A DNA stretch of 41,577 bases from Bacillota bacterium. Its GTDB lineage: Bacteria; Bacillota; Clostridia; Acetivibrionales; JAFADI01. Under the pieces are notes generated by a model. That model saw nothing but the letters and a program-made list of their open reading frames with translations. It was not told where the DNA came from and made no database searches. Position 1 is the first letter of the stretch. Each line of letters opens with the position of its first letter. Both the position numbers and the translations under genes were made by a program. Where the stretch lies: NCBI GenBank assembly GCA_023424965.1, contig JAFADI010000267.1, forward strand, positions 1-41,577, in the 5' to 3' direction. This document shows positions 1 through 41,577 of the stretch, piece after piece.

Positions 1-102
1 CCTTATGTGAAAGTGGCCTCTCCCCAAAGAATTGCAGATGAAATTGTACGAAGAGTGAAAAAATCAATCGAAATGTATAATGCAAGGGGGCACACCCGCT
101 GA
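1..102 (+). CDS. 3' end of an upstream gene (C-terminal 33 codons, ...IADEIVRRVKKSIEMYNARGHTR*); product unknown
   Basis: Open frame running from window edge to TGA at 100-102; no family recognised. Confidence 0.3.
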   Translation, partial: PYVKVASPQRIADEIVRRVKKSIEMYNARGHTR

Positions 103-165
103 GCCGGAAGCATTGCTCATAAGGAGGAAATTGCCCCCTTTCGGTTTGGAAAGAAAGGGTAGTGA

Positions 166-498
166 TTTAAAATAAAAATATTATTTTTATGCAGTAGAAA
201 TAAGTGGAGAAGCCTCACTGCCGAAAAGATTTTTAATGGGGTCAACGGCCATGAAGTAAGGTCGGCCGGAACAGAAAACAATGCTAGAATTAAAGTGACA
301 GGTGGGCATATTGGCTGGGCGGACATAATTTTTGTAATGGAGAAAAAACACTTAAGAAGAATCCAAGAGAAATATGGAAATATTCTGAGGGGTAAAAAGG
401 CAATCATTCTGGATATACCGGATGACTATTCTTTTATGGACGAGGAATTGATCGAAATATTGAAGTCCCGTGTTTCCGAATACATGGACATGCTTTAG
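166..498 (+). pseudogene. 5'-truncated low-molecular-weight protein tyrosine phosphatase (YwlE/arsenate-reductase fold) remnant
   Basis: Frame open only from 166 (stops at 160-165). The translation NGHEVRSAG...ADIIFVMEKKHLRRIQEKYG...ILDIPDDY matches the C-terminal two-thirds of LMW-PTPs (VRSAG, DPxxG-like region). The N-terminal CX5R P-loop is absent in all frames upstream. No ATG before the GTG at 295. Confidence 0.55.
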
Positions 499-508
499 AT
501 ATCAAAAA

Positions 509-541
509 AGTTTGCAGCATTTCCAAAGTTGCAAACTTTTT
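509..541 (+). terminator. Rho-independent terminator (AGTTTGCA-loop-TGCAAACT followed by TTTT)
   Basis: 8-bp perfect stem followed by a T-run directly after the PTP remnant. Confidence 0.6.
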
Positions 542-682
542 GTCTGTAAATTGGAAATACCTTCCCGTATACTAAAATTGTTCCTGTTCCCAATGCAAAG
601 ATTTCTGGATGGTCTTGCGGTGCCTTTTACTTCACTTGTAACAGGTATACCGGGAAAGCCGGAACTCAAAAACCTTAGTGCC

Positions 683-762
683 GGAGGTTCGATTCCTCCA
701 TTACTGTAAAGTAATTAGCTCAGCGGTAGAGCATAAGGCAAGGAAAAGGGGTTCAAATCCCC
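683..762 (+). other. tRNA-like arm fragments that do not assemble into a cloverleaf: T-arm-like GGAGGTTCGATTCCTCC, hairpin ATTACTgtaaAGTAAT, D-arm-like GCTCAGCGGTAGAGC, second T-arm-like GGGGTTCAAATCCCC
   Basis: Canonical TPsiC (TTCGATT/TTCAAAT) and D-arm sequences read directly. Only 15 nt lie between the D-arm and the second T-arm, so no anticodon arm. No complementary acceptor strands and no CCA. Confidence 0.3.
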
Positions 763-1087
763 ATCAGATGAGGGATCTGAAGGCTATGGTTTAGCACTCG
801 ATTGAAAATCGAAGGAATGTACTGGAATCTTTGGAGAGAATCCTCGGGCTTTTGCAAATATTTTGCGGAGGCACCGGAACTTAAGCCCTGAAGTGTGCGG
901 ATACCGGGTATGGCAAGCTTGCCCTCGTGCGTGAAGCCATGTTGAATGAGCCGGGCGGAGCCTGGAATTTCAAATGGCCCACGGACAACGGCCTGCAAGC
1001 GATAGCCTCAAGCAGCACTCCGCCGATGTTGCGGGAGGATTCTTGAAAAGGATTCAAAAGCTATTTTTGTTGAAAGGATGGATGAAA

Positions 1088-2212
1088 ATGAAGGTAAGGA
1101 TCAAAAATGACGAAAGAGGTCTGTTATTCAGGGACGGCAACTATGTAAAATGCTTAAAACCCGGGAAGCACTCACTGAATCCCTTTGTTAAATATAGTGT
1201 TATTGTAGCGGATGTTAACCGGGCCTTTGACATAGCAGGGAAAAATATCAACCTGTTTCTCGGAGATGAGGAGCTTTTAAAAGAGCTTACGGTACTGGAT
1301 GTCCAGGACTATGAAATTGCCATACATTTTGAAGACGGCAAGCTTGCGGAAGTTCTGAAATCCGGTAAGTACGCATTCTGGAACGTCCTCAAAAAGCATA
1401 GCTTTAAAGTCGTTGACATCAGAGATCCCCAGGTGAAACCCGATATTGACGCCTCCACCTACACCAACCCCAGGCTGGCAGGATTTGTGGGATACTATGA
1501 AGTGGCAAACCATGAAAAAGGCATACTCTACTACAACAATGTAATTCAGAAAACTCTGGAGCCCGGCAGGTATTTCTTCTGGAAGAGTCCTGTGCATGTG
1601 GCGGTAAAGAACGTAGATTTGCGGCAGCAGCAACTGGATATGACCGGACAGGAAATCATGACGGAGGACAAAATTACCTTGAGGCTGAATTTCGTATGCC
1701 ATTACAGGATTACAGAGCCTTTGAAGGTTGTGGAGGTAAAATCCTTCGAAGAACAGCTCTACATCGTGCTGCAACTGATCCTGAGGGAATATGTGGGGGC
1801 TTTGAAGCTGGATGATCTCCTTCTGAAAAAGCAGGAAATCGGGAGCTACGCCCTGGAAAAATTAAAGGAGAAGAGCGGCAGCTACGGTGTGGAATTCCTG
1901 TTTGCAGGTGTGAAAGACATCATATTGCCCGGGGACATAAAGGATATATTGAACACTGTGCTGATAGCCGAGAAGAAGGCACAGGCCAATGTTATTACCA
2001 GAAGGGAAGAAATCGCCTCCACAAGGAGCCTGCTGAACACTGCAAAGCTTATGGAGGAAAACCAAACGCTTTACAGGCTGAAAGAGCTTGAGTTCCTGGA
2101 AAAGATTTGTGAGAAAATCGGCAATGTTTCGCTGACCGGCGGGGGCAGCCTGCTTGAACAGCTAAATACGCTGCTGTCCAATAAGGCCGGTGACAGAAAA
2201 TGCGGAGTATGA
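1088..2212 (+). CDS. SPFH/Band-7 (stomatin/prohibitin-like) domain protein without TM anchor, with a duplicated N-terminal beta segment
   Basis: SPFH core signature ...MTGQEIMTEDKITLRLNFVCHYRITEP...; two similar N-terminal segments (KVRIKNDERGLLFRDGNYVKCLKPGKH / HEKGILYYNNVIQKTLEPGRYFFW). RBS AAAGGA 9 nt before ATG 1088 (ATG 1082 is an alternative). Confidence 0.8.
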   Translation: MKVRIKNDERGLLFRDGNYVKCLKPGKHSLNPFVKYSVIVADVNRAFDIAGKNINLFLGDEELLKELTVLDVQDYEIAIHFEDGKLAEVLKSGKYAFWNVLKKHSFKVVDIRDPQVKPDIDASTYTNPRLAGFVGYYEVANHEKGILYYNNVIQKTLEPGRYFFWKSPVHVAVKNVDLRQQQLDMTGQEIMTEDKITLRLNFVCHYRITEPLKVVEVKSFEEQLYIVLQLILREYVGALKLDDLLLKKQEIGSYALEKLKEKSGSYGVEFLFAGVKDIILPGDIKDILNTVLIAEKKAQANVITRREEIASTRSLLNTAKLMEENQTLYRLKELEFLEKICEKIGNVSLTGGGSLLEQLNTLLSNKAGDRKCGV

Positions 2213-2305
2213 GATTATAGACATAGCGTTAGCGGTCTCCTTTGCTGGAAGTTAGCTTTAGCAAGGGAGATTTGCCATATAAAAAGATAGAGATGTGGTG
2301 AAGTT

Positions 2306-3496
2306 ATGATAGAAATCAAAGGAAAGTACAATACGGCAAAGGTTTTTACCGACAATGTGGAGGACGTGGCGGTGGCCCAGATCCTGGAGCTTTGCAACCA
2401 GGAGTTCGTTAAGGACAGCAGCATAAGGATTATGCCGGATACCCATGCGGGTGCCGGCTGCACCATTGGGACCACCATGACCATTTCCGACAAGGTGGTG
2501 CCCAACCTTGTGGGTGTTGACATCGGCTGCGGCATGGAAACCATAAAGCTTAAAAACAAAGAACTGGACTTAGGCAAGCTGGATAGGGTGATTCATGAAC
2601 ATATACCGTCCGGTTTTGATACGAGAAAAAAGCAGCATTCCTATGTAGAAAAAATTGATTTTGACAAGCTGGCGTGCAAAAAGAATGTGGGCATAGACCG
2701 GGCCAGGCTGAGCGTCGGTACATTAGGCGGAGGAAATCACTTCATCGAGGTAAACAAAGACGGGGCTGGAGAGTTGTATCTTGTGGTGCATTCAGGGAGC
2801 AGGCACCTCGGCAAACAAGTTGCCGAGTTCTACCAGGCCCTTGGATACAAGGAGCTGGTAAAAAACAGTGAATATCTTTCGGAGCTCGTCGGAAGACTAA
2901 AGGCGGAAGGCCGTGAAAAGGAGATTCAAGAGGAAATCCGGAATGCAAAGCCCTTGAAGATCAACAAGCAGCTTGCCTATGTGCAGGGAAAAAGCTATGA
3001 GAATTACTTGAATGACATGAAAATCGTACAAAAATTTGCGGTGCTTAACCGCAAGGCGATGGTGGATGAGATTGTAAAGCGGATGGAAATTGATATTGCG
3101 GAGCAGTTCGCCACAATCCACAATTATATTGACCTGGACCATATGATTCTCAGAAAGGGTGCAATTTCCGCACGCAGTGGGGAGAGAGTCCTGATTCCCA
3201 TCAACATGCGGGACGGAAGCCTGATTTGTACCAGAAAGGGCAATAAGGATTGGAATTATTCTGCACCCCATGGGGCAGGCAGGTTGATGAGCAGGAGCAA
3301 GGCAAAGGAAGTTATAAGCCTGGAGGAGTTCAAAAAATCCATGGAAGGTATCTATTCAACCACCGTTAACCGGTCCACTCTGGACGAATGCGCTCTGGCC
3401 TACAAACCGATGGATGAAATCGTAAGCAACATTCAGGACACGGTAGAAATCGTTGACAGAATTAAACCGGTATATAATTTTAAGGCAGCCGAGTGA
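2306..3496 (+). CDS. rtcB: RtcB-family RNA 3'-phosphate ligase (short ~400-aa form)
   Basis: Motifs MPDTHAGAGCTIG, GGGNHFIE and APHGAGR resemble the RtcB metal/GTP-binding motifs. Confidence 0.85.
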   Translation: MIEIKGKYNTAKVFTDNVEDVAVAQILELCNQEFVKDSSIRIMPDTHAGAGCTIGTTMTISDKVVPNLVGVDIGCGMETIKLKNKELDLGKLDRVIHEHIPSGFDTRKKQHSYVEKIDFDKLACKKNVGIDRARLSVGTLGGGNHFIEVNKDGAGELYLVVHSGSRHLGKQVAEFYQALGYKELVKNSEYLSELVGRLKAEGREKEIQEEIRNAKPLKINKQLAYVQGKSYENYLNDMKIVQKFAVLNRKAMVDEIVKRMEIDIAEQFATIHNYIDLDHMILRKGAISARSGERVLIPINMRDGSLICTRKGNKDWNYSAPHGAGRLMSRSKAKEVISLEEFKKSMEGIYSTTVNRSTLDECALAYKPMDEIVSNIQDTVEIVDRIKPVYNFKAAE

Positions 3497-3509
3497 GCAA
3501 AAGGAATTT

Positions 3510-3545
3510 ATGCCTGTGCGAAATTTTCGGCTTGCGCTGAAACCC
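3510..3545 (+). repeat. Copy 1 of a ~35-nt intergenic motif ATGC..GTGCgAAATTTTCGGC....GC.GAAA containing a small hairpin (TTTCGGC/GCtGAAA)
   Basis: Direct comparison with the second copy at 3681-3716. Confidence 0.5.
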
Positions 3546-3554
3546 ACATGCCTA

Positions 3555-3618
3555 CGGGGACAGTTCTCAACTTTCTTTGCCGTCAATATAAAAGCTGTAG
3601 AAGTTGAGGACTGTCCCC
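3555..3618. repeat. Long inverted repeat/hairpin: 18-bp stem (GGGGACAGTTCTCAACTT / AAGTTGAGGACTGTCCCC, 1 mismatch) with a 28-nt loop, followed by an A-run
   Basis: Read directly; not a canonical terminator on either strand (A-run downstream on +, T-run upstream on -). Confidence 0.6.
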
Positions 3619-3680
3619 AAAAAAAAGAATTCATGATAAATAACCGCATACATGCTTACTGCGGTTATTATATAGAATTT

Positions 3681-3716
3681 ATGCGCGTGCAAGATTTTCG
3701 GCGGTGCCGAAATGCA
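3681..3716 (+). repeat. Copy 2 of the 35-nt motif (ATGCGCGTGCAAGATTTTCGGCGGTGCCGAAATGC) with perfect mini-hairpin TTTCGGC-ggt-GCCGAAA
   Basis: Aligned by eye to 3510-3545. Confidence 0.5.
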
Positions 3717-3730
3717 CTTGCGCAATTATA

Positions 3731-3754
3731 GCATGAATTCTTGCAAATTCATGC
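3731..3754. promoter_or_regulatory. Palindromic operator-like site GCATGAAT-N8-ATTCATGC overlapping the TTGCAA/TATAAT promoter-like hexamers upstream of topB
   Basis: 8-bp perfect inverted arms, with TATAAT immediately downstream. Confidence 0.4.
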
Positions 3755-3765
3755 TATAATATAAT

Positions 3766-3788
3766 AGCCATAGGAATATGGCTTTTTT
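3766..3788 (+). terminator. Terminator-like hairpin (GCCATA-ggaa-TATGGC + TTTTTTT) inside the topB leader, 33 nt before the topB start; possible attenuator
   Basis: 6-bp stem, GGAA tetraloop and a 7-T run read directly. Confidence 0.4.
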
Positions 3789-3820
3789 TATGACATTAAT
3801 AAAAGTATGAGGAGCAGGAT

Positions 3821-5989
3821 ATGGGAAAAATTTTGGTTTTGACGGAAAAACCCTCGGTGGCCAGGGATATTGCAAAGGTGCTGGGCTGCACCCAGAACGG
3901 CAACGGCTGCATCATGGGTTCAAAATACATCATCACCTGGGCGCTGGGACATCTGGTGACGCTGGCCGACCCTGAGGCGTACGGCAGCAAATATAAATCA
4001 TGGAATCTTGAAGACCTGCCCATGCTTCCCAGGAAAATGGAGCTGGTGGTCATCCGGGAAACGGCAAAGCAGTTCGGAGCCGTGCGGGGGCTCATGAGCC
4101 GGGACGACATCGACGAACTGGTCATCGCCACCGATGCGGGGCGAGAAGGGGAACTGGTGGCGCGCTGGATCATAGAAAAGGCGGGCTTCCGCAAGCCCAT
4201 AAAGCGCCTGTGGATTTCCTCCCAGACGGATAAGGCCATCAAGGAAGGCTTTGCAAACCTTAAGCCCGGAAGGGAATACGACAATCTTTACATGTCGGCC
4301 CAGAGCCGGGCGGAGGCGGATTGGCTGGTGGGCCTCAATGTCACAAGGGCTCTCACCTGCAAATACAACGCGCAGCTTTCGGCGGGGAGGGTCCAGACCC
4401 CCACGCTGGCAATGATTGTCGAACGGGAAAATGAGATACGAAAATTCGTGCCCAGGGATTTTTGGACCATCAGCGGCAAAGTGAACGGCTTTGACATGCA
4501 GTGGAAGGATCCGGCCAATGGGAACACAAGGATCTTCGATAAAGCAAAGGCGGAGGAAATTGTGGCAAAAGTAGCCAACCAGGAGGGCAGGATCGCAGAA
4601 GTCGGCAAAGATGCGAAGAAAGAACTGCCGCCCCTTGCCTATGACCTGACGGAGCTCCAGCGGGATGCCAACAGGCGGTACGGCTATTCCGCCAAAAAGA
4701 CCCTGTCCCTCATGCAGAAGCTGTATGAAGCACACAAGCTGGTGACCTATCCCAGGACCGATTCCAGGTATATCTCGGAGGATATCGTTCCCACCCTGCC
4801 GGAACGGTTGAAGAGCATTGCAGTGGGACCCTATACCGCCATGGCCCGGGAGGTTTTGAAGAACAGGCTCAATGTGACCAAGCGGTTTGTGGACGGCAGC
4901 AAGGTTTCTGACCATCATGCCATCATACCCACCGAGCAATTTGTGAACCTTGGCTCCTTGAGCCAGGAGGAGCGCAATATCTACGACCTGATTGTAAAGC
5001 GGTTTATCGCGGTTTTGAATCCCCCCTTCGAATATGAGCAAACTACCGTAAGGGTGGAGGTCAGGGGAGAACAGTTTTACGCAAAAGGAAAGATCGTGAA
5101 AGCCCTGGGTTGGAAGTCGGTGTACGGCAGTTCCGACAAGCTGGAGGAGGACGAGGAGGAAGAGGATCAGGACCAGTCCCTTCCGGAGGTTACGAAAGGA
5201 CAGACGGTGAAATTGCTTTCCGCCAGGCCTGTCAACGGCAAGACGAAGCCACCGGCCAGGTACAACGAAGCCACGCTGCTTTCGGCCATGGAGCATCCGG
5301 GAAAGTTTGTAGAGGACAAAGCCTTGAGAGAGGCGCTGGAAAGCACCAGCGGCCTTGGCACGCCGGCCACCAGGGCGGATATCATCGAAAAGCTCTTTGA
5401 TACCTTCTATGTGGAAAGACGGGGAAAAGAAATCTTTCCTACCTCAAAGGGAATTCAATTGATCGGGCTGGTGCCTTCCGACCTGAAGTCACCGGAGCTG
5501 ACGGCAAAATGGGAACAAAACCTGCAGTTGATCAGCAAAGGGAAGGCCAATGCAAACAAGTTTGTGGAAGAGATGAAGAATTACGCCTCGAAGCTGGTTT
5601 CCAATGTCATTGCAAGCACGGAGGGCTACCGGCATGACAACATGACCAGGGAAAAGTGCCCCGAGTGCGGAAAATACCTTCTGGACGTCAACGGAAAGAA
5701 GGGGAAAATGCTCGTGTGCCCCGACAGGGACTGCGGCTACAGGAAGGGAATTTCCCAGGTATCCAATGCCAGGTGCCCGGAGTGCCACAAAAAGATGGAG
5801 ATACGGGGAGAAGGGGAAAACAAGACTTTTTATTGCACCTGCGGGTACAGGGAAAAGTTGGAGGCCTTCAAGAAGAGAAAGGGAGAACATGTCGACAAGA
5901 GGGAAGTCAGCAAGTTCCTGAAGCAGCAGGATGAGGGTGAAAGCATCAACTCCGCGCTGGCAGAAGCCCTGGCCAAGTGGAAGAAATAG
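3821..5989 (+). CDS. topB: Type IA DNA topoisomerase III with three C-terminal C4 zinc ribbons
   Basis: N-terminus MGKILVLTEKPSVARDIAKVLG (the EKPS Toprim motif typical of topo III rather than topo I), 722 aa; C-terminal CPECG...CPDRDCG, CPECH...CTCG. Confidence 0.85.
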   Translation: MGKILVLTEKPSVARDIAKVLGCTQNGNGCIMGSKYIITWALGHLVTLADPEAYGSKYKSWNLEDLPMLPRKMELVVIRETAKQFGAVRGLMSRDDIDELVIATDAGREGELVARWIIEKAGFRKPIKRLWISSQTDKAIKEGFANLKPGREYDNLYMSAQSRAEADWLVGLNVTRALTCKYNAQLSAGRVQTPTLAMIVERENEIRKFVPRDFWTISGKVNGFDMQWKDPANGNTRIFDKAKAEEIVAKVANQEGRIAEVGKDAKKELPPLAYDLTELQRDANRRYGYSAKKTLSLMQKLYEAHKLVTYPRTDSRYISEDIVPTLPERLKSIAVGPYTAMAREVLKNRLNVTKRFVDGSKVSDHHAIIPTEQFVNLGSLSQEERNIYDLIVKRFIAVLNPPFEYEQTTVRVEVRGEQFYAKGKIVKALGWKSVYGSSDKLEEDEEEEDQDQSLPEVTKGQTVKLLSARPVNGKTKPPARYNEATLLSAMEHPGKFVEDKALREALESTSGLGTPATRADIIEKLFDTFYVERRGKEIFPTSKGIQLIGLVPSDLKSPELTAKWEQNLQLISKGKANANKFVEEMKNYASKLVSNVIASTEGYRHDNMTREKCPECGKYLLDVNGKKGKMLVCPDRDCGYRKGISQVSNARCPECHKKMEIRGEGENKTFYCTCGYREKLEAFKKRKGEHVDKREVSKFLKQQDEGESINSALAEALAKWKK

Positions 5990-6059
5990 CTTTTTCAGAC
6001 TCCGTATGAAAATAAGCGTATGTAAGCTTGAGTTCAAAAAAGGAGGCTTGAAAAGCGTG

Positions 6060-6461
6060 ATGAAAAAACTTATTATTGCCGTCATTTCCGTTGTTTTATT
6101 GATTTCCGCCGGAGTGTATGTTTTCTACGTCCTGCCCAATAACCGGGAGCTGGAGGCCGTCAGAAAAATGCCCATTGAAGATGTGGACCTGGGAAAGGTG
6201 AAGGACGGGACTTACAACGGAGCCTATGTTTACGGCTCACACACCTATGAGGTACAGGTGAGGGTGGGGGACCACAGGATTGAGAAAATTGACGTGGTCA
6301 GCAACCGGGACACCTCCCATGCCAAAAAAGCGGAAGGGGTCATTGATCGGGTCCTGGAGAAGCAGGCCGTGAATGTGGATGTGGTATCCGGCGCCACCAC
6401 CACCAGCAAAGCCTTGCTTAAAGCGATCGAAAATGCAGTGAAATCCGGTCTGGAGGAATAG
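6060..6461 (+). CDS. FMN-binding domain protein (FMN_bind family), N-terminal membrane anchor
   Basis: MKKLIIAVISVVLLISAG... TM segment; C-terminal VVSGATTTSKALLKAIENA typical of FMN_bind. RBS AGGAGG precedes the start; a GTG at 6057 is an alternative start. Confidence 0.75.
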   Translation: MKKLIIAVISVVLLISAGVYVFYVLPNNRELEAVRKMPIEDVDLGKVKDGTYNGAYVYGSHTYEVQVRVGDHRIEKIDVVSNRDTSHAKKAEGVIDRVLEKQAVNVDVVSGATTTSKALLKAIENAVKSGLEE

Positions 6462-6494
6462 CAGTATAATGCCTTTTTAGGAATGCGTTGCGAA

Positions 6495-6977
6495 TCAGGT
6501 TTTTGTGTTGCCGGCGGCTGATCTGACGAGTGTATAGGTATGCCAGCTGTTTGCAAAATGACCCGCTGCCAGGAAAACCACCGCCGCACCGAGCCAGAGG
6601 GATTCTCCCAGCATGGCCGCAAAGGCGAAGGCCAGGACAGGCAGGACTGCCATGGGGATGGGGATAAACTTGAAAGGCTCAAAAAGCAGCGAAAATCTGC
6701 GCCCTTTCACAACATACCTTGTCCATAAGCTGTAATAGGCCAGTATGCAGAGCACCATCAACACAAACGGAGGGTTGACGGTCAAAGGGCTGAAGCTGTC
6801 CTTTGAGATGCAAAGCAACAGGAGGCAGCCAATTTGTCCCGTTCTTTCCAGCAGGGTGAAGATAAACCCCGAATCCTTTAAACCTTCCGGAACCTTTTCG
6901 GGTGGAAACAGCCAAACAAGCAAATTTGGAATAAGTATTGCTAGTGCGATGAGAAACCCTGCTACCGAAAAACCCAT
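6495..6977 (-). CDS. Hypothetical polytopic membrane protein (160 aa), last gene of the minus-strand 4-gene module
   Basis: Internal ATG at 6977 with strong RBS AAGGAGAAGG; 4-5 hydrophobic segments. The longer 213-aa ORF in the track lacks an RBS. Confidence 0.6.
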   Translation of the reverse strand: MGFSVAGFLIALAILIPNLLVWLFPPEKVPEGLKDSGFIFTLLERTGQIGCLLLLCISKDSFSPLTVNPPFVLMVLCILAYYSLWTRYVVKGRRFSLLFEPFKFIPIPMAVLPVLAFAFAAMLGESLWLGAAVVFLAAGHFANSWHTYTLVRSAAGNTKT

Positions 6978-7014
6978 AAACCTTCTCCTTTGTAAAACAC
7001 CCCGGAAGATGCCT

Positions 7015-7842
7015 TTAAAATTTTCCGCCCCCTCCGCCATGGCTTCTTCCGCTGCTGCCATGATGAGTGCTGCTTCCACCGGAGCCGGAGTCATTTTGAA
7101 TCCTGACGCGGGTGGTTGTTTCCCTGACATAGTCATCGCTGGAAGCTGTCAGTTTAAAGGAACCTTCTTCTTCGTAGGTCCGGTTGCTGATTGTAATTTT
7201 GCCTTTGCTTGACAGGGAAGCGAGGATGGTGGCAATAAGCGCTACAACTGTTGCCGTTATATAGACGGCGGGAAGTTGCACCTGCCTTGCGACCCTTTCC
7301 AGATACGTGCCGGGAGCGGCGGATTCCTGCCCTCCGGGCACAGTTTCCGGTGCTTCGGTGTCTATTCTGTGCTGTCCTTCCGGTATCCCCTTATCGGCAT
7401 AAAATCTCACTTTGCTGATAAATTCCTTACAGCTGTTGTAATAATCGGCTTTTGACAGAAAACCGCCAACGGCACTCACCATCTCCGATATTCTGGCATC
7501 GGTGAAAATATCAATGGCTTTGCCCGTTGTGGAGATCCACAATTCCCTTTCCTTCATGTTGATCAGCAGCAGCAGGCCGGACTTGTCGCTTCCCGCACCA
7601 AAACCGTTGTAGTCGTAATAGTCGTCGGCAAAGTCTCTGGAAGACTTGCCTTCCGTATCCTCCGTGGTGACAATGACCACATCCAGGCCATAATCCTTGA
7701 CAACTCCGTCAATCAGACTCTGAACTTCTTTCAGTTCCTCTTCCTTCAGAAGGCCCAGGGAATCCTTGACTTTCTCAGTTTCAGCCGCCAGCACCTGCAT
7801 TTGTCCTACAAGCAGAACAAACATCAAAGCCAGCAGCAGCAC
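7015..7842 (-). CDS. TPM-domain (YgcG-like) protein: signal peptide, TPM domain, TM helix, Gly/Ser-rich tail
   Basis: Signal-like LLLALMFVLLVGQMQVLAAE; TPM-like core; C-terminal ...GSGGSSTHHGSSGRSHGGGGGKF. GTG start at 7842 with AGGAAG RBS, 11 nt after the upstream gene's stop. Confidence 0.75.
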   Translation of the reverse strand: MLLLALMFVLLVGQMQVLAAETEKVKDSLGLLKEEELKEVQSLIDGVVKDYGLDVVIVTTEDTEGKSSRDFADDYYDYNGFGAGSDKSGLLLLINMKERELWISTTGKAIDIFTDARISEMVSAVGGFLSKADYYNSCKEFISKVRFYADKGIPEGQHRIDTEAPETVPGGQESAAPGTYLERVARQVQLPAVYITATVVALIATILASLSSKGKITISNRTYEEEGSFKLTASSDDYVRETTTRVRIQNDSGSGGSSTHHGSSGRSHGGGGGKF

Positions 7843-7852
7843 ACTTATCTTC

Positions 7853-8884
7853 CTAGACAAACAGAGCACCCCCAAACACGCCCAATATCCATACTGCAGC
7901 AAATACCAGACCGGCAAAGGCCAGCTGCTTTAAGAAGCTGGTGGGCGTATCTCCCACCACCTTGCCGGTTTGTCCGTTGATAATGAATATATGCGATTTT
8001 TCCTTGTACTTGTTGACCAATAAATAAATGGGCAGCAGTGAATAGCTCTCTTCGGTATCCCACAGGTCTGTATGCTTTGACATGACAGTATAGGAGGAAT
8101 AGCCCGTCACCGTTCCCCTCAGCCTGTCCTCCGCATATTTTGCGACTCTTTCCCTCATCACCGATGCCGCTTCATTACCTTCCACATCATATTTTTCCGC
8201 CATGAAGCCGGACAGGTACTGCATGGAAAAATCCGTAAGGTCATTGTAGTTATAGGGCTCAATCATGTGCATGAAGGTATCGTCCAGCTTTTTGGAGGCA
8301 TCCACGGGTACCTGCTGATAGTTTACCATGCCCCTGCGTGCGACCCTGTAATATTTTGTCTGGGTATACCTGTATTGTCCCTGTGTCCAGTGGCTGACCC
8401 TGGTGGCTTCCCCGTCGATAGCGCCGTCAACTCTACAGTCAAATAACCAGAAGGGTGCGTAGATACCTGTTATCTTTTCAATTTCTTCCCTGGTTTTGAA
8501 CTCGCCGGGAGCAAACAAGCGCCTTTTTATCCATTTTCGATAAATGTCCTCCGCCTGGAGCTTTGTCAGGCGGAAGGGAATCAGCTTTTTGGGCTTAAAC
8601 CTTCCGGAAAACCTTGTTTTGATGATGGTAGGGTTTTTGCAATACAAACAGGTGGTGGCGGAAACCGTATCGTCGGTAATCAATTCCGCCCCGCAGCTGG
8701 TGCACCGGTAGGAATCCAATTCCGGCATATCCTGTTCCGGCGGTTCCTCTTCCCGGTAAACGGCGTCAAGATCCGCTTTCGTAAATTCACTGAAGCAATA
8801 GTGGCATTTCCACTTCTGGGAAGGCGGGTCGAATTCCAGACCGGCTTTGCAGTTCAGACATTTATATTCCTTTACCGAACTCAT
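7853..8884 (-). CDS. Double zinc-ribbon protein with central domain of unknown function and C-terminal TM anchor
   Basis: CLNCKAG...CHYCFSEF and CTSCGAE...CLYCKNP zinc ribbons; C-terminal FLKQLAFAGLVFAAVWILGVFGGALFV. RBS AGGAGA 6 nt before the ATG. Confidence 0.7.
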   Translation of the reverse strand: MSSVKEYKCLNCKAGLEFDPPSQKWKCHYCFSEFTKADLDAVYREEEPPEQDMPELDSYRCTSCGAELITDDTVSATTCLYCKNPTIIKTRFSGRFKPKKLIPFRLTKLQAEDIYRKWIKRRLFAPGEFKTREEIEKITGIYAPFWLFDCRVDGAIDGEATRVSHWTQGQYRYTQTKYYRVARRGMVNYQQVPVDASKKLDDTFMHMIEPYNYNDLTDFSMQYLSGFMAEKYDVEGNEAASVMRERVAKYAEDRLRGTVTGYSSYTVMSKHTDLWDTEESYSLLPIYLLVNKYKEKSHIFIINGQTGKVVGDTPTSFLKQLAFAGLVFAAVWILGVFGGALFV

Positions 8885-8919
8885 TCACATTCTCCTTTTT
8901 CCCTTGTTCCGAAATAGAG

Positions 8920-10278
8920 TCAGCCAGGCCTCTTGCTTCCGCAGTTGGAGCAGAAAAGGCCTTCCGTCTCGTTGCCGCAGGTGCAGACCCATTTTTTCCT
9001 GTCGGGCCGCCGTTTGCCGCAGTCAGGACAAAAGGAGCCACCGGACGTCTTTCTTCCGCAGGAACATTCCCACGGGTCTCCCGAAGGTTCCGGTTCCCTC
9101 ACGGGCTTTTTGCTGCCGCAGCTTGAACAGAAGGCGGCATTTTCAGGCATTTTGTTCCCGCAGGAACAGGTCCAGCCTCCCTGCGCAGCGGGAGGGTTGG
9201 AAGGCTGCTGCTGTGGCTGCTGGCCCGGCATTGCTCCTGCAACTCCGGCGGCGTTCATCCCCATGGCCATCCCTGCAAAGCCCATCATCGCCCCGCCCGG
9301 ATTTGAGCCTGCGGCTTCGAGGCCTGACGCCAGGCCCGCGGTCATACGGGCGGCCCTTGCATTGGGGTCCAGCAGGATGGAGTCGTTGGCATATTTCTCA
9401 AGCAGCTTGTCGGTGTTTTCATCAAAGGAGATCCCGGCAATTCCCACACTGTGGATAAAAAAGCCCCTCTTTGAAAGCCACTCCTTGTCAAGGACTTCTG
9501 CCATAAACTGCCCCAGTTCCATGGTCCTCATGGGGATGTCGGAGACCAGGACATTGCTGGCGGACAGGCTGGCCAGCGCAGTGGTATAAGCCATCAGGAA
9601 TTCATTAATATATTGTTCCGCCATGTCACCGGTGCTGAGGTTGGCTTTGCCGGTTTTGCTGCAGACTTCATTGTAGAATAACAACGGATCGGCTACTTTT
9701 ATTGAATAAGTGCCGAAGGAGGTTATTTTGCAGGGTACCACCCTTCCCGGAACCAGGACCCTGTCGGTATAAGGCACGGGATTTTTTGTTCCGAAGCGTA
9801 TATTGGGAAGCTCCTGCTTGTTGATGTACACTACTTTCTGTTTAACGGGTGTCGTACCACCGAACTTGAAGCGCTCCCAGGAATCCTTCAGGGTGTTCGC
9901 CAGGCCTCCCGGCCGGTATATTCCGTTTCTTCCGGTGTTATCATACTCCTGGACATAGCTTCCCTCCGGTGACTGAAAAAAGATGGAAGGCGACCGGGAA
10001 TTGTCAACCTGGTAATAGCCCGGCTCATCGGTGGCGGAGATAATCCTGCCTCCGTCTACCAGCAGCATGAAGACATTCTCGGGAACATGGATGATTGAAC
10101 CGTTGGAAATGACATCCTCCGTTCCTCTTCTATTTGAGCTCCGGGAATCTTTTTTCCTGACACAGACTCCGTAAGACGCGATGATGGTGTTGTCAATTTG
10201 TGCAGGCTCGATGGTTTCAAGCCATTGGTCCGCAAGTGTTCCTCCGATTGCTCCAACTGCCGCTTTAAAAATACCCAT
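8920..10278 (-). CDS. SPFH/Band-7-like (Band_7_1-type) protein with Gly/Ala/Gln-rich linker and three C-terminal C4 zinc ribbons
   Basis: N-terminus MGIFKAAVGAIGGTLADQWLE... typical of the SPFH-like 'virion core protein' family; tail CSCGNK..CSSCG, CSCGRK..CPDCG, CTCGNE..CSNCG. RBS AGGAAAGGAAGAGGGG upstream. Confidence 0.8.
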   Translation of the reverse strand: MGIFKAAVGAIGGTLADQWLETIEPAQIDNTIIASYGVCVRKKDSRSSNRRGTEDVISNGSIIHVPENVFMLLVDGGRIISATDEPGYYQVDNSRSPSIFFQSPEGSYVQEYDNTGRNGIYRPGGLANTLKDSWERFKFGGTTPVKQKVVYINKQELPNIRFGTKNPVPYTDRVLVPGRVVPCKITSFGTYSIKVADPLLFYNEVCSKTGKANLSTGDMAEQYINEFLMAYTTALASLSASNVLVSDIPMRTMELGQFMAEVLDKEWLSKRGFFIHSVGIAGISFDENTDKLLEKYANDSILLDPNARAARMTAGLASGLEAAGSNPGGAMMGFAGMAMGMNAAGVAGAMPGQQPQQQPSNPPAAQGGWTCSCGNKMPENAAFCSSCGSKKPVREPEPSGDPWECSCGRKTSGGSFCPDCGKRRPDRKKWVCTCGNETEGLFCSNCGSKRPG

Positions 10279-10535
10279 TTTCCCCTCTTCCTTTCCTGAA
10301 CGGTGTAATTTCTTCCTATTCTTATGTGTCTTGCATCAATAACTACTATAGATTATTCCTGTATACTACAAATTATATATGAACATGCGGAGGTTGTAAA
10401 AATGTTTTTGCAGGCTTTTGCCCGCGCTCCTGTCAAGAGTAGGGACAGATGCGAGCTTCCAATGTTTGTATTGAACATTTTTTTATTTACCGTTACTATG
10501 GTAAGTATACAGAGACCGGCAAAGGAGAAGAAGCC

Positions 10536-11024
10536 ATGAATGCACAGGAGAAAGTTTTTGAAAGGCTGAAGGCATTGGACATCAAATACGAGGTCACAAA
10601 CCATCCGGCCGTTTTTACCATTGAAGAGATGGACAACCTGAATATAACACTTCAGGGGGATGTGTGCAAAAACCTGTTTTTGAGGGACGAGAAAGGGAAG
10701 CGGCACTTCCTCGTGGTTCTGGGAAAAGACAAAAAAGCCGATTTGAAAAGCCTCCAGAGCCAGCTGGGCTGCAGCAGATTGGGCTTTGCATCGGAAGAAA
10801 GGCTTTCCAGATACCTGCAGCTTAAAAAAGGGGAAGTGACTCCCATGGGTATCATCAACGACACCGATGCCCTGGTGGAGGTGGTGCTGGACAGGGATCT
10901 GACAGGAAAAAACAGGCTTGGAGTCCATCCCAATGACAATACCGCCACCGTATGGATTGCTTTTGAGGCGTTGAAAAAAGTCATCGAAGGAAACGGCAAC
11001 AAAATCCACTTCGTTGCAATCTGA
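10536..11024 (+). CDS. YbaK/ProX-like aminoacyl-tRNA deacylase domain protein
   Basis: ~160-aa protein with YbaK-like pattern (KNLFLRDEKGKRHFLVV..., GIINDTDA..VVLD...HPNDNTAT). RBS AAGGAGAAG 5 nt before ATG 10536. Confidence 0.7.
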   Translation: MNAQEKVFERLKALDIKYEVTNHPAVFTIEEMDNLNITLQGDVCKNLFLRDEKGKRHFLVVLGKDKKADLKSLQSQLGCSRLGFASEERLSRYLQLKKGEVTPMGIINDTDALVEVVLDRDLTGKNRLGVHPNDNTATVWIAFEALKKVIEGNGNKIHFVAI

Positions 11025-11153
11025 CCCGGATATCATGAACCCAGGACCTGTCACCGAGCAGCATTTAAAGACAGGAGACAGAAGCAAACAAAAGAAAATA
11101 ACAACATATATTCCGTCCCGTGCGAATAGTCTTATAGTAAATGAGGTGTTTGC

Positions 11154-11969
11154 ATGGGATTTTATATTAATGTGGAACCGAATGTAAAGATATACGTGGA
11201 GGACCTTAACCCGGCCGGAAGCAAGACCATCCTGTTTATCCACGGCTGGCCCGCAAGCCACAATTTGTTTGAATACCAGTTTGACCAGCTGCCGAAGATG
11301 GGATATAGATGCGTAGGAATCGATTGTAGAGGATTCGGATTTTCAGATAAACCCTGGAGCGGATACGACTATAACCGGCTGGCAGACGATATCCGGTGTG
11401 TGGTTGATGCGCTCCGGCTGAGGAATTTCACCCTGGGAGGACATTCAACGGGGGGAGCCATTGCCATCCGCTACATGGCCAGGCATAATGGGTACGGGGT
11501 ATCGAAACTGGCGCTCTTTGCCGCTGCTGCCCCCAGCCTGATCCAGCGCCCGTATTTTCCTTACGGTTTGACCAAGCAAGCCGTCCTTGACATCATTCAG
11601 GGCACCTATACCGACCGGCCCAACATGCTGCGGGGGTTCGGAAATATGATTTTCTTCAACCCAGTCAGCGCCCCCTTCGCCGATTGGCTCTTCCATCTGG
11701 GGTTGCAGGCATCGGGCTGGTCTACCGCGGCCATTGCAAACTCCTGGATTAACGAGGAAGGCTTGTTTTATGATGTGAAAACGATACAGGTACCAACCCT
11801 CATCCTCCATGGGCTGGACGACAAAGTCTGCCTGTTCCCGCTGGCCATCGCACAGAGGGACAGCATCAGGAACTCCAGGCTTGTGCCCTTTGAAAAGTGC
11901 GGCCATTTTCTTTTCTATGACCAGCGTGAAAAATTCAACCTGGAGCTGGTGAGATTTCTGGAAAGCTAG
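11154..11969 (+). CDS. Alpha/beta-fold hydrolase (haloperoxidase/esterase-like)
   Basis: ILFIHGWPASHNLFEYQ..., nucleophile elbow GGHSTGG, C-terminal HG..D..CLFP... with His. Confidence 0.85.
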   Translation: MGFYINVEPNVKIYVEDLNPAGSKTILFIHGWPASHNLFEYQFDQLPKMGYRCVGIDCRGFGFSDKPWSGYDYNRLADDIRCVVDALRLRNFTLGGHSTGGAIAIRYMARHNGYGVSKLALFAAAAPSLIQRPYFPYGLTKQAVLDIIQGTYTDRPNMLRGFGNMIFFNPVSAPFADWLFHLGLQASGWSTAAIANSWINEEGLFYDVKTIQVPTLILHGLDDKVCLFPLAIAQRDSIRNSRLVPFEKCGHFLFYDQREKFNLELVRFLES

Positions 11970-11993
11970 AGCTTTGAAAAAGATGCAAGTGAC

Positions 11994-12050
11994 GAAGGGA
12001 CGGCTGGCGGTTTTGGATGGATGCCAAAACAATCAGCGGTCCCTTTTTTG
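11994..12050 (+). terminator. Branched terminator hairpin (AAGGGACGGCTG...CAGCGGTCCCTT + TTTTTT) after the hydrolase gene
   Basis: 12-bp outer stem with 1 mismatch, inner sub-hairpin GTTTTGG/CCAAAAC, T-run. Confidence 0.45.
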
Positions 12051-12103
12051 ATAAATATGATAAAATAAATTTACCACCAAACAATTAGATTATGGAGGAC
12101 GGC

Positions 12104-12934
12104 ATGAACAGCAATAATCTTTTTTTTCACATCCACTACTGCAATTACAGGCAATTTGGCGGGGCGGAAAGAGCCCTGCGGAAAATCACCCGGACGCTGC
12201 CGCACCATGAACTCCTCTTTATTAAAGGCGGGAAGGGCAGCATTACCATCGGAAAAAAGAGATATCAACTCAAAGGCTGCATGCTGTTCTACATTTGCCC
12301 CGATGTCCACCACTCCTTCGAGATAGACGCCGACGAGCCCGGATATTTTTTATCGGTACATTTCAGCTATGTACGCGTGAGCTTCAACGACAGCAAATGG
12401 GACATCAAAAACGAAGGAGACGGTCTCTCTCTGAGCCCCGGACAGGAATTGAAGGATTATTACCACATTGAGGACGCCTTCAGAAAATTGGCCGAAAGCT
12501 GGGAGACCAAGCTTCCGGGATACGAGTTTGCCACCAGGACGTTGCTTCAGCAATTATTGATTACGGTTTTCCAGCATACAAGAAAGCAAAATCAGAATTA
12601 CGCCATTTCTTTGAAGGTGGAAAAGGTCATTGAATACATGCATCAGCATGCGAGTCATAGGGTGAACCTGGCGGAATTGTCGGAGCTGGTGCATCTGGCG
12701 CCTACGTATCTGTCAAGGTCTTTTAAAGAGACGACGGGCTATTCTGTCATAGAATTTTTTAACCGGATAAAAATTGATAAAGCCAAAGAGCTTATGATCG
12801 AAGGGGACAAAAAGGTGAAGGAAGTGGCGCAAGCTCTGGGATTTACCGATGAATTCTATTTCAGCAGGATATTTAAACGGATTGAAGGCATGAGCCCCTC
12901 GGAATATTGTAGCAAAAATGTCCATGGAGTTTAA
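12104..12934 (+). CDS. AraC-family transcriptional regulator (cupin-like N-domain + AraC HTH)
   Basis: C-terminal ...SELVHLAPTYLSRSFKETTGYSVIEFFNRIKIDKAKELM...EVAQALGFTDEFYFSRIFKR is a classic AraC HTH. RBS GGAGGA precedes ATG 12104 (track start 12092 is an alternative). Confidence 0.85.
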   Translation: MNSNNLFFHIHYCNYRQFGGAERALRKITRTLPHHELLFIKGGKGSITIGKKRYQLKGCMLFYICPDVHHSFEIDADEPGYFLSVHFSYVRVSFNDSKWDIKNEGDGLSLSPGQELKDYYHIEDAFRKLAESWETKLPGYEFATRTLLQQLLITVFQHTRKQNQNYAISLKVEKVIEYMHQHASHRVNLAELSELVHLAPTYLSRSFKETTGYSVIEFFNRIKIDKAKELMIEGDKKVKEVAQALGFTDEFYFSRIFKRIEGMSPSEYCSKNVHGV

Positions 12935-13037
12935 TATAATGCATGGTATAAAGTCGGTCTGCAGGCTAAAATAAAAATATTCTCCTGTTGTTTTTGTACA
13001 ACAAATTTATCTGCAGTAGAAGGAAGGCATCGATATC

Positions 13038-14276
13038 ATGCAGGTTTGGAAAAGAAACTTATTTGTTTGCTGGTTCGGGATGTTTGTCACGGGCGTGGGT
13101 ATGAGCCAGATCGCACCGGTACTGCCTCTTTATATAAAGCAGCTTGGGATTGACGATACCGCTTCCATTGCACAGTTTTCAGGAATCGCTTTTGGCGTCA
13201 CTTTTATCATTTCGGCTATTTTTTCGCCTATCTGGGGCCATGCCGCCGATAAATTCGGGAGAAAGCCCATGCTTTTGCGGGCAAGCTTTGGCATGGCGGC
13301 CGTTATCTTCAGCATGGGTTTTGTGCAAAACGTATATCAACTGATTGGATTAAGAATATTGCTGGGTGTCATCACCGGCTACAGCACGGCCTGTACCACG
13401 CTGGTGGCAACCCAGACGGACAGGGAACACGCGGGTTTTGCCCTGGGGACCCTTTCAACGGCAAGCATCGCAGGGGCTTTGCTGGGACCGCTGATTGGAG
13501 GCTACATCGAAGAAAATCTCAGCCTGAAAGACGTGTTTTTCGTAACGGGCGCGCTGATGCTGGTTGCATTTGTTACCACCCTTTTCTTTGTAAAGGAATC
13601 CTTTACCCGGGAAGACAAAAAGGTGATCAGCGCCAGGGAACTGTGGAAGGCCATTCCTGAAAAAAGCCTGACGGTCACCATGTTTGTGACCTCTTTTGCA
13701 TTAGCTCTGGCCCTGTATTCCATCGAGCCCATCATCACGTTGTATGTCAGCCAGCTGTCCACCAGCACCAGTTATATCGCTTTGATAGCGGGAATGGCGT
13801 TCTCAGCGTCGGGGCTGGCAAACATCATCGCCGCTCCGGGTCTGGGAAAGCTTTCCGACAAGGTCGGAGCGCAGAAAGTCATGCTGGTAGCCCTCATCGC
13901 GGCGGGCCTGATTTTCATCCCACAGGCCTTTGTGAAAAATCCCTGGCAGTTGATGGCGCTGCGCTTTTTGCTGGGCTTGACGGTAGCGGGCTTGAATCCT
14001 TCCGTCAATGTCCTGGTGAAGAGAATCACGCCGGATGCCCTTACCGGCAGGATTTTCGGGTTTAATATCGCCGCACAGTATTTGGGAATATTCGGAGGTT
14101 CGATCTTGGGCGGGCAGGTGACGGCCTGGTTCGGCATCCGGTATGTATTTTTTATTACAAGCGTGCTGATGCTGCTGAATGCGGTGTGGGTTTATCTCAG
14201 GGTATACAAAAAGCTTACCGTAAAGGAAGATGAACAGGAGGAGAGGGAATGGGAGATTCAAAGGCAGCGGGGATAG
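13038..14276 (+). CDS. MFS transporter (12-TM, drug-efflux-like)
   Basis: MFS motifs [19 protein letters not shown]...; 412 aa with ~12 hydrophobic segments. Confidence 0.85.
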
Positions 14277-14839
14277 AACGGATAAAAACGGAGAAAACGG
14301 CGCTGGTGGTCATCGACCTGCAGAAGGGAATTGTACACGGTGAGCGTGCTCCCCATACAGGTGCGCAGGTGGTTCGAAACGCAAGCAGGCTGGCGAAAGC
14401 ATTTAGTGACAGGGGAGCTTTTGTGGTCCTTGTCAGGGTATCATCGGCCGATGGAAAGGACATGCTAAAACCGGAGACGGATTTAAAAAGCAGCCCGGTA
14501 CACAGGCCCGAAGGCTGGGACAGCCTTGTGCCCGAGCTGGCGGAGATTAAAAATGCCCATGTCATTACCAAGAGGCAGTGGGGGGCGTTCTACGGCACCG
14601 ACTTGGATTTGCAGCTGCGCCGCCGGGGAATCGATACCATTGTACTGTGCGGCATTTCCACGTCCATCGGTGTGGACACTACGGCCAGAGAGGCCTACCA
14701 GCACGGGTACAACCAGATTTTTGCGGAAGATGCCATGACAGCTTTCTCAAAAGAAGAGCATGAGTATGTGTGCAAATACCTCTTCCCCAGGATCGGCAAA
14801 ATCCGGACAAGCGAAGAGGTGGTTTCGGCGCTGGAATAA
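14249..14839 (+). CDS. Isochorismatase-family cysteine hydrolase
   Basis: [10 protein letters not shown]...; [23 protein letters not shown] (catalytic Cys region). Overlaps the MFS gene by 28 nt. Confidence 0.85.
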
Positions 14840-14842
14840 AAG
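14795..14842 (+). repeat. Left copy of a 48-bp imperfect direct repeat (GGCAAAATCCGGACAAGCGAAGAGGTGGTTTCGGCGCTGGAATAAAAG), the native 3' end of the isochorismatase gene; right copy at 18547-18597
   Basis: Direct comparison of the two copies: ~85% identity over ~50 nt. The right copy is out of coding context. Confidence 0.6.
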
Positions 14843-14850
14843 ATGAAGCC

Positions 14851-14869
14851 AATATAACTTCACATTATA
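14851..14869 (-). repeat. Partial, inverted copy of the module-boundary repeat family (minus strand reads TATAATGTGAAGTTATATT, i.e. left end fused to right end)
   Basis: Identical 14-mer TATAATGTGAAGTT to copy A at 24268-24281. Confidence 0.4.
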
Positions 14870-15031
14870 CCTCCCATGACTAATATGCATTTTATTTATA
14901 GGCGGGATTCAGATATAATTGGAAATGAAAGAACACTCAATATTAATTATCCTGGCATAGCAGTTGATCCCTTTCAATAATTTAATAATTCGAGGACAGA
15001 AAAAAGCAGTGAACTGTTTTCAGACTTGAGT

Positions 15032-15049
15032 GTGTTAATTATTTATCAA
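15032..15049. promoter_or_regulatory. Candidate Rex (redox-sensing repressor) operator GTGTTAA-TTAT-TTATCAA upstream of adhE
   Basis: Matches the TTGTTAA-N4-TTAACAA-type Rex box in 6/7 + 6/7 half-site positions, 33 nt upstream of the adhE start. adhE is a known Rex target in many Firmicutes. Confidence 0.35.
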
Positions 15050-15081
15050 TCTCGGTAAAAATAAAATGTATGGAGGGTATT

Positions 15082-17700
15082 ATGAATAAGGATGCAAAAA
15101 CATTAAAAGTAGATACGGTTGAAAACGTAGAGCAGTTGATCGATCGCATGAAGGAAATCAGAAACGCGCAAGAAATATTTGCCACCTTTCCCCAGGAAAA
15201 AGTTGACGAGATATTCAAAATGGCGGCTCTTGCAGCAAACAAACAGAGAATCCCTCTCGCTAAAATGACAGTGGAGGAAACTGGCATGGGCGTGGTGGAA
15301 GACAAGGTCATTAAAAACCACTATGCTTCCGAATATATTTACAATGCCTATAAAGATACCAAAACTTGTGGTATAATTGAAGAGGACGCAGCCTTCGGAG
15401 TTAAAAAAATTGCTGAGCCCATTGGTGTCATCGCAGCAGTTATCCCAACAACAAATCCAACTTCCACAGCAATCTTCAAAGCATTGCTGGCACTCAAAAC
15501 AAGAAACGGCATTATCTTCAGCCCCCATCCAAGAGCGAAAAACTGCACCATCGCAGCGGCAAAGATTGTACTGGAAGCAGCGGTCAAGGCCGGTGCCCCG
15601 GAAGGAATCATCGGTTGGATCGATGTTCCGTCGCTGGAGCTTACAAACCAGGTGATGAAGAATGCGGATATCATTCTCGCAACGGGAGGTCCGGGAATGG
15701 TCAAGTCGGCATATTCATCCGGCAAGCCCGCGATTGGCGTGGGAGCCGGCAACGTACCTGCCATTATCGACAAATCTGCCAATGTCCAGATGGCGGTGAG
15801 TTCCATTATCCTCTCCAAAACCTTTGACAACGGTATGATTTGTGCTTCCGAGCAATCGGTCATCGTTGATGCAAGCATATACGACAAGGTTAAAAAGGAA
15901 TTTGAATACCGGGGCTGCTACTTATTGAAGGGGGACGAAACCGAAAAGGTCAGAAAAACCATCATCATTAACGGTGCACTGAACGCCAAAATCGTTGGAC
16001 AGACAGCGCACAAAATCGCAGGCATTGCGGGGGTGAATGTACCGGAGGATACGAAAATCCTGATCGGTGAGGTTGAAAGTGTAGAGCTTTCCGAAGAATT
16101 CGCCCATGAAAAATTATCTCCTGTTTTGGCTATGTACAAATACAAAACCTTTGACGAGGCCATTGAAAAAGCCGACAGGCTTGTAAAAGACGGTGGGTAC
16201 GGTCATACGGCATCAATCTATATAAACACCGTTCTGGAAAAAGAAAAGCTTGACCGGTTCAACAATGCCATGAAGGCCTGCCGCATCGTTGTAAATACAC
16301 CTTCGTCACATGGCGGCATCGGCGATCTGTATAACTTCAAGCTTGCGCCGTCGCTGACTCTCGGCTGCGGTTCATGGGGCGGCAACTCCGTTTCTGAAAA
16401 CGTCGGTGTAAAGCACCTCATCAATATCAAAACAGTGGCTGAAAGGAGAGAAAATATGCTTTGGTTCAGAACTCCCGAGAAGGTTTATTTCAAGAAGGGG
16501 TGCCTGGGTGTCGCGCTTAAGGAGCTGAAGGACGAGTACAACAAGAAAAAGGTATTTATCGTAACAGACGAATTTTTATATAAGAACGGCTATACAAAAC
16601 CGGTTACCGAAGCACTCGACAGTATGGGGATAAACCATTTTACCTTCTACAACGTAGCTCCCGACCCGACCCTTGCCAGTGCAAAAGAAGGAGCGGAGTC
16701 CATGAAAGCCTTCGAACCGGATTGCATTATCGCGTTGGGCGGCGGCTCTGCCATGGATGCGGGCAAAATTATGTGGACCCTTTATGAACACCCGGAGGTT
16801 GACTTCCTTGACCTGGCCATGCGCTTTATGGATATCAGAAAGAGAGTTTACTCTTTCCCCAAAATGGGTGTGAAGGCAAACTTTATTGCGATCCCTACAT
16901 CCGCAGGCACCGGCTCGGAGGTTACACCCTTTGCAGTCATCACCGATGAAAAGACGGGCATCAAATATCCCCTGGCAGATTATGCGCTCTTGCCAAACAT
17001 GGCCATTGTGGATGCCGACCTGATGATGAACATGCCCAAGGGACTTACGTCGGCATCGGGCATCGATGCCATGACCCATGCCCTTGAAGCTTATGCTTCC
17101 ATGCTTGCAACGGATTACACCGACGGCTATGCGCTGAAAGCCCTGAAGAACATCTTCAGGTATCTGCCCAGCGCTTATGAAAACGGCGCAAAGGACCCTG
17201 TTGCAAGAGAAAAGATGGCGGACGCCTCTACCATGGCGGGTATGGCCTTTGCCAATGCCTTCCTGGGAATATGCCACTCCATGGCGCACAAGCTGGGTGC
17301 TTTCCATCACTTGCCGCATGGTGTTGCAAACGCACTTTTGATCAATGAGGTTATGAAGTTTAATGCAACCGACAACCCGAAGAAAATGGGAGCCTTCTCA
17401 CAGTATCAATATCCCCACGCCATTGAACGCTACGCTGAAATTGCGGATTTCCTTGGGATTGAAGGGAAGACCGATATGGATAAATTCAATAAGCTGCTGG
17501 TTAAAATCGATGAACTGAAGGAGAAAGTTGGCATCAAGAAGACCATCAAGGAATATGGTATCAGTGAAGAGGCCTTCATGGCAACGCTGGAAGAAATGGT
17601 TGAACAGGCTTTTGACGATCAGTGCACCGGTGCAAACCCAAGATATCCGTTAATGTCAGAAATGAGGGAAATGTATCTGAAAGCCTACCACGGAAAATAA
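15082..17700 (+). CDS. adhE: Bifunctional acetaldehyde-CoA/alcohol dehydrogenase
   Basis: ~870 aa; N-terminal ALDH domain, C-terminal iron-ADH domain (GGGSAMDAGK..., ...HSMAHKLGAFHHLPHG). RBS GGAGGG precedes the start. Confidence 0.95.
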   Translation: MNKDAKTLKVDTVENVEQLIDRMKEIRNAQEIFATFPQEKVDEIFKMAALAANKQRIPLAKMTVEETGMGVVEDKVIKNHYASEYIYNAYKDTKTCGIIEEDAAFGVKKIAEPIGVIAAVIPTTNPTSTAIFKALLALKTRNGIIFSPHPRAKNCTIAAAKIVLEAAVKAGAPEGIIGWIDVPSLELTNQVMKNADIILATGGPGMVKSAYSSGKPAIGVGAGNVPAIIDKSANVQMAVSSIILSKTFDNGMICASEQSVIVDASIYDKVKKEFEYRGCYLLKGDETEKVRKTIIINGALNAKIVGQTAHKIAGIAGVNVPEDTKILIGEVESVELSEEFAHEKLSPVLAMYKYKTFDEAIEKADRLVKDGGYGHTASIYINTVLEKEKLDRFNNAMKACRIVVNTPSSHGGIGDLYNFKLAPSLTLGCGSWGGNSVSENVGVKHLINIKTVAERRENMLWFRTPEKVYFKKGCLGVALKELKDEYNKKKVFIVTDEFLYKNGYTKPVTEALDSMGINHFTFYNVAPDPTLASAKEGAESMKAFEPDCIIALGGGSAMDAGKIMWTLYEHPEVDFLDLAMRFMDIRKRVYSFPKMGVKANFIAIPTSAGTGSEVTPFAVITDEKTGIKYPLADYALLPNMAIVDADLMMNMPKGLTSASGIDAMTHALEAYASMLATDYTDGYALKALKNIFRYLPSAYENGAKDPVAREKMADASTMAGMAFANAFLGICHSMAHKLGAFHHLPHGVANALLINEVMKFNATDNPKKMGAFSQYQYPHAIERYAEIADFLGIEGKTDMDKFNKLLVKIDELKEKVGIKKTIKEYGISEEAFMATLEEMVEQAFDDQCTGANPRYPLMSEMREMYLKAYHGK

Positions 17701-17712
17701 GGGGGATGGAAA

Positions 17713-18462
17713 ATGAAGCTTGATAATGTGATTTCAAAGAGGGAAAACAAAACGATTTATCGTGATGACAACGTGGCGATTAAAGTTTTCGACAGAAATT
17801 TTTCCAAATCGGACATATTGAACGAAGCATTAAATCAAGCAAGAGCGGAAGAAACCAACCTCAATGTTCCCAAAATCCTTGAGGTCACAAAGATCGACGG
17901 CAATTGGGCCATATGCTCCCAGTTCATTGAAGGGAAAACCTTATCCCAAATGATGGATGAGAACCCCGACAAAATGAATGAGTATATTGAGTGGTTTGTG
18001 GACATCCAAATGGAGGTTCACGCCCAAAATTCGCCTTTGATGACCAAGCTGAAGGATAAAATGGCCAGAAAGATCTCTCTGACCAAATTTGATGCAACAA
18101 CCCGCTACGACCTGCAAACCAGGCTGGAAGGAATGCCGAAGCACAACAAGGTATGCCACGGCGACTTCCGCCCAAGCAACATCATCATTACGGCGGAGGG
18201 CAAGCCCTATATCATCGACTGGTCCCATGCCACCCAGGGGAATGCATCGGCGGATGTCGCCAGAACCTATTTGATCTTCCTGCTGACGGACAGGAGGGAG
18301 GTAGGTGAATACTACCTGAAAACCTTCTGCCGGAAGAGCGATACGGCAAGGCAGTATGTTGAAAAGTGGATTCCCATTGTGGCAGCGTCACAGTCTGTGA
18401 AAGGCAAGCCGGAGGAAGTGAAGTTTTTAAGCCAGCTGGTGGATGTGGTTGATTATGATTGA
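17713..18462 (+). CDS. Protein-kinase-like phosphotransferase (APH/choline-kinase fold), 249 aa, co-transcribed with adhE
   Basis: Brenner motif HGDFRPSNIII and IDWSHA (HxDxxxxN ... D). Only 12 nt after the adhE stop, with GGGGGA RBS. Confidence 0.7.
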   Translation: MKLDNVISKRENKTIYRDDNVAIKVFDRNFSKSDILNEALNQARAEETNLNVPKILEVTKIDGNWAICSQFIEGKTLSQMMDENPDKMNEYIEWFVDIQMEVHAQNSPLMTKLKDKMARKISLTKFDATTRYDLQTRLEGMPKHNKVCHGDFRPSNIIITAEGKPYIIDWSHATQGNASADVARTYLIFLLTDRREVGEYYLKTFCRKSDTARQYVEKWIPIVAASQSVKGKPEEVKFLSQLVDVVDYD

Positions 18463-18472
18463 TAAATAGCTG

Positions 18473-18513
18473 AAAGGGACCTCTCAAAATTGATATTGAG
18501 AGGTCCCTTTTTA
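18473..18513 (+). terminator. Strong Rho-independent terminator (AAAGGGACCTCTCAA-loop-TTGAGAGGTCCCTTT + TTT)
   Basis: 15-bp perfect stem followed by a T-run. Confidence 0.85.
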
Positions 18514-18546
18514 TGTGGGGGAGCATCCCCTTTCTGTGTACCATCA

Positions 18547-18597
18547 GGCAAAATCCGCACATGCGAAGAGGTGGTTTCAGCGCCGGGATAGAAATGC
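18547..18597 (+). repeat. Right, degenerate copy of the isochorismatase 3'-end repeat (GGCAAAATCCGCACATGCGAAGAGGTGGTTTCAGCGCCGGGATAGAAATG), followed at 18598-18610 by a GTTTATATTCC motif resembling the right end of the boundary-repeat family
   Basis: Aligned to 14795-14842. Confidence 0.6.
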
Positions 18598-18653
18598 GTT
18601 TATATTCCGTTTAAATGAATGGTATATAATAATAGCAGGAGGTGATGTTTCCG

Positions 18654-19331
18654 GTGAACAGGATTTTGGTTGTGGACGACGACGGATATATCCGTGAGCT
18701 GGTGTGCACCGTGCTCAGGAGTGAAGGCTTTATTACTTTCGAAGCATCCGACGGGCGGGAAGCACTGCAAAAAATGACGGAAGTGAATCCCGACCTCTGC
18801 ATCATCGACATCATGATGCCCAACATGGATGGCTTCGAGCTGTGCCGCCAGCTCCGGCGGTACTATGAGGATATCCCGGTCCTGATGCTGACGGCGAAGG
18901 ATGACATCAGCCAGAAGGTGAAGGGCTTTGAAATGGGGACGGACGACTATCTGACAAAGCCCTTTGAGGCGGCGGAGCTGGTTGTGCGTGTGAAGGCGCT
19001 GCTCAAGCGGTACAAAATAAGCTCGTCCCAGACGGTTCAAATCGGCACGCTGACCATGGACAGGAGCAGCTATGCCATCCAGGCCGGCGGTGAGAAAATG
19101 GATATTCCCATGAAGGAATTCGAGCTGCTGTTCAAGCTGGGCAGCTATCCGGACAAAACCCTTTCCAGGAATCAACTTATTGAGGACATCTGGGGCTGTG
19201 ACTTCGACGGCAACGAGCGGACACTGGATGTGCACATCAACCGGCTGAGGGACCGCTTCCCTCCGGAAAATTTCCATTTTAGAATTACCACCATCCGTGG
19301 GCTGGGATACAGACTGGAGGGAACTCCATGA
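18654..19331 (+). CDS. OmpR-family response regulator
   Basis: Receiver domain ILVVDDD...DLCIIDIMMP; winged-helix C-terminus ...TIRGLGYRL. Start ambiguous (GTG 18642 / ATG 18645 / GTG 18654 after AGGAGGTGA). Confidence 0.9.
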   Translation: MNRILVVDDDGYIRELVCTVLRSEGFITFEASDGREALQKMTEVNPDLCIIDIMMPNMDGFELCRQLRRYYEDIPVLMLTAKDDISQKVKGFEMGTDDYLTKPFEAAELVVRVKALLKRYKISSSQTVQIGTLTMDRSSYAIQAGGEKMDIPMKEFELLFKLGSYPDKTLSRNQLIEDIWGCDFDGNERTLDVHINRLRDRFPPENFHFRITTIRGLGYRLEGTP

Positions 19332-20425
19332 AAAAAACAAGGTGGTATCAATTTGCGGCACATGCGGCCGTAATCCTGCTGCTCATCAGCTGCGCCTTTG
19401 TGGCGGGCTACGGCGTGACGGAACTGATTTTCCTGGCGACGGGACATCCGCCGGAGCTCGTGGCCCATGTGCTTTCGGGCCTTGCGGCTTTCTTGCTGAT
19501 GCCGCTGGCGGGAGGCCTGTTTTCCCGTTTTGACAGGCGGTTGGTCGGGAGGGAATTCCGGAATTTTCCCTATGGAAGGCTGCTGGGGGATACACTGGAT
19601 GCCATGAAGCGGATTGCCCAGGGAGATTTCAATGTGTTTGTCGCCACGGAGGATGAGCGGGGGCCTTTTAACGAGCTGGCCCACAGCGTCAACAAAATGG
19701 CCATGGAGCTGGGTTCCATGGAGAAGCTGCGGCAGGACTTCATTTCCAACGTCTCCCACGAGATCCAGTCCCCCTTGACCTCCATCAGTGGGTATGCCTC
19801 CCTGTTGAAGCGGGAGGGGACCAGCCGCGAGCAGATTATCCACTACGCCTCAATCATCGAAACGGAAAGCAAGCGGCTGTCAAAGCTGAGCGACAATCTT
19901 TTGAAACTTTCAGCGCTGGAGGTGGACGGTGCTTCCCTGGAACACAAGCCCTTCCGCCTGGACAAACAGCTTGAAAGCATCCTACTGATGCTGGAGCCTC
20001 AATGGTCCGAGAAGAACATCATGCCCGACGTGTCGCTGTCCAACGTGGTGACGACGGGCAGTGAGGATTTGCTGAGCCAGGTGTGGATCAACCTCCTGCA
20101 CAACGCCATCAAATTCACCCCGGAAAACGGGAGGATCCGGGTGACCCTCACCGCGGGCAAAGACTGCGTGGTATGTACCGTTGCCGACAACGGTATCGGT
20201 ATCTCGCCGGAGGATCAGATCCACATCTTTGAACGGTTCTACAAGGTGGACAAGGCCCGCGACCGTTCCCTGGGCGGCAACGGCCTGGGGCTTTCCCTGG
20301 TGAAGAAGATTGTGGAGCTGCACGGGGGGAGGATTGCCGTCAAAAGCGAGATGGGAAAGGGGACGGAGTTCATTGTAACCCTGCCGGATCATCCCGCAGC
20401 CGCCCCCGGTTTACACTGCGTTTAA
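19328..20425 (+). CDS. Sensor histidine kinase (2 TM, HAMP, HisKA, HATPase_c)
   Basis: H-box SNVSHEIQSPLTSISGY; N, G1, G2 boxes (LLHNAIKFT, DNGIGI, GGNGLGLSLVK). Overlaps the RR stop (ATGA). Confidence 0.9.
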   Translation: MKKTRWYQFAAHAAVILLLISCAFVAGYGVTELIFLATGHPPELVAHVLSGLAAFLLMPLAGGLFSRFDRRLVGREFRNFPYGRLLGDTLDAMKRIAQGDFNVFVATEDERGPFNELAHSVNKMAMELGSMEKLRQDFISNVSHEIQSPLTSISGYASLLKREGTSREQIIHYASIIETESKRLSKLSDNLLKLSALEVDGASLEHKPFRLDKQLESILLMLEPQWSEKNIMPDVSLSNVVTTGSEDLLSQVWINLLHNAIKFTPENGRIRVTLTAGKDCVVCTVADNGIGISPEDQIHIFERFYKVDKARDRSLGGNGLGLSLVKKIVELHGGRIAVKSEMGKGTEFIVTLPDHPAAAPGLHCV

Positions 20426-20493
20426 ACTGCATTTAACTTCTGTTTATTTTCAGGGTTTATGATGGCCATAGAAAATAGACAGGAGGAACCCTT

Positions 20494-21849
20494 GTGGTAA
20501 AATTAAAAAACATTAAAAAAAGAACGGTTATTATTGCTGCCATCGCTCTGGTGCTTGCCGGCACAACCTTCGCCCTTTTTTCGCCTTTCAGAGGCGGCAA
20601 AGATACGGTGGTGACAGGTTACTCCGCCCTTTCGGCCACTGAGCTCGTCAACAGCGTCAGTGCATCGGGAAATGTGGAAAGCAGTATGAGCCGGAATATA
20701 TACTCTTCCTTGAATTATCCCGTGAAAAAGATCCATGTCAAGGTGGGTGACCACGTATCGGCCGGAGACCTTCTTGCCGAGCTTGACACCGAAGCGCTCA
20801 AGCTGGATGTGGCGCAGCAGCGGAGCATCCTCAGCAATTCGCAAAAAACTGCCGCCATCGACCTGGAAGATAAAAGGCTGAACTTCAACAATTCCAAAAA
20901 CCAGTATGAAAACGGGAACAATCCCGAGCTTGTCAACGCCGGGTATGCTCTCCAGACGGCCCAATCCGATCTGAACACCAAAAAAACAGACTATGAAAGC
21001 AACAAGCTGCTTTTTGAAAGCGGCGCTGTTTCCCGCCAGGCACTGAATGAATCGGAGACGGCCTACAAGCTGGCTTCCGCCGCATATGACAAAGCCCTTT
21101 CCTCTCTCAATTCCACAAAGACCAAAATCAAGCAGGACCTGAAAGCCTCGGAGGCCGGCTTGAAAACCGCCGAGGCCAATGTGGGCAACGACAGTCAACT
21201 AATTGCGCTTCAGAAGCTTGAAAAAAATCTTGCCGACACCGCAATCAAAGCTCCCATTGAAGGGACTATAACGGCCATCTATGCGAAGGAAGGCTCTCCG
21301 GGGAACGGCCTGCTTTTCATCGTTGAGGACACCGCCAACCTCATCGTGACCGCTTATGTCAAAGAGTACGATGCGGTCAAGGTCCATGAAGGGCAGACAG
21401 TAACCGTTAAATCGGACAGCATCGGCAATAAAACCGTAAACGGAAAAGTGATCATGATTGATCCGGCCTCTACAAAAGACGGCAGCGGCGTAACCGAAAC
21501 CGCCAGCGCAGTGGAGTTCAAAACGAAGATCGCCGTTCTGGACCGGGATACCCAATTGAAGATCGGGATGAACGTCCGCCTGAACATCATTCTGGAGAAA
21601 AAGCCCCATGTGTTTGCCGTACCTTCCGACGCCGTCACCGTCAATTCCGAAGGCAAAGATATCGTCTATGCCATAACGGATACCAAAGGAAAGAAAAGGA
21701 TAAAAGAGCTGGAGGTAAAGAAGGGGATGGAAACGGACCTTTATACCGAGGTTTCGGGAGAGAGCATTGCCGAGGGCGTCATCGTGGTGAACGACGCGGC
21801 CGGTGTAAAACCCGGCAGCATCGTCACCCTGCAGCAGGCAGAACAATAG
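20494..21849 (+). CDS. HlyD-family membrane-fusion (periplasmic adaptor) protein of a MacAB-type efflux system
   Basis: N-terminal TM, coiled-coil region, beta-barrel/lipoyl-like motifs (IKAPIEGTITAIYAKEGS...). GTG start 6 nt after AGGAGGA. Confidence 0.85.
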   Translation: MVKLKNIKKRTVIIAAIALVLAGTTFALFSPFRGGKDTVVTGYSALSATELVNSVSASGNVESSMSRNIYSSLNYPVKKIHVKVGDHVSAGDLLAELDTEALKLDVAQQRSILSNSQKTAAIDLEDKRLNFNNSKNQYENGNNPELVNAGYALQTAQSDLNTKKTDYESNKLLFESGAVSRQALNESETAYKLASAAYDKALSSLNSTKTKIKQDLKASEAGLKTAEANVGNDSQLIALQKLEKNLADTAIKAPIEGTITAIYAKEGSPGNGLLFIVEDTANLIVTAYVKEYDAVKVHEGQTVTVKSDSIGNKTVNGKVIMIDPASTKDGSGVTETASAVEFKTKIAVLDRDTQLKIGMNVRLNIILEKKPHVFAVPSDAVTVNSEGKDIVYAITDTKGKKRIKELEVKKGMETDLYTEVSGESIAEGVIVVNDAAGVKPGSIVTLQQAEQ

Positions 21850-21860
21850 GAGGGATCCGC

Positions 21861-22604
21861 ATGCGGGAAAATTTAATTGATATAAGCAGTCTTGTAAAAA
21901 ACTTTTATACGGGGACGCCCAATGAGCTTGAGATACTCAAGGGCATCTCCCTCAAGGTCCGAAAAGGGGAGTTCATCTCCATTGTCGGTGCTTCCGGCTC
22001 CGGCAAAAGTACGTTGATGAATATCATTGGGGCCCTGGACAGGCCGACCTCCGGCGAATACATTCTAGACGGAGCTCCCCTGCAGGAGATGCCGGACAGC
22101 GAGCTCTCCGATGTCCGCAACCGGAAAATCGGCTTTGTATTCCAGAACTTCAACCTGATCCCCAGGAATTCGGCACTGAAAAATGTGGAGCTGCCCATGC
22201 TCTATGCAGGTGTGGGAAAAAGGGAAAGAAGGGAAAGGGCAAAGGAGCTGCTGGATCTGGTGGGGATGGCAGACAGGATGCACCACCAGCCCAACGAGCT
22301 TTCGGGGGGACAGAAGCAAAGGGTGGCCATTTCAAGGGCCCTGTCCAATGATCCCGCAATCATACTGGCCGATGAGCCTACAGGCGCACTGGATTCGGAG
22401 ACGGGGGAAATGGTGATGAAGCTGTTCCACCAGGTACACCGGACAAAAGGCACCACCATTGTCCTGATCACCCACAACAGCGAACTGGCGGAGCAAACCC
22501 AGCGGGTGGTAACATTGAAGGACGGCTGCATCATTGAAGACAGGCCGGGGCTTGTCCGGGCAGGAAATGATACAAGGAGGGGTGAAACTGATGGACATGG
22601 TTGA
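21861..22604 (+). CDS. ABC transporter ATP-binding protein (MacB/FtsE-like)
   Basis: Walker A GASGSGKST, signature LSGGQKQRVAISRAL, Walker B ILADEPTGALD. Confidence 0.9.
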   Translation: MRENLIDISSLVKNFYTGTPNELEILKGISLKVRKGEFISIVGASGSGKSTLMNIIGALDRPTSGEYILDGAPLQEMPDSELSDVRNRKIGFVFQNFNLIPRNSALKNVELPMLYAGVGKRERRERAKELLDLVGMADRMHHQPNELSGGQKQRVAISRALSNDPAIILADEPTGALDSETGEMVMKLFHQVHRTKGTTIVLITHNSELAEQTQRVVTLKDGCIIEDRPGLVRAGNDTRRGETDGHG

Positions 22605-23862
22605 AAATATCCTGCTGGCTCTTGAGAGCCTGTACGCCAATAAAATGCGGGCAATTCTCACCATGCTGGGCATCATTATCGGAATCGGCTCGGTGATCGC
22701 CATTGTGACGGTAGGCAATTCCCTGACTGCGTCCATTTCCAGCACCATGATGGGCATGGGGGCCAATTCCATCCTGGTGAGCGTCAATGAGCGGGGGGTG
22801 GACCCTTTTGGAGACGGGAAGGTGGGAATGGATTCCGCCACAACGCCGGAAGACAGCGAGCTTATATCCCCGGAACAAATTGAAGCCTTCCATGCCAGGT
22901 ATTCAAACAAGATTGAAACCATAAGCCTTTCACAGAGTGCCGGGTCTGCAAAAGCCCAGGATGGCAGACGCTATGCCAATATAAGCGTCAACGGGGTCAA
23001 CCGGGGCTATGAAAAGGCCAATAACATAAAGCTGCTTCAGGGACGGTTCATCAATGAAAAGGATGTCAATGCCGTCCGAAGGGCCGCCGTAGTATCCGAC
23101 AGGCTGATCAGAAATATGTTCACCGTCGGGCAGGACCTCATAGGACAGGAGGTCAAAGTCTATTCTTCAGGAAGCATCGAGGTTTATACAATCGTCGGGG
23201 TATATAAATATGAGAATTCTCTATTTGCAAACAGCTCTTCCTCGGAACAGGACTTAATGACAAACTTCTACATTCCCGTAAGCCTGGCAAAGCAGGACGC
23301 CGTGAATAAAAATTACCAGTCCTTTACCGTGGTAGCCGCCGGCGGGGTGGATACCGCAGCTTTTACCAATGAGATAAAGAGCTATTTTTCAAAGTTCTAT
23401 GCCAACAGTACAAAATGGGAAATCGGCGTCACCAGTATGGAAAGCCTCATCTCAAGCATGACCTCCATGCTTGACACCGTCTCCGTCGCAATCTCCATTA
23501 TTGCGGGAATTTCTCTCCTGGTGGGAGGGATCGGCGTAATGAACATCATGCTGGTATCCGTCACCGAGCGCACACGGGAGATCGGCACCCGGAAAGCCCT
23601 TGGAGCAAAAAGCTCCTATATACGCCTCCAGTTCATTGTGGAATCGGTGATCATCTGCCTGATCGGGGGACTTACAGGCATTTTTATCGGACTGATTCTG
23701 GGAGCCGTGGGCGCTTCACTCCTGGGCTATCCGGCAACCACCTCCTGGGCGGCAATTGTATTGAGCGTCTCCTTGACCATGGTCATCGGTGTGTTCTTCG
23801 GATACTACCCGGCCAATAAGGCGGCAAAGCTCGATCCGATAGAAGCATTGAGATATGAATAG
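22591..23862 (+). CDS. ABC transporter permease, FtsX/MacB-like (4 TM + large extracytoplasmic domain)
   Basis: MacB_PCD-like N-terminal domain and FtsX C-terminal TM bundle (ISLLVGGIGVMNIMLVSVTERTREIG...). RBS AGGAGGGG precedes ATG 22591; overlaps the ATPase gene by 14 nt. Confidence 0.85.
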   Translation: MDMVENILLALESLYANKMRAILTMLGIIIGIGSVIAIVTVGNSLTASISSTMMGMGANSILVSVNERGVDPFGDGKVGMDSATTPEDSELISPEQIEAFHARYSNKIETISLSQSAGSAKAQDGRRYANISVNGVNRGYEKANNIKLLQGRFINEKDVNAVRRAAVVSDRLIRNMFTVGQDLIGQEVKVYSSGSIEVYTIVGVYKYENSLFANSSSSEQDLMTNFYIPVSLAKQDAVNKNYQSFTVVAAGGVDTAAFTNEIKSYFSKFYANSTKWEIGVTSMESLISSMTSMLDTVSVAISIIAGISLLVGGIGVMNIMLVSVTERTREIGTRKALGAKSSYIRLQFIVESVIICLIGGLTGIFIGLILGAVGASLLGYPATTSWAAIVLSVSLTMVIGVFFGYYPANKAAKLDPIEALRYE

Positions 23863-23865
23863 CAC

Positions 23866-24033
23866 TTACTTAAATCTGTTTTTATATATTTTTTTCATGA
23901 TACTGCCAAGATACAGTGTGAAGGTGCAAGATAAAACAATTCCGACAATGAAATGCAGGATTTGGCCGGGGGATAAACTTGAAAAAGTGAGTATGAAAGC
24001 TGCAATTGCTATGATAGACAGCAGCAGAAACAT
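23866..24033 (-). CDS. Possible 55-aa two-TM small membrane protein (MFLLLSIIAIAAFILTFSSLSPGQILHFIVGIVLSCTFTLYLGSIMKKIYKNRFK)
   Basis: Hydrophobic two-helix ORF in an AT-rich spacer; no convincing RBS. Confidence 0.2.
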   Translation of the reverse strand: MFLLLSIIAIAAFILTFSSLSPGQILHFIVGIVLSCTFTLYLGSIMKKIYKNRFK

Positions 24034-24248
24034 TATAAAGGATACTGAAACGGCAGAGACTACCTGCTTGTTTCTCTTTTCCAGGCTTTCAATGCTGGTG
24101 AAGGATTCGGGCCTTTTAATCGGTATATTCCTTTCTCCATAGGAAGCAGCTCGCCATTTGGCCGACAAACTTCCAGCCAAACTGTTCGTAGGTGGATCTG
24201 TAATCTTTTTTCGGGAATGCCTGCATGTCATAAATATATCTGCATTTT

Positions 24249-24316
24249 CAAAATTTCAAGGACAAAATATAATGTGAAGTTCATTCTTCCAAACTGAAGC
24301 TCCGGGTATTTATAAT
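24249..24316 (+). repeat. Boundary-repeat family copy A: CAAAATT..N..TATAATGTGAAGTTC-N13-GAAGCTCCGGGTATTTATAAT
   Basis: Aligned to copies B (32623-32691) and C (36101-36175). Lies ~160 nt upstream of the LuxR/STAND regulator gene. Confidence 0.6.
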
Positions 24317-24473
24317 TCCTGTGCTGCTGAACGAGTGAGTAGTTATGTCTATTCTATTCACATGTTTGACTTGGGAGTTTTCACAATTGAGAGCAAGCAG
24401 CGGTTTGTGAAAAATACTTTACTCGATCTTTGATTTATGAGACTATTAAAATAGGAGTATTTTTATTGAAAAA

Positions 24474-27230
24474 ATGAAATGGCATGATAAGGAGCGGAGC
24501 CCGTTGAATAATAGCCTGAATGGCAAAGGTAATATTAAAATGCTGTCTGATAAATTCAACCAAAGTTCAATTGGAAGACAAATCGAAGTCCCTTTTTATA
24601 ATGCTCCATATACGAAATTTTTAGTTCCTGATTCCGCCACGCTGAAGGTGAATAGAGGAATATTCCATTTTGAGCTAAATGAAGCAGTGAAAAAGAAACT
24701 TATTATTATTACAGCTCCGGCGGGCTATGGGAAAAGTACGGCAGTGAGCAGTTGGATTTTACAGAATCAGGCCAGCCGAAGCTTTATATGGATTACTCTG
24801 GATAAGGATGACCGTGAAGAAAGCAATTTCTGGCATAATATCATATTCTCAATAAATCAAGATGAAAATATAATTTCCTATGATAAATTACTGTTGTTAT
24901 CGATAGAACAAAGTATAAACTTTTTAATTAATTATTTTTCTGAAATTTCTTCAGAATGCTTTATCATATTGGATGACTTTCACTATATCGATTGTGAACA
25001 AATCAATAGATCCTTCGGGTATTTTTTAGCCTATATGCCTAAGAACCTTCATTGCATTGTTATAAGCAGATCTTTTCCGTCCATATCATTATCAAAAATG
25101 ACGGTTGACGAGGATGTAACAACGTTTGATATTCGGGACCTTCAATTTTCCCATGAGGAAGCACGTACGTTCCTCAATGAAATAATGGATTTGAAACTAT
25201 CCGATGAGGATATAAAAACGTTGGAAACGAAGACCGAAGGTTGGATAGCCGCCCTGAAGGTTGCTGCCTTGTCCCTTAGGAATTGCTCCGATAAAAATGC
25301 CTTTATAAACAGCTTTGACAGCAGCAATAAAAAGATGTTTCAATATATTTTTGAAGAAGTGGTCAATTTTCAGGAAGCGGTTGTCAGAGAATTTTTGTTG
25401 AAAACCTCCATTTTAAAAAATCTGAATAAATCCATTTGCGACGCATTAACCGGTTGCAATAAATCCCAGGAGATATTGGAAATGCTTGAGGCGAACAATC
25501 TTTTCATCATCGGCCTGGACGAGAGAAAAGAAAATTACCGTTATGATCAACTATTGTCAGATATTCTTGTTAAACTGTTATTCAAGGAATATCCGGATCA
25601 GGTCCATGAAATATATTTGGCTGCCAGCCGATGGTGTGAGGACCATGGGTATCTTCGAGATGCTTTAGAATATTCCCTTGGCTCGGAAGATTCCCAAAAT
25701 ACATTGCTGTTGTTGGAAAAGTATTTTTCTACAAAGCATCCGGATATTTTAGGACCTAAAAAAATCTGTGATTGTTTTGGAGCCATACCCTGCGAAATGT
25801 ATAATAAGATGCCTGATTTATGTATTCGATACGCCTTAGCCCTGGCGGAAACAGGCCAGGTAAGCCTGGATGAGAAAGAATTGGCCGAGCGGGGAATAAA
25901 CTTGGATAGTGATGTTTGGGGAGGCTATAAAGGCCGGGTGAGTCAATTACGTGCCTATACCGCATTAAAATACGAAAATATCGTTGATGTTATCAGATAT
26001 TCCGAACAGGCAATGAACCAACTTCCCGGTGATATTTCGGGTGTTACCCCATGCCTTGTACTGGGATATATCTACAGGTCTCTTGGAGATATAGAAAAGG
26101 CTGAGTTCTATTTTGGAAATGCCGTACTTTTAAGCAAAGAAGTGAGCGATACCCGGCCTGGTGAGATTTTTGAGCCGCTCATTTTGAGCAACTTTTATAT
26201 GGCTTCGATTCAATACTTAAAAGGGGAATCGGATAATTTCATTACCCTTTTAAATCAAATACTGACCGAAAATATCACACATAAAAATTGTATGTATTTC
26301 TGCCTTGCTACCGCGTATTACGACGAAGGCGATTTCCGGCAGGCATATCCAAATGTAATGAAGGGTTTGGAATTGTGTAGTACATACGAGGACATCTTCT
26401 ATGAAAGAGTAAAAGGTTTTGTATTACTTGCAAGAATTTTGTTCCATACCGGTAAAAGTGCTGAAGCCATCAGTGTGATGAATGAGATAGACAGCTTGAT
26501 GAAGCCGGATTCAGGCAACCTGTTCATCCTGCTTGAATTGCCCAGGATTGTGAATCTTTTGGTTTCATTAGGGTTGATGGAGCGCGCAGAGGCCTATATT
26601 CATAAATTCAACAGCATTGATTGCAAGGAAATCAGGTTCACTATCTGTGAAGCTCAGGCAGAACTTTCCTTAGGAAAGAAAATGTATAAGGAAGCAGTCG
26701 ATATTCTGGAATTGATGATCTCAAACATGAATTTGGAGGTTTACCCCAAAAAAAGAATTGATTTGCTTGTATTAAGATCCATTGCACACAAGGCTTATAA
26801 CGAGAATGAGGAAGCATTGGCGTGTTTGCGAGAAGCACTGAAAACCAAGGGTGCAGAAAGGTATGCGAGGGCTTTTATTGATCGGGGCAAACCAATGCTT
26901 GATTTATTGGAAAAGTTCATCCTTCAGGCAGAAAAGAAGAAGGATATCCATTTGCTGAATATTGCGGAAAACCTGGTGAAAAGGCTTGAAAATAAAAATA
27001 GGCCCGCGTTGGCGGTACAGCATAGTGAGAGATTTGAACAGCTAAGCGAGAGAGAGCTGGAAGTACTCAGACTGTTGGCCGAGGGCTTAAGCTATGAAGA
27101 AATTGGAAAAGGACTTTACATTTCTCTAAGTACCGTAAAAAAACATACAGGTAACATCTATCACAAGCTGCAAGCGGATAACAAAATACAGGCAGTCAAT
27201 ATTGCCAAAGCAAATAAGCTGGTTGATTAA
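24474..27230 (+). CDS. LuxR/MalT-type STAND-NTPase transcriptional regulator (AAA-like NTPase + TPR-like helical repeats + C-terminal LuxR HTH), 918 aa
   Basis: Walker A ITAPAGYGKST; C-terminal LSERELEVLRLLAEGLSYEEIGKGLYISLSTVKKHTGNIYHKL (LuxR-type HTH). Start uncertain (ATG 24474; in-frame TTG 24504 after AAGGAG; ATG 24540). AT-rich gene. Confidence 0.85.
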   Translation: MKWHDKERSPLNNSLNGKGNIKMLSDKFNQSSIGRQIEVPFYNAPYTKFLVPDSATLKVNRGIFHFELNEAVKKKLIIITAPAGYGKSTAVSSWILQNQASRSFIWITLDKDDREESNFWHNIIFSINQDENIISYDKLLLLSIEQSINFLINYFSEISSECFIILDDFHYIDCEQINRSFGYFLAYMPKNLHCIVISRSFPSISLSKMTVDEDVTTFDIRDLQFSHEEARTFLNEIMDLKLSDEDIKTLETKTEGWIAALKVAALSLRNCSDKNAFINSFDSSNKKMFQYIFEEVVNFQEAVVREFLLKTSILKNLNKSICDALTGCNKSQEILEMLEANNLFIIGLDERKENYRYDQLLSDILVKLLFKEYPDQVHEIYLAASRWCEDHGYLRDALEYSLGSEDSQNTLLLLEKYFSTKHPDILGPKKICDCFGAIPCEMYNKMPDLCIRYALALAETGQVSLDEKELAERGINLDSDVWGGYKGRVSQLRAYTALKYENIVDVIRYSEQAMNQLPGDISGVTPCLVLGYIYRSLGDIEKAEFYFGNAVLLSKEVSDTRPGEIFEPLILSNFYMASIQYLKGESDNFITLLNQILTENITHKNCMYFCLATAYYDEGDFRQAYPNVMKGLELCSTYEDIFYERVKGFVLLARILFHTGKSAEAISVMNEIDSLMKPDSGNLFILLELPRIVNLLVSLGLMERAEAYIHKFNSIDCKEIRFTICEAQAELSLGKKMYKEAVDILELMISNMNLEVYPKKRIDLLVLRSIAHKAYNENEEALACLREALKTKGAERYARAFIDRGKPMLDLLEKFILQAEKKKDIHLLNIAENLVKRLENKNRPALAVQHSERFEQLSERELEVLRLLAEGLSYEEIGKGLYISLSTVKKHTGNIYHKLQADNKIQAVNIAKANKLVD

Positions 27231-27250
27231 TAATAGCAATTGGGTTTTCT

Positions 27251-27291
27251 ATCTGGCAGGTATACAAAAGTATACCTGCCGGATTTTTTTA
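27251..27291 (+). terminator. Rho-independent terminator (CTGGCAGGTATAC-aaaa-GTATACCTGCCGG + TTTTTTT)
   Basis: 13-bp stem (1 mismatch) followed by a 7-T run. Confidence 0.8.
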
Positions 27292-27365
27292 TCGAAAAGT
27301 AGAAGTATCCTTTCGGCCACTTACATATTCATGCCTCTCCTGATATGATCGGATTGAGCTCGAAA

Positions 27366-27382
27366 ATACCATACCGGGGTAT
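27366..27382. promoter_or_regulatory. Candidate CsoR operator ATACCATACCGGGGTAT (GC-rich pseudo-palindrome of the TACC-N-GGGGTA type) ~107 nt upstream of csoR
   Basis: Resembles the B. subtilis copZA CsoR-box pattern; arms ATACC/GGTAT. Confidence 0.35.
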
Positions 27383-27489
27383 CGTAACAGAAAAACGCAC
27401 TGACACATACCTGAAGCAAGCCATTGAACAAATAGGCTATTCCGTTACGGGCAGTATTGGAATGAATAGGACGGAGGGACGTGAAACAT

Positions 27490-27843
27490 ATGGAGGATAA
27501 CGCGGCAGGCTGTGAAAATTGCAGTATTTATGAAGCAAGTGAAGCAAATACGGGCGGATGCTATGATAGAACAACCAGTCGATCGCAGAAAACGAAGGCT
27601 TCGCTTCTGGTAAGACTTAGCCGCATTGAGGGGCAGGTCAGGGGCATTAAAGGAATGATTGAAAAAGATTGCTATTGTGATGATGTGCTGAATCAGATTA
27701 TTGCAGTGCAATCGGCAATGGATTCCGTAGGAATGCTATTAATGGAAAACCATATGAGGGGCTGTATTGTAAATCGTATACAAGCGGGAGAAATGGAAGT
27801 TGTGGATGAGCTTCTTTTAACCATTGGGAAATTATTAAAATAA
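27490..27843 (+). CDS. csoR: CsoR/RcnR-family metal-sensing transcriptional repressor (DUF156) with Cys-rich N-terminal extension
   Basis: LLVRLSRIEGQVRGIKGMIEKDCYCDDVLNQIIAVQSAMDSV has the conserved RxEGQ...C...H/C pattern. RBS GGAGGG 11 nt before ATG 27490. Confidence 0.8.
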   Translation: MEDNAAGCENCSIYEASEANTGGCYDRTTSRSQKTKASLLVRLSRIEGQVRGIKGMIEKDCYCDDVLNQIIAVQSAMDSVGMLLMENHMRGCIVNRIQAGEMEVVDELLLTIGKLLK

Positions 27844-27861
27844 GTATTTGGAGGGATTTGT

Positions 27862-28548
27862 ATGAAATTTAATAAGTTATTGGCAGCATTACTCTTAGGG
27901 GCAGCAGTATTTTCATTTTCCGGCTGTCAGGCGACAGACGTAGTAGCAAAAGTATCGGTCACTTCTTTTGACGAATTGGTTAAGGCAATGCCCGATCAAG
28001 TTATATATGATAATAAAAACGGGGGATGGGCCATCAGCGGCCCTGACAGTGAGGAAAGGTTAATTTTAAGCAAGGACTTCAGCAGTAATTATCCGGACAT
28101 GGTTTTAGAATTCAACGCAGAACCATTTTTGAAAGCGGGATTGGAGGTTGGAAAACTTCCGAAGGACCAATATCTCTATGATGAAACAACAGATAAAATA
28201 GCCATGCCTTTTGAATATGGACAGGATAAGTTTGGGGCAGTTACGGAAAAATCAGCAATTGATACATTCAAACAGATTGTCAGAACGCATAGGAATATAA
28301 TCAGCTACCATGAGGAAGGAGACCACTATAAGATCGATCTGGGCAAAGGCAATTTATTTGCCTGGGCGAAGGATTTAAACAGCAATAAAATGGATCTGCT
28401 GTTCATTCTGAATCCCAAACCGTTTATCGATGCAGGAGTAGATACGGGCAAAATCAAGGAATGGGTGTTTACAAAGTTACCGGTGACGGATAAGGAGGGG
28501 AAACCCGCAAAAGTTGATATACTTGTGAAAAGTTTCATGCTGAAATAG
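27862..28548 (+). CDS. Lipoprotein of unknown function with an internal tandem duplication
   Basis: Signal peptide + lipobox FSGC; two similar segments (LEFNAEPFLKAGLEVGKLPKDQY / FILNPKPFIDAGVDTGKIKEWVF). RBS GGAGGG. Confidence 0.75.
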   Translation: MKFNKLLAALLLGAAVFSFSGCQATDVVAKVSVTSFDELVKAMPDQVIYDNKNGGWAISGPDSEERLILSKDFSSNYPDMVLEFNAEPFLKAGLEVGKLPKDQYLYDETTDKIAMPFEYGQDKFGAVTEKSAIDTFKQIVRTHRNIISYHEEGDHYKIDLGKGNLFAWAKDLNSNKMDLLFILNPKPFIDAGVDTGKIKEWVFTKLPVTDKEGKPAKVDILVKSFMLK

Positions 28549-28618
28549 CGATGATCGGATAGCCGTGGAGCAAATGCTCCAGGGCTTCCCCGGATATGAG
28601 TGGAATGAGGTGTTTTAT

Positions 28619-29983
28619 ATGCAAGAACCCGGAAGCAAAAAAATACTGCGGATTGAAGGTATGGTGTGCGCAAGTTGTGAATCAAGGCTGGAGAGTGCCT
28701 TTAAGGAAATGGACGGTGTTTCGGAGGTGAAAGCAAGCCTTGCCGATGCTACGCTTGAAGTCACATACGATGCCGTAAAAACAACCCTGTCCGATATCAT
28801 CAAGACTGTAGAAGGAACGGGATATAACGCATTTGAAGCTCGCTGCACCCCGGAGTGTAAAAAGGGCCTGGATGAAAAAGCAAGGATGCAGACTCTAAAG
28901 CAGTTTATAGGTGCCGGTATCGTATTATGCGCTTTGTATCTGGTTATTTCAAAGACCATGGACTATAATTTCATGCCCAATATCGATCAGTCCATGGGAT
29001 ATGGCATATTGTTTGTTGTGGGCCTGTTTACATCAATTCACTGCATAGCAATGTGCGGTGGGATAAACCTTTCGCAATGTATGGTTTATACGCACTCCGA
29101 TGAAGGCAGATATGCCCGGCTAAAGCCGGGTCTTTTATACAATGCGGGCAGGATGATTTCCTACTCTGCCATTGGGGGTATTGTGGGTGCGCTTGGATCC
29201 GTATTGAGCTTTACGGGCATGATGCGGGGCATTGTAGCTGCTTTTGCCGGCATATTCATGATGATCATGGGCTTGAACCTGCTGGACATTTTTCCGTGGT
29301 TGAAAAAAATTAATCCAAGGCTGCCAAAAAGGTTCAGAAATGAAAGGCTTAACGGGAAAGGTCATTACGGACCTTTTTATGTAGGACTACTCAATGGACT
29401 TATGCCATGTGGCCCGCTCCAGGCCATGCAGCTTTATGCGTTAGGCACGGGGAATGCCTTAATGGGAGCAATATCCATGTTCATGTTCAGCGCAGGAACG
29501 GTACCGTTGATGTTCGGGTTCAGTGTTTTAAGTTTAACCATGAGCGGAAAATTCAACAGGACACTCATGAAAGTCAGCGCGCTTCTGGTTGTTATTTTAG
29601 GGATTATTATGCTGGGAAGAGGCTTAAGTCTTTCCGGGATCGCAATGCCTGAGTTTGGCAATTCGGGACCGGAGATGGTACAGTACGCGGAGGTGGCAGG
29701 AAATGTACAAATGGTTTCTATTGATGTCAAGGCGAAAAAATATGCGCCCATTGTGGTTCAGAAGGGCATACCCGTCCATTTTATAATAAATGCCAAACCC
29801 TCGGATTTAAATTCATGCAACGGTATTATCGCCATACCAAAGTATGATATAGAGAAAACACTTCAGCCGGGAGAAAACGTAATTGAATTTGTTCCACAGG
29901 AAATTGGAGATATTCCATACTCCTGCAAAATGGGCATGATAAAAAGCAAAATCAGGGTAGTGGATGATGTTGAAAAGCGGTGA
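28619..29983 (+). CDS. Heavy-metal-associated (HMA) domain membrane protein with DsbD_2/CcdA-like TM core and C-terminal cupredoxin-like domain
   Basis: HMA motif GMVCASCESRLE; TM motifs HCIAMCGG and MPCGPLQAM; C-terminal beta-rich domain with SCKMGM. RBS GAGGTG 7 nt before ATG 28619. Confidence 0.8.
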   Translation: MQEPGSKKILRIEGMVCASCESRLESAFKEMDGVSEVKASLADATLEVTYDAVKTTLSDIIKTVEGTGYNAFEARCTPECKKGLDEKARMQTLKQFIGAGIVLCALYLVISKTMDYNFMPNIDQSMGYGILFVVGLFTSIHCIAMCGGINLSQCMVYTHSDEGRYARLKPGLLYNAGRMISYSAIGGIVGALGSVLSFTGMMRGIVAAFAGIFMMIMGLNLLDIFPWLKKINPRLPKRFRNERLNGKGHYGPFYVGLLNGLMPCGPLQAMQLYALGTGNALMGAISMFMFSAGTVPLMFGFSVLSLTMSGKFNRTLMKVSALLVVILGIIMLGRGLSLSGIAMPEFGNSGPEMVQYAEVAGNVQMVSIDVKAKKYAPIVVQKGIPVHFIINAKPSDLNSCNGIIAIPKYDIEKTLQPGENVIEFVPQEIGDIPYSCKMGMIKSKIRVVDDVEKR

Positions 29984-30055
29984 GCATGGAGTGGTTAAAG
30001 TGATTTGCGTATTTTCATACAGCTGAGACGTAGGAATAATCATTCCAAAATCCTA

Positions 30056-30084
30056 TTGACAATTCTATTTATTGCCATTAAAAT
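30056..30084 (+). promoter_or_regulatory. Sigma-A-like promoter TTGACA-17-TAAAAT for the ECF-S/aminotransferase operon
   Basis: Hexamers and 17-nt spacing read directly. Confidence 0.5.
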
Positions 30085-30094
30085 ACTTCTAATT

Positions 30095-30126
30095 TATCGA
30101 TACACTATCAAAACGTATCGATACAC
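30095..30126. promoter_or_regulatory. Two operator-like palindromes (TTATCGATACAC and perfect 10-bp GTATCGATAC), centres 21 bp apart, in the 5' leader between promoter and RBS
   Basis: Read directly; two-helical-turn spacing suggests a dimeric repressor site. Confidence 0.4.
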
Positions 30127-30153
30127 ATTTGGAATGACTGAAGGAGTATTGCA

Positions 30154-30711
30154 ATGGAAAGTCAATCGGTTTCGCTTCAACGCTTCAAAATTCAAATGAA
30201 TACAAAAGACATGGTTGTCACAGGACTGCTGACGGCGCTGGTCTTTATAGCCACGAGATTTATCAACCTGAGGCTTCCCATCTCTGTTAACGGTGGGTTG
30301 ATTCACTTTGGGAATGTGGCTTTGTTCCTGTCCGCTATCGTATTTGGAAAAAGGAAGGGCGCAGTTGCCGGAGCTTTTGGAATGGGAGTGTTCGACGTTC
30401 TGTCAGGATGGCTTGTGTGGGCGCCCTTTACCTTTGTGATCCGGGGTGTGATGGGCTACATCATCGGAGCAATTTCGAATGCAAACGGGAAAAACGGGAA
30501 CAGTACATTTTACAATGGAATTTCGGTGCTGGCCGGAAGCCTCTGGATGATTACCGGATATTATCTGGCGGAAGTGATGCTATATGGAAACTGGCTTTCG
30601 CCTCTCACATCGGTGCCCGGCAACATAGCTCAAATAATACTGGGGCTGGCTGTGGGACTGCCCATGGCAGCCATGCTGAAAAGAAGCAAAGCCATCAGCA
30701 GCAGAATATAA
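30154..30711 (+). CDS. ECF-transporter substrate-specific (S) component, substrate unknown
   Basis: ~185-aa 5-6 TM protein with the typical S-component pattern (LTALVFIATRFINLRLP..., GLIHFGNVALFLSAIVFG). RBS AAGGAG 7 nt before the ATG. Confidence 0.7.
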   Translation: MESQSVSLQRFKIQMNTKDMVVTGLLTALVFIATRFINLRLPISVNGGLIHFGNVALFLSAIVFGKRKGAVAGAFGMGVFDVLSGWLVWAPFTFVIRGVMGYIIGAISNANGKNGNSTFYNGISVLAGSLWMITGYYLAEVMLYGNWLSPLTSVPGNIAQIILGLAVGLPMAAMLKRSKAISSRI

Positions 30712-31854
30712 ATGAAGAAAGGTATATCGAAGATGAAGAACGCCTTGATCATGACACCCGGTCCCACCTGCATCCATGAGTCTGTCAGAAGGGCGATGTC
30801 CGCCGAGATCACAAACCCCGATCTGGATGAAGGTTTCTATGAATTCTACAAAGATACGTGCAGTAAGCTCAAAGAAATTATGAAGACCCAAAATGATGTG
30901 CTGATTTTGTCAGGAGAGGGAATCCTGGGGCTCGAAGCGGCATGCGCTTCACTGATTGAGCCCGGCGACCGGATCTTGTGCATTGACAATGGGATCTTTG
31001 GGAATGGTTTCGGCGATTTTGCAAAAATGTATGGCGGTGAAGTGGTCTATTTTAAATCCGATTATAGGAAAGCCGTTGATGCTGAAGATTTAGAGGAGTT
31101 TTTAAAAGAGAACGGCAGCTTCAAAATCGCTACGCTGGTTCACTGCGAGACTCCCTCCGGTATAACAAATCCGGTAAAAGACATTTGCCCCATTTTAAAA
31201 AAATATGGGATCCTTTCCGTTGTGGATTCGGTGTCTGCAATCGGAGGCGAACCGCTGGAAACGGATCATTGGGGGATGGACATTGTTCTGGGAGGATCGC
31301 AGAAGTGCCTGTCCGCCCCTCCGGGTCTGACCTTTTTGAGCATCAGCCCCAAAGCCTGGGATTTAATTCTCAATAGACACACACCCATCACGGGCTTTTA
31401 CTGCAACCTTTCCCATTGGAAACACTGGTATGAGGAGAAATGGTTTCCTTACACCCAGCCCGTAAGCGATATATGTGGTCTTAGCGCGGCTGCCGGCAGA
31501 CTTCTGGAGGAGGGGGGAGCCGTTTCAAGACATGAAAGAATGGCTGAAGCCGTCAGGGAGGCCCTCACAAAATCCGGCCTGGAGCTGTACCCGTTGAATG
31601 GCTTTGCAAATACGGTAACCACTGTTTGTATTCCGGAAGGAATCAGCTTCAGGGACATCTACGAAGGGATGCTGAAGTCCCACCATATAATGATTGCAGG
31701 GGCTTTTGGCTTTCTGAAAGACAAGGTTTTCCGAATCGGCCATATGGGGGAGAACTGCCGTGAGGAAAAGCTTTATTTGACGCTGAAAGCGTTAAATGAT
31801 GTGTTGAAGGCGCTTGGTGTAAACTTAAGCGGAAAGCTGCATGCGAACTTTTAA
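30712..31854 (+). CDS. Class V pyridoxal-phosphate aminotransferase (serine-pyruvate/alanine-glyoxylate/AEP-pyruvate type)
   Basis: MTPGPT start, ...VDSVSAIGG... and PLP-lysine context GGSQKCLSAPPG. ATG abuts the upstream stop; ATG 30733 is an alternative start. Confidence 0.85.
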   Translation: MKKGISKMKNALIMTPGPTCIHESVRRAMSAEITNPDLDEGFYEFYKDTCSKLKEIMKTQNDVLILSGEGILGLEAACASLIEPGDRILCIDNGIFGNGFGDFAKMYGGEVVYFKSDYRKAVDAEDLEEFLKENGSFKIATLVHCETPSGITNPVKDICPILKKYGILSVVDSVSAIGGEPLETDHWGMDIVLGGSQKCLSAPPGLTFLSISPKAWDLILNRHTPITGFYCNLSHWKHWYEEKWFPYTQPVSDICGLSAAAGRLLEEGGAVSRHERMAEAVREALTKSGLELYPLNGFANTVTTVCIPEGISFRDIYEGMLKSHHIMIAGAFGFLKDKVFRIGHMGENCREEKLYLTLKALNDVLKALGVNLSGKLHANF

Positions 31855-32000
31855 AGGGGGCAGGAGTTTGTGACAGGGGACGGTTCCTTGACACGCTGGA
31901 CTGACTGCTGGTGGATTGTTGAGAGGCGTCCTCTTTCATCTAAACAATAACAAGTAATCTGTGGGGTCACTAATCAAGGTTTTGGGTCTTGATAACGATC

Positions 32001-32164
32001 CCTATTTTTGTTTTCTTTTTTTAGGATATGGTCTTATCTTTAAATCTTCAATTTTAGGTTCTGCTTCTCCTGTTTCCAGTCTGGAAAATTTTCTTTGTGT
32101 CGTATTAAAAATTTTTGCAAGTGCTTCCTGCGTTAGCCTAGGTTCTATTTCTTCCCGTAGTCAT
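32001..32164 (-). pseudogene. Frameshifted XRE-family (Cro/C1-type) HTH regulator remnant
   Basis: Minus strand: ATG at 32164 gives MTTGRNRT*; the -1 frame continues ...EEIEPRLTQEALAKIFNTTQRKFSRLETGEAEPKIEDLKI..., a canonical XRE helix-turn-helix, with no in-frame start. Confidence 0.45.
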
Positions 32165-32277
32165 TTTAGACGATTGTCGTCTAAAAATCAATAGACGATG
32201 ATCGCCTGAGGTATGATAGCAATGGGTGATCATATGGAGCGGTATGAAATTATTCGGGGACGATGAGGTGAAGCAGG

Positions 32278-32451
32278 ATGGAAAATAAAATTTGTAAGAA
32301 TTGCAGGCATTTCAGACAACATTATATTAAGTTCGGGAGAAGCTACCGGGAAATCACGTATGGGCATTGTGTGTATCCAAGGTTAAAAAAGAGAGAATCC
32401 GACACTTTGGCATGCCAACACTATAAAGAACGCCACAGGGAGTCTCCATAA
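32278..32451 (+). CDS. Unannotated 57-aa basic Cys/His-rich protein MENKICKNCRHFRQHYIKFGRSYREITYGHCVYPRLKKRESDTLACQHYKERHRESP (putative zinc ribbon)
   Basis: ORF below the 60-aa track cutoff; GAGGTG RBS 7 nt before the ATG; CxxC ... HC ... C spacing. Confidence 0.45.
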   Translation: MENKICKNCRHFRQHYIKFGRSYREITYGHCVYPRLKKRESDTLACQHYKERHRESP

Positions 32452-32622
32452 AGCCCTCCGCTGGAATCAACGCCGTCATCAGCCAATGGATGTTCTTGAC
32501 CTACTCGCTTCCACAGCGGTGTTCTTTGTGTATGGTCGGAGAAAAACAGGTAAAGAAGAAAGTAAAATGCATCGATGGATAGGGTATCTGCCGGTGTCTT
32601 TTAGTCAAATTTTTGTTCAATA

Positions 32623-32691
32623 TCAAAATTTTGAGGATAAATTATAATGCGAAGTTCATTTTAACAAATTCAAGTTCCGAGCATTTATATT
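32623..32691 (+). repeat. Boundary-repeat family copy B: TCAAAATT..N..TATAATGCGAAGTTC-N14-AAGTTCCGAGCATTTATATT
   Basis: Aligned to copies A and C. Sits between the degraded XRE/Cys-ORF region and the 3' end of the TetR gene. Confidence 0.6.
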
Positions 32692-32756
32692 TTGTACAGC
32701 AAAAGAGTCCGATTAAATAATTTTAGTCGCAAATTGCTGGAAGAAAACAGATATGA

Positions 32757-33356
32757 TCAATTGCTTATAACAATCTGGTTGTACAAATCGATACCCTTTT
32801 CGGTTAGGTTAAAATACAGGATACTCCAGACGATATTTAAAAGTTCATCATGTTGTTCAGTCGCATCCGATGAAATTTGTTGTATCCATGACATCATCAA
32901 CAACACGATTCCATTTGCCAAATATTTTCGTAGTTTTTCATTTGGAGATACCCTGAATATTTCTTTCTTTTCAAAGTTTTCAATGATTTGGCTAAAGTGC
33001 ATAATAAGCATTTTTCTTACCTTTGATTGAAACTCCGATATTTCATGATAGTTTTTTCGCAATTCAATCATATTACTGAAATAGAAATAGTATTTCTTTT
33101 GAAATAGTAGCATCGTTTCCAACTGCTCATTAAAATCCATTATACTAACATCAGATTTTAAATCTAAAGATTTAAAATCTTCATATTGAAGTTCAACAAC
33201 AGCGCGGATCAAATCGGACTTTTTTTTATAGTGATAGGTAATATTCCCTACGCTCTTATTGGTTGCATCGGCAATATCGCGCATAGAGACCGCGACATAC
33301 CCATTTTGGTTAAACAATTCAATTGCTTTTTGCAAAATTATCTTTTTAGTCGTCAT
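32757..33356 (-). CDS. TetR/AcrR-family transcriptional repressor
   Basis: N-terminal HTH ILQKAIELFNQNGYVAVSMRDIADATNKSVGNITYHY; RBS GGAGAAA before ATG 33356 (track ORF is N-terminally over-extended). Confidence 0.85.
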   Translation of the reverse strand: MTTKKIILQKAIELFNQNGYVAVSMRDIADATNKSVGNITYHYKKKSDLIRAVVELQYEDFKSLDLKSDVSIMDFNEQLETMLLFQKKYYFYFSNMIELRKNYHEISEFQSKVRKMLIMHFSQIIENFEKKEIFRVSPNEKLRKYLANGIVLLMMSWIQQISSDATEQHDELLNIVWSILYFNLTEKGIDLYNQIVISN

Positions 33357-33409
33357 GATATTTCTCCAAAAATAAATTTTCCATATAGAGCATATCACAC
33401 TTGATTATT

Positions 33410-33457
33410 TAGTACAAGTGTACTAAAATAAAAATACAAACTAGTACGAACGTACTA
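33410..33457. promoter_or_regulatory. Two perfect 16-bp palindromic operators TAGTACAAGTGTACTA (33410-33425) and TAGTACGAACGTACTA (33442-33457) in the TetR/hydrolase divergent promoter region
   Basis: Perfect inverted repeats read directly. The second abuts the TATAAT -10 of the hydrolase operon. Confidence 0.6.
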
Positions 33458-33482
33458 ATTATAATCTGAGGAGGTCACGATA

Positions 33483-34550
33483 ATGAAACCGGATCAACAG
33501 GAAATTAATGCAACAATTCGGACCCTTCCCATTGACAGGGCTATTCCAAATGGTCTTGACGTAAATGATTTTGTTGTACTCATGCAGGAATTTGAAAAGG
33601 GAGGTGACTACGCTGATATTTGTGAAAATTTAGGTGACAATTGGCGGGCATTGGCTGATAAGGCTATAAAGCAGGAACATTTCATGACTGGAAGAACTTT
33701 TTACCTTAATGCAGTTGCAGCATACAGAGTCGGACAATACACGATTATTCCGGATAATGACAAAAAACTGGGCATGTATAGAAAGCTGATTGACTGTTAT
33801 CGTGAGGCTGCAAAGCTGTACAATCCGCAAATTGAAAGAATTGAAGTGCCTTACAAGGGTGGCAGGATGGTCGGGTGGTTAAGAATGCCTCCGAATACGG
33901 AGGGAAAAGTTCCGGTAGTCATTTCTATCGGCGGTGCTGACGGATGGCGCGAAGAACATCACAACTACAGCAGCTATTATGCAGAAAGAGGACTCGCGTA
34001 TCTTATGATAGACGGGCCGGGTCAGGGTGAAACAAGGCTGTTTAACAAGATGTATATGGAACTGAATAACGAAGAAGCTTTGAATGAAATTGTTGAATAT
34101 GTATCAATGGATAACAGATTTAGTAAAATAGGTATGATCGGATACAGTTTTGGGGGGTATTTGGTTGCAAGGACAGCAGCCGTCAGTAAGAAACTGGATG
34201 CTTGTGTCATCAATGGAGGATCCTATACTCCAAAAGAGATAATTAGTTTTATTCCTCATTTCAGCAGGGTCTTTTCCGCGCTGTCAAACAAGAAAGATAA
34301 TGAATTGGAGGAGTTCATTGACAATATGACGATGGAAGGGCATGCACAAAATATTACTTGTTCACTTTTAGTAAACCATGGGATACCTGATCCCTTGTTC
34401 AGAGCTGAAGGAGTTGAAAGAATATACAAGGAAGCCGGATCAACTGATAAAATATTAAAACTCTGGAAAGACGGCAATCATTGTGTCACAAACCATGCAA
34501 CCGAAACAATAACCCTGGTTACGGATTTCTTTATGGATAGATTGAAATAG
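33483..34550 (+). CDS. Alpha/beta hydrolase (FrsA/DHPON-hydrolase-like family), paralog 1
   Basis: IDGPGQGE motif, nucleophile elbow GYSFGG; RBS GAGGAGG. Confidence 0.8.
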   Translation: MKPDQQEINATIRTLPIDRAIPNGLDVNDFVVLMQEFEKGGDYADICENLGDNWRALADKAIKQEHFMTGRTFYLNAVAAYRVGQYTIIPDNDKKLGMYRKLIDCYREAAKLYNPQIERIEVPYKGGRMVGWLRMPPNTEGKVPVVISIGGADGWREEHHNYSSYYAERGLAYLMIDGPGQGETRLFNKMYMELNNEEALNEIVEYVSMDNRFSKIGMIGYSFGGYLVARTAAVSKKLDACVINGGSYTPKEIISFIPHFSRVFSALSNKKDNELEEFIDNMTMEGHAQNITCSLLVNHGIPDPLFRAEGVERIYKEAGSTDKILKLWKDGNHCVTNHATETITLVTDFFMDRLK

Positions 34551-34582
34551 TATGTGTATATCTGACTTGTGGAGGGAGATCA

Positions 34583-35698
34583 ATGGTTAATTTAACTTTA
34601 AAAGAGAAATTTGCGTTTAAGTTTATTTTTAATGAGGGAAGAGTCTATCACAGGTGGTATGGAAGATTCTTATCTTTCGGAATAGATTATGGGAGATTAA
34701 GGAGGGTGGTAGCAAGAGTGCCAAATTGGCTGCAATGGTGTAATCAATGGACCAAAGAAGGAGATGGACTTTTTGAGAAGGCTGAAAAAGCATTAAACGA
34801 AGGAAATAAATTAAAAGCGCGGGCGTTATTCCATGAAGCTGTGGGCTGTTATCATACCGGGCAGCATGTGTTTTTTATTGACAGCAGTCAAAAGGAAGAA
34901 ACCCAGGGAAAAGCGAGAATAAGCTATCAAAGAGCAATAAGCCTTTACGATGAAAAGGAAAGACCCATACGAATTGAAGTTCCGTTTCATGGTGTGAAAA
35001 TTCCGGGATATTTGAGGCTTTCCACTGTGTCCAACAGCCCCCTTATTATATTTGTAAACGGGATGGATAATATTAAAGAGGCTGAGGGTAATTCCCAGGG
35101 AACTTTATTTAAACAGAATGGTTTTAACTATTTTACGTTTGATGGACCGGGTCAGGGCGAAATGTGGAAGGATATGAAATTCGATGTGAAGGAATATCAT
35201 AAGGCAGTATCCACAATTATTGACTGGTTTGAACAACATCAGACATACGGAATTGATATGGAGAGAATCGGCCTTACAGGTTTTAGTCTGGGTGGATATC
35301 TGGCCCCGATGTGTGCAGCACATGACAAGCGGGTAAAATGTGTGGTTGGAAATAGTGGGCTTGTATTTATAGGTGGATTAAATGGGTTAAAGAAGCTTAA
35401 CCCGTTATGGCAGCGTGGGGCCACATATATGACCGGATGTGAGACGCTTGAACAGGCTGTTGATCAATTTGATTGGGATATTGAACAGGAGCCAAGCTTA
35501 AAGGTGCCTTTACTATTCTATCATGCAGGGAGAGATGAGGTTATGCCTGCGCCCAAACTGCATGCGGACAAGGTAATGAGATGGGCAAAGGGAGAAAAGA
35601 CGCTGAAATATTATGAGCAAGCAGAACACTGTACTCAGGATTATCTGGATGAGGTGTTTCCGGAAATTATTGATTGGTTTAAGAAAAAACTCATATGA
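34583..35698 (+). CDS. Alpha/beta hydrolase (same family), paralog 2
   Basis: FDGPGQGE and GFSLGG; shares global architecture with 33483-34550; RBS GGAGGGA. Confidence 0.8.
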   Translation: MVNLTLKEKFAFKFIFNEGRVYHRWYGRFLSFGIDYGRLRRVVARVPNWLQWCNQWTKEGDGLFEKAEKALNEGNKLKARALFHEAVGCYHTGQHVFFIDSSQKEETQGKARISYQRAISLYDEKERPIRIEVPFHGVKIPGYLRLSTVSNSPLIIFVNGMDNIKEAEGNSQGTLFKQNGFNYFTFDGPGQGEMWKDMKFDVKEYHKAVSTIIDWFEQHQTYGIDMERIGLTGFSLGGYLAPMCAAHDKRVKCVVGNSGLVFIGGLNGLKKLNPLWQRGATYMTGCETLEQAVDQFDWDIEQEPSLKVPLLFYHAGRDEVMPAPKLHADKVMRWAKGEKTLKYYEQAEHCTQDYLDEVFPEIIDWFKKKLI

Positions 35699-36036
35699 TT
35701 TCGCATGAATTGAAGAATGCATAAAAAAGCGATATGTTTATTTGTGATATTTCAATATTAATCCTGATTATGAAGGTAGAAAAATGCCCAATCCAAATGT
35801 ATTGGTTGAACTCGGTTATGCAGCAAAAACAATAGGATGGGAAAAATAACATGTACCTCAATATAATTTCGATATCGAAAATGAAAAACAAAGTGTTGCA
35901 AATGGATTAGCTGAAGCAATTAAACTAATGTATAGGAGGGGCCTTCTATTTAATCCATTAAAAGATTATATGAAAGGAAAAATTGATTATTGTATATTAG
36001 GTATCCTAAAACAAATTTACTGCATGCACGAACCAT

Positions 36037-36175
36037 TGGGTAAATTTTAGTTAGGCTAATGATGCGAACTTAGAGATCAATTCAAATTCTAGAGCGTATC
36101 CCCAAAATTAAAAATTAGGTTCAATTATAACGCGAAGTTACCCGGAATTTTTTCAAGTTCCGGGTAGTTATATTT
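36037..36175 (+). repeat. Tandem pair of boundary-repeat copies: degenerate C' (36037-36096) and full C (36101-36175)
   Basis: C' is AAATTTTAGTTAGGCTAATGATGCGAACTTAGAGATCAATTCAAATTCTAGAG. C is CCAAAATT..TATAACGCGAAGTTACCCGGAATTTTTTCAAGTTCCGGGTAGTTATATT. C is internally dyad-symmetric (TATAAC/GTTATA; ACCCGG/CCGGGT). Confidence 0.55.
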
Positions 36176-36197
36176 GTGCCGCTGTGGGCATAGTATA

Positions 36198-36226
36198 TTG
36201 ACATGCATAGAACCTCTAGGTATAAT
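36198..36226 (+). promoter_or_regulatory. Consensus sigma-A promoter TTGACA-17-TATAAT for padR
   Basis: Read directly, 36 nt upstream of the padR start. Confidence 0.55.
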
Positions 36227-36262
36227 AATACATAGAAGTATTAGGTATGGTGGGAGGATTGA

Positions 36263-36595
36263 ATGAATGTATCGAAAGACTTGGTAGCTGCCTCTGCGAC
36301 CCCTCTCATTTTGGCCATTCTCAAGGAATGTGACAGTTATGGCTATGCAATTATCAAGCGTGTGAAAGAGATGTCCGAGAATCAACTGATCTGGACGGAA
36401 GGTATGTTGTATCCGGTATTGCATCGTCTGGAAGAACAGCTGTTAATTGAGTCTTACTGGAATAAATCGGAGGGTGGCCGGCAGCGTAAATATTACAGGA
36501 TTAAAGAGAGCGGGTTAGCCGAGCTGGAACTGCAAAAGAAGCAGTGGGAAATGGTTCATAATGCTCTTGCAAAGACATGGAATGAAAAAAAGTAA
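36263..36595 (+). CDS. PadR-family transcriptional regulator
   Basis: LILAILKECDSYGYAIIKRVKEMSENQLIWTEGMLYPVLHRLEEQLLIESYW is the PadR winged-HTH signature. Confidence 0.9.
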   Translation: MNVSKDLVAASATPLILAILKECDSYGYAIIKRVKEMSENQLIWTEGMLYPVLHRLEEQLLIESYWNKSEGGRQRKYYRIKESGLAELELQKKQWEMVHNALAKTWNEKK

Positions 36596-36613
36596 TTCGT
36601 AAGGGGGAGCAAG

Positions 36614-37969
36614 ATGTTTGATTTGGAAGCACAGATTCATTCGTGGAGCGATCATTTAAGGGCTCATGGCAATTTAAGCGATGCCGATATTCAGGAATTG
36701 GAGAATCATTTGCGGGACGAAATCGAGGACTTAATTGCAGCCGGACTCACGCCGGATGAAGCGTTTTTGATCAGTGTCAAACGTTTAGGAAATGTAAGTG
36801 CGATCTCACATGAGTTTGCCAAAGTAAATACCGAGAACCTGTGGAGACATTTACTGGTAGAGCCGGCAGATTCACCGGCCAAGCAGCAAAACCGGCGCGA
36901 TGTTGCCCTGGTGGTGATTTTTGCGCTGCTCGCCGGAACACTGTTTAAAATTACTGAACTTTTCGGTTTGAGGTTTTTTGATCAGGCCGCGGAAAGATTC
37001 TTCATTAAAAATTTGAGCTTGTTTATTTTGCCTTTTATAGCGGCATTTTTCTTAGTCAAGAGGAAAGCAGAGCTGAAAACATGGGCAACGACACTGGGGA
37101 TTTTCATCCTGGCGGCGCTGATTGTCAATGTGTACCCGTCCTTTGCTCCTTACCATACGGAATATCTTACTGGCTTTCACCTTCCTTTGTTTTTGTGGCT
37201 GGTCGTCGGAGCAGCTTACATAGGCAGGGAGTGGCAAGGCAGCCAGGGCAGGCTGAATTTTATACGTTTCACAGGTGAAGCCGCGATCTACGGTGCATTA
37301 GTAATGGCAGGAATATTTGTGTTGGGCATGTTCACGATGGTTATTTTCCAGGCCATCCAAATTGACGCCGGAAAATTTCTTGAAGAGTATTTACTGATTT
37401 ACGGAGGGTGTGCGGCAGCCATGATAACTGTTTATTTAGTGGAGGCCAAGAAAAGTGTGGTGGAGAACTTTGCACCCATTTTGGCCAAAATATTCAGCCC
37501 GCTTTTCCTGATAATTATGGCTGCTTTCTTAATCGTTATGATTGTCACGGGTAATAGTCCGTTTATGGAAAGAGATTTCCTGATTGGTTTCGATTTTATG
37601 CTGGCTTTAGTGCTGGGGTTGGTTTTGTATGTCATTTCGGCGCGGGATAGCCGCCAGCCGGCCAACCTGTTTGATTACTTGAATCTTGCCTTGATCCTTA
37701 TGGCACTGGTTATCGACGGGATTGCTTTATCGGCCATACTTTTCCGCCTGTCCGCCTTTGGCATCACCCCCAATAAGCTGGCCGCGCTGGGGGAGAACTT
37801 GGCTTTGCTGGGCAACCTGGCCGGACTTGCCTGGTTATATATCGGGTATTTCAAAAAGAAATCTGATTTCACCAAGCTAATAAAATGGCAGACAGAGTAT
37901 CTCTATGTTTATTTCATTTGGACAGCAATTGTGGCATTCGTATTTCCGGTTATTTTTAAGTTTATTTAA
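36614..37969 (+). CDS. PadR-associated polytopic membrane protein (N-terminal soluble helical segment + ~10 TM)
   Basis: Immediately downstream of padR with RBS GGGGGAG; many hydrophobic segments. Confidence 0.8.
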   Translation: MFDLEAQIHSWSDHLRAHGNLSDADIQELENHLRDEIEDLIAAGLTPDEAFLISVKRLGNVSAISHEFAKVNTENLWRHLLVEPADSPAKQQNRRDVALVVIFALLAGTLFKITELFGLRFFDQAAERFFIKNLSLFILPFIAAFFLVKRKAELKTWATTLGIFILAALIVNVYPSFAPYHTEYLTGFHLPLFLWLVVGAAYIGREWQGSQGRLNFIRFTGEAAIYGALVMAGIFVLGMFTMVIFQAIQIDAGKFLEEYLLIYGGCAAAMITVYLVEAKKSVVENFAPILAKIFSPLFLIIMAAFLIVMIVTGNSPFMERDFLIGFDFMLALVLGLVLYVISARDSRQPANLFDYLNLALILMALVIDGIALSAILFRLSAFGITPNKLAALGENLALLGNLAGLAWLYIGYFKKKSDFTKLIKWQTEYLYVYFIWTAIVAFVFPVIFKFI

Positions 37970-38221
37970 TTCCTTGCAGGGGCATCAGGAGAGAAGGAGC
38001 GCTGGTGAGTCAAACAACATTTTTGGCGGTGCCAGTTGGTTGTTTTCATATGGAGTTCCATATAATTGCAACATGAAAGAAACTTGTAGGGTTCCTTTTT
38101 AGCAAGGAATTTCCCTTCGGATAAATTTGCCGTTTCATAGTCCTGCTGGTATAATTATACTTATATTACCATCCGTTGGATAGGTAATCCAATAATACAT
38201 CCAAAAATCCAGGAGAACTGC

Positions 38222-39448
38222 ATGAACTATGAAGTAAACGGCCTGAAGGAGCACTTTAAAAACTTGTCCGATGATGCCCTCAGAAGAATTATTTATATTG
38301 AGTTTCAAGAATACGAAAATGATGTTATTGAACATGCAAAAGCTGAACTTAAGTCCAGATATGCGCAAGACATCTGGGAAGGATCCGGAATCACTTTAAA
38401 GGATGTTATCCTCCAGACGAACCGTGAGGATTTAAAAGATTTGATCCATGCCAAATATCCGGAATTAATTATAGATATTGAGAGATATTTGAGCGTTTTT
38501 GATAAACTGCTTACACTGGAGCCGATGAAACAAAGCGAGATAGATATCTCAATTCAGCAGAACGAAGATAAAGGGTATTGTGTTATAGGCCAGGACCGGA
38601 CCGCCGGTGAAAGGGTTGAGATATCTTACTGCTCATGGGATGAGTGGCTGGGGTTTGTAATTGACAACAAACAACTGCAGCACCTGGGAAAAGAAGAATT
38701 TACTTTTCACTGTTTCAAAGCAATGACCCTGTTGGGTTTTGATGAGGGTATCGCCCAGCAGGAACTGCAGAAAATAGAAGAAGGTATTGAATATACTTCC
38801 GAAGCCGGGGAGATAGAAGGCCAACCCTCTTTTCAAATTGAAAATGAGGTCACAATTGATAAGATTGCAGAGCGAGGGAAACAAATAAAAGAAGAACTTC
38901 AATATAGTGATGTCTTTGGTGTCCGTCCATGGATAAGGTACTGGGCAAGAGGAATTGACATGCTTCTGTGGACCTTTTTCATATGGATTATTGAACTGGC
39001 TTTTATCCCATATCAAACAATCAAATGGGTTAATTCTCTGGCGTGGGGAATGGTATCAAACTTTATTGTTTTCTCTTTATGGACCTTTGTAGAGGCCTTG
39101 TTCTTATCCAGATGGGGGTTCACACCTGGCAAATGGATTTTATATACGGAGGTAACAAATGTATCCGGGTATAAATTAGCATACAAAGCTGCTTTCAAAA
39201 GAGTGTGGAACGTGTTTGTGTATGGCGAGGGCTTTCAGATTCCTATTATTTCTGTGATAACTCAGATCGTATGTTTTAATAAACTGAAGGAGCAAGGGAA
39301 AACCAGATGGGACCGGGAGGGCGGATTTAGGGTCATGCACCGGAAGATTGAACCGGCAAAAGTACTGCTGGCTGTGTTGATTCTGGCTGGGCTGCCCTTT
39401 TTAATGTATTATATAAGCAGGCTTGTTTTAACTGCCAAAGTAAATTAA
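38222..39448 (+). CDS. RDD-family membrane protein with a ~230-aa N-terminal soluble domain of unknown function
   Basis: C-terminal RDD-like region (WIRYWARGIDMLLW...SRWGFTPGKWILYTEV) with 3-4 TM; RBS AGGAGA. Confidence 0.8.
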   Translation: MNYEVNGLKEHFKNLSDDALRRIIYIEFQEYENDVIEHAKAELKSRYAQDIWEGSGITLKDVILQTNREDLKDLIHAKYPELIIDIERYLSVFDKLLTLEPMKQSEIDISIQQNEDKGYCVIGQDRTAGERVEISYCSWDEWLGFVIDNKQLQHLGKEEFTFHCFKAMTLLGFDEGIAQQELQKIEEGIEYTSEAGEIEGQPSFQIENEVTIDKIAERGKQIKEELQYSDVFGVRPWIRYWARGIDMLLWTFFIWIIELAFIPYQTIKWVNSLAWGMVSNFIVFSLWTFVEALFLSRWGFTPGKWILYTEVTNVSGYKLAYKAAFKRVWNVFVYGEGFQIPIISVITQIVCFNKLKEQGKTRWDREGGFRVMHRKIEPAKVLLAVLILAGLPFLMYYISRLVLTAKVN

Positions 39449-39849
39449 TTTAGAAAACGATATAACTCTGCACAAATAAAAATGTCCTGTACGAAAGAGG
39501 TGCGGACATCGTCCGTTTTGTTGACATATCCAGGCTGCCGGAAAGGCAAACGCAAGGCTTTTCCAGGGCAATTTTATTTTGCATGGCGCTTTCAAAAAAA
39601 TTTGTTAGAGATATGCGCAATAATGAACAGACCCATGACGAGTTTACGGAAAAGGAACATATTACAGACGAATTGGCCGGCTGGGAAGCGGTTGTGGATG
39701 TTTTTAAGTGTAAATGCTTGCTGAAGTGTGTGGTGAATTGCCCGTGGACATTGAAGTATGCCGCACAAATGGAATAGTAGTATTTTAAGTTTGCCATCAA
39801 CTATCCATGGTATTATAAAGATATAGCGCTGATAAAGAGGTGATTACCA

Positions 39850-40062
39850 ATGGATGATATATTAATTAAAAATACAACAAGAGAACAGAGGGAAAAAATT
39901 ATAAGGGAGTCGCTTTCATGTGGCGGGGGAGGCTGTGAAAACTGCTCTTCCTGCGGTGTTCTTGGCGCGGGGGATCCCTATGAAATGTACCAACCCTATA
40001 TCGATGGCAAAAAAGAAATCTGGGAAATCAATCAAGAGTTCAGGGCCTCTTTTTTAAAGTAG
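39850..40062 (+). CDS. 70-aa Cys/Gly-rich small protein MDDILIKNTTREQREKIIRESLSCGGGGCENCSSCGVLGAGDPYEMYQPYIDGKKEIWEINQEFRASFLK
   Basis: Good RBS AGAGGTGA 6 nt before the ATG; CGGGGCENCSSCG cluster. Confidence 0.45.
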   Translation: MDDILIKNTTREQREKIIRESLSCGGGGCENCSSCGVLGAGDPYEMYQPYIDGKKEIWEINQEFRASFLK

Positions 40063-40169
40063 GAGAACGATTAATGGGCTGGCCCGGTCATGAGCGCCTG
40101 CCGGATAAGGCAGGGACTCATGGAAGTTGAATCAACATAAGGTGTGCTTCATACCTAGATCCTTTTTGC

Positions 40170-40592
40170 TTATAAAGTTACCTCGACGTTTTGACCGGCG
40201 CCGACGGTGAGGTAAGCTTTATCAAAGTGGAGCTCATAGACTTCGAATACGAGGCCCATCCTTTCAAGGGTATTGGCAAAAAGCGTATCGTTCCTTGCAA
40301 TGCCGTCCTTTATATCGTCTACCGCTAATTCGCTCTTGTGAACTGTGGCATCTTTAACTCTTATTACCCCCATTTCAAAGTTTGCTACCGTGGTAAAAGC
40401 CACTTTATTGTTGTGTGCAAATTCCACTGTTTTGGGAGAGTTTTTAGCCGACGGGAAATAAATGACACCTTTGTTTCGGGGGTCATACCAGATCGTCATG
40501 ATTCTTACATTGGGATTGGCATCCCGGGAAGTTGCCAAGGCAATGTGTGCGGTTTTCTCCATCGTTTCGCTGAAAGTTTTTAAATAATCCAT
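40170..40592 (-). CDS. Pyridoxamine 5'-phosphate oxidase-like FMN-binding split-barrel protein (general stress protein 26-like)
   Basis: MDYLKTF...TAHIALATSRDANPNVRIMTIWYDP... pattern; RBS AAGGAGA 6 nt before the ATG. Confidence 0.75.
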   Translation of the reverse strand: MDYLKTFSETMEKTAHIALATSRDANPNVRIMTIWYDPRNKGVIYFPSAKNSPKTVEFAHNNKVAFTTVANFEMGVIRVKDATVHKSELAVDDIKDGIARNDTLFANTLERMGLVFEVYELHFDKAYLTVGAGQNVEVTL

Positions 40593-40705
40593 TGTTATTC
40601 TCCTTTGATTTTTATTACCACCCAGGCGGTGATTACGGTCTTATTGTAGCGTATGAATCTTGACAATACTATGTCATGGTTATAAAATTATTTTTGGGTG
40701 ATACA

Positions 40706-41577
40706 ATGAAATTGGAAAGAATCGTAGCGATTATCATGCTGCTGCTTCAACATAGGAAAATCAGCGCCACCAGGCTTGCGGAGATGTTTGAGGTAACTCC
40801 CCGGACCATCTACCGTGATATTGATACCATTAATGCCGCAGGCATTCCCATCATTACCTTCCCGGGAGTAAATGGGGGAGTGGGCATTATGGAAGAGTAT
40901 AAGATTGAGAAAAGGCTTTTTACCATTTCCGATATCACATCTTTATTGATCGGGCTTGGGAGTATCCCTTTGTCCGGCGAGGATATTTTAAATACTATAG
41001 CAAAAATCAAAGGCCTGGTTCCGAAAGAGCAAATGCGGGACATTGAATTGAAATCCAATAAAATTACCATAGATTATACTCCCTGGCATGGAAGCAAAAC
41101 CCTCCCACCCAATATTGAGGAAATCAAAACGGCACTCGACGGGAATCACCTTTTGTCGTTCCAATATTCCGACCACAGCGGCAAGGAAACCGCAAGAAAA
41201 ATTGAGCCCTACCGTTTGCTCCTGAAGCATTCAACCTGGTATTTACAAGGCTACTGCACCTTAAGGCAGGATTTCCGCACCTTCCGCTTGTCACGGATGT
41301 CCTCTCTTCGGGTGCTGGATGAGGCTTTTGTGCCCAGGGAGTTTGAGTTGAAAATGCCCGACGCTCCAGACGAACCACAGCAGAAGATAACCATAAAGCT
41401 GCTGGTTGATGAGTCTCTTCGAGGCTGGATGGCAGATTTTTGTGGGGAAGAAAGCATTGAACCCTATGGAAGCAACAAATTTATCGTCAATTTTCCATTT
41501 ATCGAAAGTGATTACGGCTATAGCTTTTTACTGCGCTTTGGAGATAAATGCGAATGCCTGGGGCCTGAAACAATCCG
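40706..41577 (+). CDS. YafY-family HTH + WYL-domain transcriptional regulator, 3'-truncated by the window edge
   Basis: Not in the ORF track (no stop within the window). Translation MKLERIVAIIMLLLQHRKISATRLAEMFEVTPRTIYRDIDTINAAGIPI... (DeoR/HTH_11-like) then WYL-like ...EPYRLLLKHSTWYLQGYC.... Promoter TTGACA-17-TAAAAT upstream. Confidence 0.75.
   Translation, partial: MKLERIVAIIMLLLQHRKISATRLAEMFEVTPRTIYRDIDTINAAGIPIITFPGVNGGVGIMEEYKIEKRLFTISDITSLLIGLGSIPLSGEDILNTIAKIKGLVPKEQMRDIELKSNKITIDYTPWHGSKTLPPNIEEIKTALDGNHLLSFQYSDHSGKETARKIEPYRLLLKHSTWYLQGYCTLRQDFRTFRLSRMSSLRVLDEAFVPREFELKMPDAPDEPQQKITIKLLVDESLRGWMADFCGEESIEPYGSNKFIVNFPFIESDYGYSFLLRFGDKCECLGPETI

Follow-up and report, generated by a model that had tools for sequence, protein, structure and literature searches.

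A predicted ~480-nt structured RNA with two permuted tRNA-like modules precedes slipin and RtcB genes in a Bacillota bacterium

Organization of the locus

The window (the whole stretch of DNA analysed, 41,577 nucleotides of contig JAFADI010000267.1 from a Bacillota bacterium) opens with the end of a regulator gene, which is followed by a phosphatase gene, a noncoding interval, and the genes for a slipin and an RNA ligase.

1-102, plus strand: 3' end of the second gene of a WYL/WCX-family regulator pair (translation PYVKVASPQRIADEIVRRVKKSIEMYN)
162-498, plus strand: frameshifted LMW-PTP-like phosphatase gene (GTG at 162-164, ATT, TAA at 168-170; in frame over 166-498)
505-541, unstranded: terminator-like hairpin AAAAAGTTTGCA ... 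TGCAAACTTTTT (read from the sequence; first helix in an RNAalifold fold of eight relatives)
568-573, plus strand: candidate -10 box TATACT of a putative promoter (conservation in relatives)
1082-2212, plus strand: slipin (SPFH/Band 7) gene (Pfam Band_7, E = 8e-29)
2306-3496, plus strand: RtcB RNA ligase gene (Pfam RtcB, E = 2.4e-63)

The translation PYVKVASPQRIADEIVRRVKKSIEMYN matches the C-terminus of a 353-aa protein of locus L006. In L006 and L003 the pair consists of an upstream 430-aa gene that matches both WYL and WCX and a second one with a weak WCX match; the WCX match of the second gene is also weak here, the first gene lies beyond the window edge, and the pair occupies 2720-5021 of L083 on the source contig. 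Names for the phosphatase and WYL proteins were not found in NCBIfam. The slipin gene is preceded by the ribosome-binding site AAAGGATGG at about 1072-1080, and its product is 100% identical to database entry P0001. This slipin is predicted to be soluble: the AlphaFold model (mean pLDDT 76.5) comprises N-terminal beta repeats, an SPFH domain and a long helix, an N-terminal membrane helix being absent, and Foldseek matches it to stomatin, HflK/C and, across 419-481 columns, major vault protein.

The phosphatase frame had been described in the first-pass annotation as truncated at its 5' end and devoid of the catalytic CX5R motif, which is incorrect: positions 190-213 code for CSRNKWRS, and the match to Pfam LMWPc spans profile positions 1-41. 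The accompanying remark that the gene has no start codon is right in that ATG, GTG and TTG are absent from the stretch running from the stop at 163-165 to the Cys codon, and wrong in that a GTG stands at 162-164, out of frame because of one extra T directly 3' of the start. Two orthologues have an intact start and begin GTG ATT AAG ATA, whereas the window copy is apparently frameshifted by that single T (GTGATTTAAAAT versus GTGA-TTAAGAT). The source assembly annotates only a 67-aa remnant of the phosphatase. The gene is an occasional neighbour (2 of 80 related loci) outside the conserved cassette, and it is ended by the hairpin at 505-541, which parts it from the RNA described below and coincides with a weak minus-strand match to the Rfam Thr_leader model.

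A transcript would start near 579-581, judging from the candidate -10 box: seven of eight close relatives keep GTATACTAAAATTG, and in L009, L010 and L013 a TATACT or TATAAT stands before GUUC. A promoter consensus scan pairs other boxes, TTGGAA (551-556) with TAAAAT (573-578). The RNA is probably transcribed ahead of slipin and rtcB and jointly with both; a terminator-like site between the RNA and slipin, the arrangement typical of transcription attenuation (an intrinsic terminator before the regulated gene), is absent from the window and occurs in 3 of 79 loci.

Structure of the RNA

Comparative sequence evidence indicates that the interval from about 580 to 1056 is one conserved structured RNA of ~480 nt, in which two permuted tRNA mimics lie between a 5' domain and a GC-rich 3' domain. 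Its parts, all on the plus strand, are as follows.

580-666: 5' domain (covariation in alignment A6; closing helices from the eight-relative fold)
580-584/661-665 and 587-591/652-656: closing helices of the 5' domain (RNAalifold, eight relatives)
595-603/611-618: hairpin H1 of the 5' domain
619-620/650-651 with 622-626/642-646: helix of the 5' domain with a conserved GGUAUNC internal loop
673-738: tRNA-like module 1, YrlA-like and permuted (Rfam YrlA match, covariation in alignment A7)
673-677/734-738: anticodon-type stem of module 1, made by its flanks (all 5 pairs compensatory in A7)
678-682, 683-699, 700-715, 716-717, 718-732: variable loop, T arm, acceptor hairpin, U716 A717 and D arm of module 1
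747-813: tRNA-like module 2, widely conserved and permuted at the variable loop (covariation in alignment A4, covariance model R1)
747-763, 764-780, 783-795, 797-813: T arm, acceptor hairpin, D arm and anticodon-like arm of module 2
826-1056: GC-rich 3' domain (covariation in alignment A5)
826-846/1034-1056: closing helix of the 3' domain, core 836-844/1036-1044
875-877/1031-1033, 884-886/1022-1024, 890-898/1012-1020, 906-911/1002-1007: inner helices of the 3' domain
899-906: invariant GGAUACCG, an internal loop facing UCAAG at about 1008-1011 (columns invariant, n = 47)

Pairing in the separate domains is kept in 89-99% of cells, against 31-48% with slid partners, and two-sided changes affect 12-26 pairs per domain, figures whose significance the shuffle and slide controls overstate somewhat, as the structures were partly taken from the alignments used for counting and the sequences are related. 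For the 5' domain (A6, n = 47), the paired fraction of cells is 92.9% and compensatory change affects 12 of 15 pairs, with slid controls at 33-44%; for the 3' domain (A5, n = 47), 29 pairs were counted and 88.8% of their cells are paired (slid controls 36-48%), with compensatory change in 26 of the 29 pairs (324 cells). Module 1 has 98.9% of cells paired and 12 of 19 pairs compensatory (A7, 14 sequences), and module 2 has 89.7% and 15 of 20 (A4, 48 sequences; 0 of 500 shuffles equal this). The single-sequence folding energy of 580-1060 is -174.6 kcal/mol (z = -4.0), and none of 100 shuffles is as stable.

All of the arm sequences quoted earlier for this region are present, with GGAGGTTCGATTCCTCC at 683-699, GGGGTTCAAATCCCC at 748-762 and TAGCTCAGCGGTAGAGCA at 716-733. 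The statement that they lack an anticodon arm and acceptor strands able to pair is true of the canonical gene order and fails in permuted order, where all four stems form and covary: the chain runs from the T arm through a closed acceptor hairpin to the D arm and the anticodon stem, a circular permutation of the cloverleaf. The tRNA signature nucleotides can be read from the sequence (U8, A14, G15 with C48, G18 G19, and a T-loop UUCGAUU or UUCAAAU). The acceptor stems are of 5-6 pairs with tiny loops, and the D stem is missing in many relatives. Module 1 opens at the anticodon loop, as YrlA does, and has no such loop; the Rfam YrlA model scores 37.9 bits (E = 1.2e-6) on 661-758, the gathering score being 69. 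Module 2 carries an anticodon-like arm closed by the 7-nt loop UUGAAAA. Across the 48 sequences this loop is of 7 nt in 39, and among those 39 position 33 is U in 33 and position 37 a purine in 36; its triplet is of 14 types (UUU, UCC, UUC, GUC, GUU, GUA and others) next to a near-invariant stem. Covariance model R1 gives one match in the window and finds module 2 in 21 loci on which it was not trained, among them E. coli and Burkholderia.

The 770-1080 stretch had been noted as GC-rich relative to its flanks, and it is (54.1% GC over 826-1056, 37.5% over 103-579, 46.1% window-wide). Of the readings then offered for it, an unrecognised noncoding RNA or long structured 5' UTR before the SPFH gene agrees with our result, the stretch being the 3' domain of the ~480-nt RNA with its 26 compensatory pairs; a riboswitch-like element does not, as no riboswitch or other Rfam family matches. 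The strings GGCGGAG (954) and CTCCGCC (1018) exist, and the helix proposed between them was dropped, since covariation gives the CTCCGCC side other partners (1012-1020/890-898 and 1022-1024/884-886). The palindrome GGCAAGCTTGCC is likewise present, at 912, and is not conserved among relatives; the middle of the domain, about 912-1001, is variable. Protein coding in 770-1080, either as a slipin extension from ATG 974 or as a minus-strand ORF at 753-998, was rejected: neither frame is conserved, and relatives show non-triplet indels there while base pairs persist. A long-range pairing of GGUAUNC (about 645-651) with GGAUACC (899-905) was considered for its complementarity and set aside because the 5' motif pairs locally (62/95: AU 35, GC 12, unpaired 0). 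GGAUACC itself never varies, and 67 of 80 loci contain GATACC at about 110-170 nt 3' of the T arm.

Searches for known RNA classes were negative. No intact tRNA was called in the window: ARAGORN found 0 tRNAs, the Rfam tRNA and tmRNA models stayed below thresholds, and the best tRNA score was 19.8 bits against a cut-off of 29, which rules out a canonical tRNA or tmRNA. None of 4227 Rfam models reached its gathering score in the window or across 16 loci, borderline tRNA hits excepted, and over 400-1200 the E-value mode returned no relevant match to a known large RNA, riboswitch or T-box, so that these too were ruled out. The upstream regions of 60 related loci gave no credible tRNA call; two ARAGORN calls look spurious, that in L022 lying within the slipin gene and that in L060 over the module T arm. 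It was also seen that tRNA covariance models can yield false tRNA pseudogenes by bridging both modules.

Distribution and gene neighbourhood

Of 80 genomes, most of them from Bacillota, nearly all have the RNA 5' of a gene for a soluble, vault-like slipin; the same RNA-slipin arrangement is found in about 75-78 of the 80 related loci and is shared by Ruminiclostridium, Petroclostridium, Paenibacillus, Thermoactinomycetaceae and others. The leader of Ruminiclostridium cellobioparum DSM 1351 (L006) shows 85% identity. A T-loop motif stands 5' of slipin in 75 of the 80, at a distance of 250-630 nt (mostly 300-400), and nhmmer matches were obtained in 61. Other neighbours are less regular: RtcB within 4 kb in 21 loci, the nucleotidyltransferase RlaP in 16 and WYL regulators in 28; only 34 of the 80 have at least one of these three within 4 kb. 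The constant unit is the RNA with the soluble vault-like slipin, and because only this pair is constant the repair link may fail in some loci.

Distant versions are present in Burkholderia and, without annotation, in 1632 of the 5426 complete E. coli genomes (about 30%); in E. coli, where a slipin-RlaP cassette occurs, the related leader sits behind a sigma-54-type promoter. In the Burkholderia relative L082 the order is canonical, the Rfam tRNA model scores 44 bits and ARAGORN makes a call. A phage origin was discarded, relatives being absent from IMG/VR, as was a plasmid link, the 'plasmid' matches being megabase-size replicons or chromosome-like records only.

Comparison with known systems

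[quoted passage not shown] The RNA at 580-1056 lies directly 5' of slipin (1082-2212) with RtcB at 2306-3496, and both of its modules are four-stem cloverleaves with T-arm and D-arm signatures backed by covariation. According to that secondary description b7a-tRNA strongly resembles authentic tRNA, which fits Burkholderia L082 (44 bits, canonical order), whereas the window modules are permuted, with 0 ARAGORN calls and 19.8 bits against 29, and form part of a ~480-nt RNA whose 5' and 3' domains covary as well. We infer, on the strength of the second-hand account of the class, that the ~480-nt RNA is a b7a-tRNA.

YrlA (RF02553) offers the nearest structural parallel, for module 1 has the same order of T arm, closed acceptor-like hairpin and D arm, with a stem at the anticodon position (Chen et al. 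2014, PMC4201824). The two also share tRNA signature nucleotides and an operon with RtcB, and TROVE proteins with tRNA-like partners have been described as a repair platform (PMC7824862); the Pseudomonas rtc locus contains an SPFH gene (PMC13086221). The differences are that module 1, at 37.9 bits, falls short of the gathering score of 69, that the window RNA is ~4x longer and has a second module, and that its partner gene is slipin. The Ro-binding motif GNCGAAN0-1G has 0 matches within 560-1060, and no Ro60/TROVE gene was found from 5 kb upstream (L083) to about 17.7 kb downstream.

The vault particle consists of the cage-forming major vault protein, vault RNA and the TROVE protein TEP1. The slipin model resembles its cage protein in its N-terminal beta repeats, SPFH 'shoulder' and long helix and can be aligned with it, and in both systems an SPFH-type protein would go with a structured RNA, slipin caging and RNA pairing being predictions from genes and model. 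The sequence identity between slipin and major vault protein is only 11-14%, and vault RNAs are not tRNA-like in the manner of the window RNA. In the red alga Cyanidioschyzon merolae, permuted tRNA genes give functional tRNAs via a circular intermediate. There, as in the window modules, the cloverleaf is encoded with its 3' half first, and a short loop links the acceptor strands; the modules differ in showing no sign of maturation to a decoding tRNA and in lying within a larger conserved fold.

Proposed function and alternatives

We propose that the ~480-nt RNA is the partner of slipin in RtcB-linked RNA repair. The composite reading, of a large RNA ahead of slipin and rtcB that belongs to the b7a-tRNA class and serves slipin in such repair, is one we consider probable. 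The RNA would be transcribed and perhaps then processed, and would bind an oligomer of the soluble, vault-like slipin in the way Y RNA binds Ro60. The tRNA-shaped portion of the RNA would unite the particle with tRNA-directed enzymes or damaged tRNAs, and RtcB (RlaP in other genomes) would then repair tRNAs cut in the anticodon loop. More speculatively, and with considerable doubt on our part, RNA and slipin might be a bacterial counterpart of the Ro/Y-RNA or vault particle, in which the permuted tRNA domain would be a bait whose anticodon-like loop is cut by invading anticodon nucleases; the cut would recruit RtcB or RlaP to the particle or switch on the downstream repair genes, and the RNA would thus be a damage sentinel rather than a passive scaffold.

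A cis-acting role is possible, though we rate it as unlikely. The RNA would then be a sensor leader controlling only its own mRNA (slipin, rtcB), and a damaged or uncharged tRNA, a bound protein or a cut in its own anticodon-like loop, for example, would alter its fold, stability or ribosome access. Its constant position directly 5' of slipin on the same strand, with about 25-40 nt from closing helix to ribosome-binding site, and the uninterrupted passage into slipin in the window would suit such a leader, and an extension of PMC7790460 suggests that Bacillota, without the proteobacterial RtcR-type sensor, would need some other damage sensor. However, no conserved alternative terminator/antiterminator or RBS-sequestering pairing was found and no riboswitch or T-box model matches; many loci already have WYL regulators, or in E. 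coli a sigma-54-type promoter, and operon-encoded Y RNAs are co-transcribed with their neighbours but act in trans (PMC4201824). The modules might instead be decoys that soak up or report ribotoxins, a function compatible with the slipin-partner reading that we hold to be doubtful. It would account for the canonical shape of the module 2 anticodon loop and for its 14 triplet types on a nearly invariant stem, several of the triplets presumably being those of tRNAs targeted by known anticodon nucleases, but the triplet variation may be neutral drift at unpaired positions, 9 of 48 module 2 loops are not of 7 nt and module 1 lacks such a loop altogether. A competitive-inhibitor role has been proposed for YrlA, although Salmonella YrlA was left uncut by the nuclease tested (PMC7790460).

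The gene order, with T arm and acceptor 3' strand ahead of acceptor 5' strand, D arm and anticodon arm, together with the adjoining RNA ligase gene, recalls a permuted precursor of a working tRNA, circularised by RtcB and opened in the acceptor loop by RNase P/Z. Such a product is very improbable given the short acceptor stems of 5-6 pairs with tiny loops, the frequent absence of a D stem and the irregular loop lengths and triplets. Neither a discriminator base nor a CCA context is visible, and a tRNA precursor would have no need of the large conserved domains on either side. We find it scarcely credible that the locus is decayed, as the first-pass annotation held, with the arms as scars of a tRNA gene left by integration or excision beside a dead phosphatase gene. 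The absence of a canonical tRNA call and the phosphatase frameshift agree with that view. Against it, the arms sit in two intact, covarying permuted domains whose layout and position before slipin are kept across genera, with compensatory substitutions in all stems; the permuted arms are retained at the orthologous loci, the phosphatase keeps its CX5R active site, and no integrase or flanking repeats were found within the window. On the conservation and compensatory changes we rejected an integration scar or decayed tRNA.

Whatever its mechanism, the ~480-nt RNA as a whole would make up a class of large structured RNAs of bacteria that is new and missing from Rfam. RtcB is a near-universal RNA ligase, and the partner RNA predicted for Band-7 proteins and RtcB, which lacks both an Rfam model and annotation in genomes, would now have a concrete architecture, two permuted tRNA mimics with covarying 5' and 3' domains. 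Since a related leader is present in about 30% of complete E. coli genomes, genetics, pull-downs and nuclease challenge would be straightforward.

A conserved RNA upstream of the slipin gene

The region 580-1056 specifies an RNA of about 480 nt that is conserved and covarying, comprises two tRNA-shaped domains, is fixed upstream of slipin and often lies near RNA-repair genes. Over the full stretch between the phosphatase terminator and the start of slipin, four relatives (L001, L002, L004 and L006) match the window at 79-85% identity, and RNAalifold analysis of eight relatives gave 156 predicted pairs, of which 52 show compensatory change. The first-pass annotation had described this region as a decayed locus bearing possible scars of a tRNA gene and a structured leader; its finding is real but was misread, with two details wrong. 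All strings that it quoted are found where it had placed them. The absence of a canonical tRNA is borne out by ARAGORN and, at gathering thresholds, by Rfam, as are the GC-richness (54% G+C in 826-1056 versus 37.5% over 103-579 and 46% in the whole window) and the strong structure (the 580-1060 fold has -174.6 kcal/mol, z = -4.0 versus shuffled copies). The elements of the RNA are as follows.

Elements of the RNA (window coordinates)
568-573: conserved TATACT, candidate -10 box
645-651: near-invariant GGUAUNC of the 5' domain
673-677 and 734-738: closing strands CCUUA and UAAGG of module 1, in anticodon-stem position
after the CCUUA strand: 5-nt variable loop of module 1, last base C48
683-699: T arm of module 1
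700-715: acceptor stem of module 1, closed by a GUAA loop
between acceptor stem and D arm: U8 and A9 of module 1
718-732: D arm of module 1, with A14, G15, G18 and G19
747-813: module 2 (T arm, closed acceptor hairpin, short D arm, closed anticodon-like arm)
826-846 with 1034-1056: long closing helix of the 3' domain
899-906: invariant GGAUACCG of the 3' domain, facing UCAAG

Two tRNA-like modules

The best Rfam match in E-value mode is YrlA, a tRNA-mimicking bacterial Y RNA (661-758, 37.9 bits, E = 1.2e-6), a score below the curated YrlA cut-off of 69 bits. The defining layout of YrlA is a T stem-loop, next an acceptor-like stem-loop and then a D stem-loop (PMC4201824), and module 1 (673-738) shares it. 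Its pairing is kept in 98.9% of cells across 14 loci, compared with 39-46% for slid partners, and both sides have changed in 12 of its 19 pairs, the closing stem contributing all five of its own. The T and D arms, earlier held to be unable to form a complete tRNA, do pair, in a non-canonical gene order.

Module 2 is a permuted tRNA, opened at the variable loop. In the 48-sequence alignment A4 its pairing holds in 89.7% of cells and 15 of 20 pairs are compensatory, matched by no shuffle. The anticodon-like loop (802-808; A4 columns 84-92) has 7 nt in 39 of the 48 sequences, 33 of these 39 with U at position 33 and 36 with a purine at position 37. The adjoining stem CUCGA/UCGAG is near-invariant and the central triplet comes in 14 versions, varying even among close Paenibacillus (UUU, UUC, UCC, GUA, GUU, UCU and others); judged from the sequences, this variation could reflect drift or diversifying selection. 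The covariance model of module 2 (R1) recovers the module in 21 loci outside its training set, with 32 bits in E. coli and 25 bits in Burkholderia, and has a single match in the 41.6-kb window.

The Rfam tRNA model reaches at least its gathering score (29-41 bits) in five of the loci. The matches in L031 (3620-3680), L007 (3562-3618) and L009 (3644-3700) bridge the D arm of one module and the T arm of the next, and those in the single-module loci L011 (3675-3745) and L020 (3682-3745) take in the D arm and anticodon-like arm and continue into the sequence downstream. Genome annotation could mistake hits of this kind for tRNA pseudogenes.

Flanking domains and transcription

Both flanking domains are conserved in the broad alignments. 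The 5' domain (580-666) keeps 92.9% of its pairing with 12 of 15 pairs compensatory, and the GC-rich 3' domain (826-1056) keeps 88.8%, with compensatory change in 26 of 29 pairs and 324 cells (slid controls, 36-48%). The GGCGGAG/CTCCGCC helix of the first-pass annotation gives way here to other, conserved partners. GGAUACCG and GGUAUNC are mutually complementary; the latter, however, pairs locally. TATACT is plausible as a -10 box. A terminator-like site between the RNA and slipin is absent from the window and present in only 3 of 79 loci, so that co-transcription of the two is likely.

Gene neighborhood and distribution

The slipin search yielded 80 loci, chiefly from Paenibacillus, Clostridia and Thermoactinomycetaceae; 75 have a T-loop motif 250-630 nt upstream of slipin, and 61 match a profile of the window's RNA region. 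Within 4 kb lie RtcB (21 loci), RlaP nucleotidyltransferase (16) and HTH-WYL-WCX regulators (28), at least one of them in 34 of the 80 loci, the other neighbors being unrelated; these counts indicate that the constant unit is RNA plus slipin. No phage relatives were found in IMG/VR. In the source contig (L083) the order is RNaseH-like, RNase T-like, two WYL/WCX-family genes, phosphatase remnant, RNA, slipin, RtcB and topoisomerase III.

Neighboring genes (window coordinates unless stated)
L083 2720-5021: WYL/WCX-family pair (429 and 341 aa), clear WYL and WCX matches in the first only
1-102: 3' end of the second WYL/WCX-family gene
166-498: frame of the LMW-PTP-like phosphatase (110 aa; Pfam LMWPc), encoding ...ILFLCSRNKWRS... 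with the CX5R motif
7015-7917, minus: TPM-domain protein
7853-8884, minus: 343-aa CxxC-rich protein without Pfam match
8920-10278, minus: Band_7_1 protein with several C-terminal zinc ribbons

The WYL/WCX genes are candidate damage-responsive regulators of the operon, and their adjacency recalls the PafB/PafC pair. Single divergent HTH-WYL-WCX genes adjoin the RNA-slipin cassette in many Paenibacillus. The RNaseH-like (PF04308) and RNase T-type exonuclease genes precede the WYL pair, upstream of the window (L083 1145-2612), and an RNaseH-like gene likewise lies upstream of the RNA in L007. Topoisomerase III (3821-5989; Toprim and Topoisom_bac, with a zinc-ribbon-rich C-terminal tail) is on the same strand as RtcB, from which a terminator-like hairpin (3766-3783) separates it. 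The second SPFH cluster (7015-10278, minus strand) is unrelated to the slipin locus, and the R1 search gave no match near it. A free-standing YbaK/ProX-type aminoacyl-tRNA editing domain protein is encoded at 10449-11021, 7 kb from the tRNA-mimic RNA, probably by coincidence.

The phosphatase gene had been considered 5'-truncated and devoid of its catalytic motif. CX5R is encoded, however, and the LMWPc match spans profile positions 1-41. The orthologues in L002 and L006 begin GTG ATT AAG ATA AAG; in the window a single surplus T follows the GTG start (GTGATTTAAAAT; 162-170), so that GTG 162-164 reaches TAA after two codons. The defect is a point frameshift, not a 5' deletion, in an otherwise intact gene. 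Because the source is a MEGAHIT metagenome contig, the extra T may have arisen either by true mutation or during assembly. Since the gene adjoins the RNA in only two relatives among the 80 loci, it is an occasional neighbor.

Distant versions and relation to known classes

In Burkholderia multivorans (L082 3612-3726) a tRNA-like element of canonical order lies upstream of slipin, preceded by an extra T arm. It scores 44 bits with the Rfam tRNA model and is called tRNA-Phe(aaa) by ARAGORN, with an 'anticodon' loop of 3-4 nt; it is probably the form described as b7a-tRNA (band 7-associated tRNA). In E. coli (L081 3670-4000; STEC639, CP061233.1) a sigma-54-type promoter, TGGCAC-N5-TCGCA (TGGCACGCTTCTCGCA), lies ahead of a T arm and acceptor hairpin. 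This leader precedes slipin and an RlaP-like nucleotidyltransferase gene, between a DUF3811 gene and lysC, and occurs in 1632 of 5426 complete genomes with no annotation beneath it.

The abstract of the 2016 paper that predicted b7a-tRNA reportedly suggests that SPFH/Band-7 modules, along with 'a novel tRNA-like molecule', serve RNA-repair systems as scaffolding cofactors. The window RNA resembles b7a-tRNA, a class known here by second-hand description, in gene context and tRNA mimicry, but lacks its canonical tRNA-like order (ARAGORN, Rfam); it falls short of YrlA proper in score, Ro motif and Ro60 gene. As far as a second-hand description allows comparison, it belongs to a predicted, little-known RNA class. 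According to a 2018 preprint on YrlA structure, the genes next to RtcB in some bacteria are those of a predicted RNA and of a Band-7 protein (bioRxiv 10.1101/312249). An SPFH gene also lies within the Pseudomonas rtc locus (PMC13086221), and RlaP is described as a repair-associated enzyme (PMC7824862 among the cited papers).

Proposed role

The slipin lacks an N-terminal membrane helix; its model (mean pLDDT 76.5) combines beta repeats with an SPFH domain and a long helix. Alignments were obtained with stomatin and HflK/C rings and, along the full length of the slipin model, with major vault protein. In the proposed scheme the RNA is probably transcribed together with the operon and would partner the slipin protein. 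By analogy with Ro60-Y RNA, its tRNA-shaped part would bring the particle into contact with tRNA-handling enzymes or with cleaved tRNAs, for repair by RtcB (elsewhere also RlaP).

A purely cis-acting sensor leader is an unlikely alternative to this partnership. A decoy for anticodon nucleases is slightly less probable still and is compatible with the proposed partnership, and a permuted pre-tRNA is very improbable. Decay of a tRNA locus is effectively excluded.

As far as the published description can be compared, the form of the window RNA appears to exceed it in being permuted, doubled and set within a large covariation-backed fold. The RNA is now directly testable, in E. coli included, and this is the main source of its interest.

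Follow-up and report, generated by a model that had tools for sequence, protein, structure and literature searches.

A widespread PspA-free variant of the SamIGH (YdjIGH) genes in Firmicutes

Introduction

The closest described system to the locus analyzed here is the pspA-ydjGHI operon of Bacillus subtilis, whose products YdjG, YdjH and YdjI have been renamed SamG, SamH and SamI. The domain architecture of YdjGHI was described by Ravi et al. 2024 (PMC11237479), and the interactions, localisation and phenotypes of the YdjIGH proteins in B. subtilis have been published (PMC8581546; bioRxiv 10.64898/2026.02.06.704340). YdjG contacts YdjH and YdjH contacts YdjI in two-hybrid assays, membrane foci of YdjI and PspA need YdjG/H, YdjI binds PspA and is required for PspA foci, and SamI restrains SamGH signalling (PMC8581546; bioRxiv 10.64898/2026.02.06.704340). 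In B. subtilis the SamGHI phenotypes are PspA-independent, and the samI phenotype does not require PspA (bioRxiv 10.64898/2026.02.06.704340).

Gene content and organization

The window (the whole 41.5-kb stretch of DNA analyzed) contains four minus-strand open reading frames, designated A to D, located where an earlier note had placed them. An independent gene caller returned proteins of 452, 343, 281 and 160 aa for A, B, C and D, respectively, on identical metagenome contigs. The spacers reported in the earlier note between A and B (8885-8919, 35 nt) and between C and D (6978-7014, 37 nt) are right, while the 10-nt spacer between B and C (7843-7852) is probably wrong, since relatives share a conserved TTG or ATG start codon lying across the end of the B reading frame and overlapping its stop codon. 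In the window this start lies at 7860 (TTGTCTAG), producing an 8-nt overlap with B; a Shine-Dalgarno sequence (GGGGG/GGAGG) precedes it within the last codons of B, and a conserved basic n-region (M-S/F-R/K-K) follows it. The alternative start of C, a GTG at 7842, is less likely than the TTG. Gene A begins with an ATG that has a good ribosome binding site.

Flanking genes lie on the plus strand, and the minus-strand block thus needs its own promoter. A consensus scan identified a sigma-70-type promoter-like site at 10372..10400 on the minus strand (TTTACA-17-TATAAT, 11/12, a match to consensus only), ~94 nt before gene A begins. In appearance this site is of the sigma-70 and not of the sigma-W type, which is a difference from the B. 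subtilis operon. A riboswitch or leader 5' of A was looked for and rejected, as no part of the window matched Rfam. Internal terminators were considered and rejected, as six terminator-like matches were found against 7.0 expected from shuffled sequence, and these lay inside coding sequence. The neighbouring genes are of a housekeeping type, encoding topoisomerase III, RtcB, a YbaK-like editing domain and a hydrolase.

Predicted proteins

Reference sequences for BLASTP were the three genes following PspA_IM30 on a contig of B. velezensis, a member of the B. subtilis group carrying the pspA-ydjGHI operon. Gene A (8920..10278, minus strand) encodes a soluble SPFH protein of 452 aa that resembles SamI/YdjI and represents a long subtype. 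Pfam assigned it to Band_7_1 (PF13421, E=4.8e-17), with an additional match to Zn_Ribbon_1. The domains proposed in the earlier note (a cytosolic-type Band_7_1 protein with a linker and three ribbons) all hold: topology prediction yielded no hydrophobic or transmembrane (TM) segment, a low-complexity linker rich in G/A/M/Q occupies residues ~305-365, and the C-terminus (~366-452) consists of three tandem zinc ribbons of the CxC..CxxC type (W-x-CxCG..FCxxCG). The combination of a Band_7_1 domain, no anchor, a linker and a C-terminal ribbon is that of YdjI, with three ribbons in place of one. BLASTP against B. velezensis YdjI gave 26% identity (E=8e-15) across the SPFH half, linker and ribbon. 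The PF13421 match in A begins at residue 136, and the alignment of the first 135 residues to the model is poor. A is ~120 aa longer than YdjI, carries its three CxC..CxxC ribbons where YdjI has a single CPNC..CPNC ribbon, and differs in its N-terminal signature (MGIFKAAVGAIGGTLADQW in A vs MGLFSKQFANVVEW in YdjI). Given the 26% identity, the poorly aligned N-terminal residues and the difference in ribbon number, the partners of A could differ from those of YdjI.

Gene B (7853..8884, minus strand) encodes a tail-anchored, SamG/YdjG-like protein of 343 aa with full-length homology to B. velezensis YdjG (BLASTP, E=9e-76). Sequence and topology prediction confirmed the previously proposed layout, with two ribbons at the N-terminus, a domain in the middle and a TM helix at the C-terminus. 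The two N-terminal C4 zinc ribbons (CxxC..CxxC) are invariant, at C9/C12/C27/C30 and C61/C64/C79/C82; the protein further contains two modules of a helix plus a long beta-hairpin (YpeB/PepSY-like) and an NGQTGK motif; and the TM helix spans residues 325-343. This is the YdjG arrangement, in which two N-terminal ribbons and a YpeB-related domain are combined with one TM helix at the C-terminus. No Pfam domain matched B, and a Foldseek search of the B model against the PDB returned nothing significant (best E>=0.07, TM about 0.1). Searches by sequence for solved structures of A, B and C yielded a weak TPM match and otherwise nothing but zinc ribbons of a generic kind. Matches of B to beta-pore toxins and secretins stem only from the long hairpins, and a pore-forming role was rejected. 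The YdjG family is very large, comprising 6322 clusters, with 58-80% identity among the best 120 matches; these come from Clostridium, Acetivibrio, Epulopiscium and a Paenibacillaceae MAG, among others.

Database names for B in source annotations, DNA helicase PriA and RNA polymerase subunit RpoP, would make it a DNA or transcription factor, and its zinc ribbons do match RpoP/TFIIE/L37ae. The NCBIfam RpoP match is weak (30 bits vs a cutoff of 84) and covers only residues 6-30, matches of the PriA/RpoP type span only the 25-40-residue ribbons, and B has no helicase or polymerase domain, its remainder being the YpeB-like domain and TM anchor. A role of this kind is hardly credible.

Gene C (7015..7860, minus strand) encodes a SamH/YdjH-like bitopic membrane protein of 281 aa, in which Pfam identified TPM_phosphatase (PF04536, E=4.2e-24). 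C is predicted to begin with an N-terminal signal/anchor helix, to hold its TPM domain outside the cytoplasm and to cross the membrane again through a TM helix at residues 198-216; its cytoplasmic tail is Gly/Ser-rich towards the end, in keeping with the earlier description of a secreted or anchored TPM protein with a Gly/Ser tail. The order of TPM domain, TM helix and low-complexity tail is that of YdjH, to which C is 23% identical over its full length (BLASTP against B. velezensis, E=4e-15).

By sequence comparison, A, B and C are thus homologues of YdjI, YdjG and YdjH, respectively. The earlier statements that none of the four genes has an assigned function and that the triad is uncharacterised are accordingly out of date for these three. 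These homologies provide names and testable partners for three genes that many Clostridia and Bacilli genomes list as 'PriA helicase', as 'RpoP' or as hypothetical.

Conservation of gene order

A linkage census was performed across 80 species-level genomes, using a scan with a 13-sequence alignment. The B-C (G-H) pair was adjacent in 76 of the 80 genomes and the SPFH gene A in 44, with the SPFH gene upstream (A-B-C, I-G-H) in 32/80 and downstream (B-C-A, G-H-I) in 10/80. Genomes with the I-G-H or G-H-only subtype include Clostridium thermarum (CP040924), Halalkalibacterium halodurans and Blautia wexlerae. The triad of SPFH, zinc-ribbon-TM and TPM genes therefore withstood the neighbourhood check on which its interpretation as a module depended, and the grouping of A, B and C is far beyond chance; the same is not so for D. 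About 40% of the sampled loci contained B-C without any adjacent SPFH gene, suggesting that A may be an accessory and not an obligatory partner. Clustering of the neighbours of these B-C-only loci yielded no recurrent third gene, with no family other than PspA present in more than three loci.

Gene D (6495..6977, minus strand) encodes a membrane protein of 160 aa with five helices, as expected from its earlier description as a small polytopic membrane protein, and an ICMT-like fold. It is co-directional with C and 37 nt downstream of it, and is probably co-transcribed here. In a single four-gene unit, D would be an ICMT-like membrane methyltransferase acting on a lipid or protein C-terminus, as an output or cofactor of the SPFH complex. 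This is quite improbable: D was found in none of the 80 related loci and is missing from close relatives whose B is 71-75% identical, its homologues (in Paenibacillus, Clostridium and a MAG) sit in unrelated contexts, and no Pfam ICMT/PEMT match was obtained even at E<=10; D lacks a sequence match to the model of that family with its C-terminal cofactor-binding motif. Of the four-gene module proposed in the earlier note, the linkage of A, B and C stands and the inclusion of D does not; because it is absent from all related loci and its homologues occur in unrelated contexts, D is a lineage-specific passenger and no conserved module member.

An infection-response role had also been suggested, in which the SPFH and zinc-ribbon proteins would sense infection and the membrane proteins would act as effectors of an anti-phage or abortive-infection module. 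The Bacillus sigma-W regulon, including pspA-ydjGHI, does respond to phage among other stresses according to the literature. None of A, B, C or D matched a PADLOC-DB v2 model at E<=0.01, however, and relatives of B were absent from IMG/VR viral contigs. Furthermore, the housekeeping neighbours and the very large, conserved family are unlike patchy defence islands. A defence system was rejected on the basis of the PADLOC and viral contig results and is very improbable.

Proposed function and relation to PspA

Genes A, B and C probably represent a form of the Firmicutes SamI-SamG-SamH membrane-stress module that does not depend on PspA. Their homology, architecture, predicted topology and conserved gene linkage were observed directly in this analysis. 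In general terms, the earlier view of an SPFH scaffold or stress module associated with the envelope is right. By analogy, the module likely functions as a membrane sensor/anchor (G and H) that recruits, and is restrained by, a sub-membrane SPFH oligomer. B and C, which would be translated in a coupled fashion from overlapping reading frames, may form a membrane-embedded receptor or sensor, with the tail-anchored B exposing its zinc ribbons and its YpeB-like domain to the cytoplasm, and with C placing its TPM domain outside the cell and contributing one TM helix and a cytoplasmic tail. Having no anchor of its own, A would be drawn beneath the membrane through B and C, would oligomerise there, and would both scaffold and restrain the B-C complex. 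Protein contacts, G/H-dependent foci, induction by envelope stress, an effect on membrane fluidity and the SamI brake are all inferred from the experiments in B. subtilis.

The relation to PspA was examined with an HMM built from seven PspA neighbours, which Pfam confirmed as PspA_IM30. These were the only pspA neighbours among the 80 genomes, and all seven occurred with a short, one-ribbon YdjI and formed one clade; the PspA-linked B proteins likewise formed one clade of eight inside a PspA-free family. The same Pfam architecture was found in pspA-G-H-I operons of Oceanobacillus and Paenibacillus. No pspA was detected by the HMM in the 41.5-kb window, nor within +-7 kb in 66 A-B-C, B-C or long-A loci. 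The locus could still recruit PspA just as the B. subtilis system does, if a pspA or liaH gene lies at another site in the genome; A-B-C would then mainly provide an ESCRT-III-type effector with its membrane receptor and its assembly chaperone. The binding of PspA by B. subtilis YdjI and its requirement for PspA foci favour this reading, as does the suggestion of Ravi et al. that PspA-free partner operons may recruit a distant PspA (PMC11237479). It is rather unlikely, given the lack of pspA near these loci, the confinement of PspA linkage to one clade with a distinct YdjI, and the SamGHI phenotypes of B. subtilis, which need no PspA. For the PspA-independent SamIGH module preferred here, the absence of an adjacent pspA implies that an ESCRT-III/PspA effector is either encoded elsewhere or not needed.

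The A-B-C form is a widespread, previously undescribed, PspA-free I-G-H variant of the known SamIGH system, and the studied B. subtilis operon is a minority subtype. A further, tentative possibility is that YdjG and YdjH, alone or together with a long multi-ribbon SPFH protein, form an ancient and very widespread envelope sensor/scaffold in Firmicutes that is autonomous and needs no ESCRT-III/PspA protein, and that the PspA-linked operon is a derived offshoot. If so, the core biology of the family would be a G-H membrane pair with an SPFH regulator and not PspA recruitment, and service as a PspA receptor would be a secondary function. That most family members have no linked pspA fits the 2026 finding of PspA-independent SamGHI phenotypes (bioRxiv 10.64898/2026.02.06.704340).

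Comparison with known systems

The pspA-ydjGHI operon of B. subtilis shares three kinds of protein with the locus. One is a Band_7_1 SPFH protein that is soluble and joins a low-complexity linker to zinc ribbon sequence at its C-terminus, the second a tail-anchored protein in which two zinc ribbons accompany a YpeB-like domain, and the third a membrane protein whose TPM domain is combined with a low-complexity tail; G and H are tightly adjacent. The operon differs in gene order (G-H-I, vs I-G-H here) and in having pspA directly upstream, where none is adjacent or in the window here; the downstream gene D is extra in the present locus.

TPM (YgcG) proteins are often found together with LemA, and the TPM-LemA dyads resemble C in their succession of signal/TM segment, TPM domain, TM helix and Gly-rich tail. 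The pairing with LemA to which the earlier note had pointed was unsupported, as no LemA was among the Pfam matches of the module and no LemA gene belongs to it; the invariant neighbour of this TPM subfamily is instead the YdjG-like zinc-ribbon protein.

The SPFH cages (HflK/C-FtsH, QmcA-YbbJ/NfeD, FloA/FloT) share with A the SPFH domain and an expected oligomeric sub-membrane scaffold, but are membrane-anchored and belong to Band_7, whereas A belongs to Band_7_1 and has neither a TM or hairpin anchor nor an NfeD or FtsH partner. The N-terminal anchor and NfeD partner typical of flotillin/SPFH-NfeD systems were accordingly absent, with no NfeD Pfam match in A-D. B. subtilis YdjI is found in fluid, detergent-soluble membrane, unlike flotillins (PMC8581546; bioRxiv 10.64898/2026.02.06.704340).

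The PspA-PspB-PspC system of E. coli offers a parallel in design, namely an integral-membrane sensor pair restrained by, and recruiting, a peripheral oligomer (Baur et al.). According to the literature PspB/C have no sequence homology to B/C; furthermore, no PspF-type regulator is present here, and the peripheral protein is ESCRT-III in E. coli Psp and SPFH in the present locus.

Organization of the gene block

Four consecutive open reading frames occupy positions 6495-10278 on the minus strand, with plus-strand genes on either side, namely an FMN_bind gene (5931-6461) and a YbaK-like editing-domain gene (10449-11024). They encode an SPFH protein (A, 8920-10278), a zinc-ribbon tail-anchored protein (B, 7853-8884), a TPM membrane protein (C, 7015-7860), and a small five-helix membrane protein (D, 6495-6977), all of whose domains were correctly described in the earlier note. 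The same genes were present on identical metagenome contigs (a 110-kb ENA scaffold and others), with products of 452, 343, 281, and 160 aa, respectively. A sigma-70-like promoter match (TTTACA-17-TATAAT) was located approximately 94 nt upstream of A, the first gene of the block, and terminator prediction yielded no convincing internal terminator within A-D. The spacer previously placed between B and C is probably misplaced, with C likely beginning within the end of B; its most likely predicted start is the TTG at 7860, an 8-nt overlap with the B stop (TTGTCTAG). Relatives conserve this overlap along with a GGAGG/GGGGG Shine-Dalgarno sequence inside the last codons of B and a basic S/F-R/K-K n-region of C, which suggests that B and C are translationally coupled.

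A second SPFH gene (974-2212, plus strand) lies approximately 7 kb from the block and adjoins RtcB (2306-3496). Its product carries a classical Pfam Band_7 domain (PF01145, E=1.3e-28) preceded by 176 additional N-terminal residues, and at least two SPFH paralogues of the organism therefore lie close together. The ENA version of this gene encodes 374 aa at slightly shifted coordinates, suggesting an assembly difference. Past Band_7 and RtcB, the scaffold shared with the window also contains a WYL/WCX-domain gene and a 341-aa gene without a Pfam match (L001:18712-21013); pairing of RtcB with a WYL regulator is an arrangement already known from RNA repair. GC content was 0.36-0.40 at 24001-27000 and 32001-36000 versus 0.45-0.56 in the rest of the window, and these stretches may have been horizontally acquired.

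Conservation of gene order

The B family is very large, with 6322 cluster representatives at E<=1e-3. Gene arrangements were assigned by ORF-level phmmer mapping at 80 loci from a species-representative genome scan (Clostridia, Bacilli, a Treponemataceae MAG, and Candidatus Rifleibacterium). B and C were adjacent in 76 of the 80 loci with a gap never exceeding 28 nt; the order A-B-C, as in the window, was found in 32, B-C-A in 10, and B-C alone in about 32. The proposed conserved neighbourhood thus held for the SPFH, zinc-ribbon-TM, and TPM triad and failed for D, a homologue of which was absent from all 80 loci and did not accompany the module even in close relatives with B 71-75% identical. 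Only 36 D homologues were detectable, the closest of those checked (Paenibacillus, Clostridium, a MAG) residing in unrelated neighbourhoods. The reading of all four genes as one functional unit is contradicted by these data.

Several loci depart from the common arrangements. A TM protein gene lies directly upstream of the SPFH gene in two A-B-C loci (L014:4837-5607 and L026:4850-5641); its product combines a Tim44-like domain, matched just short of the cutoff (Pfam E=1.3e-6), with a zinc ribbon at the C terminus, and may be an extra accessory partner in some lineages. Long B proteins of 634 and 430 aa (L046:5359-7263 and L083:7001-8293) have no separate TPM match downstream, possibly reflecting fusion or replacement. 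At L031:8936-11659, a second TPM-like protein of 907 aa follows a normal C.

Relationship to the YdjGHI (SamGHI) system

The B. subtilis pspA-ydjGHI operon was reached as a candidate through literature search. YdjI comprises a band-7 domain and C-terminal zinc ribbon, YdjG two zinc ribbons, a YpeB-related domain, and a TM segment, and YdjH a TPM domain with a low-complexity tail (Ravi et al. 2024, PMC11237479), architectures exactly matched by A, B, and C, respectively. A Bacillus velezensis contig, found by a search starting with an Oceanobacillus YdjI-like protein, encodes in order DUF4306, PspA_IM30 (228 aa), Zn_Ribbon_TF (341 aa), TPM (253 aa), and Band_7_1 (334 aa). By BLASTP, B was 34% identical to its YdjG over 330 residues (E = 9e-76), C 23% identical to YdjH over the full length including TM and tail (E = 4e-15), and A 26% identical to YdjI (E = 8e-15), with the C-terminal half of SPFH, the M/G/A/Q-rich linker, and the ribbon aligned. 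A-B-C is therefore a real, conserved three-gene module belonging to a known system, not the uncharacterised one proposed in the earlier note. The infection-response role suggested there, or any defence role, is likewise unsupported, as A-D had no PADLOC match and relatives of B were absent from viral contigs.

Public names for the YdjG-like B family include 'DNA helicase PriA' (NCBI) and 'RNA polymerase subunit RPC12/RpoP' (JGI), as in P0017, P0019, P0035, P0047, and others. Both identities were rejected for B as artefacts, the matches being confined to the zinc ribbons, which are the cause of this systematic misannotation. A UniRef/EukProt entry for the chytrid fungus Batrachochytrium dendrobatidis (P0331) is 75% identical to Oceanobacillus YdjI and most likely represents bacterial contamination of that assembly.

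PspA linkage and proposed mechanism

Clustering of flanking genes revealed one recurrent neighbour family only, a protein of ~225 aa encoded directly upstream of B in 7 B-C-A loci and identified by Pfam as PspA_IM30. The SPFH proteins divide cleanly into two subtypes. PspA-linked members are 318-338 aa long, have the N-terminal sequence MGLFSKQFANVVEW, and carry one CPNC..CPNC ribbon, whereas PspA-free members, including A, are 390-500 aa long, have the N-terminal sequence MGLIKAAxGAxGGTLADQW, and carry two to five CxCG..GKFCxxC ribbons, of which A has three. Neighbour-joining analysis of B proteins grouped the 8 PspA-linked sequences in a single clade that contained no others and lay within the PspA-free sequences, a result that is indicative only given midpoint rooting and a sample biased to relatives of the window. 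A pspA gene may be encoded elsewhere in the genome; however, an HMM of the PspA_IM30 neighbours detected no further copy at any locus (+-7 kb), A-B-C and B-C loci included, or in the 41.5-kb window.

In B. subtilis, YdjG interacts with YdjH, which binds both YdjI and PspA; YdjI membrane foci are abolished when either membrane protein, YdjG or YdjH, is lost, and loss of YdjI rigidifies the membrane (PMC8581546). SamI restrains SamGH signalling, a phenotype for which PspA is dispensable (bioRxiv 10.64898/2026.02.06.704340). All of A and the bulk of B are predicted to be cytoplasmic; C is predicted to have its TPM domain outside the cell and a 65-residue tail inside it. By analogy, the most economical reading is that B and C would form the same sensor/anchor pair as in B. 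subtilis, with A as its SPFH regulator-scaffold, the three operating without a dedicated PspA. The value of the module lies in annotation and in recasting the family around a G-H core. This variant of the YdjGHI system is widespread and PspA-free, with a changed gene order and multiple ribbons, and is apparently undescribed in published accounts of YdjGHI/SamGHI.

Follow-up and report, generated by a model that had tools for sequence, protein, structure and literature searches.

In the window (the whole stretch of DNA analysed here, 41.6 kb long), a three-gene module encoding an AraC regulator, an MFS transporter and an isochorismatase-family hydrolase was followed by an operon made of adhE and a gene for a small kinase-fold protein, then by an intrinsic terminator, a fossil of the isochorismatase 3' end and a two-component system with efflux genes behind it (Table 1). 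About 20 Bacillota genera carried the AraC-MFS-isochorismatase trio side by side (54-77% amino-acid identity), and a different downstream neighbour followed it in nearly all of 22 genomes.

The adhE gene and its kinase-like partner are a common chromosomal pair, not mobile-element cargo. The end of adhE lay at most 400 nt from the start of the kinase-like gene in 60 of the 61 loci with enough upstream room, and adhE of the window was 72-83% identical to the adhE genes preceding the kinase-like gene in metagenome loci. None of the other adhE and kinase-like loci had an isochorismatase gene beside the pair, and no flanking repeats were found at the 29 loci whose two flanks were long enough. In GC, GC3 and codon-usage distance, the two genes did not stand apart from the rest of the window; the comparison of adhE with its flanks that had been proposed along with the initial annotation gave GC and codon-usage values inside the window's range, with no anomaly. 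The compositional outlier was the regulator-kinase pair, which had the highest GC3 of the region (0.72-0.75).

Upstream of adhE, a 19-nt box (TGTTAATTATTTATCAATC) is predicted to be a Rex-like operator, which we take it to be from the Rex consensus; it was the sole element in common with the isochorismatase-adhE spacer of Clostridium acidisoli (locus L013). When non-coding sequence was compared with 34 upstream and about 75 downstream regions from relatives, scores stayed at noise level and gave no borders of the adhE unit. The operon was closed by a terminator with a 16-bp stem (18472-18511, then UUUUUAU; z=-5.4), and the promoter region of the response regulator was kept 5' of orthologous regulators (77-84% identity) at three other loci (L090, L091 and L092), which had unrelated genes upstream. 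No RNA genes emerged in this region from scans for tRNAs and Rfam families.

Table 1. Position of genes, repeat copies and signals around the adhE operon
Feature	Position	Strand	Description
AraC regulator (12092-12934), MFS transporter (13038-14276), isochorismatase-family hydrolase (14249-14839)	12092..14839	+	Three-gene module; Pfam
Repeat copy A	14792..14845	+	Final 48 nt of the live isochorismatase gene, stop TAA 14837-14839, and 6 nt beyond
adhE upstream region	14846..15069	+	Predicted, presumably Rex-like operator TGTTAATTATTTATCAATC at 15032-15050
adhE, bifunctional aldehyde/alcohol dehydrogenase	15070..17700	+	Pfam Aldedh, Fe-ADH and ADH_Fe_C
APH/RIO-like small kinase-fold protein	17713..18462	+	Conserved adhE partner; Pfam APH 4e-11, RIO1 1e-8
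Intrinsic terminator of the adhE operon	18472..18516	+	Inverted repeat, folding
Terminator-copy B spacer	18517..18542	+	Second short hairpin GGGGGAGCATCCCC, then TTTCTGTGT; putative right-hand junction of the event
Repeat copy B	18543..18596	+	Isochorismatase 3'-end fossil, non-functional; in-frame GKIRTCEEVVSAPG, stop TAG 18589-18591
Native response-regulator promoter region	18598..18641	+	Direct GTTTA boxes GTTTATATTCCGTTTAAAT 18598-18616, TATAAT-like element, ribosome-binding site
OmpR-type response regulator (18645 or 18654 to 19331), histidine kinase (19328-20425)	18645..20425	+	
HlyD/YknX, ABC and FtsX efflux genes	3' of the histidine kinase, up to 23862		

A second, non-coding end of the isochorismatase gene

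The longest direct repeat returned by a repeat search of the whole window joined 14795-14841 to 18547-18593, with 41 of 47 nt identical in ungapped alignment (87%). A gapped alignment with one indel on each side extended it to copies A and B as delimited in Table 1 (47 of 55 columns identical; longest perfect run of 16 nt, GCGAAGAGGTGGTTTC), and the blastn E-value of the match within the window was 6e-9. The initial annotation had described an imperfect repeat of the isochorismatase 3' end with a non-coding second copy, placed right after a strong terminator, and both points were borne out: the repeat covered 47 nt at 87% or 54 nt with indels, and the second copy lay 33 nt past the 16-bp stem (-35.4 kcal/mol). 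At its other side, copy B ended 2 nt before the promoter boxes of the response regulator.

Although non-coding, copy B kept the reading frame of the gene and, translated in that frame, read GKIRTCEEVVSAPG* with its stop at the same position as in copy A. Since the frame is readable and the stop codon stands at the matching place, copy B is a fossil gene end. Six differences separated the two copies, three of them silent (TAA to TAG counted among these), a split too small (n=6) to separate allelic differences that existed beforehand from decay that came afterwards. A G-to-T change in strain L083 (position 18568) turned GAG into TAG inside the old reading frame of copy B. Homology between the copies had an abrupt left edge 51 nt ahead of the stop codon and ended 6 nt past it, with none beyond the repeat either leftward (p=0.45) or rightward (p=0.76), and the spacer between terminator and copy B displayed no similarity to the sequence 5' of copy A.

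Among the homologues compared, copy A was the nearest to copy B. The DNA score of copy B was 64 against copy A and at most 31 against the other gene tails (80 loci), while its peptide shared 11 of 13 residues with copy A and at most 10 with any C-terminus among about 120 database proteins. Besides copy B, no further fragment of an isochorismatase, MFS or AraC gene was found in the window. Pieces of a boundary-repeat family, initially reported at both junctions, could be retrieved only as a 14-nt match (14856-14869) to an 86-nt two-copy repeat (24232-24317 and 32607-32692; E=0.03), and nothing of the family was seen at the right junction.

Occurrence in other assemblies and in relatives

The same arrangement was obtained on eight contigs with the exact isochorismatase protein and on six with the exact response regulator, from several samples and under several naming styles, with one 99.2%-identical strain included (source samples include SAMN17215479/81/84 and the ENA assemblies ERZ27268947/55/64); all 14 conspecific contig matches carried the integrated arrangement. 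Independent contigs and a second strain thus exclude an assembly artefact, and SNP density along the two strains showed no block structure. A chance similarity was opposed by the Smith-Waterman score of the two copies (64-66), against a best score of 29 for copy B in 30 shuffles of the window and at most 36 for the best second match of the own gene tail in 79 of 80 unrelated control loci, as well as by the frame and stop position kept in copy B. A coincidental match shorter than about 20 nt, the alternative considered initially, fails on the 47-nt alignment and on this score, and the probability that the likeness of the copies reflects chance or assembly is negligible.

Relatives of the locus were distant. 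Isochorismatase homologues above 77% identity were absent from a genome-contig scan, as were those above 80% from a search of 5.8 billion proteins, and no histidine kinase homologue fell between 74% and 100% identity in the collections searched. The nearest isochorismatase and histidine-kinase relatives were not syntenic, those of the kinase being placed in unrelated contexts. A Band7-like anchor gene had an 87% relative on a 3.1 kb contig only, and its 77-79% relatives had in common only their own three-gene operon. Exact-protein look-ups returned the same adhE-containing arrangement only.

Possible routes to the present arrangement

Being in frame and directly against a conserved promoter, copy B indicates that an isochorismatase gene once abutted the two-component system, and, as read from the sequence, the adhE operon now occupies the place where the two met. 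An insertion or displacement of the 3.7 kb adhE operon, in a general sense, is supported. The inserted unit put forward in the initial annotation therefore stood in this general sense, through the fossil end lying against the conserved promoter, but not as a site-specific attL/attR element (no integrase, an ordinary gene pair and no composition contrast). The lack of an integrase, also given there, was corroborated by the absence of recombinase or transposase domains from window ORFs of at least 150 aa. The arrangement of the two copies is an ordinary recombination scar and provides no evidence for a new mobile element.

Homology-anchored displacement (homology-facilitated illegitimate recombination) is tentatively preferred over its rivals as the most likely route. 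While the fossil, its reading frame, its exact borders and its place between terminator and conserved promoter are observed, the event's direction, the arrangement of the donor and the recombination type are inferred, as follows. The old end of the isochorismatase gene would have lain 2-6 nt 5' of the response-regulator promoter, and the donor fragment would have carried an AraC-MFS-isochorismatase module and then the adhE operon. On the left side, the donor module would have paired with the resident module, while on the right side an illegitimate join would have been made 51 nt before the resident stop codon. Recombination would have put 3.7 kb (the adhE promoter, adhE, the kinase-like gene, the terminator and 33 nt) between the hydrolase and the two-component system. 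The incoming DNA would have brought its own intact gene end, copy A, which could explain that the hydrolase gene is still whole and the old end shifted downstream, where, as copy B, it would now be decaying. As the window had no other fragment of the module, the old gene's 5' portion was probably either reused or replaced.

Several features argue for this displacement: the homology stops at the gene end, where module copies in different contexts would diverge; copy B keeps frame and stop, is nearest to copy A and abuts a promoter conserved elsewhere; the insert is one complete operon only, a widespread chromosomal pair; and no recombinase was found in the window or was recurrent beside this gene in other genomes. 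The right-hand junction (18542/18543) was abrupt, with no homology left of it, and the displaced end was kept against a recipient-type promoter, as at an illegitimate joint. The AraC-MFS-isochorismatase module could act as an anchor because it is widespread and occurs in varied contexts. Donor-type arrangements do occur, since adhE directly followed the isochorismatase gene in C. acidisoli, the one such adjacency among 22 module loci, with no fossil there. Against displacement, the adhE of C. acidisoli was only 66% identical and had no kinase-like partner, and no donor arrangement was found for this adhE lineage (0 adhE and kinase-like loci with an isochorismatase gene or module upstream). Moreover, the 13% divergence between copies A and B, if already present then, would make RecA-dependent pairing inefficient, and published homology-facilitated illegitimate recombination usually deletes recipient DNA, while about 50 nt were duplicated here.

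At the Sporolactobacillus mangiferae locus (L021, contig NZ_JAMAST010000005.1), the gene end occurred three times in succession with cargo in between, a YcaO-type peptide cluster and then an MFS-MerR pair. The two extra copies matched the live one at 97.5% and 84.5% identity, the repeats reaching 157 nt at 97.5%. Copies 2 and 3 shared a 78-nt left flank adjoining an IS200-like transposase fragment, which lay about 300 nt from the second copy, and the array has the look of recurrent displacement and not of one att core.

Positions 16548-16652 of the same locus, about 260 nt from the IS200-like fragment, matched a sequence just 5' of araC in another locus, L022 (106 nt, 74.5%). This match suggested a circular permutation of the module and may be related to insertion sequences; the L022 ORF overlapping it had no Pfam match.

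Site-specific integration would give a comparable picture. An element with adhE and the kinase-like gene would have integrated in the isochorismatase 3' end through an attP mimicking the gene end, copies A and B being attL and attR, and its integrase would have been lost or would have acted in trans, leaving a CIME-like remnant. Direct repeats of the target site did flank the segment, with the target gene regenerated, and the 16-nt identical core could be the crossover region. Integrase-less derivatives of integrative elements that keep attL and attR (CIMEs) are a recognised class (PMC5704250), and the S. mangiferae array with its differing cargo resembles an accretion of integrative elements. 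The excised circle would join 18542 to 14846 via one hybrid copy and read ...CTTTCTGTGTACC, a hybrid 47-mer and GATGAAGCCAATATAAC... at its junction, and the emptied chromosome would read ...CCCCAGGATC, a hybrid 47-mer and GCGTTTATATTCCG....

This integration is nevertheless unlikely. Pfam scans of all window ORFs of at least 150 aa displayed no integrase, relaxase, transposase or other element gene or pseudogene, in the 3.7 kb segment or in the 41.6 kb window, and apart from two genes with their promoter and terminator the segment had only 33 nt, without element debris or compositional contrast. Its cargo is a bare housekeeping-type operon, repeat-free at the 29 other loci and never linked to isochorismatase there. 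Of the families matched by at least two of the 83 ORFs located within 6 kb downstream of the isochorismatase gene in 20 related loci, none was a recombinase family. Furthermore, the 16-nt core had a dyad symmetry of at most 3 nt, as judged by eye, and the left border of the S. mangiferae repeats ran on into the 78-nt flank, unlike an att core.

A Campbell-type single crossover, in which a circle with a short gene-end fragment and the adhE operon recombined through RecA at the chromosomal gene end, would produce exactly the geometry observed (an intact gene, the insert and a truncated copy of the homologous fragment), and the 157-nt repeats of S. mangiferae, 97.5% identical, are long enough for RecA. 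In the window, however, only about 54 nt are shared, with a longest perfect run of 16 nt, very short for RecA unless the copies were identical at that time, and the circle would have to draw its gene end from a donor with isochorismatase followed by adhE, the same unobserved arrangement as for displacement; such a crossover is quite unlikely. It is very unlikely that the 3' end of the isochorismatase gene, the last one in a widely transferred module, is a recurrent landing site for integrase-less cassettes, with the recombinase encoded elsewhere, a case in which the adhE operon of the window and S. mangiferae would be two independent cassette accretions at a common att site in coding sequence.

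A local tandem duplication could have left copy B if it ran from a point 51 nt ahead of the stop codon to one 33 nt beyond the terminator, with the second adhE copy deleted later. Among spontaneous rearrangements in bacteria, tandem duplications are the most frequent, and the left junction of copy B, where the terminator with its 33 nt meets the gene at -51, does resemble a duplication join point. Such a deletion must begin exactly 6 nt past the stop and finish exactly at the regulator promoter, two events with coincident end points are required, and the stop of homology at the gene end is left unaccounted for. The 13% divergence would imply great age, yet no other remnant of a second copy was found; this history is highly improbable. 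An origin of the regulator-kinase segment as the incoming DNA, bringing 54 nt of its former neighbour as copy B, is in line with the high GC3 of this segment and the unrelated contexts of its nearest relatives, but it is extremely improbable, needing a neighbour of the same uncommon family, in the same orientation and most like the resident gene 3.7 kb upstream.

Insertion of a transposon or insertion sequence with target-site duplication was rejected, with no transposase found and an imperfect repeat of 47-54 nt against the usual 2-14 bp. The best inverted repeat across the segment ends was 22 nt long with 77% complementarity.

Comparison with known systems

The fossil dates and orients one assembly step of a mosaic region, in which a central fermentation operon, adhE with its kinase-like partner, was apparently spliced between a drug- or metabolite-handling module and a two-component/efflux module. 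Even in the absence of mobile-element genes, splicing of this kind can leave a scar that is still readable. If scars of this type are common at the ends of horizontally transferred modules, as S. mangiferae hints, stranded gene ends could be cheap markers of displacement in metagenome-assembled genomes; the single case is a useful annotation point rather than a discovery.

ICESt1 and ICESt3, in fda of Streptococcus thermophilus, are examples of integrative elements whose target is a protein-coding gene's 3' end. As with such elements and CIMEs, imperfect repeats of the target 3' end flank the insert and the target gene is intact; the integrase can be missing in decayed CIME-type derivatives, and tandem accretion yields arrays of sites. 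Unlike them, the segment described here held no integrase, transfer gene or element remnant, its content was a single chromosomal-type operon, and no related integrase-bearing element appeared at this target in the 20 loci at the level of at least two loci. Campbell integration likewise duplicates a homologous segment on both sides of the insert with the second copy truncated, although the segment shared here is very short and now 13% diverged, and no replicon or circular form is known.

Homology-facilitated illegitimate recombination was put forward for displaced 3' ends in the T6SS effector-immunity arrays of Vibrio cholerae and in Rhs/CDI loci (PMC5361080). The cargo of the window, a central-metabolism operon, differs from the toxin-immunity pairs of T6SS/Rhs loci; a variable toxin domain is not what the gene end encodes, the old and new ends specifying nearly the same peptide; and the window has one fossil only, with no evident selection for diversification. 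Like the orphan 3' ends of T6SS/Rhs loci, the arrangement can be read as a conserved upstream gene serving as anchor, incoming DNA carrying a new gene end with new downstream genes, and an old 3' end moved downstream and persisting as a fragment, with no integrase involved. In T6SS/Rhs loci, repeated events of this kind give arrays, with which the row of gene ends in S. mangiferae may be compared.

The hydrolase gene end and its fossil copy

The 3' end of the isochorismatase-family hydrolase gene (copy A) recurred as a direct repeat beyond adhE and its kinase-like partner gene (copy B). Positions 14795-14841 and 18547-18593 were identical at 41 of 47 ungapped positions and, with one indel on each side, the alignment covered the full extent of both copies (47 of 55 columns identical). 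The pair was the longest direct repeat of the entire 41.6 kb window, with a local-alignment score of 64 to 66 against a best of 29 from 30 shuffled windows; in 79 of 80 unrelated loci, the gene tail searched against its own 20 kb scored 36 or less. The imperfect repeat of the hydrolase 3' end claimed in the initial annotation was thus far above both controls. Local alignment yielded no significant similarity beyond the borders, to the left or right. All contigs with an identical hydrolase (8) or an identical regulator (6) displayed the same arrangement; they came from several samples and included a second strain, 99.2% identical over 20.6 kb, and an assembly artefact was therefore ruled out.

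In the hydrolase frame, copy B read GKIRTCEEVVSAPG followed by a stop codon aligned with that of the live gene, which makes it the fossil of a gene end; low-complexity coincidence was rejected, frame and stop position being kept. The DNA of copy B scored 64 against copy A and at most 31 against the tails of 80 homologues, while its peptide matched copy A at 11 of 13 positions (10 for the closest among about 120 database homologues). No further fragments of the hydrolase, transporter or AraC regulator genes were found elsewhere in the window. The second strain had a stop codon within the old frame, through G-to-T substitution at 18568, and the spacer with copy B had the top SNP density among short segments of the region in the two-strain comparison; judged by these substitutions, copy B is drifting, not conserved.

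Coordinates of features in the window and in comparison loci (L013, Clostridium acidisoli; L021, Sporolactobacillus mangiferae, NZ_JAMAST010000005.1; L091 and L092, contigs with related regulators)
Feature	Locus	Position	Strand	Remark
AraC-MFS-hydrolase trio	window	12092-14839		
AraC regulator	window	12092-12934	+	
MFS transporter	window	13038-14276	+	
Isochorismatase-family hydrolase	window	14249-14839	+	
Copy A	window	14792-14845		
Rex-like box (putative)	window	15032-15050		
Rex-like box (putative)	L013	10823-10841		
adhE	window	15070-17700	+	
APH/RIO-like kinase-fold protein	window	17713-18462	+	249 aa
Copy B	window	18543-18596		
GTTTATATTCCGTTTAAAT	window	18598-18616		
GTTTA-box region	window	18598-18641		
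GTTTA-box region	L091	9267-9300		
GTTTA-box region	L092	9246-9280		
OmpR-type response regulator and histidine kinase	window	18645-20425	+	
HlyD/YknX, ABC, FtsX efflux genes	window		+	after regulator-kinase pair
86-nt repeat	window	24232-24317, 32607-32692		77% identical
Gene-end copy 1	L021	10496-10652		attached to live gene
Gene-end copy 2	L021	17429-17584		97.5% identical to copy 1
Gene-end copy 3	L021	19884-20040		84.5% identical to copy 1
IS200-type transposase fragment	L021	16914-17123	-	
106-nt piece	L021	12666-12771, 19709-19814		100% identical

Modules on either side of the scar

As the initial annotation had described, copy B lay right after the strong intrinsic terminator closing the adhE operon (16-bp stem, -35.4 kcal/mol, z=-5.4), starting 33 nt past it. 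Its end was separated by 2 nt from GTTTATATTCCGTTTAAAT, with direct GTTTA boxes 11 nt apart, then a TATAAT-like element. Boxes and element were kept upstream of orthologous regulators (77 to 84% identity) on three other contigs with unrelated upstream genes, and the boxes are probably an autoregulatory binding site. Since the promoter boxes were conserved in unrelated contexts, the native two-component promoter begins where the fossil ends; an isochorismatase gene formerly ended immediately before this promoter. Within the region, GC3 peaked in the regulator-kinase pair (18642-20425; 0.72-0.75 vs 0.55-0.65 in neighbours). The nearest relatives of this pair (74-84% identity) were located in unrelated contexts, so it may itself be a transferred module.

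The AraC, MFS and hydrolase genes are a module. About 20 genera (e.g., Pelosinus, Clostridium, Bacillus, Paenibacillus, Sporolactobacillus, Propionispira) carried the trio, with amino-acid identities of 54-77% and hardly any downstream genes common to their genomes; it behaves like a horizontally transferred three-gene module. Its loci (L001-L022) belonged to Negativicutes, Clostridia and Bacilli, plus one contig binned as Methanosarcina; within one set of Clostridium loci, at least L013 had a TetR-family gene directly upstream, replacing AraC.

In 60 of the 61 metagenome loci with upstream room, adhE ended within 400 nt of the kinase-like gene, making the latter a near-obligate downstream partner of adhE and suggesting a conserved functional link, for which no name was found. 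These kinase-like relatives (L093-L172; 65-76% identity) came in many cases from gut, rumen and digester samples. Neither the hydrolase module nor this two-component system lay near the pair in any of those metagenome loci, and flanking direct repeats were found at none of the 29 with both flanks (scores at most 28; cross-locus controls at most 31; window itself 66). Widespread and free of flanking repeats elsewhere, the adhE pair is thus an ordinary chromosomal operon, bracketed by gene-end copies in the window organism only. In C. acidisoli, adhE (66% identical to the window adhE, without kinase-like partner) directly followed the hydrolase gene, without a fossil, an adjacency lending weak backing to the existence of a donor arrangement. 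The sole element common to both hydrolase-adhE spacers was a candidate Rex-like operator, TGTTAAnTAnTTATCAATC.

Stranded gene ends in Sporolactobacillus mangiferae

Stranded ends of the hydrolase gene also occur outside the window. In the S. mangiferae locus, the end of the resident hydrolase gene, together with its terminator, was present three times in direct orientation. Copies 1 and 2 enclosed a 6.8 kb YcaO/nitroreductase/ABC (RiPP-like) cluster, and a 2.3 kb MFS-MerR pair separated copy 2 from copy 3; these last two copies had an additional 78-nt left flank in common. A transposase fragment lay about 300 nt from copy 2, and no integrase was found in the locus. The sister species S. kofuensis (L022) had only the module in common with it, homology ending about 10 nt before the stop codon. 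This array has the look of several successive displacements, and it leaves a small chance that cassettes genuinely land at the hydrolase gene end. A 106-nt piece from within a YcaO gene recurred directly left of copy 3, next to a repeat only 87% identical, and could reflect recent gene conversion, rearrangement or an assembly problem.

Origin of the scar

The adhE and kinase-like genes were very probably placed between a hydrolase gene and the regulator promoter, leaving the old gene end behind. Homology-anchored displacement is, tentatively, the favoured model. Donor DNA in which the adhE operon comes after the module would pair with the resident module, the far side would be joined illegitimately 51 nt before the resident stop codon, and the resident gene end would be stranded downstream. 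This model is favoured because it needs no recombinase and accounts for an insert of one clean operon and for the missing 5' part of the old gene. However, no donor-type locus carrying this adhE lineage was found, the 13% by which the copies now differ would impede pairing if older than the event, and published events of this kind usually delete, rather than duplicate, recipient DNA. The right border of homology was sharp, 6 nt past the stop codon, as expected both from module copies of different genomic contexts and from an attP mimic.

Site-specific integration, the reading of the initial annotation, is unlikely. The annotation is borne out in part, as regards an insertion or displacement scar; no evidence was found for an integrative element. 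The attL/attR picture holds up in its geometry alone, and each test for an actual element came out negative, with no recombinase, no debris, no compositional contrast and no recurrent integrase. No recombinase, transposase or relaxase domain occurred in any ORF of at least 150 aa of the 41.6 kb window, in line with the integrase absence already stated; no tRNA genes were found, and Rfam gave no match in the region. The 3.7 kb between the copies held a promoter region with the Rex-like box, two genes, a terminator and 33 nt only, and no remnants of a decayed element. The composition check proposed earlier for adhE, applied to the kinase-like gene as well, put both within the window's range of GC, GC3 and codon usage, the regulator-kinase pair being the compositional outlier. 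In 20 related loci, 83 ORFs lay in the 6 kb after the hydrolase gene, and no family of recombinases had matches to two or more of them. Elements that keep their att sites and lose the integrase are known as CIMEs (PMC5704250); such an origin of the adhE segment is conceivable, but nothing positive supported it. The most telling comparison would be with relatives whose hydrolase gene runs straight into the two-component system; database searches returned no hydrolase homologues above 80% identity and no histidine-kinase homologues between 74% and 100%, the kinase relatives lying in unrelated contexts. For a nearby anchor gene, a relative at 87% was confined to a contig of just 3.1 kb, and those at 77-79% shared their own operon only.

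Boundary-repeat pieces, reported earlier at both junctions, came down to one 14-nt match (14856-14869), with nothing at the right junction. The match target was the two-copy 86-nt repeat, probably the family meant. This direct repeat has a 27-nt core (AATGAACTTCRCATTATAWTTTRTCCT on the minus strand), and its copies flank a low-GC 8.3 kb block with a MalT-like regulator, a DsbD/HMA protein, an ECF riboflavin S component and an aminotransferase.

A Campbell-type single crossover is improbable, and tandem duplication followed by deletion, which would give the sharp right border only by coincidence, very improbable; that the fossil came in together with the two-component module is more improbable still. 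The displacement model has been put forward for series of displaced 3' ends at T6SS and Rhs loci (PMC5361080), and the scar marked by copies A and B is a fresh example of an already known recombination footprint.

Follow-up and report, generated by a model that had tools for sequence, protein, structure and literature searches.

Short intergenic repeats of the Correia/CREE, ERIC, BOX and bcr1 kinds can include promoter elements and serve as marks of rearrangement; they are equipped with terminal inverted repeats, target duplications or stable stem-loops, and many strains contain them at tens to hundreds of copies per genome. Phased direct repeats are found in class II activator-dependent promoters, among them those with the pho box (PhoB), SARP heptad repeats, MalT boxes and LytTR 9-12-9 repeats. 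Putative mobile promoters (PMPs) are homologous non-coding stretches of 50-100 nt with at least 80% identity that lie upstream of non-homologous genes (PMC3488235). Their upstream neighbours are also non-homologous, and they are found within and between genomes (Matus-Garcia, Nijveen & van Passel 2012, PMC3488235). PMPs were sought from -150 to -50 relative to the start codon and form an operational class, the mechanism of which is undefined (PMC3488235).

Within the window, meaning the entire 41,577-nucleotide stretch of DNA analysed here, three full copies (A, B and C) of a non-coding repeat of ~50-85 bp are present, and a fourth, L008, precedes a different gene on a metagenome contig that is unrelated; these four are the full copies known. 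The operational definition of PMPs (at least 50 nt at 80% identity or more) covers the A-B and B-L008 pairs, the neighbouring genes of which are unrelated. Departures from PMPs are the missing gene after B, the distance between A and its start codon, which exceeds the -150 to -50 interval, and the identity of pairs containing C, which is below 80%. As in class II activator promoters, a recognisable -10 is combined with a poor -35 and with asymmetric direct repeats at helical-phase spacing near or overlapping the -35. Like attC and pdif (Xer) junction sites, the element is short, imperfectly symmetric and situated between unrelated accessory modules. However, it has none of the conserved fold, core sites or integrase of attC, and unlike the alternating sites of pdif modules the copies are co-oriented, with a match to the dif consensus in one copy only. 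The inverted repeats, target duplications, stable stem-loops and high copy number of Correia/CREE, ERIC, BOX and bcr1 are all unseen. Judged from its sequence, the element would fit best with the PMP kind, as a portable promoter module controlled by an activator or repressor.

Anatomy of the repeat family

The repeat family exists. The three co-oriented full copies of the preliminary description were recovered where it had placed them, both through shared exact blocks and through nhmmer searches in which each copy was left out of the model (Table 1). An ungapped 50-nt core, TATAAYGYGAAGTT-N15-AAGYTCC-N6-TTATAWTT, is common to A, B and C, with exact matches in all three to TATAAYGYGAAGTT and to AAGYTCCGRG-N3-TTATA; in copy A the core reads TATAATGTGAAGTT-N15-AAGCTCC-N6-TTATAATT. 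There are no indels across the core in the four copies, and the boxes follow one another at fixed spacing in the order TATAAY / GAAGTT / AAGYTCC / TATAWT. Spacing is stricter than the earlier consensus had it: GAAGTT and AAGYTCC are separated by exactly 15 nt, and AAGYTCC and TTATA by 6 nt, in all four copies. Two direct AAGYTC boxes are 20 bp apart, equal to two helical turns, and box 1 is near-palindromic (GCGAA-S-TT).

Conservation is concentrated in three blocks, with 12/14, 9/12 and 7/8 columns invariant across the four copies, while every column between boxes 1 and 2 varies (13/13), in a spacer whose length is the same in each copy. Identities among copies range from 62 to 86%. Across the core, A and B agree at 40/50 positions and B and L008 at 43/50, and pairs containing C share 62-72%; L008 is therefore nearer to B than A or C are. 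A and B also share a left extension (24232-24267 in A) and are 77% identical across the 86 nt listed for each in Table 1.

Table 1. Positions of the full copies and related features in the window
Feature	Position	Strand	Details
Partial copy	14851..14869	-	exact TATAATGTGAAGTT followed by ATATT; profile match weak, E 0.5-7
Copy A, including left extension	24232..24317	+	core 24268-24317; nhmmer E = 4.5e-11 without A in the model
Copy B	32607..32692	+	core 32643-32692; leave-one-out nhmmer E = 6.5e-16
Upstream box TGCGAACTTAGAGATCAATTC, within the proposed copy C'	36061..36085	+	recurs upstream of L008
Copy C	36101..36183	+	core 36126-36175; leave-one-out nhmmer E = 1.4e-7
Hairpin peculiar to C, ACCCGGAA...TTCCGGGT	36139..36166	+	-20.7 kcal/mol, z = -5.4

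The lesser copies that had been proposed fared unevenly. The inverted partial copy is real as an exact 14-mer (14856-14869), for which ~1e-3 chance matches are estimated per window; it is situated 3-17 nt past the isochorismatase stop codon, where the adhE-kinase segment has its left edge, and may be an internally deleted relic. The degenerate copy C' (36037-36096), said to stand in tandem with C, is not detected by the family profile. This region does contain a conserved box, TGCGAACTT, located 68 nt upstream of the core in C and 67 nt upstream in L008, and this is box 1 in inverted form rather than a full degenerate copy. The right-end-like motif reported at 18598-18610 went undetected by any search.

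Rarity and surroundings of the copies

The family is small and very rare. A strict pattern returned no full copy from 185,579 reference species genomes, and a looser pattern gave 26 chance matches; three patterns applied to the IMG/VR viral contigs likewise yielded chance matches only. Distant-mode BLAST of copy B against plasmids and phages produced nothing above noise, ~43 kb more of the same genome held no further copies, and a comparison of the conceptual translation with 5.8 billion proteins, intended to catch spurious ORFs laid over other copies, found none. A scan of JGI metagenome contigs returned one true copy (L008) and one chance match (L007).

The placement of copies between unrelated modules was borne out, and the flanking modules are independently portable and found in other contexts. 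The copies sit in non-coding junctions of 565-900 nt that contain gene remnants, and three of the four are co-oriented with the start codons of unrelated genes, 88-157 nt upstream of them; with n = 4 copies, and most window genes on the plus strand, statistics on orientation are meaningless. The LuxR-STAND gene starts (24474) 157 nt downstream of copy A, at which GC content falls from ~50% to ~36-40%. Copy B is an orphan: it has no co-oriented downstream gene, and the stop codon of a convergent tetR gene lies 65 nt downstream. Between the end of copy C and the padR-permease block (36197-37975) on its right lie 13-21 nt; the block is a sharply bounded unit that occurs in four different contexts and carries its own canonical promoter at 36198-36226. 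The LuxR-STAND/CsoR block also recurs in other contexts.

In relatives these modules are found apart from the element. LuxR-STAND orthologues (60-63% amino acid identity) keep the CsoR/copper synteny and lack the element, and padR relatives keep promoter and operators, while the DNA to their left is unrelated and holds no copy. Two element-like 9-mers upstream of one LuxR-STAND orthologue (L028) were attributed to chance, as they failed the profile test and needed two mismatches. An apparent partial copy at another locus, L009 (AATAACGCGAAGTTC), is probably also chance, given that the homologous stretch of L058 does not resemble the element; a suspected serine-recombinase gene tail in this stretch was dropped when Pfam gave no confirmation. 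In a sister strain (98.6% identical), a 59-bp deletion with CAAATT repeats at its borders has removed the left half of B, including box 1, and the C copy differs by two SNPs, both outside the invariant blocks.

Folding, recombination and duplication as explanations

The repeat at module junctions holds and the mechanisms favoured in the preliminary description fail; its interpretation as a whole is mostly not supported. It had been proposed that each copy can form an imperfect hairpin and may act, as folded single-stranded DNA, like an integron attC site or a REP/MITE element. The cassette-like position, the TATAA/TTATA ends and the strong hairpin in C are in keeping with such a site, but C alone folds. 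Its hairpin is formed by the variable spacer of that copy, which is complementary to box 2, and is terminator-like, yet it is not a family feature: no fold stands above shuffles on either strand of A, B or L008 (z -0.8 to +0.7), and an intrinsic terminator (GC-rich stem and T-run) was flagged in C only (36136-36169). The copies have a single dyad in common, the invariant 5-bp TATAA/TTATA. Covariation among them is absent, with 64% of cells paired, no more than in shuffles, and 47% in the inner stem. For attC, neither RYYYAAC/GTTRRRY cores (R''/R') nor intI were found, the element ending instead in TATAAY ... TTATAWT, and no Phage_integrase domain was detected in the scanned window genes or flanking loci. 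For a MITE, inverted repeats do not exceed 5 bp and no target-site duplications are present at the flanks of A (...GTCAT / CCTGT...) or B (...TAGTC / TGTAC...); for REP/RAYT, there is no conserved palindrome, and the Y1_Tnp gene (L001 15727-16656), situated just past the end of the window, is free of copies for 1 kb in both directions. Combined with the absence of full copies from the reference genomes and IMG/VR, these results leave this explanation largely refuted and extremely improbable. It is very unlikely that the left TATAAY box drives a small RNA or 5' leader in which the conserved blocks would function as RNA. In A, TTTTCA-17-TATAAT agrees with the promoter consensus in 10 of 12 letters, and the hairpin of C with its T-rich tail resembles a terminator; against this, the left hexamer of C is TATAAC and lacks the critical T at its end, conservation is missing at the -35, and there is neither a conserved fold nor a conserved small ORF. 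Rfam 15 gave zero matches at the gathering score and, around each copy at E <= 1, a single spurious one (a Dictyostelium RNA, E 0.18). Where a promoter, leader or small RNA had been offered as a secondary idea, promoter or leader is the part that best fits the anatomy, and the small RNA found no support.

The copies could instead be decaying, mostly non-functional relics of mobile or rearranging DNA, such as a transposon or IS end or a recombinase att site, left at junctions into which modules were inserted or across which they were exchanged. Several observations point this way: the remnant-filled junction around every copy, the short distance between C and the sharp left edge of the four-context padR-permease block, the partial copy bordering an adhE-kinase segment that is itself flanked by a 47-nt duplication, the 59-bp deletion in the sister strain, and a core that is an imperfect dyad with unequal half-site spacing. 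In addition, the right half of B is the best dif-like 28-mer in the window under a PWM built from 14 Firmicutes dif sites (PMC3025954 supplement), at 15.6 bits compared with 36-45 for true dif. With a flexible arms-only model, B ranks 4 among 83,102 positions, but C ranks 2302 and A 5761; an Xer/dif site was accordingly rejected as a family property, the resemblance being confined to B. Relics are nevertheless an unlikely explanation, as no recombinase or transposase gene adjoins any copy (the nearest, Y1_Tnp, is ~5.8 kb beyond C and not flanked by copies), conservation is lowest in the centre, the expected place of crossover, identity between copies is only 62-86%, target-site duplications are absent, and all reference genomes, plasmids and phages searched lack the element. 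Were such an origin correct, the element would mark where island modules are exchanged. Even less probable is that segments of a single ancestral intergenic region were duplicated within the island by illegitimate or homologous recombination, as neutral copies that are now functionless. The clustering of three copies within 12 kb, with none in the other ~43 kb read of the same genome, and the ongoing deletion of B agree with duplication, but invariant blocks on either side of a spacer that varies freely and keeps its length point to constraint, and the similarity of B to L008, from another organism and beside another gene, exceeds that among the local copies and is not expected from recent local duplication. 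Also highly doubtful is an undescribed system of module exchange in uncultured Desulfitobacteriaceae, with the element as its landing pad or junction site. A recombinase encoded in trans would then recognise the double-stranded 50-bp core as two unequal half-sites around a variable centre, with promoter-bearing modules inserted or swapped immediately right of the core, and the result would be integron-like arrays without an adjacent integrase or folded attC.

A candidate promoter and operator module

The reading that we place foremost, with somewhat less than even confidence, is that the element represents a small, lineage-restricted family of portable cis-regulatory promoter/operator DNA, read by proteins in double-stranded form. 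A free spacer of fixed length between invariant blocks is the signature of spaced protein contacts, and the greater closeness of L008 than of A or C to B means that the module is older than this locus and has been reused. The lack of a conserved fold, the co-orientation of three copies with downstream start codons, and the sister strain, in which the SNPs of C spare the blocks and the gene-less B has lost box 1, count for this reading as well. The right-end hexamer is TATAAT or TATATT in all four copies, a sigma-A-type -10 with A2 and T6 intact, and in three copies a -35-like hexamer (TTCCAA, TTAACA or TTATCA, on direct reading) precedes it by 18-19 nt. Rightward transcription is predicted to start near 24323 (A), 32698 (B) and 36181 (C). 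Relative to the predicted start, the AAGYTC boxes lie at about -46 and -26 and the invariant TATAAY at about -55. The existence of the family, its blocks and spacer at fixed distances, the missing common fold, the position before non-homologous genes and the decay of B are observed; promoter activity, a protein partner and a direction of control are what we infer. A DNA-binding protein would occupy the phased AAGYTC boxes and control rightward transcription into the downstream gene, by activation or repression. Copies have been reused before unrelated accessory genes, here the LuxR-STAND/copper and padR-permease modules and in a second organism a different gene, and those that lose their gene, such as B, decay.

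Several features count against a promoter. The -35 regions are poor, and 18-19 nt would have to separate them from the -10. Box 2 would fall in that interval, an unusual place for the site of an activator. The gene after C is already equipped with a perfect promoter and with operators of its own, B has no gene to serve, the LuxR-STAND and padR orthologues of relatives work without the element, and no candidate regulator could be tied to it. Should the promoter module be real, it would offer a tractable case of regulatory DNA reused before horizontally acquired genes. The host is an uncultured relative of sulfate reducers (Desulfosporosinus-like), and the defined box architecture could be used to fish for the binding protein. 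General impact is limited by rarity, and would widen only if many further copies came to light in complete genomes of the lineage.

Comparison with described regulator sites gave partial likenesses. To our knowledge, and by eye, no Rex, CcpA, CodY, Fur/PerR, LexA or Spo0A site fits all copies, nor does any CsoR, PhoP, sigma-H/E/K/F/G or ECF promoter site. The repeat period of 20 bp is not an exact fit to the 11 bp of PhoB and SARP or the 21 bp of LytTR. The neighbouring MalT-like LuxR-STAND gene has its own, different conserved intergenic motif upstream. No LytTR or SARP gene or domain was found among the window proteins, and the element departs from a LytTR-regulated promoter in its repeat spacer of 11 nt, not 12, and in the position of the proximal repeat between -35 and -10. 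As in SARP sites, box 2 stops 7 nt short of the -10, and box 1 (GAAGTTCAT) fits the LytTR consensus at 8 of 9 positions.

Repeat copies and their conserved blocks

The window derives from a metagenome-assembled Firmicute; two ENA scaffolds (463 kb and 259 kb) carry the same sequence, and the nearest relatives of its proteins belong to Desulfosporosinus/Desulfitobacteriaceae. The three co-oriented, non-coding copies of a repeat (A, B and C) reported in the preliminary description were borne out where it had placed them. The repeat family is real and far beyond chance, because a profile built from the other copies recovers each copy (leave-one-out, E 1e-7 to 1e-16) and no other site in the window comes near. 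A and B share 77% identity across 86 nt, and A, B and C alike contain exact matches to TATAAYGYGAAGTT and AAGYTCCGRG-N3-TTATA. All copies have an ungapped 50-nt core (TATAAYGYGAAGTT, a 15-nt spacer, AAGYTCC, 6 nt and TTATAWTT), with 31/50 to 43/50 identities between pairs.

Pattern scans identified one additional full copy on a 1.3-kb JGI metagenome contig (L008), where 92 nt separate it from an unrelated downstream ORF of 336 aa; the core of this copy is nearer to B (43/50) than the A or C cores are to B. The product of the gene downstream of this foreign copy has no Pfam match; its R-x4-H motif (RNKVIH), together with CxxC pairs at the C-terminus, is reminiscent of HEPN-type defence proteins. 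Full copies were absent from pattern scans of 185,579 species (one genome per species) and from IMG/VR, plasmid and phage records, and a profile search of a further ~43 kb from this genome (window remainder and flanks) found no other copy; copy count and orientation cover ~55 kb of the source genome. L008 and C have in common a second box (TGCGAACTT), which precedes the core by 67-68 nt. The supposed degenerate full copy in tandem with C (C') is undetected by every profile and hence is not one, but the conserved upstream box within it stands, and C' is best read as this box of the C/L008 subtype.

The invariant columns of the four-copy alignment are clustered (12/14 in TATAAYGYGAAGTT, 9/12 around AAGYTCC-G and 7/8 in TTATAWTT), and the spacer is variable in 13/13 columns at a length constant in all four copies. 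This pattern, in which the spacing is fixed and the spacer sequence free, is the one that protein contacts at set intervals on duplex DNA produce. The GAAGTTC (box 1) and (C/G)AAGYTCC boxes are direct repeats 20 bp apart, and box 1 is near-palindromic (GCGAAGTTCGC in L008, TGAAGTTCA in A). Every copy has a right-end hexamer TATAAT or TATATT, with -35-like hexamers 18-19 nt upstream of it in A, B and L008 (TTCCAA, TTAACA and TTATCA). The left TATAAY is the poorer -10 candidate, as it reads TATAAC in C.

Junctions and portable modules

The non-coding junctions that contain A, B and C are long (about 610, 900 and 565 nt, respectively), with each copy close to the right-hand end, and they hold gene debris, including an XRE helix-turn-helix remnant. 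To the left of B are a degraded XRE-type gene (Pfam HTH_31, E 7e-4) and a seemingly intact cysteine-rich ORF with no family match. The position of copy A (~24000) coincides exactly with a drop in GC from ~50-55% (1-24 kb) to ~36-45% (24-41 kb), which gives the right part of the window the look of a mosaic accessory island of lower GC.

Coordinates of the repeat copies and associated features (window positions unless another sequence is named)
Feature	Position	Strand	Compared with
Copy A (core)	24232-24317 (24268-24317)	+	
Copy B (core)	32607-32692 (32643-32692)	+	
Copy C (core)	36101-36183 (36126-36175)	+	
Foreign full copy	L008 109-158		
Gene downstream of foreign copy	L008 258-1268		
C'	36037-36096		
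Exact 14-mer, partial copy	14856-14869	-	
Right-end-like motif	18598-18610		
47-nt duplication	14795-14841; 18547-18593		
LuxR-csoR intergenic region	27231-27489		L028 12698-12924; L029 12659-12852
Degraded XRE-type HTH gene	32000-32460	-	
57-aa cysteine-rich ORF	32278-32451		
59 bp absent from sister strain	32606-32664		L059 860-872
padR + 451-aa 'permease prefix' block, 1.78 kb	36197-37975		L009 3161-4941; L016 9579-11366; L058 5576-7375
Box-like site	L028 9938-9975		
Y1 transposase-like gene	L001 15727-16656	-	

The padR-permease block has 87-92% identity to blocks of three other genomes with wholly different flanks. Its left edge falls exactly on a perfect promoter of its own (TTGACA-17-TATAAT), in which duplicated operators (ACATAGAA...TAGGTAT) are found. 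The block is sharply bounded, with the right edge a few nt beyond the stop codon; flanking repeats are absent from the four genomes compared. The block is a mobile two-gene cassette without a visible mobility mechanism, and C ends 13-21 nt to its left. The LuxR-STAND/CsoR/copper block recurs in two other contexts (69-71% nucleotide identity), both of which keep the LuxR-csoR intergenic region. Conserved in three distant genomes, this region contains a terminator hairpin (GGCAGGTATACAAAAGTATACCTGCC), a conserved TATCCTTTCGGNCACTTAC and a CsoR-type operator (AAAATACCATACNGGGGTATCG). A MalT-like STAND regulator is consistently linked with the CsoR/copper module.

Judged from these comparisons, the modules to the right of the copies are genuinely portable, and the copies do lie between unrelated modules. 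The element is absent upstream of the padR or LuxR-STAND modules in all relatives compared; hence it is not these modules' cognate regulatory region and is part of this lineage's recipient DNA. In L028, the 100-nt stretch that precedes a LuxR-STAND orthologue holds TCAAGTTACGGAG and TATAATGCGG, which resemble box 2 (the AAGYTCC block) and the left box in reverse order; this site has no profile-level similarity and is probably due to chance.

Candidate roles of the element

An attC-like or MITE/REP-like site was initially considered on the basis of the dyad structure and the position at cassette junctions, and a promoter/leader or small RNA on the basis of TATAAT at the left end; each copy was described as able to form an imperfect hairpin. 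When each 61-nt copy was folded as RNA on both strands and compared with shuffles, a stable hairpin occurred in C only (-20.7 kcal/mol, z -5.4), and A, B and L008 did not differ from shuffles on either strand. Nor is pairing conserved: the RNAalifold energy was -0.9 kcal/mol and its covariation term positive, the outer 5-bp TATAA/TTATA of the proposed dyad is invariant and hence uninformative, and the share of paired cells in the inner stem of this dyad (47%) does not exceed that of shuffles. Rfam gave no match, whether at gathering scores or at E<=1. Structured RNA, attC and the hairpin are thus unsupported, and both the attC/MITE and the sRNA readings are unlikely. Neither the scanned genes of the window nor its flanks include an integrase or recombinase. 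Some 400 nt past the right-hand window edge, a gene encodes a 309-aa protein in which an IS200-like Y1 transposase domain (Pfam E 6e-12) is confined to the N-terminus and the C-terminal extension is long; this gene is annotated as 162 aa in the sister strain and is not flanked by repeat copies. The right half of B resembles Firmicutes dif, and by a PWM built from the dif sequences published for B. subtilis and Peptococcaceae, B is the best 28-mer in the window, at 15.6 bits against 36-45 for true dif sites. With an arms-only model (5-9 nt centres), B, C and A rank 4, 2302 and 5761 of 83,102 positions, and the family lacks the inner ATAA/TTAT positions that are best conserved in dif; a dif/Xer site was dismissed as a family property.

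The best-supported reading, still tentative, is that the element is a portable promoter/operator module, which would place it in the class operationally defined as putative mobile promoters (PMC3488235). The right-end hexamer would be its -10, some protein would bind the two phased boxes (about -46 and -26), and the module would be reused in front of unrelated accessory genes, with a copy left without a gene decaying. Less probable is that the copies are relics of a mobile-element end or mark a recombination hot spot, a reading favoured by their junction position and by the fragment beside the adhE segment. Neutral local duplication is less probable again, given the block-wise constraint and the foreign copy in L008.

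The sister strain (L059, 98.6% nucleotide identity) retains C, which differs there by two SNPs, neither of them in an invariant block, and lacks the left half of B, i.e., the left extension, TATAAT and box 1. This 59-bp deletion falls between CAAATT direct repeats inside longer imperfect repeats (TTTTAGTCAAATT / TTTTAACAAATT). As its left half is deleted in L059 and it is the sole copy without a co-oriented downstream gene (tetR converges on it), B is dispensable and decaying.

The adhE segment

The inverted partial copy reported near 14851-14869 was recovered as an exact 14-mer that is significant by itself. As ATATT comes next, it may represent an internally deleted copy; the right-end-like motif on the other side of adhE proved unsupported. 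A 47-nt duplication at 87% identity flanks the segment of adhE and an APH-like kinase. The duplicated stretch is the 3' end of an isochorismatase gene, including its stop codon, and its presence on both sides suggests that the 3.7-kb adhE-kinase segment was inserted or swapped by recombination within that gene.
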